The notes below the pieces were generated by a model. It was not told where the DNA came from and made no database searches. It saw only the letters and a program-made list of their open reading frames with translations. A DNA stretch of 64,000 nt from positions 63,961,055-64,025,054 of the forward strand of contig NC_068986.1 of NCBI RefSeq assembly GCF_001194135.2. Reading direction: 5' to 3'. Positions 1 through 64,000 of this stretch are shown here, in pieces. The position numbers were made by a program, and so were the translations under genes. The stretch's first letter is position 1; each line of letters starts with the position of its first letter. The stretch is from Octopus bimaculoides (Eukaryota).

Positions 1-1853
1 GCTATATTTCAACATTCTCAGTATGTTCATATAAGATTCTCTCTTTCTCATACATACACCTTGTGTATTTAATAATATGCTACTGACCATGGCAATAAGT
101 AAGAAAGAAAAAATGCATGAAGAAATTGACCCATTCTTCATTTTAATTAATTTAGAATTTCCAAATTAATGTAAGTGATACTTTTTTTTTTTTACAGTTG
201 AATGGCTTCTTTTTTTCTTTTTTCTTTTTTTTTCTTTTTTTTTTTTTGATAAACACTTAGATTCCCCCTCCCCTTGTTGAGTCTAAATCATACCATGGTC
301 AGCTTTGACTTTCATCCAACTTATGGTTCAATAAAATAAGTATCATCTGCAACCAGTTCCATTGATTAATTGCTTTCTCTTATAAACATTGCCCTAGTTT
401 ATGATGAAACAAGATAAAATGTTGTTTCATAAGAATGATCACTATTATTTCACGTCTTTTCCCAACAAAACATTTTCATTTGAATTAAAATTAAGTTTTA
501 ATTTTATTTTGATTCTAATTTAGGAAAAATAATATTAACAATAGTTTCCAAAGTAAAAAAATTGCATTTTAATATTAGTCTTTTTTTTTTTAGCTTGGCC
601 ATTAGATGGCATGCTTATTTTTTTCTGGTTACAGTCAGACAGTCAGTCTTTCTTCTCCCCCTGCCTAGTATTTATTGTTGAAGCAGATATCAAGCATTAT
701 CTCACATGCTATAATAGTATATCAATGTTACAAAATATCATTCCTGTGATTGAATTTAATCATTAGCATTTCTTAATGCTTTCTGTTTCAGCCATTTGCT
801 TTACAGTTAGCTACTGTGATATACTGCTGCAAATTGCATGTTTCTTTTTAATTTGTCATTTTTTTAATATATATTCTTTCATTGGGGGCTTCTTTTTACT
901 GTTGGGAAATATCTTTGTTTATTGTTTTTGCTTCTTGTTCATTTTGTTGCCAAGCTGAGCCTTTATACTACTTTTGTTCTGCTTTGTTAGACTTATGCAT
1001 TGTTTTTATGCAGGTTCCATTGTTTTGTTTTTACTTTTCTAAATTGTGTAATTTAATTCTTGTTTCTTAAATAGTTAAGTTTGTAATTATATTCATAATA
1101 TATAGTACTAACAATATTAACACACATGTTTTATTGTCAATCTAATAAAGATACTCTTTACATTGCTCTAAAATAAACAACTCTAAAAATATATATCAAC
1201 TTATGAATTTTGTTTGTATGCCAGCAACACATAGCTAATGTATATTTTCAAATGTAATAACTGTGCAGTCAAGTGCTCTGTTCCCTACTCATAAATAAAG
1301 CACATAATTCTGATGATTCAGTTTGCCTGACAGCTTGGTTGAGTGGTTGGCAATAAGAAGGACATTCAGCTCTAAAAACAATTTACTCCCCTGAATGGAA
1401 AATATCCTACACATTGTAACAGTGAAAAATGGATTTAGAATTGCTAAACAGAAATCAGAAAACATTTGTTATTGCCAGTGACCTCTTCAATCTCAGTATG
1501 TCTAGCATATAATGATCTATTTTCACTTTTAAGATTCAGAACCAATTATCTGAAAGAACTATTTAGTTTAATAACATCAGCTGTTGTGGTTTATTTGTTC
1601 AATTAAATAGTTAATTATATCCATTTCTTTAAATTCTACTCCTCATAGCGTTTTAGAGATATCTAACATACTGTTTATGTATGCCTACCAATTTTAGAAG
1701 CTCTGGTAAAAGCAGTTGATTAGTTTATCTGTTATGAATATCGAAGAAATTTTCAGGAAAACAATTCACACTTAAATGACAGTTAAATTACTCTCTATTG
1801 TAATGAGTTTGTGCAGAACTTCTCGCTCACTCTCTCAACATTTTTGTTTTTAA

Positions 1854-2071
1854 CTTTTTAGCATTCAGATTACTATCAAATATAATGCTTATTTATTCAC
1901 ATTGTTTTGAATTAATCATGCATTATCTCATAGCTTCAAGATTTGAGTGATGTGTTTGTTTCTTTTTAGAATGACATTGTAGGGTAGGTGTGAAAGGCTG
2001 GATTAAACCAGTTTGGGCATAAAATGGGCAGAATGTTTTGGCCTGATATGGCCGCTGTAAATGGTAAAGGA
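1854..2071 (-). mobile_element. TTAA-flanked piggyBac-type MITE (same family as 8251-8470, opposite orientation)
   Basis: TTAA at 1850-1853 and 2072-2075. Ends cttttagca.../...tggtaaagga. The internal tttagaatgacattgtagggtaggtgtg is the near reverse complement of 8330-8360. Confidence 0.65.
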
Positions 2072-2450
2072 TTAAGTCAACATTGTTGGTGTTAAGGAAA
2101 ACAACCTATGACAACACTAGATACTTTATAGCATCTACTTCGCTACTTCATTTTACCTTAAGTTCACTTTACACTAATGTTGTATTTTAAAGTTATATAT
2201 AAGTATCAATTAGATCTTTGATTGACTTAATCCACAGTAGCCTATTCCTTTCAAAACGCAAGTTTATACATATGCTTTTAACAATAACTGTGTGATGATA
2301 CATAATTATGCACACTTGCATTTAAAGGTATATTTTCTCACATACACATACATAAATAGTATATTTTTTTTTTCATCTTAATATTGCTTATAAATTATAT
2401 AAATCTTGACCCTAATAATAAATTCTGTAATGGAATGTTACTTTTTACAG

Positions 2451-2521
2451 ATCGCTATGAAGAAAATTTATATGAAACAATTTGTCCCTTAGATGACTAC
2501 AATCAAGGTACACTTTCAAAG
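2451..2521 (+). CDS. ARHGAP35: p190 RhoGAP internal exon A, (D)RYEENLYETICPLDDYNQGTLSK
   Basis: Acceptor ctttttacag, donor AAG|GTAAAA, ends phase 0 matching exon B. EENLY resembles the EENIY (Y1105) motif of vertebrate p190A. Upstream exons lie outside the window. The symbol means the p190 family co-orthologue (ARHGAP35/ARHGAP5). Confidence 0.7.
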
Positions 2522-3562
2522 GTAAAAATTAACATTATTTCATAACTTAAACTAACAACTACTAACATGTGTATGTATACATGTGTGCATACATATGTTT
2601 TCCCTTAGAATATAAATATACCTGAAAAACTCACATGATATTACTGAGAATCCTCAGTATTTATGTCTAGGTGTCTTATTCATTTAGAATTGGTAAACTC
2701 CATAATCTTCTTCCTCTCTCTCTCTCTCTCTCTCTAATTAGGTTGTGCATTCAGGGATAAGCCAGTCATGCTACAGCTTGGAGCCTCACAATCTGCTGAG
2801 GACTCTTAATTAAAAAGCATATGTGTTTTTAATTTTTGAGAGTCCTTCTAGTATAATTTTATAGCAAAGACCCTCCAAACTTTGTATAGTCCAAACTTGA
2901 GATCTGACACTGAGTGTGTCAAAAAATTAACATCACTATTTTAAAAAATCAGTATCTCTATTACCACCACCACCACTACTGTTGTACAGTTTCCTCTGCT
3001 ATTCACGATATATGAAAGTGTTGAACATTAAGGGGTAATTCCTTTGTTGAAATGCTTTTCTGTGGATTCTGTTTTTTGTTTTCTCATTCATTCACCTATG
3101 TTAGCATCATTGTATATTTGTTCATGTAGAAAGGGAAAACTTGGTCTCAAATACACCATTGTATAGCCATTAGAATACATTTAACCCATTCAACTATGAA
3201 CCAAAGGAGTGGACTATGCAGTTACTCAGCCAGCTGGAAGTAGCAGCTAAATTATGCTCAAATCACACCTTACCATCTTAAAAGTAGAAATTAGATATGT
3301 ATCCTTAGTAATGTAGTTATGTATTCAATATAAAAACAGGATTACCATGACTTGAATGCCTTTCATCACAGGGCTGTTAAATCAACAACCACCTTGCAAC
3401 TATGGACAGAGGTGATTTTTTTAATTATAAAAAAAATTAAATTGTGATGATAAACCTTCCTGCTACCTGACAATATTTCTAATATAGACATGAATACCTT
3501 TGGAACACAACATTACAGATATTAAGTTTAGTATGGCATTTGTACAGGGACTTCACAGCAAC

Positions 3563-4800
3563 CAGAAGTTGTCTATTAATTCTAAATTCCCTTTTGTCAC
3601 CCTTTTTAAAAATTAGGATGTTCATGTTCTGGTAAATAGTGCTAGGTCAAAACCTTTCAATGCAGGTGCTAGATTTCAACAGGGGTACAAGTTGTCATGT
3701 CTCCTTTCCATAATTTTTATGAGCTGGATTGATGTGTGGCTGTTGTGAAAGTGCTTTCACACTTGGTGGGTGTAAGATCAGTCGGCTGCTATTTCCAGAC
3801 AACATTGGTGTTACTTGGATCATCAGAAGGTGGTCTCCAGCATGCATTGAATGGGTTTTCTGCCAAGTGCTGCAAGGCAGGAGTGAGAATTAGTGTTGCA
3901 AAGACTGTGGCAATGATCTGCTCAAGAAAGTCTTCCCAGTGCACTCTGCATGTGTGGGGAAATTTTTAAGTATCTCAGAGCCATATTCATGAATGATGAG
4001 AAGAAGAAGGCTGAATTAGCTGCTAAAATTACATGTGCTGGCACAGTAATGTGTCAGCTCTAGTATTCAATCCTCAGAAGAGGAGAGGCTGGCAGAAAGC
4101 TAAACTCACTCTCTTCAGTTTGGTTTTTATGCCTATACTCACCTATGGTCAAGAGTGTTAGGTAATGGCTGAAGAAGCATGATGGCGAATACATGCAGCT
4201 GAAATTGAATTCCTCTAGAGCAGTGTTTCCCAACCTTTTTTCCCGGCGCCCCACTTTTTCATAGCAAAAGTTTTTACGCCCCACCTATTCCCATGTCCAC
4301 TCACATTTACAAGTACATGTGGGCCTATTTACAATTGAAAAAAATCAAAATTTAAAAAATTGTATTCAAAATACAAAAAAATAGCTTGAGAATTGAAACA
4401 ACAGGCACTGAAAGTGCATAACACCCAATAAATCGATAAAATTATTACGACGTCTATGCCCTGCGCCCCACCTGAATTTTCTCAGGCCCCACCAGTGGGG
4501 CGTACGCCCCACCTTGGGAATCACTGCTCTAGAGGATCTCCAGAGTAACATTACTTAAAAGTGCATAGCTCAGAAATCAGAATGTTTCTCTAGGTCAAAC
4601 TGCTGCATCTCTGCATTGAGAGGTCACAGTCCTCATACTATGGACATGAGTTAGAATGTCACAGGAAAAAACTGCAAGACAGTAGCAGAAAAGAACTGCA
4701 AGCCAAGTAGCAGAAGACTTGGATATAGATCAAGAGTAAGATGGTTGGATAATATCCATAGTCTCAGTTAGTCATACTTGGGAAGCCAACTGGAATGTAT
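3563..4800 (+). mobile_element. Degenerate RTE-clade LINE, 3' part of RT
   Basis: Broken frames read QQGYKLSCLLSIIFMSWID, LQHALNGFSAKCCKAGVRISVAKT and FKYL. Many stops and frameshifts. Interrupted by a hAT MITE. Confidence 0.65.
4221..4526. mobile_element. hAT (Charlie/Buster-like) MITE with perfect 8-bp TSD CTCTAGAG
   Basis: Imperfect TIRs CAGTGTTTCCCAA / TTGGGAATCACTG. CTCTAGAG at 4213-4220 and 4527-4534. Removing the MITE rejoins the LINE. Confidence 0.9.
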
Positions 4801-5619
4801 AATGATGGCTGCTTCTGATAGGACTCTGTAGAGCAGGTGTCCAAGGACTCTTTTCCCCATGACCTTCCCTGGAATAAGTGGATGGTGAAGATGAATATAT
4901 GGAAGTTAAGTACGGTAACTGTAATATAAGTATCTTTGAACTGACTGAAAGTGGAAATGTATGAAAATTTGGGGAGGTGGATCATGGGAGGAACTCTGGA
5001 TCTTAGATGTTGAAAATATGAAAGAAATGATTGAATAAACTAGAATGTACCAACAAAAGCCAAGTAGATGCTTTAAATTGCTCAGAACTAGAGGTTAGTG
5101 GGTCTATATGCTTAACTCAAATAAATGAAAACAGAATCTGGTAGAGTATATATTACATCTATTTACTGTTTATTCCAATTTATTTATAATCCACACTATT
5201 ATTTTTAGGGAGAGTTTTGAAATATACAACTAAATACATTGTTCAGTTAAATTCCTATAATGAATATAATTTCTTAAATCTTTTCTCTAAGCATATTGTT
5301 CTTTATAGAAATGTCTTTTCAAAAATGGTTTTACTATTTCTTTTAATGACATTCTCAATTTTTGATACTCTTCATATGTCATCAGTTGGAAACAGCTTCT
5401 TCTTACAATAAATAATAGGTAGCTTATTATGTTCTCACTGTCTTACATACAGAAAGTTCTGCATATAACATATTACTATTGGAGAGACTATATGCATAGT
5501 TCATTGAGTAACTATGAAGGGTAGTGTGGTGGAATATGAGTGTTTGTGTGGTAAGTAGGTGCATGGTCAGTGTTTTAATTAAATTCACTCTTTACAAATG
5601 ATGAATTTCTTTTTCCTAG

Positions 5620-5757
5620 TATGACACCTTAGATGACTATGGAGATCTCACTGATGGTAGCAATTGGAAGGACAAGTTCCATGTGAAAATCCGCCACAAA
5701 GAAAGCACAACTGACAGAGCGAAGAAAAAAGAAGAGAAAAAGAGACAGAAAGAAGAG
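5620..5757 (+). CDS. ARHGAP35: p190 RhoGAP exon B, YDTLDDYGDLTDGSNWKDKFHVKIRHKESTTDRAKKKEEKKRQKEE
   Basis: Acceptor ttcttttcctag-type tract, donor GAG|GTTTGT, phase 0-0 and open. It begins the basic/charged region that continues into exon C. Confidence 0.8.
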
Positions 5758-7475
5758 GTTTGTGTTTTAATCATTTTCAAATTCATGACTGTGTGTGAAT
5801 TTTCTGTAATTATTGTAAAAGAAAGTCAATAACTAGAGAAGTACTTTTTTTATGCAAGTTAATTACTTGTAATAATTTCCCACTTTCTATAATATGAATA
5901 TACTAGGCATCATTTCTTATGCAAGGTGTGTTTCATGTCATTGAACAAAGTCTTCAAAGACAGTCTCCATTAGGAACATGACAACTTAGTCTGATTCAAC
6001 AGCACCAAAACAGTCACTATACTTAAGAAGTAAATTGCCTATATTCTCTATGCTTATAAGGGAGTCTCAATAATAGCTTGCACAAACTTTACAAATTCTA
6101 AGGTTTGCAATCTTTAGTGATCTCTTTGGGAGACTACATTTGTTTTTGCATTAACTTCCCTTGCTTGTATAGGCTGGATAAAGACTTATTGAAATAGCAT
6201 TTATGGTTGGTTACCTTTTATGCTACCTGTTTTTCAAGTAAGGGATTTTTTTTTTTCATTCTATTGGGCATCACAGTTTGAAAGCACACTGCTACAGGAT
6301 GTATTGTTTACAAGGAATGTAAACATGACATCACTGTTTTACTCAAATGATGTAATACAAAAACATATAGAATGTAAACATTCGTGTGTGTGTGTGCGTG
6401 CACACACACACACATACATATGTCTATATGTATACAATGAGCTTCTGCACAGTTTCTACCTAGCAAATTTCACTCACAAGGTAATGGTCAATCTGGGGCT
6501 ATAGTAGAAGACATTTGCCCAAGGTGCCATGCAGTGAGACTGAACCAGAAATCATGTGGTTATTAAGTGATATCTATCAGGCCTTCATTTCAGGGATTGA
6601 AACTACTTCTACATATTATTTATTAGTTTAGTCGAGAAGATAGGGCTGTAATATATGGCCTTCATATGCATGCTGAGACAAATGAGATTTATATGCTTAA
6701 TGTTCCTCTTGAAAAGTTGGAAGTAAACAAGTAGAGGGAAGGAATTCCAGTGGGACTGGGATGCACCTTCTGAGAGGTAAGACTGGGAAGAGTGGTTGTT
6801 TAGGTTCTGGGGGTAACCAAGTGACAAAAGATGGCAAGATGAGTAAGATGTGAGTGCCTGAGTAGAGGTGGTTTGGGACCAGCCAATCCAAGGCCATTGT
6901 ACTGTTCATAAAAATAGTTTCCACCTATCAATTCTACTTTGTTCTTTCATATTATATCTCACTGCATGGCATCGTGGATAAGTGCCTTTGTCATTGGGAC
7001 TGTCATTCATATATATATATATATATATGGAGCAAAAACAGTGATGTTTGTTGACACTCCCTTCCCTGCCCATAAATCTTCTGCTGGCTCTGTCCTTCCA
7101 AAAAAAGTGGAATATAAAATCTTTTACTTGTTAAAATGATAAGGGTTAGTGATAGAGCACATCCAGTTGTAAAACAATGCTTCAATAATATGCATTCGTC
7201 CAACCCATGCTAGCATGGATAAATGGACATGAAAGAAGCAAATAGACTTTGTGTGTATAAAGATATATGGGTACAGGCATGACTGGGTAGTTAAGAAGTT
7301 CATTTTAAGTTCAGCCTCACTGCATGGTGTCGTGGGCATGTGTTGTCTATTATAGCCTCATGGTAGGTGGCCACAGCACCTGTGGTGGTGATGGTGTGCA
7401 TATTTGAATATAAAATAGCAGTAAATAGATTTGTTATTGGTTTGATGAAAAATATTTCAGTTGTTCACTCTCAAC

Positions 7476-7756
7476 CAGTGTTCCCCAACCTTTTTTCCCC
7501 CAGGTTCCACTATAACTTTCCAGAAAAATGTATGCCACACCAGTGGGTGGAAAAGATTTATTTTCAATATTCTATCACAATTATTTAATGTAAAAGAATC
7601 TACTGGTAACTCTTTTATTAAGTACTGAATACAAAAAAAATGTACATTATTGATAAAGAAACAAAAGTGAATCACTTTAACGAGAACGTTGTGCCTGGTG
7701 ACTATGGCCACCATATCCCACCACAATTTTCCCATCCTCCACTTTGGGAATCACTG
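7476..7756. mobile_element. Second, older hAT MITE with related TIRs
   Basis: CAGTGTTCCCCAA ... TTGGGAATCACTG. Degenerate TSD ctctcaac/ttctagac (5 of 8 match). Confidence 0.7.
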
Positions 7757-8250
7757 TTCTAGACATTCAAGGACAATGATACCATTTAATTCAGCAAAAT
7801 GAATCAGCACATTTAGATACATGGGGTAATAATATTCAATTTTCAGTGGAATATGATCAAACACAATTACGTTTTTCTGAATATTTTAGTTATTAGACAC
7901 ACCTACTTGAAACATAGTCTTAAAAGACTTCTGGCCATTCTAAATATGCAAGAACAAATATACTATTTAATTTGGCCAGAAGAACCTTTATATTATATCC
8001 ATTTTAGAAACTATGGATAAATGACACCAAAAATTAATAATAATGTTGATTGAAAGACAATACTCAGCAGCATTAATTTGTAATGGAATTGTGAAAGACT
8101 GAAGGCACATAAGTTACTTTCAATATTTTACCAGAATGTATTGACACTTAACCCAACAAATACAGAAGGTTTCATCAATCATCATTGTATACAATAAAAG
8201 AGTACTTGGAAACATTAAAAGAATGATTAAAATTCAGTCAAAATTATTAA

Positions 8251-8470
8251 CCTTTTAGCATTTAAACCAGTCATTTCTGGCTGAACTATTCTACCTGTTT
8301 TATATTCAAACTGGCCACATCTGGCTACTCACACCTACCCTCTAATGTCATTCTAAAAATAAACAATCACATCATTGAAATCTCAAAGCAGCAAGATAAT
8401 GCATAATTAATTCAAAATACTGTGAATAAATAAGCATTACATTTGACAGAATAATCTTGATGCTAAAGGG
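8251..8470 (+). mobile_element. TTAA-flanked piggyBac-type MITE (220 bp)
   Basis: TTAA at 8247-8250 and 8471-8474. TIRs CCTTTTAGCA / TGCTAAAGGG. Confidence 0.8.
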
Positions 8471-8844
8471 TTAACGAAATCTCTAACTAGTTTCTAAATT
8501 ACCCCATCTAATATAATAAATGCGAAAACTAATTTCTGTGTGTCACACTTTGACCCCCCTTTCTCACTATTCAATGACACTTATACTATTCCTCATGTTA
8601 GGTATAGAGACAGTGAGGGCAGTGGTGAAGACAGATAGAGAGAGACAAAGAAATTTAAAGAGAGTTGATGTTGTTTTCTTAAAAGTAGTAGTGTTGATGG
8701 TGGCAGTGAGAGTAACAATAAGAGAGAGAGCGAAAGAGGGAGATGATGTACAACTTTGTTTAACCATGTCTCTTTGACAGAAGTTCCTGTGGCCAGCATA
8801 CTGAACACCATTGTTTTTGTTTTATTTTTTGCTTTCTTTAATAC

Positions 8845-8877
<33 letters not shown>

Positions 8878-9530
8878 NNNNNNNNNNNNNNNNNNNNNNN
8901 NNNNNNNNNNNNNNNNNNNNNNNNNNNNNNNNNNNNNNNNNNNNNNNNNNNNNNNNNNNNNNNNNNNNNNNNNNNNNNNNNNNNNNNNNNNNNNNNNNNN
9001 NNNNNNNNNNNNNNNNNNNNNNNNNNNNNNNNNNNNNNNNNNNNNNNNNNNNNNNNNNNNNNNNNNNNNNNNNNNNNNNNNNNNNNNNNNNNNNNNNNNN
9101 NNNNNNNNNNNNNNNNNNNNNNNNNNNNNNNNNNNNNNNNNNNNNNNNNNNNNNNNNNNNNNNNNNNNNNNNNNNNNNNNNNNNNNNNNNNNNNNNNNNN
9201 NNNNNNNNNNNNNNNNNNNNNNNNNNNNNNNNNNNNNNNNNNNNNNNNNNNNNNNNNNNNNNNNNNNNNNNNNNNNNNNNNNNNNNNNNNNNNNNNNNNN
9301 NNNNNNNNNNNNNNNNNNNNNNNNNNNNNNNNNNNNNNNNNNNNNNNNNNNNNNNNNNNNNNNNNNNNNNNNNNNNNNNNNNNNNNNNNNNNNNNNNNNN
9401 NNNNNNNNNNNNNNNNNNNNNNNNNNNNNNNNNNNNNNNNNNNNNNNNNNNNNNNNNNNNNNNNNNNNNNNNNNNNNNNNNNNNNNNNNNNNNNNNNNNN
9501 NNNNNNNNNNNNTATATATATATATATATA

Positions 9531-9700
9531 TGGGGAGAATTCACAAAAAAAAAAACAAGACAAAGACAGGTGGTGTAGAAAACAAAGAGATGTATTAGTA
9601 TAATGCTCGGGAAGTAAAAAAGTCTTTAACATTTCGAACCTACGCTCTTCCACAGAAAGGAACACAGAAAGAAACAAGGAGAGAAAAAATGTGTATGTAT
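9531..9700 (-). mobile_element. Probable PLE pseudo-LTR fragment with a hammerhead-like motif, lying between (TA)n and (CA)n
   Basis: Minus strand cuuu-CUGUGGA-A-GAGC gtag GUUC-GAAA-UGUU-aaag at 9624-9659. Flanked by microsatellites next to an N gap. Confidence 0.4.
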
Positions 9701-9744
<44 letters not shown>

Positions 9745-10249
9745 GTAAAATACAAGTTACCCCACAATTAAGCATATCTAATATAATAAATGTGAATGTC
9801 AGTGTGCTACACTTTTTCAACTTGAATAAATCCTTTCTACTGGAAGCACAAGGCCCCAAATTTTAGGGGAAGGGATTAAGTTGATTACATGGACCCCAGT
9901 ACATAACTGGTACTAATTTTATCAACCCCGAAAGGATGAAAGGCAAAGTTATTACCAACCAAATTTGGACAAACAAATAAAGCTTGCTTATTAAGAAATG
10001 CATCTGAATAGAAGTTGCTGTACAATGTCTGTTGATACCAACATAACTACTTTTGGGGAAAGGACAAATGGAGATAGACATTTACTTTGCTGTACGCATA
10101 ATTCATAACAGCTAGGAAAAATGTAGAAAAAGTAAAGGATTTTAAGTGCATTTTCATTTTAATTTGTCTCTTATCTCTATTTGTGCAGAACAAATTTCTT
10201 TTATGTACAAGTACACACACATAAAAATTACTTTGTTTTTTTCAAACAG

Positions 10250-10421
10250 GAGAAAAAGCTTAAAGAGCAGCAAAAATTACAGAAGAAAATTAAAAAGAAA
10301 GATGGCAAAATAGCTGGTGCATCGCAAAGTGGTCTAGTATTAGAAGACTATCAAATGTCAACTAAGAACCATGGTGTACCTTTATTTGTAGAAAGATGTG
10401 TTGAATTCATTGATGAAGAAG
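10250..10421 (+). CDS. ARHGAP35: p190 RhoGAP exon C, polybasic region and start of RhoGAP domain (EKKLKEQQKLQKKIKKK...VPLFVERCVEFIDEE)
   Basis: Acceptor ttttttcaaacag, donor G|GTACCT, phase 0-1. VPLFVERCVEFI is the typical RhoGAP N-terminal helix. Confidence 0.93.
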
Positions 10422-13303
10422 GTACCTAATCTATCTGTTATTTCTCTTTCATATGTGTTAGTTTCATTAATAGAGCTATTAAGTACACAAGTATATTCCA
10501 TTGATTGTGCACTATAGAATGGATACTTGTTTGTTGTAGAATACAGCACTATATTTATAAAATATATATTGTTGAATATTCAACTATATTTGATTATATG
10601 CATAACTTTGTTGAACACGCAAATTTGTTTTGTATGTAGTATTGTACTTATGATGTACAGAGTTCAATATACTTTTGCTTACAATCTTCGATTTATGAAC
10701 ATATGACTACAGTATGCTAAGTACATGATTACACATTAAAAAGTACAATACTATATTGTTAAATACATGGTACATGTAAAAACTTTAACTGTATTATAAT
10801 ACAGTTAGGTTTTCAGCCAGTGTGTATTTTATAGAATACATGATTAGATTTCATTGAATACACAACAGTATGACTAAACTTTGAATGTTTCTTTCACTAA
10901 ATTTATTTCCAAGTTTGAAAGTAATTATGGCTAATTGTAAATCATCTCAGTACTTTTGGAAGAAAATCTATCTTGTTTCTTTGAGAAAATTGTTAAAGCA
11001 ATAAAACGATTCCAGGAAATAAATAAATAAGACAAGTACAAATTAGTAATATTATCTGTATGACATTACATGTTTTTAGTCTTTTTTCTTTTTCTTCCAT
11101 GGAATTCACTAAAAATCGGAGTTAGCTTGAAAGTGTTTCTATATTAGTTGGAGTCTGATGTAAGAGTTTTGAGAGACACTGTATTAATTTATCTTATAAG
11201 AATAACTCAGCAATTCACAGCTATATTTCTTTAGTTTTAGATCTAATTCTTGTTTTATCCCTAGAGAAAAAGAATTACAAATCAATTCTGGCAACTGATT
11301 AGTTTATAATTTTTTGTATCTCTGCTTACTATCTCTCATTAAGTAAGCCGTTTTCTCTTTTGTAAAACAAAGTTGATAGAATTTGTATACGTACAGAACT
11401 GCATAAAATAATCTGAAATACTGTTTTTACTTAAAGTTTGGTTTAAACTAGTTGTTGAGTGACTGCTAATATTTATCAATGTAGTTAAAAAAAACTTTTT
11501 TTTATATATATTAAAAATCTCTAAAATGCTGTGTTATCTGCAAAACTTCTTAAAATGAACTCTGAATAACTTAATATATTAGTATCAGATTTGATTGAGT
11601 GCTTGCTGAATCTTAGTTTGATGTGATAAAAAATTATCAAGTGGATAGAACATTGGTGTTGTGGTTCTGAAGTTAGTACCCCATACAAGAGAGATGTCTC
11701 CTAAGGAAAGAATATTTAACCCTTTCATTACTAGATTTCTAACTAAAATTCACCCCTGTTTGTTTCAATTAAATTCTAAAAATGATTGTGAATTTAGACT
11801 GGTTCTGCAACACAATTATAACTTTTATATTCATTAATATATTAAAATCATATTTTGAATGCAACAAAAGATTCTACTGTAAATCTGTTATGAAATTTGT
11901 CTCCAAACTCTGATTACAATAAAGTTGAGATTATCTGAAATATGTTATTTAAATTTTGTTTAAATATCATGAAAATGTGTGATTAGACAATATTAAATTA
12001 TGATGTATAGTTTCCTAACTGTTTATTATATTAATGGCAAAAATGCCCGAATTTGATCCAGTTCTTGTTTCCTTCCTTTATATTGTGTAGCAATTAATCT
12101 CTGCCGTTATTATGTACAAACACTAAGATGATGGTCTGATAGAATCATTTGCATGCTGGGCAAAATGCTTAGCAGCATTTCATCTGTCTTTATGTTCTGA
12201 GTTCAAATTCTGCTGAAGTCTACTTTGCCTTTTATCCCTTTGGAGTTGATGTAATCAATTAGCACCTTCCCTTGAAAATGCTGGCCTTGTGCCGTTTTGA
12301 AACCGTTAAGACATGGAATACTTGAATAAACAAAAGTAAAGAACCAATTGGTTTTAGGCCAAATAACTGATTGGGCCTGGTTTCTCCAGAAAATTTTGAG
12401 AAATATTTTAAGTTTCCACTATTCTCTCTTTTGGAAATTGATGCTTTCACTATCAGTGTCCAACATTGTTTGCTTGTTCTGGAAATTGAAACATCCTGTT
12501 CAGAGTCCACTAAGTGTTACATTTAATGCATTTTTTTTCTTTTAATTTGTTGTATACAAAAATGATTCTGAGTTGCTGTTACTAAATTTAAAGCTTACAT
12601 AATTCTTTGAAAGGACAAAATTTGGGAATAAATGGGAGGGGAATTTGAAAAAATATACAAAATATTTTGCAAACCCAAATTTCACACCTAAAAGTGCTAC
12701 AACAAATATTTATTTACTAAAAGCACATTATCGTTAATACACTAATGGCATTTACATGAATATTTTGATTTAAATACAAGTAAATGCAAGCTGCCCCAAA
12801 TGGTTTGGTATCCTGCAATAATGAGCAATTTCGAATGGGTTGGTAATAAAAATGTTAATTTTACTGTTAGAAAATCGATACTCGTTAAAAGGCAATTCTG
12901 AAACCTATTTTATTTAATAGGAGCATATCCCTTAAACATTATGAACTCTAGGTGTTCATGAAGAGATGAACAAGTTAATGCAGTTTCAAGTTACTTCAAC
13001 TAACTGCTGCAAGAAATAAAACAGAGTCTTGAAGTGATAGTTGTTTGTCCAAGTTCTTTAACATCATAAAGAGATTACCCAGCTAGATGAGTAGCCACTG
13101 AGAAAGCTTGTATGTGTTCACTTGACCTGCTAGAAATAGCAGTCAAACTTTTTTCAAATTACATAAACCATCTTGAAAATGGAGACATACTTTGGATAAT
13201 GTAATCCTAGAAGTTTGTCTTGAAAAATCCTAATATGAACTGTTTTCCATTTCACTTGACTAATTTATGAAAGTAACATACTTTTCTTTTTTTTAATTTC
13301 AAG

Positions 13304-13381
13304 GTATGACTGCCGAAGGTATTTACCGGGTTCCTGGAAATCGTGCCCAAGTAGAGCTACTACTAAATAAATTTCAAGAAG
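13304..13381 (+). CDS. ARHGAP35: p190 RhoGAP exon D with catalytic arginine finger (GMTAEGIYRVPGNRAQVELLLNKFQE)
   Basis: Acceptor tttaatttcaag, donor G|GTATGA, 78 nt, phase 1-1. EGIYR motif with the Arg codon at 13327-13329. Missed by the ORF track. Confidence 0.95.
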
Positions 13382-13410
13382 GTATGAGTTTATGTTTATG
13401 TATGTAACTA

Positions 13411-13448
<38 letters not shown>

Positions 13449-13452
<4 letters not shown>

Positions 13453-13690
13453 CATCATCATCATTTAACATCCACTTTTCCATGCTTACAATAATCAAAC
13501 AGAATTTGTTTAAGCAGATTTCCTGTATCTGGATGCTCTTTTTGTCGCCAACCCTCACCTGTTTCCATGAAAGACTAGAAACAAACACCATTGCTTGTAT
13601 GGCAGCACATGATGGTTGTAAATGAGCATTTACAACCATCATGTGCTGTTCACACAACAGGTTTCTTACACTTTCCATCCGCCAAATCTA
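13449..13690 (-). mobile_element. SINE or LINE tail with RTE-type 3' end and (GAT)n tail
   Basis: Reverse complement of the tail ending gcatggaaa..gatgttaaatgatgatgat. Related copies at about 7060-7240(+), 15770-15840(+), 16230-16420(-), 40850-41024(+), 50180-50465(+) and 57915-58245(+). Confidence 0.7.
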
Positions 13691-14588
13691 AACATGGTAT
13701 ATAACCTCATACATATATTTACACATGTACACATGCCTACATACATGCATGTGCTGCTCTTTGAGAGTACCACAGTTGTTTCAGTTTCTCATGTAAAGCT
13801 GATGCTAGATATAATGCTGAGCTCAACACTTAAAAACAAGCACTGTATAATTAGAAAGTTACATTTTATTAGATCCTACATATACATCATCATGATGAAA
13901 TGATTGTTTAGTGTCCCAGATGAGACTATAATAGGTGTTAAAACTTGTGTTTGTGGGCATTATTTAGTTACAGCATTTTTCTTTGATAAATATAATATTG
14001 AAGTTTCATGCAGCTAAAAAGTGTTGGCAACAGACAGGTATCCTACTATATATAAAAAGAAAAAAAGCAAAACCTCAGAAAAACCATCCAACCCGTGTCA
14101 GCTTGGCAAAGTGAATGTAAAACATTAATAATAATGCTATGTAAAATTGAAGACTGGTTAAAAGTTTCAGTAATGAGACACTCCCAAACTCTCATTGTTT
14201 TTTACTGGCGAGTCTCAATTTTTCTAAGCTTTGTTATCTAAATGTATAAATTTCTTACATTGTCAAGAATTTCTTCACACTTTGGTTATATCAGCAATAA
14301 TAGATTGTATCTAAAACATTAAAAAAAAAATTAACTTTTTGTGTGGAAGGGTGGTTGCTGGAGATAAAATATTAGAATAGAGGTGAGTAAATCTGCATTT
14401 TGTACCTGAAGTAAGATGTACAAAGGATTAGATCATGCTTCACACATAGGTTTCATGTTTATATATATACATAATTTTAAGATCTGTTTTCCCATCATGG
14501 CATGGATTGAGTAGGATGCTTTTTTGCAAACAGTTTTATGGCACACCAATATGGTTTGCCTATTGTAAAAACCAAGATGTATACAATA

Positions 14589-14633
<45 letters not shown>

Positions 14634-14957
14634 TACTGCCCTACTCTTCGAAACGCCTGTGTTAGAATGGGGGTAGCTGATGAAGGAAAATGTTCTCTAT
14701 GTGGCCTGTGTGTGTTCTGTACTCTGTTTATAATTTTTTTTTTTTTGTCTACGTTTTATTTGCAATGTCCTGTACCCAGATATGCACCTATATATACAGG
14801 TAGGCGTAGGTATGCACATACCTGTATGTATATATGCATATNNNNNNNNNNTACGTTTTATTTGCAATGTCCTGTACCCAGATATGCACCTATATATACA
14901 GGTAGGCGTAGGTATGCACATACCTGTATGTATATATGCATATACTCATTTATTATT

Positions 14958-14998
<41 letters not shown>

Positions 14999-15006
14999 TA
15001 TTTTTA

Positions 15007-15045
<39 letters not shown>

Positions 15046-16518
15046 CTTTAGTTAAATATATTCAATGAGAATATTATATACTGAATTTATATTGGGTGCT
15101 CTATTGTATCATTATATTAATACTATTAACACAAGCCATTGTATATATATTTTATAATATATTATTATTAATATCATGAAATCAATATTGGAAAATTCAT
15201 CGGAAGGATATATACATGTGTAGAGTAATTGCTGTATTAAAACTATATGTAAAAATATATGTAAATATGTATAAGTATAAATATATAGTATAATAATAAT
15301 AGATATGTCAGTTTAAAAATTTTGAATTAGATTTTAAATTATCTTACGATCATTTCACAAGAGCGCTGTCTTAATAATGGAATCCTATATTGATAAGCAT
15401 TTATAGACAACTCTTCTGCTCTTCAGAGATATAAAATTTTGAATTTGTATAATTTATCAAATGGTATTTTTTTAAAGATATGAAGTAATATAAAAGGTGT
15501 TTGTTTGAAATATAATGGTGAGCCTGGTAACTGATGGTTTTGGGGTCTTGTTGTTTGTAACTTTTGGTGAGCCATGGTGCAACCAACAACGTGGTAAAAA
15601 TCCCTGCCATTAATTTGGTGTGGATGGGTAATATCAAATAATTCAATCACAACATATATTTAAATTAAACACACACATACAAATACACACACACACACAC
15701 ACACACAAACATGGATATGCAGTTTACATACATACATACGTACACATACATATATATATATTAGATTGGAGCCAGTCCTCAGTCAAATCGTCCAACCCAT
15801 GCTAGCATGGAAAGCGGATGTTAAACGATGATGATGATGATATATATATATGCATACACACACACTCACACATATATGAGTATGCACACACATGCACACA
15901 AACAAACAAAAGGAACACAGCTCCAATAATAGTGTCAACAACTATTGAGAAAGTTGCGAGAAACAATGAAAATTCTGGAAGAAAAAAAAATAAATGTATA
16001 AATAAATTGAGTGGAAATTGAACTGTTGAGTGTTTTAGTTAATAAGGCATAAAGACAAAATTAATCTCCCCAGACACAACAAAATATGCTTCAGTACACA
16101 AATTCACATAAATAATCTTGCAAACCAGATACAAATATGAAGTAAAATGTTAATCATTTATTTTTGTCTTTGGAAATGGCAGTGGTGAAGCCATTTTGAT
16201 AAGATGGTTAAATGCATTGCAACAGCATCATCATCATTTAAAGTCCATCTTCCATGTTGACTTAAGTTGGACAGCTTGACAGAATTTGATGAGCCAAAGG
16301 CTTGCATTAAGCTAGATTCTCTACTTTGGTATAGTTTCTGTAGTTGGATGCCCTTCCTAACAAAGTATACTGAGTATTTTTTTTCCTGACACCAGCACTA
16401 GTGAGGTCACCAAGTAACTTCCAAGACAAGACCTCATTGATTGAGGGTAACTGCTTTTTTTTTTTCTTGTGTATGTGTGCAATTTATTTTATTAATTATA
16501 TCCATCATTATTTTGCAG

Positions 16519-16650
16519 ATACTTCAGTTGACATCATGTCCTTAGATATTCAAGTGAATGCAGTTGCAACTGCCTTAAAAGGTTTTTTTAATGATTTAAT
16601 GGAAGCATTGTTTCCTTCAAACCTTATCAATGAGTTAACGGAAGCATCTG
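16519..16650 (+). CDS. ARHGAP35: p190 RhoGAP exon E (DTSVDIMSLDIQVNAVATALKGFFNDLMEALFPSNLINELTEAS)
   Basis: Acceptor ttattttgcag, donor G|GTGAGT, 132 nt, phase 1-1. VATALKGFF matches the RhoGAP A.xLKxFF motif. Confidence 0.95.
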
Positions 16651-18059
16651 GTGAGTGAAATGTTTTTCTTTTACTATTTTTCTTTTTTACTTAAAAATAT
16701 ATTCAAGGATAGAAAAACATTTTTTTTTTTTCTTTATTACAAAAGAGGACATGGGAACAATAAAATCATGACAGAATTCAGATTTGCTGAAGGAAGATGG
16801 AATAGTGAAACCAAGTAAAACCTTTGTTCCTAAAATAATCCCTGTTTCTGGTGTCCTTAAGGGATTCTTAACTGTTGGTGTGCTTAATTCTGGTTTCATG
16901 GAATTAAATGGGAGAGTGATAAATTTTTCCCTGTATAAGTCCAGAGATAACATATCATAAAATGTCTGAATACTATTGTTAACATGAAAACAGAGTGGCA
17001 ATATAAAAATGAAAGTAGTTGCTAATACACAGTAGAATTTCTGCTGAAGATGTAGAGCTGAGATTTGTGAGCTGACAGTCCAAAACCATAACCACTTGCT
17101 AATTTTCTTTTTGTCTTATAAAGTTAACAAGTTTTTGTGGGTTCATAATTTAAAAAACATCTTACACTTGTAATATACATTTATTTTTAATATATATATT
17201 AACCATAAATAGGGATTTAATTAACATGCCATACTATCTTTAAATGCTATGTTACAAACATCTATAATGCATTTTAAAGGTTAGTGTAGTAATTAACAAT
17301 ACTGGCTAGCAAAAATGAGTTATAAGTATCTGAGCTATTTGTTACTAGCTGATTAGTTAAAGTCTTTGTATAAATATTGTATTATACCCCTTGGAAAATA
17401 TTACATCTTATGGTGTAATACTTAACAAGGGTTAGTTCCCCCAACTCCTTATCTCATGGTTAACTTCAGGAAGATTATTTCAGTTTCATAAGAAGTATTA
17501 CTCAAAACATTCATATACAGACCATTTAGCTCAAGCTTGCATGGAAAAATCGCTTTTATTTTATACCCTTCTTTCCATGATAGCATGAGTAGGCTGGTTT
17601 TTGCTGAAGCACTAGTTGTTTTCACATTTGGATACCCTTTCTGTGGTTAACTGTTCAGATCTGAAGTAGAGTTTTAAATTATTTTATGTGTCAAGAGAAT
17701 GTGGTATTTTAGTTACAACAGATGTTTATCTTGGCTTGAAGCACAAAGTAATAGCTGAAGAAACAGTTGAAACCTCTGATATTGATCAAGTGGATAACAG
17801 CTTTGACATCCACTCATCTTTGTAAAGAATGTAAAGATATTAGAAATGCTGCTGTTGTTTTTCTTTAGGGCCAAGAGTTATTTTCCATATTTGAGAATAA
17901 GATTAATAAGCACATTTTAATCTATATTGCTTCAAATTTTAAAAAAAATCTGTTCTGTTATGTCTGCTGTTTCTATCAAGAAGATCATTGTTGTTTTTCT
18001 TCAATAAATGTCACCACACACATTACAAAATACCTTATTGTTTCCATTTCATGCTGCAG

Positions 18060-18077
18060 AAGGAAAAGATGGAGCAG
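18060..18077 (+). CDS. Candidate alternative 18-nt microexon of p190 RhoGAP (adds EGKDGA)
   Basis: ttgtttccatttcatgctgcag|AAGGAAAAGATGGAGCAG|gtaata. Phase 1-1 and frame-preserving between exons E and F. No transcript evidence available. Confidence 0.45.
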
Positions 18078-19466
18078 GTAATAACTTTAGACATTTGTCT
18101 GTTGTCATGTTGTCACCTAATGCACCTATTCTTTTCTTTATCCCTCCCTCTCTAGAAAACACTGTTTCACCTGTCTTATTTTCACTTTCACTTTGAGCTG
18201 CTTCCAATTTATATCATCAATACATCTATTTTGTGATAGAACAAATATTAGCACTACTATTTACATGATTTTGTTTTCCATAAGATTTTTTTTTCATGTC
18301 CCTTTACTTTCCTATTTTCTTTTGTAAAGTTGATACAAGCTTTTAAAAATCTAGTTCAATTAGAAACTAGAAATTTTCAATGTCAAGCAGCTTCATGATC
18401 TATGTTGTAACGTGTTTAATGTCTGAGACTAAGAATTGATGCTCATACAACTAAGATGGTGAAACTGATAAAATATAGCAACCTAGATAATCATTTGTGC
18501 TAATGACCTTTACAGCATCAAAAATGTAGATTGTTTTGTATGTTGTTTTGAAGAAACTACAAGTGCCCATTTCAGTACATGGAAAATCAATTTCCAAATC
18601 CTGAAAATGTATGAAAACCTTCCCCGCTCTATCTTTCTCCCACAATGTCTGTAGTGTTTTCTCCTCTGAACTTGCTGAGTCATTCCCAACATTCAGTCAA
18701 ACCCTCTCTTTGCATCTATTTTTTCCATTTACTTCTGAAACTCCTCCCTATACTGCAACTTCATCTGTAGGTTCTACACTGAATTCTAAATACAATTCCC
18801 TACCTTAAAAAAAAATGTAAATAAAAACACTTTCTGAAATTACTATAGAGGTAAGTACCTTTAACACCTGAAATAAAGGATTTTCTGCACTAACTTCCTC
18901 ACCATTCTTCTCTGGTGAGTCTACAGTTTATGTTTCACTCTTCCTCATTGGGTCAATACATAAAATAGAAAAATTTGCCAGTCCAATCAATTTTTTATTG
19001 ATTATTTAAAGTTGTATCTATAAAGATTAAATATAGTACTCTGCAGTAATATCATGTCTTAGAACATCATGAAACAAAGAGTTTAGAAGTAAGTGAATCT
19101 GAAGAATTTATATGTAGTAAATTATTGAAAGTAAGAATTTCTGATTCAAAAGAATGAAACTTGGGTATCACTTATTTCTTTTGACTAGTACTTTATTGGT
19201 CATAGGGGAATGAAAATTAAACAATCAAGGTAGGACTTTTCCTCAGTCTTTAGAAGGACCAAACTGAACCTGTTTTATTTGTTCATTGACTATATGTACT
19301 AGTATAGTTTTGTATAGAGTACTGAATAATAAAGATTATTATTTAAAAGTAGTTGAGATAACCTGACCTAAGACAAAACAACTATGCAACTGGGAAGAAG
19401 GGCCATCAAACATAAAATGAAGGTGTTTTGCATATTTAGCTTTTCAAGAGTTATTGGCATACTCTG

Positions 19467-19503
<37 letters not shown>

Positions 19504-20035
19504 CCATGTGGAAGCATTTTACTGAAGTGATTAATATAAGCATGTTATCATTTAGGAATACTTATTAGAAGGGTTTTGATGTGAAGATTCAGTCCACACT
19601 CATAGAGAACATTTTCTTATGAATATTTATCAACAAAATTCATTTGCAGATGTTATTTTATGTGCATATCTGCTTATCTGTTGGTCTATTGTTGACTCCA
19701 GATTTTAATAATTCTAAGGTGATTAATCATTTTAACATTTCTAATATACTAGACATTTTTAGCTGTTTTTTAAGGTTGAGATTTGTTAATAAGTATATAT
19801 GATGTTCAAAATTGTGGGTTGCAACAGCTGAGTGATCTATCTGACACAAGGTAAGTTTTAGGCCTAATTAGTGTTAGGCATGGTTGTATGATTAAGAAGT
19901 TTCCTTTTCAGCTATTTGATTTCAGGTCCCGTCCTACTATGTTGCACTTTAGGCAAGTGTCTTCAATTATTTATAGCTCTGGGATGACCCAAACCTTGTG
20001 AGTGAACTTGGTATTTGGAAACTGAAAGAAGCCTG

Positions 20036-20108
<73 letters not shown>

Positions 20109-20110
20109 CA

Positions 20111-23100
20111 CTTTATTAAAAAGCAGCAAAAATATCACAAAAGCTGTTACTCAGAGTTTCACATTCCCGTTGCTTCAGATGGTTTTGTTTAGAATGGAGC
20201 ATGATAAAGTGATATGCAGAAATAATCAAAGAAAACCTTAAATCAAAAATAGCTTCTGAAGAAGGAAGAAGGCCTGAATACCCAGAGTAAATAATTAGCT
20301 GTAAAAATAGCAATAGATTAAAAGGTGTATCCATTTAAAAAATGTTCACGCTAAATTACATATACATTTAGCAATACATACACATACCAAGCAATCTATA
20401 GTATACATATATACATTAAACATACAGACGTAGGTACATGGATACATACATATACAGACATATATAAGCAAAACATAAATGTATACAAATGCATATATAT
20501 GTGTATGCACACACACAAAACCTCCTGGCATATATTTATACAAGTTAGTTGTTACAGGCGAAAGAAAGAAAAGGAAAAATCAGAGAATAAGTGGGGAGGG
20601 GGGAGAAAGAAGAAAAAGAAATAAAAGAAAAACAAAAAATTAGAGGGAGAGAAAAATGATTGGCATTCCAATAAGTATCTGATGAAAGTTAGATACTTTG
20701 TTCAGCTTGTGAAACATACACATAAAATTACATATATATCTACACAAATACAAACATACATACACATATAGACATGCATACAAATATACAAATAAATATT
20801 ACATAAATACATGCCCACACACATATATATATATATACACACATATACACGTGTGTTTGTATATATATATATACACACATACATATATATACATGTACAC
20901 ACACATACATATACATACTCATACCTATAATACATATGTACACATCAAGATAAATATACACATCATAACGTATATACGCAAACATTTTAAATAACTCTCT
21001 GATATATATAATATTAAAATGTTAAAATAAGAAAATTGCACAATAAATTAATGTAACATAATTAAATGCATGCATGAGCAATAAAAATAAACTACGGTGA
21101 AACTTAAGCCTAAATTTGTAAAACAGTCGAAGGCGTTCTTAAAAGTGAAGTTGAAATATGCACTAGCATTGTAATACAACATAACTATAAGGTGTAAAGT
21201 CAAATTCAAATATGACAGTCAAAATTTTCCAAAAGTCAACACATTTTACCCGTACAGTATTTTATCGGTTGACATTTTAAACCTCATAGCCTACCTTCAG
21301 GAATTTAAGAGCTCATGTCTCTGGTTCAAAGCATGTTTATTCTGGAACATGATGAAGAACTTTTCTGAGAGGCAAAGATTACATTTCATGGGTCTTTTAT
21401 GATGATGCTTTTTCTAGAATTTCCCAGGTTACATTGAAAGGACGGGTGTCAGTCTCTTTCATATCCCAGACATGCTTTGCAAGTCTAGTTGCTGTCCTAT
21501 TCTTGGGGTATCAGAAAGAATTTTGGTAGGAATAGAATCAAGTCTTGAATGAATTTTCCGAAGCCCCTGTGTATGTTTTATATTCTTGTGAGCCATCTAC
21601 TTGCACTTTAAACAATTCCTTTTTCAAGACATTTACCTTCCAACAGACAGCAAGTCTTATCTTTGCAGTTGCAGTTCCTCAGATTAGATTTGGCACTGTG
21701 GTTGTTTGTGATAATTTTTGTGTTATGCAGATTAATAAAAGAGGTGAAGTTTTTGCAACAAGAATAGCTAACCTTCAATGTTCTCCTATTAAAAATTCTA
21801 TGGAACTTATGGCTAGATTGAAACTGTTTAGAAGCTAAATTTAAGAATTCCCTACCTATATTAGTTTTTACGGCAATATTAAATATAGGGTTAAACCACA
21901 AAACTTTCCTGGTTCTAGTTCTACATGGTCTATTATTGTTAGAATAAACTTAACTATATTGAATCTTCTCCGAGAATCCACTCTTCCTTAATGCATTATT
22001 GTAATACAGCACGGCATTTTGAAATGCTGTCTCATCTGAAGAAATTGATATTTGCCTTCCTACATTACTAAGTTCTTAAGAATTACGGGTGAATGATTAG
22101 ATTCTTTGCTAACGTAACATAGCTTTACATTGGGCTTACGGTAGGGTTTAAATTTATCTAATGGCAAATCTTAGTTGATATCTCAAAAAATCTACTTTAT
22201 TAAAGGTTGTTTCTATCGTAATCCATAAGCCCATTCTTTGGAAGAAAGTAATCAGATTCTCCCTAAGTTTATCTAACTCATGTCTGTTTATAAGACTGTC
22301 ATCCCTGTATAATCCTGCATCTATAAAAGGGAAAGTTCTTCATCCTGTTCCAGGATAAACATGCTTTGAATCAGAGATGCAAGCTCTTAAATTCCTGCAG
22401 GTATGCCGCAAGGTTTAAAATGTCAACCAATAAGATATTGTATGGGTAAAATGTTTTGACTATTGTATTTGAATTTGACTTTACACATTATAGTTATGTT
22501 GTATTACAATGCTAGTGCATATTTCAACTTCACTTTTAAGAAAGCCTTCGACTGTTTTACAAATTTAAGCTTAAGCTTCACCGAGATTTATTTTTATTTT
22601 TCACTCATGCATTTAATTATGTTACATTAATTTATTGTGCAATTTCCTTATTTTAATATTATATATATCAGACAGTTTTTTAAAATGTTTGCGTATATAC
22701 GTTATGATGTATATATTTATCTTGATGTGAAGATATGTCTCTATATGTTTATGTGTATGAAATATATTGTAGGTATGTGTATGTATGTGTGTGTACGTAT
22801 ATATATATATATGTGTGTGTGTGTGGGTATTTGCGTACATATTTATTTGTATATTTGTATGTGTGTGTATTTGTATGTTTGTATTTATGTAGATATATAT
22901 GTAATTTTATGTGTGCGTTTTTATGTGTACTTTTTGCAAACTGAACGAAGTATCTAACTTTCGTTAGATACTTATTGGAATGCCAATCATTTCACTCTCT
23001 CTACCTCCACCTACTTTTTTCCCTTTCTCTCTCTAATTTTCTGTTTCTTTTTCTTCTGCCCCCCCCCCCCCACTTGTTATTCTCTGATATTTTTCCTTTT

Positions 23101-23624
23101 CTTTCTTTTGCCTGTAACAACTAACTTGTGTAAGTATATGCCAGGAGGTTTTTTGTGTGTGCATGCATACACATATATATGCATTTGTATATAGTTATGT
23201 TTTGCTTATATATGTCTGTATATGTATGTATCCATGTACCTACGTCTGTATGTTTAGTGTATATATGTATATTATAGAATGTTTGGTATGTGTATGTATT
23301 GCTAAATGTATATGTAATTTAGCGTGAAAATTTTTTAAATGGATACATCTTTTAATCTATTGTTATTTTTACAGCTAATTATTTACTCTGGGTATTCAGG
23401 CCTTCTTCCTTCTTCAGAAGCTATTTTTGATTTAAGGTTTTCTTTGATTCTTATAATAATATGATTTTGAACCATAATTTGTTATTTCATGCAACTTGTT
23501 ATTGAAAAGACCGTTAGTTGAAAGGACCAATGAAACAAAACCATTTCCAAATGTGTATCTATCAAAGTAATTGTAGTTCTGCATATAACAGTTTTTGTGA
23601 TATTTTTGCTGCTTTTTAATAAAG
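20111..23624 (-). mobile_element. Penelope-like retroelement (C-terminal GIY-YIG, CxCx5C linker, probably Hydra-type), 5'-truncated, with inverted pseudo-LTRs
   Basis: Minus strand 22330-21365 gives decayed GLYRDD, KPYRKPN..YVSKESNH, WFNP..KTNIGREFL, CNCKDKTCC and GIV(Y)..KTYTG. Arms 20111-21363 and 22332-23624 are inverted copies of the ORF end plus 3' UTR. AATAAA precedes (TA)n at the left end. Confidence 0.88.
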
Positions 23625-24102
23625 CATATTACTCTACCTCTGGTATTCGAGTACTATTTTTTCCACCTTGTTTCGCATTTATGTGCTTGCTCTGGTATAT
23701 ATGTGTGTGTGTGTGTATGCGTTAGTATCTCCTTATTTTGACATTGTGTGTTAGTTGTAAATGAGCATCACTGTCATGTAAAAGAGGTCCTTCATTTTCG
23801 ACCTTCTATAAAAACATGTCTGGCCATTGGCGAAATATTACCTAGCTTGGGAACAGGTTGAAGATCTACCTCAATAAACCCTGTCTATTCTGTGTGAGCA
23901 TAGAAGAGTGAATGTTAAAATGCATTATATTGAAATTGGTTCATGAAAATTCATTAGACAAGAATAACTCCTAAATGTAGTTCCAATAACCATTGTTCAC
24001 AAAATACATAAATGTTGAAAATTTATATTTCAAAGTAAAAAGTGTGTCACCCTTTTATGTTATTAAATTAAATGTATTCTTTTAAAACTATTTTATTCCT
24101 AG

Positions 24103-24208
24103 GGTTTCCAGAAAAAAGCAGCAGACTATTAGCATTAAGAGGAGTCCTTAAGAAATTACCACCTACAAATTATGAAGTTCTCAAGTACCTCATTACCCAT
24201 TTCAGTCG
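24103..24208 (+). CDS. ARHGAP35: p190 RhoGAP exon F (GFPEKSSRLLALRGVLKKLPPTNYEVLKYLITHFSR)
   Basis: Acceptor ttttattcctag, donor CG|GTAGGT, 106 nt, phase 1-2. LPPTNYEVLKYLITH is a RhoGAP core motif. Missed by the ORF track. Confidence 0.95.
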
Positions 24209-24325
24209 GTAGGTATACAGTCTCATGATCTTATGCACCACACATCTCTATTTTCACTGACAAATTCTCAGTCCTAGTTATTACAGCAATAATGATAACA
24301 ACAATAACAACAATAATAACAATAA

Positions 24326-24554
24326 TGGTTTCAAGTTTTGGTACAAGGCCAGCAATTTCAGGGGAGGGTGTATGTCAATAATATCAACCCCAGTGCTCAA
24401 CTGGTACTTATTTTATCAACCCTGAAATGATGAACAGCAAAGTTGACCTCAACAGAATTTGAACTCAGAACATAAAGATGTACAAAATATCACTAAGCAT
24501 TTTCCCTGGCATGCAAACAGTTCTGTCAGCTCACCACCTTATTATTATTATTAT

Positions 24555-24594
<40 letters not shown>

Positions 24595-25460
24595 TTCTAA
24601 TTTAGGTACAAGGCCTGGAATTTTAACTGCATGAGAGTAGTTGATTAAATCTGTCCCAGTTCTTGGCTGGTTTGTTTTATCAACCCTGAAAGGGTGATTG
24701 GCTAAGTTGACCTTGGCAGGATTTGAACTCAGAATCTAAAGAGCTAGAAAAATGCCACAAAGCATTTTTACCAATACTCAAATGATTCTGCCAACCCACT
24801 ACTCTGAGCCATAATAATGATTTCAAATTTTGGCATAAGGCCAGCAATTTTAGTGGAGGGGATAAGCTGATTACGTCGACTCCAGGGTCACTGGTGCTTA
24901 TTTTATTGACCCCAAAATGATGAAAGGCTAAGTCGACCTCAACACAGTTTGAATTCAGAAGGTAAAACAGACAAAATGTTGCTAAACATTTTGCCCAGCA
25001 TGCTAACAGCTCTGCCAGATCACCACTTTATCCCTGAGTCATAATAATAATTTCTAACATGGCCAGACATTTTGGGAAAGGAGGTTAGTCAAATAGATTG
25101 ATTCCAGTACTTGACTGAATCCTGGAAGGATGAATAGTAAAATGACCTCAATATTTAAACTCAGAATGCAGAATTGGAATAATACCAGCAAGATATTTGT
25201 CCGCTTCTCTAATAATTCTGTGAATCAACTACTCTAATACTAATTATAGTAATAATAATTATAATAATTGTTTCTAACACAAGAACAAGGCCTACAATTT
25301 TGGTGGAGGGTGTTTGGTAACTAAATCAAACCCTGATTCTGATTGGCCCTGTACTTTTATGGAGCTCAGGGTTGGTCTCAGTAGGATATGAACTTAGAAC
25401 ATAAATAGCCAAAACAAATACCACAAGCATTTTATTTACTGCTCAAACAAATCTGTCAAT
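24326..25460 (-). mobile_element. Chain of about 5 tRNA-type SINE copies, minus strand, separated by (AAT)n/(TAG)n
   Basis: Repeated reverse complement of gcagaat..gttctgagttcaaat..actttgcctttcatcc..taagtaccag..ggccttgtgcc starting near 24326, 24594, 24820, 25045 and 25270. Confidence 0.85.
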
Positions 25461-25714
25461 CTATCATAATATATTGACCCCAACTCATAATTTTTCAGGA
25501 AAGGTTTAATTATTACCTTCTGTTCAAAGAACAATAGTACTTGATACTATTTTTTTAGTCCTAAATCAGCTCTGATTAAACAGACCCATGATCTAGAAGC
25601 CATAGTCATAACCATCTGTATCAGTGGGATCAACTATCTCACCCCACCCTCAAAGTTGCCTAAATTAGAAACAATTCAGACAGACAAGTAGCCTACAGAA
25701 TCATTAGAGCACTG

Positions 25715-26299
25715 GGGGATGGGGGATGCTCTGTAGTAATTGTTCTGGTTCTTTACATTCTGAATTCAAATCCTACCAAGATCAACTTTGCCTTTTATCC
25801 CTGATAGAAGTACCAGTCAAATACTGGGGTCAGTTTAATCAACTTCTCTCCCTGCAAAACTATTGGCCTTATATCTAAATTAGAAATTATTTGGGGAGTT
25901 GATTGACTGAATCAATAGAGCATTGTAAATATGCTTGCAGCATTTGTTCCAGCTCTTTACAAATTCCTCCTTTCATTTTTTCAGGGTCATTAAACTGGAG
26001 TCAGTACTATTAACTTACACACTCTCCTCAAACTTTTAGCTTTGAACCAGAATTAGAAAGAATTGCTCAATGTTGTTATTATTAGGGTGGCAAGCTGGCA
26101 GAATCCTTAGCATTGCAAGTAAAATGCTTAGCAGCATTTCATCTGTCTTTACATTCTGAGTTCAAATTCTACTGAGGTCAACTTTGCCTTTCATCCTTTC
26201 TGGGTCAATGAAATAAGTATCAGTTTTTAGTACTGGGGTCAATGTAATCGACTATCCCCTTTCCTCCAAATTTCAGGCTTTGTGTCTTTAGTAGAAAGG

Positions 26300-26332
<33 letters not shown>

Positions 26333-27747
26333 GTTGGATAAGTACCAGTTACGCACTGGAGTTGATGTAATTGACTGGTCCGCTTCCCCAAAATTTCAGG
26401 CCTTATGCCTATAGTAGAAAGGATTATTATTATATTAAGGTGGTAAGCTGGCAGAATCAATGGCACACCAGACAAGGTACTTAGCAGCATTTCATCCATT
26501 TTTGTTCTGATTTCAAATTACACCGGTGTCTTTAACAATAATATCTGAGGCAATTGGCATTAATTGTATGATCAGTATATACTATAAAGTCCCAAAGGAT
26601 AGTAATACTGTTACTTTCAACTTCTAGTTTGTGTTGATGTTCACATCATTTTTTGCATGTTCAGCACCAAGGCTTTTGCACAAAACCCAATGAATGTGTT
26701 GACCAAATAGTATGTTGCTTTATGATTGTACCTATGTCAAGATCATGAATAGATTGCATCCAGTTCTCGTCAGAATACTGTGCAACCTCCTATGAGTCAT
26801 AAAGCACTTTACAGTACCAGTTTCTTCCCTCACACCTCTGCATTTTGAAATTCCCTTCCACAGTCTTGTTTTCCTCTTCAATATGACTGCCAGTCTTTTA
26901 AATCGAATGTACATCATCATCTACTGACTTCTATCCAGCATCCATTTTATTCTAGTAGCTTTTACATCTTCAGTGGTCTAAGGACCTTGTGACAAGTAAA
27001 TGCTTTAAAAAAAAAAGATGTTTTTGTCAGTTTTCCCCTTTTAAGTCGCTTTTGTGCATTTATCAAGACCAAAATCTATACTGATATCATTATTGAACTG
27101 CTTTACCATTGATAAAAATCTTTCTAATTCTTGGTCATTCCTAACATACAACTTCAAATCATCCATAAAAAAAAGAGATGGCTAATCAGACTATTGTTGT
27201 TTTATTAGAAGAGGATGTTACCTTGGAAAATTCCAGTTTATTTTGATTTTGCTAAATTGCATGACTCCATTGCTATGGTTAAAAAAGAAAATTATTAAGG
27301 CAGCAAGTTGGCAAAATGTTTAATGGTATTTCTCCCAGTTTTATGTTCAGAGTTCAAATTCTGACAAATCATCCATTTAGGGTTGACAAAGTAAGTACTG
27401 ATCATCCATTTAGGGTTGATGAAATAAGTACCAGTTGAGCACTGGGGTTGATGGAATTGACTAATCCCCTTCCCTAAAAATTGCTGATCTTGTACCAAAA
27501 TTTGAAACGATTATTATTATTGAGTGAGAGAGAAATGCATGCCATCAAAGTGACACTGAGGTACAAATATACAAAGCCTAATATACCCATCATGACAATC
27601 TATCTGATAAGAGTACACAAGGCACATGCATCACAACCATATGCGCATGACATGGTGATCTCATATCAAAATAAAACAGCGCATGATCTTGCAGGTGGGG
27701 GCCTAGTTAGAATTTTTCTTCAGGTCAAGTAGCCCATCTTTATTTTG

Positions 27748-27783
<36 letters not shown>

Positions 27784-28140
27784 GAGGCAGCGAGCTGGCA
27801 GAATTGTTACCATGCCAGGCAAAATGCTTACTGGCATTTCGTCCATCTTTACGTTCTGAGTTCAAATTCTGCCAATGTCGACTTTGCCTTTCATCCTTTT
27901 AGGGTCAATAAAATAAGTACCAGTTGAGTACTGGGGTCAATGTAATCAACTATTCCACTCTTCAAAAATTTCAGGCCTTGTGCCTATCTGTCTTTACATC
28001 CTGAGTTCAAGTTTCACTGAGGTCAGCTTTGTCTTCCATCTTTTTGAGGTCAATAAAATAAGTACAGTTGAACACTGGTTGATGTAATTGACTAGCTTCC
28101 TCTCACAAAATTTCAGGTGATGTACCTATAGTAGAAAGAA
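25715..28140 (+). mobile_element. Chain of about 8 full or partial copies of the same SINE family, plus strand
   Basis: Copies near 25715, 25920, 26085, 26340, 26435, 27295, 27785 and 27990, with (ATT)n tails. The central segment resembles the Meta-type SINE domain (from memory, unverified). Single copies also at about 9851-9955(-), 12141-12305(+) and 59413-59625(+). Confidence 0.85.
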
Positions 28141-28425
28141 TTATCACATTCTGAGAAGTGACAGCTGTCAAACTATTTAATGATTCTATATGAATGTATA
28201 TCAAATATATCCTTTTCTATATTCTGAAATTCTATATGTCTTATGCTGTTTTGTGTAAATCCTACTTACTTTGGTTTGCTTTAGATATTATTCCCTTTGT
28301 AAGATACGCTATTGTACTTGGTTGTAATCTATTCTTGCCTTTGTAAGCAGTTTGATTTATTCTATTTTGAATGTTCAATGATAACAAAATCATAAAGTGA
28401 TCTATTTATCTCTATCTTCTTTCAG

Positions 28426-28615
28426 AATCAGCCGTTCCTATGCTACCAATAACATGGACAGTAAGAATTTAGCAAGGTGTTGGTGGCCAACTTTAATTCG
28501 AATGGACTTTCAGTCTTATGGAGAATTGACTTACAATTCTCGGATTCCTCTTGAAATTTTACAAACTCTCATTGAACAGTGTGGCTTCTTTTTCCATGGA
28601 GAGAATGAAGTATGA
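28426..28615 (+). CDS. ARHGAP35: p190 RhoGAP last coding exon (RISRSYATNNMDSKNLARCWWPTLIRMDF...LIEQCGFFFHGENEV*)
   Basis: Acceptor ctatcttctttcag, phase 2, TGA at 28613-28615. NLxxCxWPTL.R.DF and QCxFFF match the p190 C-terminal pattern as recalled (p190A NLSICFWPTLMRPDF...QCPFFF). Confidence 0.95.
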
Positions 28616-31600
28616 CTTGCTATGTCTGCTATCCAAATTTTACCTTTGTCTGTGTATCTATCACTTTCTCTCTCGCCTCTGTCCATGGCAGGTGCAATGT
28701 GGCAAGGGATAACCAGCAGTTAGTCTGACATACCATTTAATTTTACGGTCATCATCTACATTATTATTAATATTATTATTATTATTATTATTATCATCAT
28801 CATCACTACTACTACTGCTATGATTACTACTACACAGACATTTTTTGTCCCAGACATGTTCATCAGGCATCAGTTGCAACTTTTACATGTTGCATTTTAC
28901 TAGAGCATTGAGTCTTACAGCAATCTTATTATTATTATGATTATTATTATTATTTGTTGTTGTTGTTGGGTATTTTAACTGCTCTGAGTAACTTTGGATC
29001 TGAAATAGAAACACTCTTTTTTTATTCTTACTGAGAACCAGAATGAAGAATGTAAGTTGCAGAACCACAGATGAAGAAGAAAAATGCCAATGTTCAACTA
29101 AGATCATCAGATAATAACAAAAGTAATTGATGCTCCCCTTCTAATGGCTTTATTTTTCTTTTTTACTTTTTCCACTCATTTTTTAATTCTATACCCTTTC
29201 AAAGTTATAATACAAGGGTGAAGGTTTGAGTAGTTAATCCATGGGCAAAAAAGAAAATTAGAAGAAAAAAGTTAACAAAAAGTGGTTTAAGTAATATTCT
29301 ATTTAACAAAGGAACTTAGAGACAAACTTAGATCTTTCCCCTTTTACATTCCCTTAAAAATTCATAGTGAATAGTTTGAATATTTATTTTCACTTAAATA
29401 AGCTTATGTATATTTTCTATAGAAAAGTTGTTTTATTAGATGTAGTATTAAGAAATGTTGAAATTTGTTATAAAATTATTTGAATTATTTTTTGCTATTA
29501 TTAATTTTTTTTTTAAATTAACAAAAGAGAAAAAAAAATCAACAGAGAAAACCAAATTTTCTGGTAGTATTAAATAACATATTTCCAAAGAATGATGGAT
29601 TGCTCTACATTGCAAATAATGTCCTTTGGACTATTTGTGAATGATTCACATATCCTCTAAGTAAATTGATATAGACTTCTTAATAACTGTCATACAGTTA
29701 TCATTGTGAATAAATACCACACTTTTGTAGGATACTCTGACACAGTAATATAACCGAGTAGAATATATTAAAAAAATCAAATTTATCAGTCTCACTGAGA
29801 GATTATTTTAAACTGATTTTAACATAAATTAAGTTGAATTTCCCGAGAGCAGTGAAATTGAAAGAAATGTTGTTTTATTTAGTCAGCAATATGAACAACT
29901 ATTACTTAAAAGTAATCAGAAGAAAATAGTTATCAAGATCTTTATGATGTTATTTTCAGTCTTGGACATTCCAGACAGTATTTTATTAATTTAATTTATT
30001 TTAATTACTCACGGTATTATTGTATTAAGATAACAAGAAACAGTGTTTCATCAGCAACTGCTTGTAATTCTGCTGGAGAATGCTCTGTTCAGCACAATAA
30101 CTCTTTAGTGGTTAAAATTAAATGTAGATAGGAGAAAACATTGTTCTTATTTTTCACAAACAACAACTTTTATTTTACTACACTCTGCTTATAGTATATT
30201 GTAAATAATAAAGTATAACTGGTTCATAGTGGCTACAGCTTTACTCTTCAATAGTTAGTAAAAGTGTCTAGTTTATTTATTACTTATTGCTTCTGTTGGA
30301 TATCCAATGAGAAACATTGATTTACTACATGTTTCTCCATTGAATATTGTGTTGTATTTTTCTTTGGTGGTAGAGGCCTTTATTTGTAAAAATATAAACA
30401 ATTTTCCTATATTGATATAAAATTATCAAATTCCCCAAGTCATCACATATTCTTTGCTAAAAAGAAAATAAAATGTTGACTCAATTCTGTTCAGGTGTTT
30501 TTGCTAGAATTCTAATAATTTTTCATAAGTGATATATGTAAGTTATATTCCACTACTAGCTTTTTCGGTTCTGCATTGATGCAATATCTGTTGGAGTTGT
30601 ACATTGTTTATCATGACTTTTTTTTGTGAAAGTATTTTCTCTAATTACTGATTCAAATCAGTCACTATCTCAGTTATTCATTTGTGTGTGTTTTCTACAC
30701 ACACACATCACAGCTGTTCTGAAATGTGTTTTTGATATCACTGATACAGTGCTGGAGCTAAAAGTCATGGAACCCTTCTAGACCTAAAAGTCATGAAGTC
30801 AAACCCTTCCATAGGTATATTAATAAGCAATTTACATCACTTTGTTGTAAATTATTTACATAAAATTTGTTATTTGGTTATATATATCTTATAATTGTAG
30901 AGCCTGTTATTGAATTAGCTGAAAAACCTTTAAGCAAGTTTTATTGCCTTAATGCATATAAAATATATTTCCCCCCCGATAGGTAATATTGTCCCTGTTC
31001 CTTATAGAAGGCCAATCATTGAAGCATTTATAAGTGCAAGCAACTTTGATATGAAATTGCAGTTTTTCTGATAATTTCATTGTTATAATTTCCAATTCAT
31101 TCAAACTCATGAACTAGATCAGCAGAATGTATCCTGCAGTGTGCTTAAACTATGGCTTAAATTTGTATGTAAAAATATTATTGTTAATATTAGTATCATA
31201 TTCATGACTATGTAGTTGAATTTTAAGAGGGAGGGGGGCAGTATATTTTGAAGGATGATGTGCAACAGATCCAATGGAAACTAATGAGAGATTTTCCTGG
31301 ATTTGTATGTGATCTATAAAGACCAACAATTGTGCATGTACTGAAAGGCACACAGCTTTATTGTAAGAGAAGAGTTATATAGTAATTAAACCTTATTTTC
31401 CATCATAGAGAGGGGAAACTTGTGTAGATTGCTGGTTTATTTCTCAATTATATAAATCTGCTGTTGGTTGTTTTATGTATGATTTTGTTGAGCTTTCTAC
31501 TTCCACACTTTCCCCTCTGTGCATTGATGTTGAATCTTGATATTTCTTTAGGAGTGAACATACCCTTGCCAAATGTATGTCATTATCCCATCTCTTTCCT

Positions 31601-31896
31601 TTCTTCCCATCTTCCTCCTCCTTTGTTTTTTATGTCTCCCTTTCTTTGTCATTTTTTTTCTTCTTTACTTTCCTCAAGCAAATAAACATGAAGCTATTAT
31701 TGTTTGGATAGGGTATTGTTTGTTTCTTTGATTTTCTTTTTTTGTTTTTTCCTTTTTTTATTCCTTTACCTCTCCCAATGGGATTTGATCTCTCATCAGT
31801 TTTGCATATTGACTATTTCAATCCTGTTAGTTACTTCTGTTTTTATGTTGCTACCCAAAGCAATTCATTTGTTGTATGTGATGTGATGTGTAGACC

Positions 31897-31949
<53 letters not shown>

Positions 31950-32637
31950 TCACACACAAACGAAAAAATGTAAGCAGCCACAATTGTTATACATCTATAT
32001 CTATATTTTTTAATGCAGTGGTTACTAGTATTAGCTCATAGTATTGAGTTGATATTGTTGTGCNNNNNNNNNNTTTTTTTTTTTTTTTTTTTTTTTTTTT
32101 CAAATGAAATATTGTTTCTAAATCTGTAAAAAAAATTGATTTGAGCCAAACTATTGATTCCTCACTAAAGGGATTCCTGGTGTATTCATATTTTTTATCA
32201 ATGATTGCGTGTGTGTGTGGTCTGAAAGAGATAAGAGGATTTCAGGCATTTTTTCCTGCCCACTTTCTATGACTGACATCAAACCAGTTTCTTTAGTTTA
32301 ACTTTGACTGGTAATTCATTGTTTGCTCAGTCAGTGAAAAGACAAAACTTTATCATTCATTACACATTTTTAACATTTCTTCAGTTAGAAACAATACTAA
32401 TAACAAAGTTCCCATTTGAATTTCTCCTCATATGTCTAAACAGAGTCTTAGAACACAGACATTGAAGCCATATGCAATGGTAAACTTATCATTCTTAGTT
32501 AATATTCAGCATTCATTTTGTTTGATTTTTAAGAACACATTGTTAAATACATCCCTCAAAATCCAGTTGCAAGTTATGTTCATTGTAATTCTTACACATA
32601 TAATTATTTGCATCTGCTTGATGGAAAATTTAGGGTT

Positions 32638-32683
<46 letters not shown>

Positions 32684-32834
32684 AAATGATATCTATTGTG
32701 GTTGTAAATAGTGTAAATTAAAATGATGCAACCAAATTATTAATCAAGTTATTTTTCCATATAAAATATGATTGTTTACAAAACAAGCATTCAATGTATG
32801 TGTGTATTTAGGCATTTATATATAATATATGTAT

Positions 32835-32899
<65 letters not shown>

Positions 32900-34679
32900 C
32901 ATACACACAAATTCACACACCACATACATTGCTGTATACTTGAGGTCATGAGGTATTCCAGTAGATATTCTGAAGCAATTTCTTTTTCTTCTAACCAAGA
33001 ACCTAATTCTCACTGACAGCCAGCTTTAAAGTTAAGAAATCATGGATTCTACCACATTACCATGTTATTTGTATTTCTGAAAAGTAACTACTGAAAGATG
33101 AAACTTCACAAAACTATTTATTTCTAATTGCAAATAAAAATTTTTTTTTTTTTTTAACTTTTCAAAAAAACAAAATACTTTCAAACTTGAAGATGAAACA
33201 TTACACACACGCACAAAATGTGTGTGTGTGTGTGTGTGTGTGCTGCAGGTAGTCTTATGGTCTACTGAATTAATCCACTTATTTTTCGTAACTCTCTTGC
33301 TGATGATAGCTGAACTGTTTCTCATATGTATAAATTGTATTATCAACAAAAATTAGTTACAAATCCACCAACCATTTTTGTTTCTTAATATCAAGCTGCT
33401 TTAAAATTTTCTTTTGAAAAGGTTTATTTTTTTTCATTTATTGAAGGAAACACATACAAATAACATCATTACACATTTGATGTACATTTCTTTTCTCCTC
33501 CTAGCTTTAATGAAATCATCTTCACTACAGAAATTAACTTCATTACCATGGTCTTGAAGCCAAGGAGTTCTTCTGACTGTACTCAAACTATATTTCAGAG
33601 TTTGTTTTGTACAGCGATATGTCATCTTTGACAATTTCCACTTTTATTTAAGATGTTACCTAAGAATCTATCATCATGAAACATGCTCACTGTTGCAGCT
33701 AACTCTCTCTCATGACAAATTCTAACCATCTTTAAAATGGAGCTTTTCATATTTTAAGCCCAAACAATTAGGTTAGCTTAACAAAGGAATAACCATGTTT
33801 AGATCACAAATGGAACAAAGTAAAGTATTCAATGGATTATGTCCTTGTAGGTCTGCCAAGGCAGAATTGACTCTGGCTGCTCAACAAAATCTTCATATTA
33901 TTCTCAACATGTTATATTTTTGACTGTTGTCTGTTTTCTGCAGTGCTTCAAGCTTCAAACATAGATGTTTAGAAAAGTTTTACCTATCATAAAATAAGTA
34001 GTTATATATTAAGATAAGTTAACTGAAGTTTTTGCTAAAAAGTTGATTAGGGTGTGTAAAATAAAACATTTAACAGAAATATTTCAATATTCCCAATTAA
34101 AAAGAAAAAAAATGGATTAGTATTACTTGCTTTTAATGTTATATTGTAAAAGATGTTACTAGAAAACTTGTGGCCAGTTCAGCGGGAAAATTTATGTCTT
34201 GGCTTTATGCTGTAGATTTTGTGATTACACTTATAAATAAATTCAATCTAGCCTGTAACTATTAAAGTGCCTATTTGTAGATCCAATATCTTAGCATTTC
34301 TTTTCACCATAACATAAAATTGTTTTCTCTTAAACAAACCATTGTAGTCTGGTGTCTAAACTAATCCTATATAATAGTTGTGTATGTGTGTATTACTTAA
34401 TACTAAAATCTGCTTAAAAGTTAATATTTCAAGGTCAAATATGTTTGTAACTCTGTCATTGTTTCTTCTCCCTCCTGGATTTTGTTGACTATAGTTTTAA
34501 GATTATATTATATGTAGTAAAGATTATTTACCAACATAACATGGCAGTCCTGGTTTAGGATGAGTGTTGCTGTAATTTAGCCCCAGGAGACATCGTCTCC
34601 AGCTGGCTATACATCACAATCTGTGTCCTTATATTTTCGAACAAGGGAATCTAGCACCCCCACTCAGCTCAAAATAATA

Positions 34680-34724
34680 TCCGTGTATCGCGATTTCTGG
34701 GTTATTTACCTTCATCGGCACAAT
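34680..34724 (-). ncRNA. Candidate hammerhead ribozyme (left arm, degenerate core CCGAUGA)
   Basis: AUUGUG-CCGAUGA-AGGU aaauaa CCCA-GAAA-UCGCGA-UA-CACGGA on the minus strand. Confidence 0.4.
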
Positions 34725-34833
34725 AATTGTTCAGCTAGAAATGGCACTGCCAAATTCCCATACAAAATATATAGTTTTCAAATATATATTTTGAACGGGA
34801 ATTTGGCAGCACCACCTCTAGCCAAACAATTAT

Positions 34834-34878
34834 TCTGTGCTGATGAAGGGAAATAACCCGGAAATCGCGATACAAAGA
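34834..34878 (+). ncRNA. Candidate minimal type I hammerhead ribozyme (right arm)
   Basis: UCUGUG-CUGAUGA-AGGG aaauaa CCCG-GAAA-UCGCGA-UA-CAAAGA. Core intact, palindromic stem III AUCGCGAU, predicted cleavage after AUA at 34872. Stem I has one mismatch and the stem II closing pair is non-canonical. Confidence 0.55.
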
Positions 34879-35964
34879 TATTGTTTTGAGCTGAGTAGGG
34901 GTGCTAGATTCCCTTGTTCGAAAATTTAAGGACATAGATCGTGTCGTATAGCCAGCTGGAGATGATGTCTCCTGGAGCTAAATTGCAGCAACACTCTTCA
35001 TAAACCAGGACTGCCATGTTATGTTGGCAAATAATCTTTACTACAAAGTACTGTTGCTGAATATCTCTCATTGTGAGATTTACAAATAGCCATTTTCTAA
35101 GATTATATTAGTTTTATCAATTGACATATATCTGCTATTGGTTGCAGATACTTAAAATAATGCTCTGGATTTGTTAGCTTCCAAGTATGGAAGATACTGT
35201 CTCAAGTCCTGTTGTATTACTCTTAACTTTAAGAATAGTTTTATCTCATTTAAGAATTTTCAAAATAATAATTTTGTTGTCCAAAAAAAAAAAAATGTTT
35301 CAATGTTTCTCAGATTAAAACTATATTATGGGAAATATGTAACTGTTTAGCTTCAATTTATTCTAGTCAGTGCCTTCATATTGCTGTAACTAAAAGCTGA
35401 GTTTTATTTATATTCTGTAAAAAAACACTATTGGTTTATATTTTTTTTATGTAAGATTTAATATAGTAAATCTTCTTATTTTGATGCCTTTAAAACTAAA
35501 TCTTTCAGAATTACTAGAACGAATAACTGCATAATTAGGTGTGTTCCAATGGTATTGTAGTTTTTCTATAAAGAATGTCTTTTTATAACACAGATGTTAT
35601 TTCTCTACATGAAAGTTAATCAGTTCCTGGAGAGGAGCAATGAAATTACCTTAAATCTTTTCAGATTAATACTTAATGATATTGAGTTGTAATAAGTTGT
35701 AGTGTTTCAAAATTAGTTTGCTAAAGTTTATCAAATGTGAAGGAATCAGTAACTCTATAACTGTAACTATGCATTGCATTGCATTCATCTAAAAAGTTCA
35801 GATAATTGAATAAGTAATTAGGTTATTTGGTAGATATTCTGATGGCATCAGGAAAGATGTAGATGCATGCTATATTTAGTTACTAAGCAATAGATTTTGT
35901 ACCAATGCAAGACATGCAATATTCTGAAAAGACTATGTATCTTACATTCATTGACTTATATATA

Positions 35965-35979
35965 AGATCGGAAGAGCGT
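35965..35979 (+). other. Illumina TruSeq adapter remnant (assembly artefact)
   Basis: AGATCGGAAGAGCGT immediately before the N gap starting at 35980. Confidence 0.9.
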
Positions 35980-37563
35980 NNNNNNNNNNNNNNNNNNNNN
36001 NNNNNNNNNNNNNNNNNNNNNNNNNNNNNNNNNNNNNNNNNNNNNNNNNNNNNNNNNNNNNNNNNNNNNNNNNNNNNNNNNNNNNNNNNNNNNNNNNNNN
36101 NNNNNNNNNNNNNNNNNNNNNNNNNNNNNNNNNNNNNNNNNNNNNNNNNNNNNNNNNNNNNNNNNNNNNNNNNNNNNNNNNNNNNNNNNNNNNNNNNNNN
36201 NNNNNNNNNNNNNNNNNNNNNNNNNNNNNNNNNNNNNNNNNNNNNNNNNNNNNNNNNNNNNNNNNNNNNNNNNNNNNNNNNNNNNNNNNNNNNNNNNNNN
36301 NNNNNNNNNNNNNNNNNNNNNNNNNNNNNNNNNNNNNNNNNNNNNNNNNNNNNNNNNNNNNNNNNNNNNNNNNNNNNNNNNNNNNNNNNNNNNNNNNNNN
36401 NNNNNNNNNNNNNNNNNNNNNNNNNNNNNNNNNNNNNNNNNNNNNNNNNAAAGGTAAATAAAATTAAAATATCAAACAAACACTGAACATTTTTCAGAAC
36501 TTTTAAAGAATTTTGGTACATTATATGTTTGAAGTTGTATGCATTTATCATTTTATGATAAAGTATATAAAATTTCTTAGATGTGTACCAGATGTGCTAT
36601 TTGTTACAATAGTTATTTAAAGTATAATTCAAAGTGATTTTGGACACATTAGTAAATCAGAAAAGATCTTGGCAGACATCCACTTAACAACACATACTCA
36701 GACCATGTGAACCAGTAGATTTTGGGACGTTTTTTTATGGGAATGTTTTGCTCAAGACTTTATAATTCATCTTAAAAAAAAAAAAATTTAATTTCAAAAC
36801 AGTAGTGTTATTCTTGCCTCCTATTTTACATTATTTTAATGTAGAATAGTAAAGAATAAAAACAAAACCATCAAATCATGTTTTATAATACAAAATCAGA
36901 ATATGAAATCCAAATTCTTAACACCTACTAAAGTCTCTCATGTTTATACACTCTAATTTAATAGTCCTTTGTTGTCAATGTTGTTCCCATAAGAAAAAGG
37001 GCTTGTTCCTTAAATTGTCAGCAGTGTTCTCTGAGAGAAACACACTTAAATCATAAAAAAAAGCAAGCATGCAAATGCTTTCCATTTTTTTAATTATTTT
37101 TCCTTTCAGTTTTTTGTTTGTTTGTTTTAATTGGTTTGTAAAAGAAATTTTGGTATTTAATCTATCAAATTCGTCAAGATCCATTGGATTATTTATTTCA
37201 AATTTTTAATGGTGGATAATTTTTGCAAATTATGGAAGTGGCAATTCTTAAGAAGCATTTTCTAATTTTTAGGGACAGTGGGGTGAATTATCTGGAATTT
37301 TCTACTGAAACAATAATCTGTTATGCTCTATCTTCTCTGTGAAGAGAATACAAATCATTTCTTACCCATTAAGTAGCAATGGCATGCTTCATGATGTCAT
37401 GCCATTGATCTCCCCTCTATCAGCTGTTAACAAGTGTACTGCCACCTACTAGTTTTGCTGCTGTAAAATGTATTAACATTGCTGCATATGCCAGTTTATA
37501 GAAGTGTCTGTGGGCTTGCACATAGAAGTATTTATGTATTCCAGTAGAATGTGACACACACAT

Positions 37564-37611
<48 letters not shown>

Positions 37612-37621
37612 NNNNNNNNNN

Positions 37622-37665
<44 letters not shown>

Positions 37666-39579
37666 AGGCTAGCTAAAGTAAATATTGCAATTGCTATTCC
37701 ATCAACCTATGCACACGTAACACTCTCATCAACATAAAACACATTTTTTTTCTTTTTGCTTGGCCAGTATTAAAGTAAAAGTTCCCTCAAGTTGGCTGTC
37801 TCTTTAGTTTTTCAGTGCCTAACTGCAGTGTAAATGTCTGTAAATAGCTAATTGGTGTTGGTTTGACTGGACTCTTGCACCAGTCTGATCAAAGAAATGC
37901 AACCTCCAACACTAACACTCAGTTCTTTTTTGGCTGTTCAGTTCTGGTGAGATATCAGAATCGGTACAATAACAATGCCTGGTTGTTGTTGTCATTCTGC
38001 TTTTGCAAATTTCTGATTTGTTAACGGTAAATAGGTGCCTGTTGTTCTCTTCTATGGAAGGTACACCAAGTAGCTAGTTGCCTATTTGATCAATAAAATG
38101 AGTTGATCAAAGGCTTTCTATAAATAATTGCAGATGGATGTTTGTTTCTGTTTCTGAATGAATCACTGATGGAGAAAGAAAATCTAAACAAATAAAGATC
38201 AACCACAAAAAGAACAATTCTCAATTATCACCTGTCTTAATGATATATCAGGATTCTGTAGATGTTCTCTATTAAACTCTTGTTTACAGTATGACTTTTA
38301 CACTCCTGCTCTTTTATTCACATGTTCTCATGTCTTCTTCATTGTTTCTAAAGGAATTCTAGGTAAGAGAAAATCATCACCACCTGTCTCATTTTTGTGC
38401 TGCATATTGTGTGTTTATCTATTCTCATTTTGATAATTTTGTACATTTTACAGTCTTTCATTTGCTTAACTCCTTTCACTTTGTACCTTGCAGACCACTG
38501 GGAGCTTCAGCTCTTAAGAATCCTTCAGTATTTCTCAAAATGCAAAGACTACAATGATTCCAGACCCAAAGGTCACTAGAACTTGGCATTACACTTGAGC
38601 TATTTGCATTGGTAGTTAGAGGAAAAGGATATGATTTAAAACAACCACCACAGTGTTACTTCTATCACTGTTCTTTTCTGGTAGTTCTTTTTGACATGAA
38701 ATATATCATTGATGGCGAATCTGCATTTAAAAGATGTCAGATCTACTTAGTGGTGGTTATCATTGTTTGGCCCTAGCTTAGGCTTATTATCAAAGACATT
38801 ATAGCTATACCCATCTCTTTTTTTTAAATATCTATTACTACTTTGTGTCCTTTTCTTTTTTTGAAGGCAATAGTTTGTGAATTGAAGGAGATTTGGCTGC
38901 TGTTTCTAACAAATCAAATGATCAGCATAGAGACTTTATTTCTTTTTTTTTTTAGTTCAGCTCTTCTGTCTTAGTTAGTTAATTAATCCTACCCATTTTT
39001 TTCTTTTGATGAAAAACTGAATCCTATAGTGGTCAAGAGAAAATATTTTTAGTAGTGATCTAAAACAACTTTGGCTAATAACCAAACTATCAGGATTTCA
39101 ATCTAGCTAGGCATGTTAAGAATCAGTGGGACTGCAGTTGTTTAGCCCTAGATGAGTCCTGATCAATCAAACCTATGATCAAAGATATTCTGGCTGTGCC
39201 CATCCTAAGCAGAAATTTGGTTGCTATTTTGTATTAGGTCAAGCAACCATGTAGATTTCCTTTATTTACTTAAGCTTTTGTATAACCACAGGACACACAT
39301 GCTCACTTAGCTTATTTCAAGATAATCGCAAAAGATTGCTACCAATCTAACAGGCCAGACATGGTTCTGATAGTACTAAAGCTGAATAAGACCCAACTGC
39401 CATGTTACTTGACTACATCTTGAATATGATACCACTCCACTTTTGTGTTCCTTTTTATTACAGTAGTATAACACAACCTCTGTCAGTTTTGACTATAGTA
39501 TTTTGTATTAATTGTCTTGTAGTAGTGCATCCTCATAGTTACAATCCTAAAATTATTTTTAAATGAAACTAAAAATATA

Positions 39580-39618
<39 letters not shown>

Positions 39619-41229
39619 TGGCTAACCTTCTTAACTAGCTCCAATATTCCTAAACTTTGATGGTAGTTTTGGTAAGTTAAACAAACACTAGCCTACCTAC
39701 CTAAATTTTTTATGCCAAAGCAGGAACAACCCAGAAATATCAACACAGAAAATATATTTGCTTGATGGCGTTGATTAATCAACTGTATTTGTATCAGGAG
39801 AAATTACCATTCATCAATCCTTCAAGCAACATAACAAGAGCAAGGGGTGTGGGAATAACTCAAAATCAAATCAGTTGATGCACAAGTGTTTTTTGATTAA
39901 TACTGGAAATAAGAGAAGTGTTAAATAATCTGATCATGACAGTGACAACTCCAGATGTTTCAGTCTTATTAGATCTCCTTGGCAAAATAAATTTGTCAGA
40001 TGATAAAAGACAAATGAATAATACTTAGTAATTTAGTTATGCTGAGAAAAGTATTGAACTACCTGCTCATGAGTTCAAATCAGCTAGCACTTGGTTATAT
40101 TTCTGGTTAGAACATGTTAGTCTGCATTGCCTTAGCTCACTTTTTTTTTTTAGTAATCACTTTGGAAAGGACAGTTTTTATGACCCTTTTTAGGGCCTCC
40201 ATGACTTATGGGAGAGAGGGAGGAGAAAAAAAGGTATCATGAAACCAGAGACTTAGCCTGAATGCTTACAATTGTGTGGATTCTGAAAAAGGCACCTAAA
40301 TAAGCCACAGATCGATTTGAAATCAGAACTAATACTGCAAGACATTCTGTATCTTACTCTAATGATTCTGCCAGTCTTCTACCGTAAACTAGTACTTTAT
40401 CAGCCCTCCCTCTTCCTTCCAGAAGAATGAAAGAAAAACCTCAAAATATTTCAAAAGCTAAAAACCTCAAAATATTTCATCCAATGTTCCAACAACTCAG
40501 TTTGCTGCACTTAGCTATCAGCAATAAATAATGGGTTATTTTGGAAATGTAATATCAGAGTCTGTTAATCACTTAGTCTGCCCTTGTATTCAGATTAATT
40601 TCAATCACAAGCTGCAAGTGGTTGCTAGTGTGCAACAGTCAGTTCCATGTAAAACTTATCAGGGACTCACTACCAATGGATATCCTTTTCATTTATGAAA
40701 GGAATCACAATATCTTAAATTTATAGTTTGATTAGAAATGAATACCAAAGCTAATCATTTTTGAAATACAAATCTTTTTTTTTTAATTTACTGTAATATT
40801 GTGTAAAAGATTTCTCAATATGGTATCCCTCACTCAGTTGGTGGGAAGTCTTGTTTTGCTAGTTACTTGGTGAGCTTATTAGTACTGGTTCCATAAAAAA
40901 GTATCCAGTACACATTTTAATATGGTTGGCATTAGGAAAGACATCCAATCATAGAAACCATGCCAAAGCAGACAATAGAGGTTGGCACAAACTTCTAGCT
41001 TGTCAGTGTATCAAACTGTTCAACCTCAAATGGAGCTCATGAAGCTGAAAAATGTGGGAGTTAAGGCCCCTATTGGGGGTGGGTGTATTAATGTCGACCA
41101 GAGAAGTTGAATTGTTGGGAATCTTTTTAACTTGGGTCTTATATGTATTGTTTGAATTTCTTTGAAATAGGAAATATATGTATGTTCACTGGGTTTGTAA
41201 AAGAGAGCAAAGCTACAGGAAACCAAAAG

Positions 41230-43895
41230 ACGAATGATCACGATAATCAGTCAGCTACCCTAGCCTAGTCGTTACTACTCTCCAAGTAGGATTCCTCACC
41301 ATACAGGTAACAGGCACAGCTGTAAGATGCATTACGGATCTATAGCAATTGGAAGGGCATGACCCANNNNNNNNNNNNNNNNNNNNNNNNNNNNNNNNNN
41401 NNNNNNNNNNNNNNNNNNNNNNNNNNNNNNNNNNNNNNNNNNNNNNNNNNNNNNNNNNNNNNNNNNNNNNNNNNNNNNNNNNNNNNNNNNNNNNNNNNNN
41501 NNNNNNNNNNNNNNNNNNNNNNNNNNNNNNNNNNNNNNNNNNNNNNNNNNNNNNNNNNNNNNNNNNNNNNNNNNNNNNNNNNNNNNNNNNNNNNNNNNNN
41601 NNNNNNNNNNNNNNNNNNNNNNNNNNNNNNNNNNNNNNNNNNNNNNNNNNNNNNNNNNNNNNNNNNNNNNNNNNNNNNNNNNNNNNNNNNNNNNNNNNNN
41701 NNNNNNNNNNNNNNNNNNNNNNNNNNNNNNNNNNNNNNNNNNNNNNNNNNNNNNNNNNNNNNNNNNNNNNNNNNNNNNNNNNNNNNNNNNNNNNNNNNNN
41801 NNNNNNNNNNNNNNNNNNNNNNNNNNNNNNNNNNNNNNNNNNNNNNNNNNNNNNNNNNNNNNNNNNNNNNNNNNNNNNNNNNNNNNNNNNNNNNNNNNNN
41901 NNNNNNNNNNNNNNNNNNNNNNNNNNNNNNNNNNNNNNNNNNNNNNNNNNNNNNNNNNNNNNNNNNNNNNNNNNNNNNNNNNNNNNNNNNNNNNNNNNNN
42001 NNNNNNNNNNNNNNNNNNNNNNNNNNNNNNNNNNNNNNNNNNNNNNNNNNNNNNNNNNNNNNNNNNNNNNNNNNNNNNNNNNNNNNNNNNNNNNNNNNNN
42101 NNNNNNNNNNNNNNNNNNNNNNNNNNNNNNNNNNNNNNNNNNNNNNNNNNACACTGTTGTGCCGTTGAATTACAAATAATGCTCATCTGTTATGTTCGGG
42201 TGAAAGACAAAATGTATAAGTCATGGCCACTTATTGATTAAATTTTGCCAAAGTTTCAAAAACACTGTGTCTGAATGTGAGCATGATTCTGACCAAAACA
42301 TTCTTATCCATAAACAATATATCAAAGACAAACCCTTCTGTTGACATTCTTGCTAACAGACAGTGCAAATGGTTACATTGTGAATGCTGAAGTGTACACT
42401 GGGATGAGACCGGATGCCCGAGCAGTTGATAATCTGGGTGTCACAGGGAATCTCGTAGTGCAAATGACGGAGGGGTATCAGGCCCAGAACTATTCACTAT
42501 TCACGGATAGATTTTATACATCAGTTGAGGTTGCAGAATATTTATTGGATATTTATAGGACTATGTGGAACAGCTTTGACCAACAGAAGGTCTTTCCCAA
42601 AATGTCTCAAAAGAACTAACAGGCAAATTCAAAAAGGGGAATGAGTGGTTCTGTTCAAGGGGAACGTTGCAACGACGGTATGGATGGACAAACGCCGCAT
42701 ATATTTTGTTTCGTCAATTTATGTAGATTCACCCATNNNNNNNNNNNNNNNNNNNNNNNNNNNNNNNNNNNNNNNNNNNNNNNNNNNNNNNNNNNNNNNN
42801 NNNNNNNNNNNNNNNNNNNNNNNNNNNNNNNNNNNNNNNNNNNNNNNNNNNNNNNNNNNNNNNNNNNNNNNNNNNNNNNNNNNNNNNNNNNNNNNNNNNN
42901 NNNNNNNNNNNNNNNNNNNNNNNNNNNNNNNNNNNNNNNNNNNNNNNNNNNNNNNNNNNNNNNNNNNNNNNNNNNNNNNNNNNNNNNNNNNNNNNNNNNN
43001 NNNNNNNNNNNNNNNNNNNNNNNNNNNNNNNNNNNNNNNNNNNNNNNNNNNNNNNNNNNNNNNNNNNNNNNNNNNNNNNNNNNNNNNNNNNNNNNNNNNN
43101 NNNNNNNNNNNNNNNNNNNNNNNNNNNNNNNNNNNNNNNNNNNNNNNNNNNNNNNNNNNNNNNNNNNNNNNNNNNNNNNNNNNNNNNNNNNNNNNNNNNN
43201 NNNNNNNNNNNNNNNNNNNNNNNNNNNNNNNNNNNNNNNNNNNNNNNNNNNNNNNNNNNNNNNNNNNNNNNNNNNNNATGGACAAACGCCGCATATATTT
43301 TGTTTCGTCAATTTATGTAGATTCACCCATGACCTCAGTCACTAGGTATAATTGTAATGATACAGAAAGGTACCTGTCCCATGGCAGTGAAGAGTTAGAA
43401 TAACTTCATGAGAGAAACAGACAAATACGACCAAATGATACGCCATTACAAATGGCCTTGCTAATTAGTAATGAAGTTCTTTATGTGGATATCATATAAT
43501 GCTTGTTTTGTAGGGATTTTACAAGCCCCATGTCCAGCCTAACAAGAACCTTCACATTCCATGCTTCTTTGGCTAAGTTTTGTCAGTGATGTGAGGGTCA
43601 GTACCCAAGCAAGGACATAATCATCCAGCAACCGCAAAGGATCATTTGGTTGATGTTGGATTGCATGAGGTGGAACGAGCTGAACATCAAACCACAAACA
43701 ATCATTGTGCTGTGTTCATGGAGAAACATAGGCAGGTTAAGAGAGCAAATTCTAATGCTCAATATAAGGACTTGCCAAAACAGTCAAAGACTATTTTCTG
43801 GTGTAACCACTACAAAATTTTCCTTTGTATTAGGAAACCAGGATCAAACTTAGAGTGGTGTATTCAATTCCTGCGGGTGGTTAGGGTTCAAAGGG
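41230..43895 (+). mobile_element. Decayed piggyBac (PGBD-like) transposon, right end intact
   Basis: FLLTDSANGYIVNAEVYTG, LFTDRFYTSV, WMDKRRIYFVSS and a C-terminal Cys-rich remnant (KTIFWC..FLC). Ends AAAGGG followed by TTAA at 43896-43899. Left boundary uncertain and partly in a gap. Confidence 0.85.
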
Positions 43896-44139
43896 TTAAA
43901 TGATGCCACCCCACAGGCTAGGTGAGCAAGCCAACACTCTCCCACTGGTTGAAAGGGGGACTGAAGCAACATGAAATGAAGTGTTTTGCTCAAGAACGCA
44001 ATGTGCCACCCAGCCAGGAAATTGAAACCATGATCTAGCGATCATGAGCACAACAGCCTAACCACATATGTATAATGTGTATGTACATATATATGCATCT
44101 GTATACATACATATGTGTGTATAGATATTTATATATATA

Positions 44140-45665
44140 CAGTGCATTCCAGAAGTTTTGAGACTTTTTAGGAAGGGCAATAAAACTGTCCTAGATTATT
44201 GTAATTTTAATATATCATTACTATATATCTAAAAGCTGACCTGCCAACTTTTGTTATTTCAGATTGAAGGAACCAGCTGTAACACCACTTTGAACACAAC
44301 CTACTAAGTATTGCTTGTCAGAACTGATTAGTTTGCAGAATGCAGACGAGATGTTTAGAAGCTCAATCTATATATATAAAAATGAGAATGTGTGTGTGTG
44401 TGTGTGTGTGAATCCCTAAAACTCGAGAACTACGCAACCAATTTCATTCAAATTTTACAGATGCCTTACTTAGGGTTCCAGTTGTGTTTTAGTCAAAAAA
44501 CATTTTTAACTTCTTGCAGAGTTCAAGCCCACGGCAACATAATATCTCCTCCACTATTTAAGTATTACGTGTCAAAAGTGAAACAAAAACACTCATGTCA
44601 AATACTTTCACTTTAAAAATGAAACTATTCCACTAACTGAAACAATCACATTTCAATACTGTAATGACAGATACTTTCAGAGAGAGAGAGGTGTATATGT
44701 ATACATATAGATGTATATGTACACNNNNNNNNNNNNNNNNNNNNNNNNNNNNNNNNNNNNNNNNNNNNNNNNNNNNNNNNNNNNNNNNNNNNNNNNNNNN
44801 NNNNNNNNNNNNNNNNNNNNNNNNNNNNNNNNNNNNNNNNNNNNNNNNNNNNNNNNNNNNNNNNNNNNNNNNNNNNNNNNNNNNNNNNNNNNNNNNNNNN
44901 NNNNNNNNNNNNNNNNNNNNNNNNNNNNNNNNNNNNNNNNNNNNNNNNNNNNNNNNNNNNNNNNNNNNNNNNNNNNNNNNNNNNNNNNNNNNNNNNNNNN
45001 NNNNNNNNNNNNNNNNNNNNNNNNNNNNNNNNNNNNNNNNNNNNNNNNNNNNNNNNNNNNNNNNNNNNNNNNNNNNNNNNNNNNNNNNNNNNNNNNNNGT
45101 GGTGCATAAATTGTCAAGTAAATGAGACGCATCTTTGCCTCCACTGATTCACTTGCAAAGTGTTGAGTAAAATTATTTCATTGCAGACCTCCTTTGAGTC
45201 TTTTTATTATCACTGCGACACACATAGTCCCCAGTTGGTAACATTGATTTCAAGGCCTTCCCAGATGAGAGACTGGCATTCCACTTAATGTCTATGTTCC
45301 ATGTTGGCATGGATTGGAGAGTTATTAATGTAGAAATATGGTATCATAGCTACTAACAGTTGAGGGTTGCGTAGTATTTCTGCTAGTAGGCTATAAAATT
45401 TTGTTAAACTGGGCAAAAATCACTAAAGAAACTTATGAAATGCTCCAGACTGCTTATGGATTAATTTCACTGGCACAAGAGGTTTAAGAGTGGTAGAGAG
45501 GAGGTGAAAAATAATGAAGTATGAAAGGAAGAGTGATGTCAGACCATCAAAGCTGGTTGAGAAAATTCGCAATTTACTGAATAAAGACTGTTGCATCTCT
45601 AAAAACAATAAGTTTGGAGTTGGTGTGGTAACTGTACACATAATTATTCATGAAGATCTGAATAT
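44140..45665 (+). mobile_element. Mariner relic (5' TIR and N-terminal transposase), split by a Helitron-like insert
   Basis: TA|CAGTGCATTCCAGAAGTTTTGAGACT end. Joining 44366 to 45387 restores LEAQ*AIKFC, followed by ETYEMLQTAYG, HKRFKSGREEV and VHIIIHEDL. Confidence 0.7.
44367..45386 (+). mobile_element. Non-autonomous Helitron-like element
   Basis: Starts TCTATATATATAAAA after A and ends TATTTCTGCTAG before T, with no TSD. Similar A|TCTAATATAATAAAT 5' ends occur at 8507 and 9777. Confidence 0.7.
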
Positions 45666-45779
45666 GTGCTTACTAATACCAAGTACCTTACAGTATGTAC
45701 TGGGTGCATTTTTCAGGACACCAGCTCTAGTAGGATTGACATGTAAGTTGAAAACAAAAAGAAAATAAAAGGGGAAAGG

Positions 45780-46560
45780 AAAAATCATTGGCTAACTGGG
45801 AATGTATTTGAGAGAGAGCAAGGTGGCTTTGTGCCAAGTGGTGACTAAAGTATTACTGAGGGACATGAACAGATGTCTTGCTATAAATGAGATACATGGA
45901 TATGCTGCATTATATGAGGGTGGTTGAGAGTATCTGGAGGAGACGTAAAGATATTGGTGACATAGTGGCAGAGTGTAACTCTAGTGCTACAAGCTGGTGA
46001 GTATAAAGAATATAAATGGATCAAGAGGGAAGGAAAAGGTGGTTAATATCATAAGAGTGTGGGAGGAAAGTGATAGATGGTTAGAGCCTTGACTAGAAGT
46101 GGATGTGTAGTTGAGGGAAAATATCAGTATGAAGGGAGAGGTGAGAGAGAAGTGGTTCATGAAAGAGATGACAAACTGGCACAAGAGATGTAAGCAGTAG
46201 TGTCAAATTTGTAGATAGATGAGAAAGTAATGAGATGAAGAGCAGGAAGTGGAGAGGGAGAGCAATGGCAGTGAGAGGTACATGAAGATGATGACAGGAG
46301 GAAAGGGGAATTAATGGATGTTGAGGATGATAGGAGAGGTGTAAAATATGAGGTATAGAGCACTATGATACAGCTCAGATGGGAGAGATTGAAGGCACAG
46401 AAAAGAAGTGATTGTGGGGAGTAGTATGAAAAGGGATGGAGTTAAGAAGGAGGTAAGTGATAGTACAAAAGGGGGGAATTAAATATATCCTGATTAGGCC
46501 CTCAAGTGATTACAGCTGTGACAATTAAGAGTGGTAGAGGGATGGGTATTTGGAAGCTGA
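45780..46560 (-). mobile_element. Possible highly degenerate PLE-like relic (purine-rich plus strand)
   Basis: Strong strand asymmetry. Only scattered minus-strand peptides such as VTNIFTSPP resemble Neptune/Poseidon linker regions. Weak. Confidence 0.25.
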
Positions 46561-46939
46561 GATGTGGGGGAAATGCTTGATGTGAGTAGTTGGATGTAGG
46601 GCTCAGCATGAACTAACATAAGCATAATCTTTTAGAACCTCACTATCATCATGACATATGGGTCTTCATGAGCACAGCAAATTGCTAATAATCTTGGTAT
46701 GTGTACATATGTGTTTGTGTGTGTATATACATATATATACAATTCATTCAATCAGGGTCAGATGCAATATGAACCCAACCCTGATGTGAGTATGAAAGGA
46801 AGTGGTTTGAGTAAATAAATGATGCTTCATCATAAAGTTGTGCTCAGAAAAAATCTACTTCAACTTAAAGGGGAATAGGAAATATATGTACATCTCCCAG
46901 ACTCATGCAAAACCTATCTAAATTTAATCAGTATGAATT

Positions 46940-47290
46940 GTCCCATGCTCAAAATCAAGAATTAGATATTGTCCTTTGGTCGAAATCAGGTGCCAGTGTC
47001 ATTTTGGTTGAGCTGATAGTCTCTTACAAGAACCAAGGAGATGAACAACACCAATTCATGATGGGAAAGTGCACTAACCTTTTGAAAGAGGGGTACTTTG
47101 CACAGTAAAGGCAGTGGAAGTTGGAATGTGAGGATTTGTCACAACATCCATGCACCAACTACAAGGTCAATCTGAAATTAAAGGTTGCAAAAGAATTGCA
47201 ACAATGAAATGCCTGTCAGAGACAACTGAGAAGAGCTCAATGTGGTTATGAGTAAAAGGAACGATAGATGGAAATTGTAAGAGAATACAG
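46940..47290 (+). mobile_element. 3' relic of an RLE-type non-LTR retrotransposon (Hero/R2-superfamily-like endonuclease)
   Basis: LDIVLWSKSGASVILVELIVSY, VKAVEVG.RGFV and LSETTEKSSMWL*VK follow the PD-x-ELT..PVEVG.RG..S.WLW.KR pattern. Confidence 0.65.
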
Positions 47291-47600
47291 CAAGCCACTA
47301 GACATAGGACGGAAACCCAGATTGAAACAGTGTAAGTTTGTGCAATGGAGATCACCCAAAGGTCTTGAAATCAATCTCCACTACAGACGGCATTTAAATA
47401 ACAGCAGGAGGACACTTAAGTGTCACTACCTTGGTGGGTCAGACTCCCATACCATGTCAGGAACAAACTAGCCAAAATATTTGACAGTTCTTCCTTTGAA
47501 GATTTCTCTTGTCTGCTTGGCCTGTAATGAGTTTCTATTTACTATATACATATACACACAATATATATATATGTATGTATGTATACACACATACATATAT

Positions 47601-50465
47601 ATTCCCCCACTGCCCCAAGTTAGCTTACCAAATGAACAGAAGGAGCACTTTTATGATACTCTTCTACAGGCTACCTCAAAGATGAATGACAATGATCTCA
47701 TCTTTGTGGCTGGAGATTTCAATGGGCATGTTGGATGGCAGCCTGGTATCTCACATGGTGTTCATGGGAGTGGGGCATAGAATTGGTTCCCAAATCAAAG
47801 AGGGAACATGGCTACTGGAATTCTGTGATGCAAATAACCTTTTGATCTGCAACACCAATTTCAGGAAGCCAGCCAGCCACCTGAAAACCTATCAATCAGG
47901 TGACTTTGGTAGCCAGATCAATTACATTCTCACCAGACAGCAGGATGCATGGTTGCTCTTAAATACGAAGAAGCTTCTCTGGTGAAGAATGTAACCCCAC
48001 CAGCATAGACTAGTCATTAGCAACTTTAGACTCCAGGCCAGAAGGATGCTAAGAAGCAGACCAATCTGGAAAAGAAGGATATGGAAGCTTAAAGACCTTT
48101 CATATAGTCACAGATTTAGGGACATCCTAATTGAGAAATTTGATGAGAGGGAGGGGGAGCTACAAACTTGTGACATAGAGGACAACTGGGAATTCTTGCG
48201 AGACAGCTTGCTGAGTGCCACAGACCAAATCTGTGGCTGGTGCAAAGTCCCTTCTAGACTTAGGGTAACGTGGTGGTGGAATAATACTGTAGACAGGGCC
48301 ATTAGAGCAAAGAAACAGGCCTGGAAGAGAGGGGACAGCAGGAAACAGTATTAGATAGCCAGAAGGGAAGCTAGGAAACAGGTATATCTAGCTAAAGGAG
48401 AAGCAGAAAAGAAGTTTGCCAATGTTCAGCGTCGTGAGAACCGAAGAACTGAATTATTTCAGATTGCAAGACAGTGTGTGAGAGAAAATTGTGATGTCAT
48501 AAGAGAGAAATGTGTCTGCATGGATGATGATGCACTTGCTCTTAATGAGTCTGTAAAGAAAAAGGCTTGGCGATGCCATTATGAAAGACTGCTGAACATG
48601 GAGGAGGAGAATCTGCCAAATGTTGACCCAATTGAGGTACCAGCTACCTGAATCGACAGTACCATGGTAGATAAAGCAATTAAAGATATGAAAACAAGGA
48701 ATCACCACTGAGATGCTCAAAATATCTGGTGGTGTGGGCTATGGTCTAATTACCCGTATTGTAAGTCAGGTGGTTCATTCATAAAGGAGTCATACCCAAT
48801 GACTGGTGTAGCAGCACCATTGTCAACTGCTACAAAAGTAAAGGCGATGCCTTAGATAGAAATAATTACAGAGGTATCAAACTATTGGATCAGGTGATGA
48901 AAATTGCAAAGTGAGTCATAGCCCAACTAATTAGGGAGAGATTTAGTCTAGATAAGATGCAGTTTGGTTTTGTGCCAGGTAGAAGCACCACTGATGCTAT
49001 ATTTCTGGTAAGGCAGCTGCAGGAGAAATACCTGGCCAAAGATAAACCTCTGTACTTGGCTTTGTTGACTTGGAGAAAACTTTTGACAGAGACCACGATC
49101 CCTTATCTGGCGGTCAATGCAGTAACTAGGGATAGACCAGTGGTTGGTGAGAGCCATATAAGCCTTGTTCAGGTATGCTACCAGTAAGGTGAGGGTGGGC
49201 AATGAGTACAGCAAAGAATTCATGGTACAAGTAGGGGTTCACCAAGGATCAGTGCTCAGCCCCCTCTTGTTCATCATAGTCCTCCAGGCAATAACAGAGG
49301 AATTCAGGACAGGCTGCCTCTGGAAGCTCCTCTATTCTGATGACTTTGCTCTTGTAGCTGAATCACTACCTGAACTAGAGAAGTTCCAGGTATGGAAGCA
49401 GGGACTAGAATCGAAGGGACTTAGGTTCAACTTAGCTAAAACCAAAGTCTTAGTAAGTAGGAAGGTAGACAAAATTACAAATCCCTTCAGGTAAATGGCC
49501 CTGCTCAATCTGTAGAAAAGGTGTAGGTAGAAACTCCATAAGATGCACCCAATGTAAGCTTTAGACACATAAAAGGTGCAGCATGGCAGTGAAACATGGG
49601 CTATAACAGCCGAGGACATGCGTAGGCTTGAGAAAAAGGAAACCAATATGCTTCACTTGATGTGCAATGTCAGTGTGCATGTTCGACAGAGTCTAAGCAT
49701 CTTGAGAGAAAAGTTAGGCATAAGAGGAATCAGATGTGGTGTCCTGGTATGGTCATGAGATGCATATAGACGAGGACGCAGTGTAAAGAAGTTCCAGTCT
49801 CTAACTGTGGAGGTAACCTGTGGTAGAGGTAGACTCAGGAAGACACGGGACGAGGTGGTGAAGCATGATCTTTGAACTTTGAGCCTCACAGAGGCAATGA
49901 CTGGTGACTGAGACCTTTGGTGATGTGCTCTGCTTGAGAGGACCCATCTAGCCAAGTTCATCCATGCTGGTGGCATGTAAGGAACACCTTTTGAATGTTG
50001 AGCCTCACGGAGGCAAAGTGGCTGAGTTCCTTTCGAGTGTTAGGCCTTGTGAGGGCAAAGTGACTGAGTTCCTCTCAAGCATTGGGCCTGACGGAGGCAA
50101 AGTGGCTGAGTTCCTTTTGGGTGTTGGGTGTCACGGAACCAAGTGGCCAAGTTCCTTTTGAGTGTTGAACCTCATGGAGGCAATGACCAAGACTTTTGGT
50201 ATTATGTCGTGCTTGGGAAGAAAACCCATCAAACCAAGCAAAATTGCAGTCATGGCAGATACCAGTGTCATGCAAATGGCACCCGTACTGGTTGCACATA
50301 AAAGCACCCATTACACTCTCAGAGTAGTTGGTATTAGGATGGGCATCCAGCCGTAGAAAACCATGCTAAATCAGACTGGAGTCTGGTGCAGCCTTCCAGC
50401 ATGCCAGCCCAATCAAACCGTCCAACCCATGCTAGTATGGACAACGGACGTTAAATGATGATGTA
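47601..50465 (+). mobile_element. RTE-type LINE (APE endonuclease + RT + 3' tail), frameshifted
   Basis: LIFVAGDFNGHVG, QFGFVPGRSTTDAIF, VGVHQGSVLSPLLFII, LLYSDD, a Cys-rich insert WPCSICRKGVGRNSIRCTQC, and a (GAT)n-type tail at 50455-50465. Confidence 0.92.
49996..50185 (+). repeat. 42-bp tandem repeat (about 4.5 units) in the LINE 3' region
   Basis: GTTCCT recurs at 50026, 50068, 50110 and 50151. The unit resembles gagcctcacagaggcaatgac at about 49880. Confidence 0.8.
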
Positions 50466-50493
50466 TATATGTATACACACACACACACACACT

Positions 50494-51190
50494 TGATACC
50501 TCTGTAATTATTTGTATCTAAAGCGTCACCTTTACTTTTGTAGCAGTTGACTATGGTGTTGCTACACCAGTCATTGGGTATGACTCCTTCATGTATCACC
50601 TGGTTAACAATATGGGTAACTAGGCTATAGCCGACACTACCAGATATTTTGAGCATCTCTGCGGTGATTCCAGATGGGCCAGGGTTTTCCCTGACTTCAT
50701 ACTCTTAATTGCTTTATCTACCAAGGTACTGTCAATTCGGATAGCTGGCCCCTCTGTTGGGTCAACATTTGGCAGACTCTCTTTCTCCCATTCATTCTCT
50801 TTATTGAGCAACCTTTCATAGTGGCGTTTCCAAACCTCTCTCTTTGCAGCCTCGTTTAGTGAAAGTGAACCATCATTCATGTGCACACATTTCTCTCCTA
50901 CGACATCATGATTCTCTCTCACACACTGTTTTGCAACACGAAATATCTCAAGTCTTTGGTCCCTCACAGCACAGAACATCGGCAATTTTTTTCTTATCTG
51001 TTTCCCCTCTGGCTTCCCTTCTGGCAATCTGATACAATTCCCTGCTACCACCGTTCTTCCATTCTTTCCAAGCCTGTTTCTTTTCTCTAACAACATTGTT
51101 CCACCACACGTTACCTTGGGTCGAGAGGGGACTTTACACCATCCACAGATCTGGTCAGTGGCCCTCAGCAGGTTGTCCCGTAGAAACCTT
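50494..51190 (-). mobile_element. Internal fragment of the same RTE family, inverted
   Basis: VIPNDWCSNTIVNCYKSKGDALDTNNYRGIK and WKRHYERLLN correspond to 48160-48890 on the plus strand. Confidence 0.9.
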
Positions 51191-51639
51191 CAGTTGTCTT
51201 CCACATTATGTAATGCTATATCCCCTAATATATATATATATATGTACATACATACATATATATATATATGGTGGTTGTCTACTCCTTATGCAGAGTTTGA
51301 CCACCTCCTCTACCTACACCTTAGCACCATCATGGCATCTAATGTGGCTTTTTAAACCAGACAATGTTCTGAAAAGACACCCACATAGATTGCACATCCG
51401 ATTTGAACCACAAGAGCTGCAGATAAGTTCTCATCTTTGTGGATCTGAAAATGTCTTTTGAGGCCTCCATTAGATTTGCAAACCTTCTGGCATACATTAC
51501 ATTCAAAGATATGCACAGACATATAGGCAGAGTAGTTGGTGGAGGTTCGTTTTCCATGGGTTCACAAATGAGATTTGAGTTTCTTGAAAAAAAAGCACGG
51601 TCTGTCACAAACTGTGCACACAAAAAAGTCATTGTAATT

Positions 51640-54600
51640 CACCTTCTTGTTCGTAACACTCTTCCTTAAATCTCTTTTGGGTCTTGCATGCCTCTTCAAA
51701 CACTTTCACTCCACTCCACACTTTTGTTCACCATCCAGCTCGATCTGAAGCAAGGGTTTCTATGTCCTCTGGATCCATTCCAAGTGACTTCATAGTGGTC
51801 CTTATGCCATCCTTAAACCTTTTTTTAGGTTTACGCCAATAGCGTTTCCCTTCTACAAGCTCACCGTAAAACAGCTTTTTGGGCATGCGTTCATCCGCCA
51901 TTTGAACCATATGGCCACACCATCTCATTTGGTTTCTCAAAATCATCGCTTTAATTGAGGGGATGCCTGCAGATGCAAGGATATCTGTGTTTCGAATAAA
52001 AGAACTCCATTTAATAATTAAAATGTGATGAAGGCATTTTTGGTAGAATTGTTCTTAAAATTTTAAATGCCTTTCATAACAAGTCCATGTTTCACAAGAA
52101 TACAACAGAGATGGAATGACAAATGATTTGTAAAGAGCCAGATTTGTATTCTTATTTATATGTCGCTGGCACCAAACGCGTGACTCCAAGCCACCAAATG
52201 CTTTTGCTGCCCTTTCAATTCGCATCATTTTGTACAGAGCTTCCAAGGTAGATAAATGAATCAACAACCTCAAGTAACTTACCCTTAACAAAAATTTTTG
52301 TGGGGTTAAAAACAGCACCACATGCATTACAACTGTTGTTTTAAACTTGATGGCTAAGCCAAAATCATCACAAGCTGAATCAAATGCAGATAGAAGAGAA
52401 TGACTGACAAGATTGCAGTCGTCAGTGTACAAAAGTTCCCTAATGAGTGAAATAAAAACCCTCGTTTTGAATTTCAGTCTGGTCAGATTAAAAATATTTC
52501 CTGCTGTTTGATATTTTATGTAAATACCCTCCTCAGAGTTTTGAAAAGCATTCAAAAACACAACAGCAAAATATATTGCAAAGAGGGTGGGTGCATCAAG
52601 GTCTCCTTTTACATGACAAAAGATTCAGAGAGCCTACCACCAAAGTTAACTCTAGTTTTCATATCTTGATGCAAAGCCCTGATCATGTTTACAAATTTTT
52701 CTGGGCAACCTTCATTAGAATTAGCCACAGAGCATTTTGATTAACAGTATCGAATGATTTGCTCAAATCAACAAGGCAATGGTACAGGGCAAGATTCCGT
52801 TCAATGCACTTTTCTTGCAATTGTCTGATAGTAAAGATACAATCAGCTGTGCCCCTGGAGGAACGAAAATCACACTAAGACTCAGATACTATATTTGGAA
52901 CTATGAAGGTATTTAAGTGTTCTAACAAAATGCAGGCAAGTACCTTTCCAACCACAAACAAAAGTGAAATCCCACAAAAAGTACCACACAGATCCTTTTG
53001 CCCCGATTTATACAAGACTAAAATGGCATCAATCCAGTCCTGAGGCACTTTCTCAGTTCTCCAACAGTGACAAATTAATATACTTAAGAGTTCNNNNNNN
53101 NNNNNNNNNNNNNNNNNNNNNNNNNNNNNNNNNNNNNNNNNNNNNNNNNNNNNNNNNNNNNNNNNNNNNNNNNNNNNNNNNNNNNNNNNNNNNNNNNNNN
53201 NNNNNNNNNNNNNNNNNNNNNNNNNNNNNNNNNNNNNNNNTTCTACCCAGTGCTTATGAATAGAAGTGGTGTCAGTCAGAAGCAAATGGACATTTGCTGT
53301 TCTCACTGGAGCTATTGAAGAAGACTGTGAGCCATATATCTCCTTAACATAAGAGTACAAACCCTTGGCATCATTTCTATCAGCTGCTTCTTGTGCCCAC
53401 TTCACTCTATCATTTCACCATTCCTGTTTAATTTTCCTAAGGGTAGTCTGCACTTTCCCTTTCAGATTTCTGTAAGCTTCGTTTGAGTTGGGGTTCAAGG
53501 ACTGAGAAAGAAGTGTATTGCCTAAGTTTTGTTTTTCTAAAAGCAAATTATGAATTTCTGCTGATCTGAGAACCAGTTACTGAACTTATGTGATTTAAAT
53601 CTCACTGACGAACTTGCAGCCTGAAATACTTTTGTTTTGAAATCTTCCCATAGATTGTTTGGGTCAAGATTGATACTTTCTATAGCATTGTGGAATCTTT
53701 GCAAGCTGCTTGATAATTTAAAGTTTGCAACATTTAACTTTTTGGGTACCTTAGGGTTAGACTGTCAATTTTTAGACATTATCGAAAAATTTATTTTTCC
53801 ATGCACTAGATGATGGTCAATCCAGCTCTCTGCCCTTCTCATGGCCCGAACGCTAGAAATGTCTTTCATATCACGTTTTCTGATCAGAATATAATGTATG
53901 AGATGCCAGTACTTAGATCTTGGGTGCATCCAGGTGGTTTTATATTTATTTTTCTGCTTAAACAGATGTTAGTGACAACCAGATTATTCTCAGTACAAAA
54001 CCTCAAAAGAGCTACTCCATTTTTATTGCATTTTCCAATCCCATGTCGACCTAAAACAGGCCATGAAACATAGTCCTTTCCAACTCTGGTGTTAAAATCT
54101 CCCAATATAACCAGCTTGTCAGAAATTGGCACTTTCTTCAATAATTGTGCTAGATCATCATAAAACTGTCCTACAGTTTCATCAGAACGGGATATTGTTG
54201 GTGCATAAATACTGACAAAGGTAAGAAACCTACCTTTTGTCAGTTTAATACAGCATGACATGATCCGTTCAGATATACCACTTGGAAGCTCTGCAATGGA
54301 GGAAACTAATGTATTCTTGAGAGCAAACCAGATTCTCTACGCTTCAAAAGATAGTATATCCATAAGTAGGTTCATTTACTTGACCCTCACTAGAGAGATG
54401 AGTTTCAGAGAGCACAACTATATCAAGAGAATATTTCTTAAGCTCACATGCAATAAGTGCAGTATGCCTTTCTGGCCTCTTGTTGAAATTATCATTAAGA
54501 AGTGTGCACACATTTCAACAACCGAAATTCAAAAGATGTTCATTTTTACTTTTTCTTGAAGATTGTTTGACCACAGTGGCAAGATGATGACCAGGCCTAG

Positions 54601-54960
54601 CCTGTGATAAACTGGGACACCTGCCAAGCCAGACATGTTCCCCTGATGTTCCCAAGCCTTTTTTGCCATTTACTGAATCTATTTTAGACATTTTAGAGTA
54701 AGTTACAAGTGCATTTTTACGTTTCTGCCAACCAACCAATTCAATGATTTTACTAAGATTTGGTGTACAGGAAGTACCTGTGAAGATGAATAATTTTCAG
54801 TGGGTGTAGCTTGCACTGCACTATTCCTACCTATTGGCTCAAGACTTTCACCAGTGTGACATGAAAATTGACAAAACCAGGAACTTCAAAGGCCTCAGGT
54901 TTTATTTCAGAGATTTCCTTCTCCTAGGTAGATTACCAACTAAGGTTAAAGAGCTTCCAC
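51640..54960 (-). mobile_element. Near full-length decayed RTE-BovB-like LINE
   Basis: VSIYAPT..LVILGDFNTRVG (endonuclease), ELLYTDD (RT) and MRWCGHMVQMADERMPKKLFYGEL (C-terminus). An RTE-type 5' region lies near 54880-54960. Many disablements. Confidence 0.9.
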
Positions 54961-55325
54961 CTGCCAATGAGGTAAGCTATCCCATTTCAGACACCAAACC
55001 AACACTCAGACGCTCTATAAAGTGATCAAAATATCACTCTGGTGACTGACGTGGAGTAGCTCATTCATACATGACAAAAAAAAAAAAGAAGAAAAGTACG
55101 ATGTGATTTGCAAATATGAATAAGAATTAAATATAAATAATGTATATGAATATAAAAAAGTAAAAGATATGCAATTTAGAAATATAAATAAAGTGTATAT
55201 AAAAGTAAAAATATACATATATATACATATAAGAAGAAAAAAGACATTACATATTTACAGATATTTTGTTGGATGGTCGTTGATTGTTCATGAGTTCCTC
55301 CACCCTTTTATATGCATGTACATAC

Positions 55326-55380
<55 letters not shown>

Positions 55381-56259
55381 NNNNNNNNNNNNNNNNNNNN
55401 NNNNNNNNNNNNNNNNNNNNNNNNNNNNNNNNNNNNNNNNNNNNNNNNNNNNNNNNNNNNNNNNNNNNNNNNNNNNNNNNNNNNNNNNNNNNNNNNNNNN
55501 NNNNNNNNNNNNNNNNNNNNNNNNNNNNNNNNNNNNNNNNNNNNNNNNNNNNNNNNNNNNNNNNNNNNNNNNNNNNNNNNNNNNNNNNNNNNNNNNNNNN
55601 NNNNNNNNNNNNNNNNNNNNNNNNNNNNNNNNNNNNNNNNNNNNNNNNNNNNNNNNNNNNNNNNNNNNNNNNNNNNNNNNNNNNNNNNNNNNNNNNNNNN
55701 NNNNNNNNNNNNNNNNNNNNNNNNNNNNNNNNNNNNNNNNNNNNNNNNNNNNNNNNNNNNNNNNNNNNNNNNNNNNNNNNNNNNNNNNNNNNNNNNNNNN
55801 NNNNNNNNNNNNNNNNNNNNNNNNNNNNNNNNNNNNNNNNNNNNNNNNNNNNNNNNNNNNNNNNNNNNNNNNNNNNNNNNNNNNNNNNNNNNNNNNNNNN
55901 NNNNNNNNNNNNNNNNNNNNNNNNNNNNNNNNNNNNNNNNNNNNNNNNNNNNNNNNNNNNNNNNNNNNNNNNNNNNNNNNNNNNNNNNNNNNNNNNNNNN
56001 NNNNNNNNNNNNNNNNNNNNNNNNNNNNNNNNNNNNNNNNNNNNNNNNNNNNNNNNNNNNNNNNNNNNNNNNNNNNNNNNNNNNNNNNNNNNNNNNNNNN
56101 NNNNNNNNNNNNNNNNNNNNNNNNNNNNNNNNNNNNNNNNNNNNNNNNNNNNNNNNNNNNNNNNNNNNNNNNNNNNNNNNNNNNNNNNNNNNNNNNNNNN
56201 NNNNNNNNNNNNNNNNNNNNNNNNNNNNNNNNNNNNNNNNNNNNNNNNNNNNNNNNNNN

Positions 56260-56490
56260 TTGTTCTTTGTGGAGAGTAGTTCTTCTACGGAGTGAGATTC
56301 CTGTTTGGCCAATATAGTAATTACTGCACCCTAAGCATGTAATGGCATAGATTAGATTTTCCGAGGCACAGGTGAAATTTGATTTAATCTTAAACATTTC
56401 ACCTTGTTTAAAGTGGAACTCAGAACCCTCCAAAAGGTGGGGGCAAGTCCCACAGTTAGGTCGACCACATTTTTTTACTTTTGGTTCTGT
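56260..56490 (-). mobile_element. PLE GIY-YIG endonuclease fragment (Neptune/Naiad-type, CxxC between the motifs)
   Basis: KCGRPNCGTC..FTCASENLIYAITCLGCSNYYIGQTGISLRRRTTLH, stop-free. Begins at (TA)n and runs into a gap whose other side is also (TA)n. Confidence 0.85.
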
Positions 56491-56799
56491 TAATATATAT
56501 ATATATATATACATACACACACACGTACATACATGTGTATATATATGTACATATGTATATACGTATTCGTCGGTAATTGATGAAGAATTATAGAATTATA
56601 TGTTTTTGATTTTACATTCAGCATATGTCATGTCGTTTGTTTATACATTTTTTCATTTGTAAAAGGTTGATAGTTGCAATAGAGACATTAGTCTCTCTCT
56701 ATCACCTTTCAACAAAATTATATATTAAGAAACAGTAGAACAATTAACAACATAATAAAAATAAGTTTTATTTTTGGTGATGCTTGGTTTTACAAATCC

Positions 56800-57107
56800 T
56801 GTGTTATTCAGCTTGGCAGCCGCTGGTTAACTAGTAATCAGCATTGGAAGGTTAAAAGCTTCGTTGAGGCATCTGAGAGGAGCAAGTTGTTGTTACATCG
56901 AAGGCATCGCGCTAAAGAGGGTTAGAAAACGAAAGAAGCGCTTTAAGTACTGGTTTTACTACACATGTGCACTCGACGGGCTTCCGGGAAGCAAGTCCCT
57001 TGCGCTTGCGTAGATTGTACTTCCTTAATGGCGGCCATAATTTCGTGCCACTACACGTTTATCAAGTAATGGAACGCAATACACCGAATTTATATTACCG
57101 AGTAAGT
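56800..57107 (+). promoter_or_regulatory. CpG-rich promoter-like island with probable first exon ending at a GTAAGT donor
   Basis: Local CpG enrichment. ETS/STAT-like CTTCCGGGAAG at 56981-56991, NRF1-like TGCGCTTGCGTA at 57001-57012, YY1-like AATGGCGG at 57027-57034, and CGA|GTAAGT at 57101/57102. Confidence 0.55.
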
Positions 57108-57220
57108 TTTTTATATACCCATGTGACACTTTTTCTCTCTCTCTTGCCTTCATCTTTCTCTCACCTTGTCACTTCTCTACTAGCCTTTCTACTTACTCCT
57201 TCTCTCTCTCCCTCTTGTAC

Positions 57221-57310
57221 TCCTAGCCTTTCTTCCTCTTGTATTCTTAGCTTTTCTTCCTCTTATATTCTTAGCTTTTCTTCCTTTTATATTCTTAGCC
57301 TTTCTCTCTC
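57221..57310. repeat. 24-bp pyrimidine-rich minisatellite (about 4 units)
   Basis: TAGC recurs at 57224, 57248, 57272 and 57296. This explains the RGRKAKN repeat in ORF 57189..57374. Confidence 0.8.
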
Positions 57311-57649
57311 TTGTATTCCTATCCTTTCTCCTTCCCCTTTTTTTTCTGTTGCTCACTCTCCCTGCTACTGTCATGTGACCAGCGACCAGTTCCTCTTTTT
57401 CTGCCTTTCTTAGACTAGCACTTTGCTGACCAGTTGCAAATTCTGTCTTTCCATTCTCTATTATTCAAAACATTTTCTAAGCATTACCTACTATTCTCGT
57501 CTTCTTGGTCCCAAGGCCATATTTTGTTTCACTGTTTGTCCTCGTCCACTGTCTGACATCACACTCTGTGTTATTTTACTTGTATTGTTTCATTTTGTTT
57601 GCTCTTGTCCCTAATTCTATGCAAGAAAACTTTTTTTAGTGGGTAAACT

Positions 57650-57870
57650 TTATTTAGAGCAGCAGACCCGCAGTCGAAGGATCACAGGTTCAAATATCAG
57701 ATCAAGTGATGTGTGTATTTATGAACAAAACACCTAAGCTCCATGTGGCCCTGGCAGAAGGTAATGGTGAACTTCTGCTGACTTTTTCACCACAACTTTC
57801 TCTCACTCTTTCTTCCTGTATCTAGCAGTTCACCTGCAATGGACCAGTATCCCGTCCAGGTCGGAACCTA
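57650..57870 (+). mobile_element. tRNA-derived SINE with a V-domain-like 3' part
   Basis: B-box-like ggttcaaatatc, then cctgcaatggaccagtatcccgtccagg resembling the V-SINE domain (from memory). Confidence 0.5.
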
Positions 57871-58355
57871 TACACCAATGAAACCAATAAAAAACAGACA
57901 ACAACATATATGTATACATAGGACAACATGCTGTGCTTGAGGAGACTTATTGAGTCAAGTACATCAAGTTCAAAATCAAATAGAAATTGCAGTTGTGATC
58001 CTTGTGCCGGTGGCACATAAAAAGCACCAACTGATTGTGGTCGTTGCTAGCCTCCTCTGGCCCCTGTACCGGTGGCACGTAAAAAGCACCCACTACACTC
58101 TCAGAGTGGTTGGCGTTAGGAAGGGCATCCAGCTGTAGAAACACTGGCAGATCAGACTGGAGCCTCGTGCAGCCTCCTGGCTTCCCAGACCCCAGTCGAA
58201 CTGTCCAGCATTGAAAACGGACGTTAAACGATGATGATGATGATGACATACATGTGCATATATATGTACATACATGTGTGTATGTATATATATATATACT
58301 TACACATGTGTGTATATACATATATATATATATACACACACACACATGCATGTAC

Positions 58356-58389
<34 letters not shown>

Positions 58390-59099
58390 TTGTACATACA
58401 TGTATTATTTTTAAATGTTTCAGCTTCAAAGCTGCGGTCATGCTGGGGCACCACCGGGGACTGAGCTACATTACTTGACCTATACGTTTTAACTGCATTG
58501 ATTAGTAACCATTGCAATTGCACCCTACTATAATACCAGTGCAGTTTCTTCAGGGTCTTCACTTTAATATCCTTTGATTTAACTGTTTAGAGTTTTTTGC
58601 TCATCTACTCTGCATTGTATGATGTGGAGTTGTTCATTAATTTAGACGCGAACTGTCTTCAATTCAAGGTTTGGTTGAATAATTCACTTGTAGCCAATTA
58701 TTTCAAACCATTCTGTTTTTCAAATGTTTATGACTCACTTACATTAAGCAAAGGTAAATTTCCTCATATGCAAGCATCTCAAAGCTTCTTTCCTGTCTAG
58801 AATTTATTATGTTACTCTTAGATGGTAAAATTCTTCTATACATAAGTCACATTTATTAGTTCCTGGTCTGTATGGTTTTGCAGTACTAATTAATTCACAA
58901 TTGATAGTATAGTCATTGTTTCTGTCTTTAATACACCAGATTAATTTACTTAGACTTGTTTGGAATCTTTTACTTTTATCTGTAAATGAACTGAAATGAT
59001 TAACCAGTCTCTTTTCGAAAATTAGTACAGACGCACCAATGTAAAAGTATTCATTTTCCTCAGCTGTAACTTATGTGTACATGTATATGTGTATGTATG

Positions 59100-59104
<5 letters not shown>

Positions 59105-59186
<82 letters not shown>
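59105..59186. repeat. Long (TA)n microsatellite, one of many (also about 20037-20103 and 55340-55380)
   Basis: Directly visible dinucleotide run. Confidence 0.95.
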
Positions 59187-59188
<2 letters not shown>

Positions 59189-62100
59189 GCATATTTAAGT
59201 AATAAACTATAGAATTCAGAGCTACCACTATATGTTACAATGTTTCATATAGTAATACATCTATGTAAACAGTAAAATCAAAGATAGAAAAAATAGGTAA
59301 TGAGTGTATATGCATATTATTACTCTTTCATCAGCACCACATCCAACCCATCAACTATCCACAAACACATTGCTTAAATACTCACTAAGTTTAGCAGTAT
59401 AACATTATTGGAAAGGCGGCAAGCTGGGAGAATCGTTAGCACACCGGGCGAAATGCTTAGCGGTATTTCATCTGTCGCTATGTTCTGAGTTCAAATTCCA
59501 CCGAGGTCAACTTTGCCTTTCATCCTTTCAGGGTCGATAAATTAAGTACCAGTGAAACAACTTGGGTCAATGTAATTGAGCAGTCCCTTCCCTGAAATTT
59601 CAGGCCTTGTGCCTATAGTAGAAAGCTGCCAGGAATGTGTTTAATATGTAAATTGGATAGAAACAAAATATTGTGTTCTTACTAGTAATTAATATTTACA
59701 TTCCTGGCAGCTTTCTACTATAGGCACAAAGCCTGAAATTGGAGGAACTCATGGAATGTTACTTTTTTTTCTACAATAATCCTTGGTGAGTGAATTTGCC
59801 AAACAGAAACTGTATGGAGGTCCTTTTTGTGTGCTTTTGTGCTTGTCACACACAAACAGAGCCTGTTAACCAGCACTGGTTTGTTTATATCCCTTAAATT
59901 CAACAAAAGAGAGCTACAGAATAAATACCAAACTTAAAAATATAAGTATTAGGGCTGATTTGTTTCATCAAACTTTTAAAAGTGCCTAAGATTATAAAAA
60001 GTAAAAGGTATATATATCTGTTGATTCAACAAGAAGTAATAAATGACAGAATGAAGACATTTTAACTGAACAGCTCAAAATGCCAGTACTCCCAGTTTCA
60101 CATTACTTCCTTTTTAGTCAACAATCTCATCATAGGTTATCTGAAGACATTTCAAAATATATGAAAACCATTCAGAAAAAACTTGCCTCAGCCAGTCATG
60201 TACGTATGTGTGTACAACAGTGAAAGATATCAAGATCAGTGAGAAAGCCAATAAGCTGATGCTTTCAGAAAAAGTTCATTGTGGTTTTCAAACCCAATTT
60301 ATAAATTAGCTCCCTTGACACTCAGCATCATAAATGTTGTGAACCAGTAAACAACACTGCTATTATTCAAATAAACACAGAAGATACAGATGGCGTCTCT
60401 GAGTCATTAATTCTCTTCACCAATCTATGTACAATCTTGTACATTTACTTAGTGATTACTTTATCACTACTTTAGCAAACATGGTAAAATCTGTTTTGCT
60501 AATGCGATCATAAGACAAACAGGAGTTGTCTCCCATGTTTGTTGAACAAGTACAATATTTTGACATCCTTGGTTTCAGACACATACCAAATTAAGAGGTT
60601 GCATGTAATTCTGTATCGATTCCTAAAAGGCTGCTTCTATGTTATTAATAACTTTTTCACTACTAAACCTTCCAACCATTCAAGTATATGAAGGTACAAA
60701 TGTTTCAAAATCTAATGCTATCCACTAAGTTCCTAGCTACAGGTACCAGAGTTGACCATCCCTTGAAACCTTTTCCTCTTTCATACTGTAACACTGTATT
60801 CTCCACAGTGATGATAAGTTGTCTTTTAACTTGCACTTCTTAGGGGGTTAGTACATGGTGCTTGATTTAGTTTTAAACATTTGCAGTTAAGTATAGGCAG
60901 AGCATTCTACCTATATTAGTGAATAAACAAAAGTATATCATAAAGGTATGGTAGCTTAAAAAATATTAACAATAATCATGGAAAATTTAAGAGTTCTGAC
61001 ATAATTACGACCAGTTGAAAAGAAGGACTGGATTATCAGTTGCTGGAAAATCTTGGGAAACATTGTATTTTTTTCCCCCTGCCAAAACAAATTCTAGTAA
61101 AAATTTTTAATGCTTTTATAATACATTTACAATGGGATCAAATCCAGCTGTCAATTTGATTTTTATTGCTGAGACAATGTGCTGTGAGAACTATGCTCAG
61201 ATGTCTTACAATCAGAGAGTAAGAACTCTCTTCCTAATTTGTGTTGACTGTACATCCTAGTAGCTCAATCAAGAACAAGTACTGTAGGACATAAACACTT
61301 TGCTACATCCAGTAGTGATAGTACAGTGAGGTCAACAAGTGTCTCATTTGCCTGCAGTACAGAGTTTACAGTTCATTTCCAAGGTTGCCTTTAATATACT
61401 TCCCAAAGAAGATTTTTCTGTCATTTACTTAATGCCAAGGAAGCCAAAGCTAATTAAATGGACTTAGCAAACCATAGAGGTCTGTGATATATTAAACATC
61501 CAACCTTAAAAATAAATTTCAACTACCAGTGGCTCAGATTAGTTGACACTTTCCAGTTCTAAAGTAACATTCTCTATATGAAACTAATTTCCACTTCACT
61601 GAGAAATGGAATCATACCATCTTCAATGCATAATTAATAAGGTATATTATTTTAGACAAGCTAACCAATGATGAGCATCAAAGCTCTGTCAGGTGTCAAA
61701 TTACTAGTTGAAGAATCAATAGACCATAACCAAGTTTTATCTCTGGAGTTTTCATAATCAAATGTTTAGCTTTCACTGACCAAGCTGTAAATAAATACGA
61801 GATAGAAATCAATACTGTGAACACTATATATCTGATTTGTTCCTTTGGCTCAAAATCAATTTAAAAACATATGGTAACAGAGTTGATTGAATCAGTTCTA
61901 GAAGGATGAAAGGTGAAGTCCAACCCCAAAAGATTGCAATGAAGGAAACTAAGTAGGGATTTTACAGCATCCATTGACTCACCACACATCTTTAACACAG
62001 CTTAGACCACATCTCGAAGACTGTTCCTTCTTTTCAGAGCCACAAAGTACTTCAGCTGCCAACAACACTATAATTGCCAAGAACACTACCAAATTTATGT

Positions 62101-62992
62101 CTTTTACATACTTTCTTAAATGAGTACAAAATCACTTATTACTATCAAAGTAATTAGTCGATTGAATTAAATTAGTATGACTGGAACTTATTTTTATCAA
62201 CCCTAGAAGGTGGGATATATCAGTTGCTCAAACACCTGAAAACTTGCAAATTCCAACCAACATCCATTATTTCTATTATCACGATATATTCTACTGTAAA
62301 ATAGAGGTAAAGTTCCAGCTAAGCAAACTTGCAACACAAGTTTTATTGTTGTGGTTGCTGTCTCAGTACACACTTTCTTCATAGTTACAATATCCAGCTA
62401 CAGATGATAGAGAGGGATCAGTTCCACAGGCTTACCGTTTATTTTCAATATTGTTTGTTCTTGTTGCTGTTTAGCCCAAGTCAGCTCTAATTGCACAGAT
62501 TTATGACCAAAGGTATTCCAGTTATAGTCATCCTATGTATTTTTAGGAGTATCTAGAACATTATCCAATATCTTCTAACTTTGCTTCTCTCTCTCTTATT
62601 ACCCCAACTCTTGGTAACAATCTATTCAATGAATAGATTGAGAAAAAAACCTTTTAATCTTGCTGAGTATATGATAACCTCTTTAGTGCTTGTGCCAAAA
62701 TAAAATGCACCCAATACCCTCTATAATGTACCTAGTGGTAGGAAGAGCACTCAGCTGTACAAACTACAACAGAATTGAAACATGAGTAAGTGTTCCACCA
62801 ACCCATCTAGAAGGGCAGTAACTCTGAACAAGAACTAACTAAAGTGTAAATATAGGAAGATTTGATAGCAAACCATGTAATTGCATAACAGCTCTCTTGT
62901 TGACTTGTCAATATTATTTGTGATCTACTTTGTTACAAAAGCCCAGTATATTATGTAGAAAAGTTTTAATAATAATGATTATATATATATAT

Positions 62993-64000
62993 ATAGTCCC
63001 TGCTGACAAAACTGGAAATTTGTACAGACTGGATTATACTACTTACAAAAAACTGATCATGAAGGAACTTAACTCCAAATACAAAATAACCTCTAAAAGA
63101 AATCTATCGGAAATTAATTTAAAAATTAAGAAAATTATGCAGGACTATGACTTAATTGCTAGAACTGAACCACTGGTTCCAGCTGAGCCTAGGATTAACT
63201 TGAAAGACCACAAGAAGAACTTCCAGGATAACCCGACTGTGAGACTAATTTGCCCATCTAGGTCTGACATTGGCAGACTTAGTAAACTTATACTAGACAA
63301 TATTTTACCTCTTATAATTCCTATTTTATCCTTAAAGTTATGGAATAATACCGAAGAAGCACTAAACTGGTTTAAATCTATTGACAACACCGGTAACTTT
63401 TCTTTTATTCAGTTTGATATAAATAACTATTATTCTAGCATATCCCCTATTCTCCTAAATAAGGCTCTCATTTTTGCTATGAATCGCTCCCTCATTACTA
63501 AGGATAAGATAGACATTATTTTGTTAGCTAGAAGAACTATTATTGAATTTTATAGCAAGCTCTGGACTAGAGCCAATACCTCAGATAATTTTGATATTCC
63601 AATGGGGTCGAGCGATTCGGCTGAGGTTACGAATCTAGTAGGAGCTTACCTTTTATATTGCTTAAACAAAGAAATCCCGGAGCTAAAAGGCGGTCTGTAT
63701 AGGGATGATGCTTTATTCATCATCCCTAGTAATAATAAATCTTTCATTGATAGAATAAGAAAGAAAATTAGGAAATTTTTTAGAAGTTTTAACTTAAATA
63801 TTACATTCGAATATGGCAATACGATTGTAAATTTTTTAGATACCACTCTTAACATAGAAGCTAGATTATACCACCCATATAGAAAAGAAAATGAAGTTAC
63901 TAGATATGTAAGTAGATTTTCCAATCATCCACCAAATGTATTAAATTCTATAGTTAAAGGTATTACCGAGAGAATTACTAAATTATCTTCCAACATTGAT
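62993..64000 (+). mobile_element. Penelope-like reverse transcriptase, uninterrupted frame running off the window end
   Basis: IVPADKTGNLY, NLKDHKKNFQDNPTVRLICP, QFDINNYYSSI, FDIPMGSSDSAEV, GLYRDD, VNFLD, YHPYRK and SNHPP. I found no stop in about 335 codons. Absent from the ORF track because it has no stop inside the window. Confidence 0.92.

What the first reader, a model, noticed from the sequence alone, without database searches (positions are those of the whole stretch)
18030..18083. Candidate 18-nt neural-type microexon inside the RhoGAP domain of p190
A pyrimidine tract and TGCTGCAG acceptor are followed 18 nt later by CAG|GTAATA. The segment is phase 1-1 like both flanking junctions and adds EGKDGA between ELTEAS and GFPEKSSRLL. 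The exon E-F join already matches vertebrate p190A (recalled as DLVEAHKINDREQKLHAL) without a gap, so this would be an optional loop insert. UGC next to the 3' splice site is the hallmark of SRRM3/4 (eMIC)-dependent neural microexons. Standard annotation would miss an exon this short.
Basis: partly seen in the sequence, partly recalled or inferred. Interest (0 to 1): 0.7.

Follow-up and report, generated by a model that had tools for sequence, protein, structure and literature searches.

The report
Annotated 18-nt octopus p190 RhoGAP microexon
The 18-base segment is a real, strongly conserved coding microexon of the octopus p190 RhoGAP gene that public annotations already include in every isoform examined, so it is not a missed exon, and nothing here shows that it is optional or neuron-specific.

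Summary

It is a genuine exon. The spliced C-terminal 231 residues, insert included, are identical to RefSeq Octopus bimaculoides p190 isoforms. All 29 octopod models examined carry EGKDGA (15 O. bimaculoides, 12 O. sinensis, 1 O. vulgaris, 1 Argonauta hians).

In Argonauta the exon is 18/18 identical. Its flanks are 68/72 (upstream) and 43/43 (downstream) identical, inside an intron that otherwise does not align.

Abalone has an 18-nt cassette exon at the same site (DGKDRK, 13/18 nt identical, annotated with and without). Mussels have a 39-nt cassette exon there, and oysters, scallops, a clam and a nemertean carry inserts at the same site.

So "annotation would miss it" is refuted. "Optional" is unsupported in octopus, since 0 of 29 models skip it. 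"Neural, eMIC-dependent" is untested. A conserved UGC at -8, a 74-nt AG-free zone and the conserved flanks fit that idea. The absence of UCUC motifs and of skipping isoforms does not.

Five decapodiform (cuttlefish or squid) sequences lack the exon. Interest is low to moderate and lies mainly in the exon's evolutionary depth.

The parts
2451..2521 (+). Upstream p190 coding exon A (..RYEENLYETICPLDDYNQGTLSK)
   Evidence: tblastn of O. bimaculoides and O. sinensis isoforms against the window; splice sites read.
5620..5757 (+). Upstream p190 coding exon B (YDTLDDYGD...KRQKEE)
10250..10421 (+). RhoGAP-domain exon C (EKKLKEQQ...VEFIDEE; polybasic stretch and helix A)
   Evidence: aligns to Argonauta at 89%.
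13304..13381 (+). RhoGAP exon D, carrying the arginine-finger motif GIYRVPGN
   Evidence: aligns to Argonauta at 91%.
16519..16650 (+). RhoGAP exon E, ending ...LINELTEAS with donor CTG|gtgagt, phase 1
17913..18192 (+). Conserved intronic island around the microexon. It is the only non-exon segment of window 10000-29000 that aligns between Octopus and Argonauta.
   Evidence: blastn, 84% identity over 287 nt.
17988..18120 (+). Core of the island, 129/133 identical to Argonauta (upstream 68/72, exon 18/18, downstream 43/43). It holds 6 YCAY motifs against 1.7 expected.
17984..18057 (+). 74-nt AG-exclusion zone upstream of the acceptor, the same length in Argonauta. A branch-point-like CTTAT lies at -23.
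18052..18054 (+). UGC at -8..-6, conserved in Argonauta. Haliotis has a UGC at -9..-7.
18055..18057 (+). Second UGC at -5..-3, not conserved (UAC in Argonauta)
18060..18077 (+). The 18-nt microexon AAGGAAAAGATGGAGCAG. It encodes (E)GKDGA(G) in phase 1-1 and has 16/18 purines. A tandem CAG/AAG acceptor could also give a 15-nt form.
   Evidence: Present in 29/29 octopod protein models. Identical in Argonauta.
18078..18083 (+). Donor CAG|gtaata. It matches the U1 consensus at 7 contiguous positions and lacks +5 G.
24103..24208 (+). RhoGAP exon F (GFPEKSSRLLALRGVLKK...HFSR)
28426..28615 (+). Last coding exon G (ISRSYATNNMDSKNLARCWWPTL...GENEV, stop)
   Evidence: It was used as the query that recovered the octopus proteins.

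Best explanation
Window 18060-18077 is a bona fide coding microexon of the octopus p190 RhoGAP orthologue, named 'rho GTPase-activating protein 190/5/35' in RefSeq. The window matches O. bimaculoides.

The exon is spliced between exons E and F and inserts six residues (EGKDGA). By homology, these fall at the end of helix C and in the loop before helix D of the RhoGAP domain.

As annotated in octopods it is included in every isoform seen, so it behaves as a constitutive or near-constitutive exon.

An 18-nt exon cannot be defined by its own length. I infer that its recognition depends on three things:
- the almost invariant ~130-nt flanking intronic core, which has a conserved UGC at -8, a long AG-free zone with a distal branch point, and YCAY/UGU-rich flanks;
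- the purine-rich exon body;
- a donor with seven contiguous matches to U1.

It is most likely homologous to the 18-nt cassette exon of abalone. It is positionally equivalent to the 33-39-nt exons or inserts of bivalves. That would make it an old molluscan microexon at an intron position where protostome lineages have repeatedly placed inserts.

Shown: existence, annotation, conservation, position and homologues. Inferred: the mode of exon definition, the functional effect on the GAP domain, and homology with the abalone exon.
For: - The spliced C-D-E-M-F-G translation is identical over 231 aa to O. bimaculoides isoforms X1 and X21. It differs by one residue from O. sinensis and O. vulgaris.
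- XP_036360157.1 (O. sinensis X28) contains ...ELTEASEGKDGAGFPEKSS....
- 29/29 octopod models carry the insert. No non-octopod protein has EGKDGA, so protein homology could not have introduced it into the annotation. This points to transcript evidence, which is an inference.
- In Argonauta hians the exon is 18/18 identical, with canonical ag|..|gt and flanks 68/72 and 43/43 identical. Between the two genera only the exons and this island align across window 10000-29000.
- Haliotis rufescens has an 18-nt exon, ag|ATGGAAAAGACAGAAAAG|gtaaaa (DGKDRK), in the same phase-1 intron. It is 13/18 identical to octopus, and isoforms with and without it are annotated in three Haliotis species.
- Mytilus edulis has a separate 39-nt exon in the same intron, present in isoforms X1 and X3 and absent from X2.
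- An AlphaFold2 model of the Mytilus isoform puts the insert at the end of helix C plus the C-D loop.
- Alignment to human ARHGAP5 shows a clean six-residue gap.
Against: - No RNA-seq reads or octopus transcript contigs could be inspected, so inclusion rests on annotation plus conservation.
- The O. vulgaris and Argonauta models carry RefSeq-style 'isoform X24' names and may be projections, not independent evidence.
- Only about half of the RefSeq isoforms of each Octopus species were seen, so a rare skipping isoform may exist.
- Strong flanking-intron conservation is more typical of regulated exons than of plain constitutive ones.
- Homology with the abalone exon rests on 18 nt.
Confidence: 0.85

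Rival explanations
1. One reading: an optional, neuron-enriched microexon whose inclusion depends on the eMIC domain of the octopus Srrm234 orthologue binding the UGC next to the 3' splice site. On this view non-neural tissues skip it and produce the vertebrate-like gapless loop.
For: - UGC at -8 is conserved in Argonauta, and Haliotis has one at -9.
- The 74-nt AG-exclusion zone is conserved in Argonauta.
- ~130 nt of flanks are 97% identical, a hallmark of regulated exons.
- The orthologous exons are annotated as cassettes in abalone and mussel.
- The published eMIC architecture includes UGC close to the 3' splice site, long AG-exclusion zones and a distal branch point (PMC8797185; bioRxiv 10.1101/2024.09.17.613571).
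Against: - 0 of 29 octopod models skip the exon, although the gene has at least 25-29 annotated isoforms per species.
- There is no UCUC/CUCU motif in the conserved core.
- The second UGC is not conserved.
- TGC within 10 nt of an AG occurs at 8.9% of intronic AGs.
- No expression data were available.
Confidence: 0.2
2. A chance pseudo-exon: an AG..GT pair in an AT-rich intron that happens to keep the frame and is never spliced in.
For: Decoys of similar splice-site score exist. There are about 0.19 per 7.45 kb in this window, plus a near-equal 51-nt decoy at 16396-16446.
Against: The peptide is present in 29 annotated octopod proteins. The exon and flanks are near-identical in Argonauta within an otherwise unalignable intron. 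An 18-nt counterpart exists in abalone.
Confidence: 0.02
3. The conserved island is primarily something else, such as an intronic enhancer or a non-coding RNA. On this view the exon call is an annotation artefact propagated between related genomes.
For: Conservation extends ~270 nt beyond the 18-nt exon. The O. vulgaris and Argonauta model names suggest projection from RefSeq.
Against: Conservation peaks exactly on the splice sites and the exon: 18/18 in the exon, and 43/43 starting at the donor. The frame, phase and length are shared with an independently annotated abalone cassette exon. RefSeq annotated O. sinensis and O. bimaculoides separately, each on its own assembly.
Confidence: 0.03

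Closest known systems
18-nt cassette exon of Haliotis p190 RhoGAP (e.g. H. rufescens XP_048242142 with it, XP_048242149 without it)
   Same: Same gene, same phase-1 intron, same length of 18 nt. 13/18 nt are identical. The peptide is DGKDRK against EGKDGA. A UGC lies about 8-9 nt upstream of the AG, and the donor is gtaa.
   Different: It is annotated as alternative in abalone, with and without forms in three species, but is always included in octopod models. The AG-exclusion zone is short in Haliotis (26 nt against 74 nt).
39-nt cassette exon of Mytilus p190 (M. edulis XP_071152188 with it, XP_071152189 without it)
   Same: Same intron and phase. It lies at a similar relative position, about 20% into the intron. 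The peptide is acidic and hydrophilic and ends ..EAGKEP.
   Different: It is twice as long, has no UGC within 10 nt of the acceptor, and its sequence similarity to the octopus exon is not significant. It is annotated as alternative.
SRRM3/4 (eMIC)-dependent neural microexons of vertebrates and insects
   Same: Length of 27 nt or less, frame-preserving, placed in a surface loop of a signalling domain, UGC close to the 3' splice site, long AG-free zone, conserved flanking introns.
   Different: There is no evidence of neural-restricted inclusion or of skipping in octopus. There is no UCUC element. Dependence on Srrm234 was not tested.
Vertebrate p190A/p190B (ARHGAP35/ARHGAP5) RhoGAP domains (PDB 5irc, 3fk2, 2ee4)
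   Same: Same domain and the same helix C to helix D junction. The exon-skipped octopus sequence aligns without a gap.
   Different: The solved vertebrate chains have no insert at this site.

Membership tests
Coding microexon (27 nt or less) | Length of 27 nt or less, with canonical AG/GT boundaries | tested here: met
   18 nt, cag|...|gtaata.
Coding microexon (27 nt or less) | Preserves the reading frame between the flanking exons | tested here: met
   Phase 1-1. The E-M-F translation is open and identical to RefSeq proteins.
Coding microexon (27 nt or less) | Present in mature mRNA | tested here: met
   Annotation-level evidence only. EGKDGA is in 29/29 octopod protein models. No reads were inspected.
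Cassette (alternative) exon | Both inclusion and skipping isoforms exist in the same species | tested here: not met
   0 of 27 O. bimaculoides and O. sinensis isoforms examined lack it. About half of each species' isoforms were seen. The feature is met in Haliotis and Mytilus.
eMIC / SRRM3/4-dependent neural microexon | UGC between the branch point and the AG, close to the 3' splice site | tested here: met
   UGC at -8 (conserved in Argonauta) and at -5.
eMIC / SRRM3/4-dependent neural microexon | Long AG-exclusion zone with a distal branch point | tested here: met
   74 nt, in the top 2.9% of AG-AG gaps, and the same in Argonauta.
eMIC / SRRM3/4-dependent neural microexon | UCUC-rich polypyrimidine element upstream of the UGC | tested here: not met
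   0 UCUC/CUCU in the 133-nt conserved core.
eMIC / SRRM3/4-dependent neural microexon | Neural-enriched inclusion | not testable with these tools
   No tissue RNA-seq is accessible. The one preprint covering O. bimaculoides tissue-specific splicing has no supplement held.
eMIC / SRRM3/4-dependent neural microexon | Inclusion depends on Srrm234/SRRM4 | not testable with these tools
   Needs a knock-down or a minigene experiment.
p190 RhoGAP (ARHGAP35/ARHGAP5/RhoGAPp190) orthologue | N-terminal GTPase-like domain, FF domains, pseudo-GTPase domains and a C-terminal RhoGAP domain | tested here: met
   The octopus proteins identical to the window's C-terminus carry PF00071, PF01846/PF16512/PF23083, PF19518 and PF00620.
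p190 RhoGAP (ARHGAP35/ARHGAP5/RhoGAPp190) orthologue | Catalytic arginine finger and conserved Asn of the RhoGAP fold | tested here: met
   GIYRVPGN in exon D and NLARCWWPTL in exon G. The best PDB matches are ARHGAP5 and ARHGAP35.

The most novel reading that the evidence does not exclude
The octopus exon (EGKDGA), the abalone 18-nt cassette exon (DGKDRK) and possibly the bivalve 33-39-nt exons may descend from one microexon present in the conchiferan ancestor more than 500 million years ago. It would have become fixed (always included) in octopods, stayed alternative in abalone and mussels, and been lost or silenced in cuttlefish and squid. It sits at a helix C to helix D loop of the RhoGAP domain where other protostome lineages (nemertean, spiders, horseshoe crab, thrips, Diptera, Lepidoptera, Odonata) independently placed inserts. 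That would mark the loop as a tunable surface of p190, possibly still under Srrm234/eMIC or NOVA-type control in neurons.
Probability: 0.45. Interest if true: 0.45.

Novelty: already known. Interest (0 to 1): 0.25.

Why it matters
As a discovery claim it does not hold up, because the exon is already in the RefSeq models of at least two Octopus species.

What remains useful is the comparative picture. This is an 18-nt exon whose flanks are better conserved between Octopus and Argonauta (97%) than the neighbouring coding-exon alignments (89-91%). It has an equal-length counterpart in abalone. It sits at a loop of the RhoGAP domain that many protostomes modify by alternative exons or splice-site extensions.

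That makes it a tidy test case for deep microexon conservation against recurrent ("type I convergent") exon gain. That question is raised in current work on bilaterian tissue-specific splicing (bioRxiv 10.64898/2026.09.05.749416). It is also a test case for whether the C-D loop tunes p190 GAP activity or partner binding.

Tried and rejected
- The first protein search used the 231-aa spliced domain and returned no cephalopod at all. I first suspected that cephalopods were absent from the database. In fact the word-index search does not return long targets for a short query. The exhaustive representative search with exon G and a full-length query found them.
I modelled the Mytilus isoform instead.
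- The spider 'GASYSTS' insert is contiguous with exon F in the genome. It is an upstream 3' splice site or a prediction artefact, not a separate microexon. The dipteran insert also appears contiguous with exon F, judged from ORFs that read through.
- The cuttlefish genomic locus could not be fetched because the gene is longer than 100 kb. The oyster XP_011422918 and O. sinensis X28 proteins are not on record as gene products.
- A scan of metagenome contigs for the exon plus donor found nothing.
- Literature searches for microexon plus RhoGAPp190 found nothing. The one preprint covering octopus tissue-specific exons has no supplementary tables held.
- No repeat or transposon copy of the exon region exists elsewhere in the window, so recent exonisation of a repeat is unlikely.
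- No counterpart of the second Mytilus microexon (42 nt, between exons C and D) stood out in the octopus C-D intron.
Full report
**1. Observation**

The window reads ...ccatttcatgctgcag|AAGGAAAAGATGGAGCAG|gtaataac, with the 18-nt segment at 18060-18077.

I located the p190-type RhoGAP exons on the + strand:
- C: 10250-10421
- D: 13304-13381, carrying GIYRVPGN
- E: 16519-16650, ending ...LINELTEAS, phase 1
- F: 24103-24208, starting GFPEKSSRLL
- G: 28426-28615, ending in the stop codon

Two further upstream exons lie at 2451-2521 and 5620-5757. The candidate lies 1.4 kb into the 7,452-nt E-F intron. Splicing it in keeps the frame and inserts EGKDGA. The description is accurate.

**2. Is it more than chance?**

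- The candidate has the best combined score among 222 frame-preserving, stop-free AG..GT segments of 3-51 nt in the intron.
- Its scores lie within the range of the real exons of this gene.
- Equal-or-better decoys occur 3 times in about 120 kb of the window's two strands, or about 0.19 per intron of this size. In first-order Markov simulations they appear in 3.3% of introns.
- A near-equal 51-nt decoy sits in the D-E intron at 16396-16446.
- As a positive control, the annotated Mytilus microexon ranked only 2nd of 43 in its own intron.

Splice scores alone were therefore suggestive but not decisive. Three further features point the same way. The AG-exclusion zone is 74 nt, in the top 2.9% of AG-AG gaps. 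UGC occurs at -8 and -5, and 8.9% of intronic AGs have one within 10 nt. The exon has 16/18 purines, as do 1% of 18-mers. The region is unique within the window.

**3. Direct evidence that it is an exon**

A first protein search with the spliced 231-aa domain returned no cephalopod. This turned out to be a property of the search, not of the database.

An exhaustive search of cluster representatives with exon G alone (window 28427-28612) recovered a 1,527-aa protein. Its sequence reads ...SNLINELTEASEGKDGAGFPEKSSRLL.... It is XP_036360157.1, 'rho GTPase-activating protein 190 isoform X28 [Octopus sinensis]'.

A search with that full-length protein then recovered the cephalopod set.
- The window's spliced C-terminal 231 residues, insert included, are identical to O. 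bimaculoides isoforms X1 and X21.
- They differ by one residue (M/L) from O. sinensis and O. vulgaris. The window is therefore O. bimaculoides or something indistinguishable from it.

Counting the cluster representatives and the listed cluster members, 29 of 29 octopod models carry EGKDGA:
- 15 O. bimaculoides isoforms
- 12 O. sinensis isoforms
- 1 O. vulgaris model
- 1 Argonauta hians model

No protein outside octopods has this peptide. Homology-based prediction therefore could not have put it into the models. I infer that transcript evidence did.

**4. Conservation**

In the Argonauta hians genomic locus (L004) the exon lies at 90777-90794.
- It is 18/18 identical and flanked by acag| and |gtaataac.
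- The 72 nt upstream are 68/72 identical, and the 43 nt downstream are 43/43 identical.
- The 74-nt AG-free zone is the same length.
- The UGC at -8 is kept, while the one at -5 is UAC.

Across window 10000-29000, blastn against Argonauta aligns only exons C, D, E, F and G and a 280-nt island at 17913-18192 around the microexon. One stray 63-nt match lies out of order (15779-15841 against L004 95346-95409). The rest of the introns do not align.

The core of the island is 97% identical. That is higher than the alignments around the neighbouring coding exons, which are 89-91% identical over exon plus short flanks.

**5. Relatives at the same site**

*Abalone.* Many isoforms read ...ELIIAADGKDRKGVRDKSS..., and others from the same species read ...ELIIAAGVRDKSS....
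- H. cracherodii: X1, X3, X6 and X7 with the insert; X5 without.
- H. rufescens: X1, X3, X5, X6, X8 and X10 with; X7 without.
- H. asinina: X1-X3 and X5-X7 without.

In the H. rufescens genome (L005) this is a separate 18-nt exon, ctag|ATGGAAAAGACAGAAAAG|gtaaaa, at 60909-60926 in the same phase-1 intron. It is 13/18 identical to the octopus exon and has a UGC at -9.

*Mussels.* In Mytilus edulis (L001) a separate 39-nt exon at 17648-17686 encodes (E)KYVENREAGKEP in the same intron. It is present in isoforms X1 and X3 and absent from X2. M. galloprovincialis has models with and without it.

*Other lineages.* These carry inserts at the same point:
- oysters: [AE][KN]ITE[PQ]DDESE
- Pecten maximus: EKFEDDPQE (Mizuhopecten lacks it)
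- Mercenaria: ERTKDCLDP
- the nemertean Lineus, and several arthropod lineages

In a spider the insert is contiguous with exon F, so it reflects an upstream acceptor or a prediction artefact.

*Decapodiform cephalopods.* The five sequences retrieved lack the insert: two Acanthosepion pharaonis models and three transcript-derived proteins. The cuttlefish DNA could not be fetched. Loss and skipping therefore cannot be told apart.

**6. Where the residues go**

Against human ARHGAP5 (PDB 2ee4/2ee5) the octopus domain aligns with a single six-residue gap between ..EAA and KIPDK... ARHGAP35 (5irc, 3fk2) is the next best match.

An AlphaFold2 model of the Mytilus isoform with the insert has mean pLDDT 82.0. 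It continues helix C through the first eight inserted residues and then forms a six-residue loop before helix D. By homology, the octopus residues lengthen the end of helix C and the C-D loop.

I could not compute whether this loop touches the GTPase, because no coordinates were available. From general knowledge of RhoGAP-Rho complexes, the contact surface is formed mainly by the arginine-finger loop and helices A1, B and F. A direct catalytic role therefore seems unlikely. This is inference only.

**7. How it most likely works**

*Shown.* It is a real, conserved microexon that is always annotated as included.

*Inferred.* An 18-nt exon needs help to be defined. The near-invariant flanks are the obvious candidates for that help. 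They contain the conserved UGC at -8, a long AG-free zone implying a distal branch point, six YCAY motifs against 1.7 expected (top 0.8% of intron windows), and UGU-rich downstream sequence. The purine-rich exon body is a further candidate.

The eMIC architecture has been described for flies and mammals (PMC8797185; bioRxiv 10.1101/2024.09.17.613571). It comprises UGC near the 3' splice site, a long AG-exclusion zone, a distal branch point and a UCUC element. This exon matches it in part. The UCUC element is absent.

It has no positive support in octopus, and the annotation argues against optionality there. I give it about 0.2.

**8. Novelty and verdict**

The exon is already in public annotation, so the finding as stated, an exon that annotation misses, is not new. 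I found no paper that discusses it.

The residual interest is evolutionary. There is probably an ancient molluscan microexon here (probability about 0.45 for common descent with the abalone exon). It sits at a loop that protostomes modify again and again. This fits the 'recurrent neural exon evolution in the same genes' theme of recent work.

Overall interest is 0.25.

Noticed in passing
window 20221-21363 and 22332-23452: There is a large inverted repeat inside the E-F intron. The arms are about 1.1 kb each and 72-96% complementary in blocks, separated by a spacer of about 970 nt. It could be a fold-back element or an inverted duplication, and an assembly artefact is also possible. TA/CA-rich low-complexity tracts lie inside the arms.
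   Followed up: partly
window 18057-18062: There is a tandem acceptor, cAG|AAG|. Use of the second AG would give a 15-nt exon encoding GKDGA without the Glu. The motif is conserved in Argonauta (acagaag).
   Followed up: no
window 16396-16446: This is a 51-nt frame-preserving, stop-free AG..GT segment 72 nt upstream of exon E, with splice scores almost equal to the microexon's (acceptor 4.78, donor 2.29). No homologue has an insert at that junction, so it is probably a decoy. It is not part of any Octopus-Argonauta aligned block.
   Followed up: partly
L001 (Mytilus edulis) 11009-11053: This is a second alternative microexon in the mussel RhoGAP domain. It is 42 nt, encodes VMTFVNVPWEELDR, and lies between the exon C and exon D equivalents, just before the arginine-finger loop. 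It is present in isoforms X1 and X2 and absent from X3. No counterpart stood out in the octopus C-D intron.
   Followed up: partly
window 42341-42616 (+): This ORF fragment matches the piggyBac-type transposase family DDE_Tnp_1_7 (Pfam E = 1.8e-12). It is interrupted by assembly gaps at 41367-42150 and 42737-43277.
   Followed up: partly
window ~46900-54300, both strands: These are LINE-like retroelement remnants in a GC-richer block of 40-44%. RVT_1 matches at 49165-49491 (+), and an endonuclease/reverse-transcriptase domain matches at 53887-54261 (-). Several broken ORFs lie on both strands.
   Followed up: partly
window 8878-9512, 35980-36449, 41367-42150, 42737-43277, 44725-45098, 55381-56259 and smaller: The window contains ten runs of N (assembly gaps), several of them flanked by (TA)n/(CA)n microsatellites. 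None lies within the E-F intron.
   Followed up: no
proteins P0222, P0223, P0357, P0361, P0362 (decapodiform cephalopods): Cuttlefish gene models and three transcript-derived proteins of a decapodiform read ...ELTEASGFPDKSS..., without the six residues. The exon was therefore either lost in decapodiforms or skipped in those samples.
   Followed up: partly
tool behaviour: The word-indexed protein search returned no octopus protein for a 231-aa query that is 100% identical to the C-terminus of about 1,500-aa database entries. All hits were shorter than 400 aa. Long targets seem to be dropped for short queries, so a negative result from a short query is not evidence of absence.
   Followed up: yes
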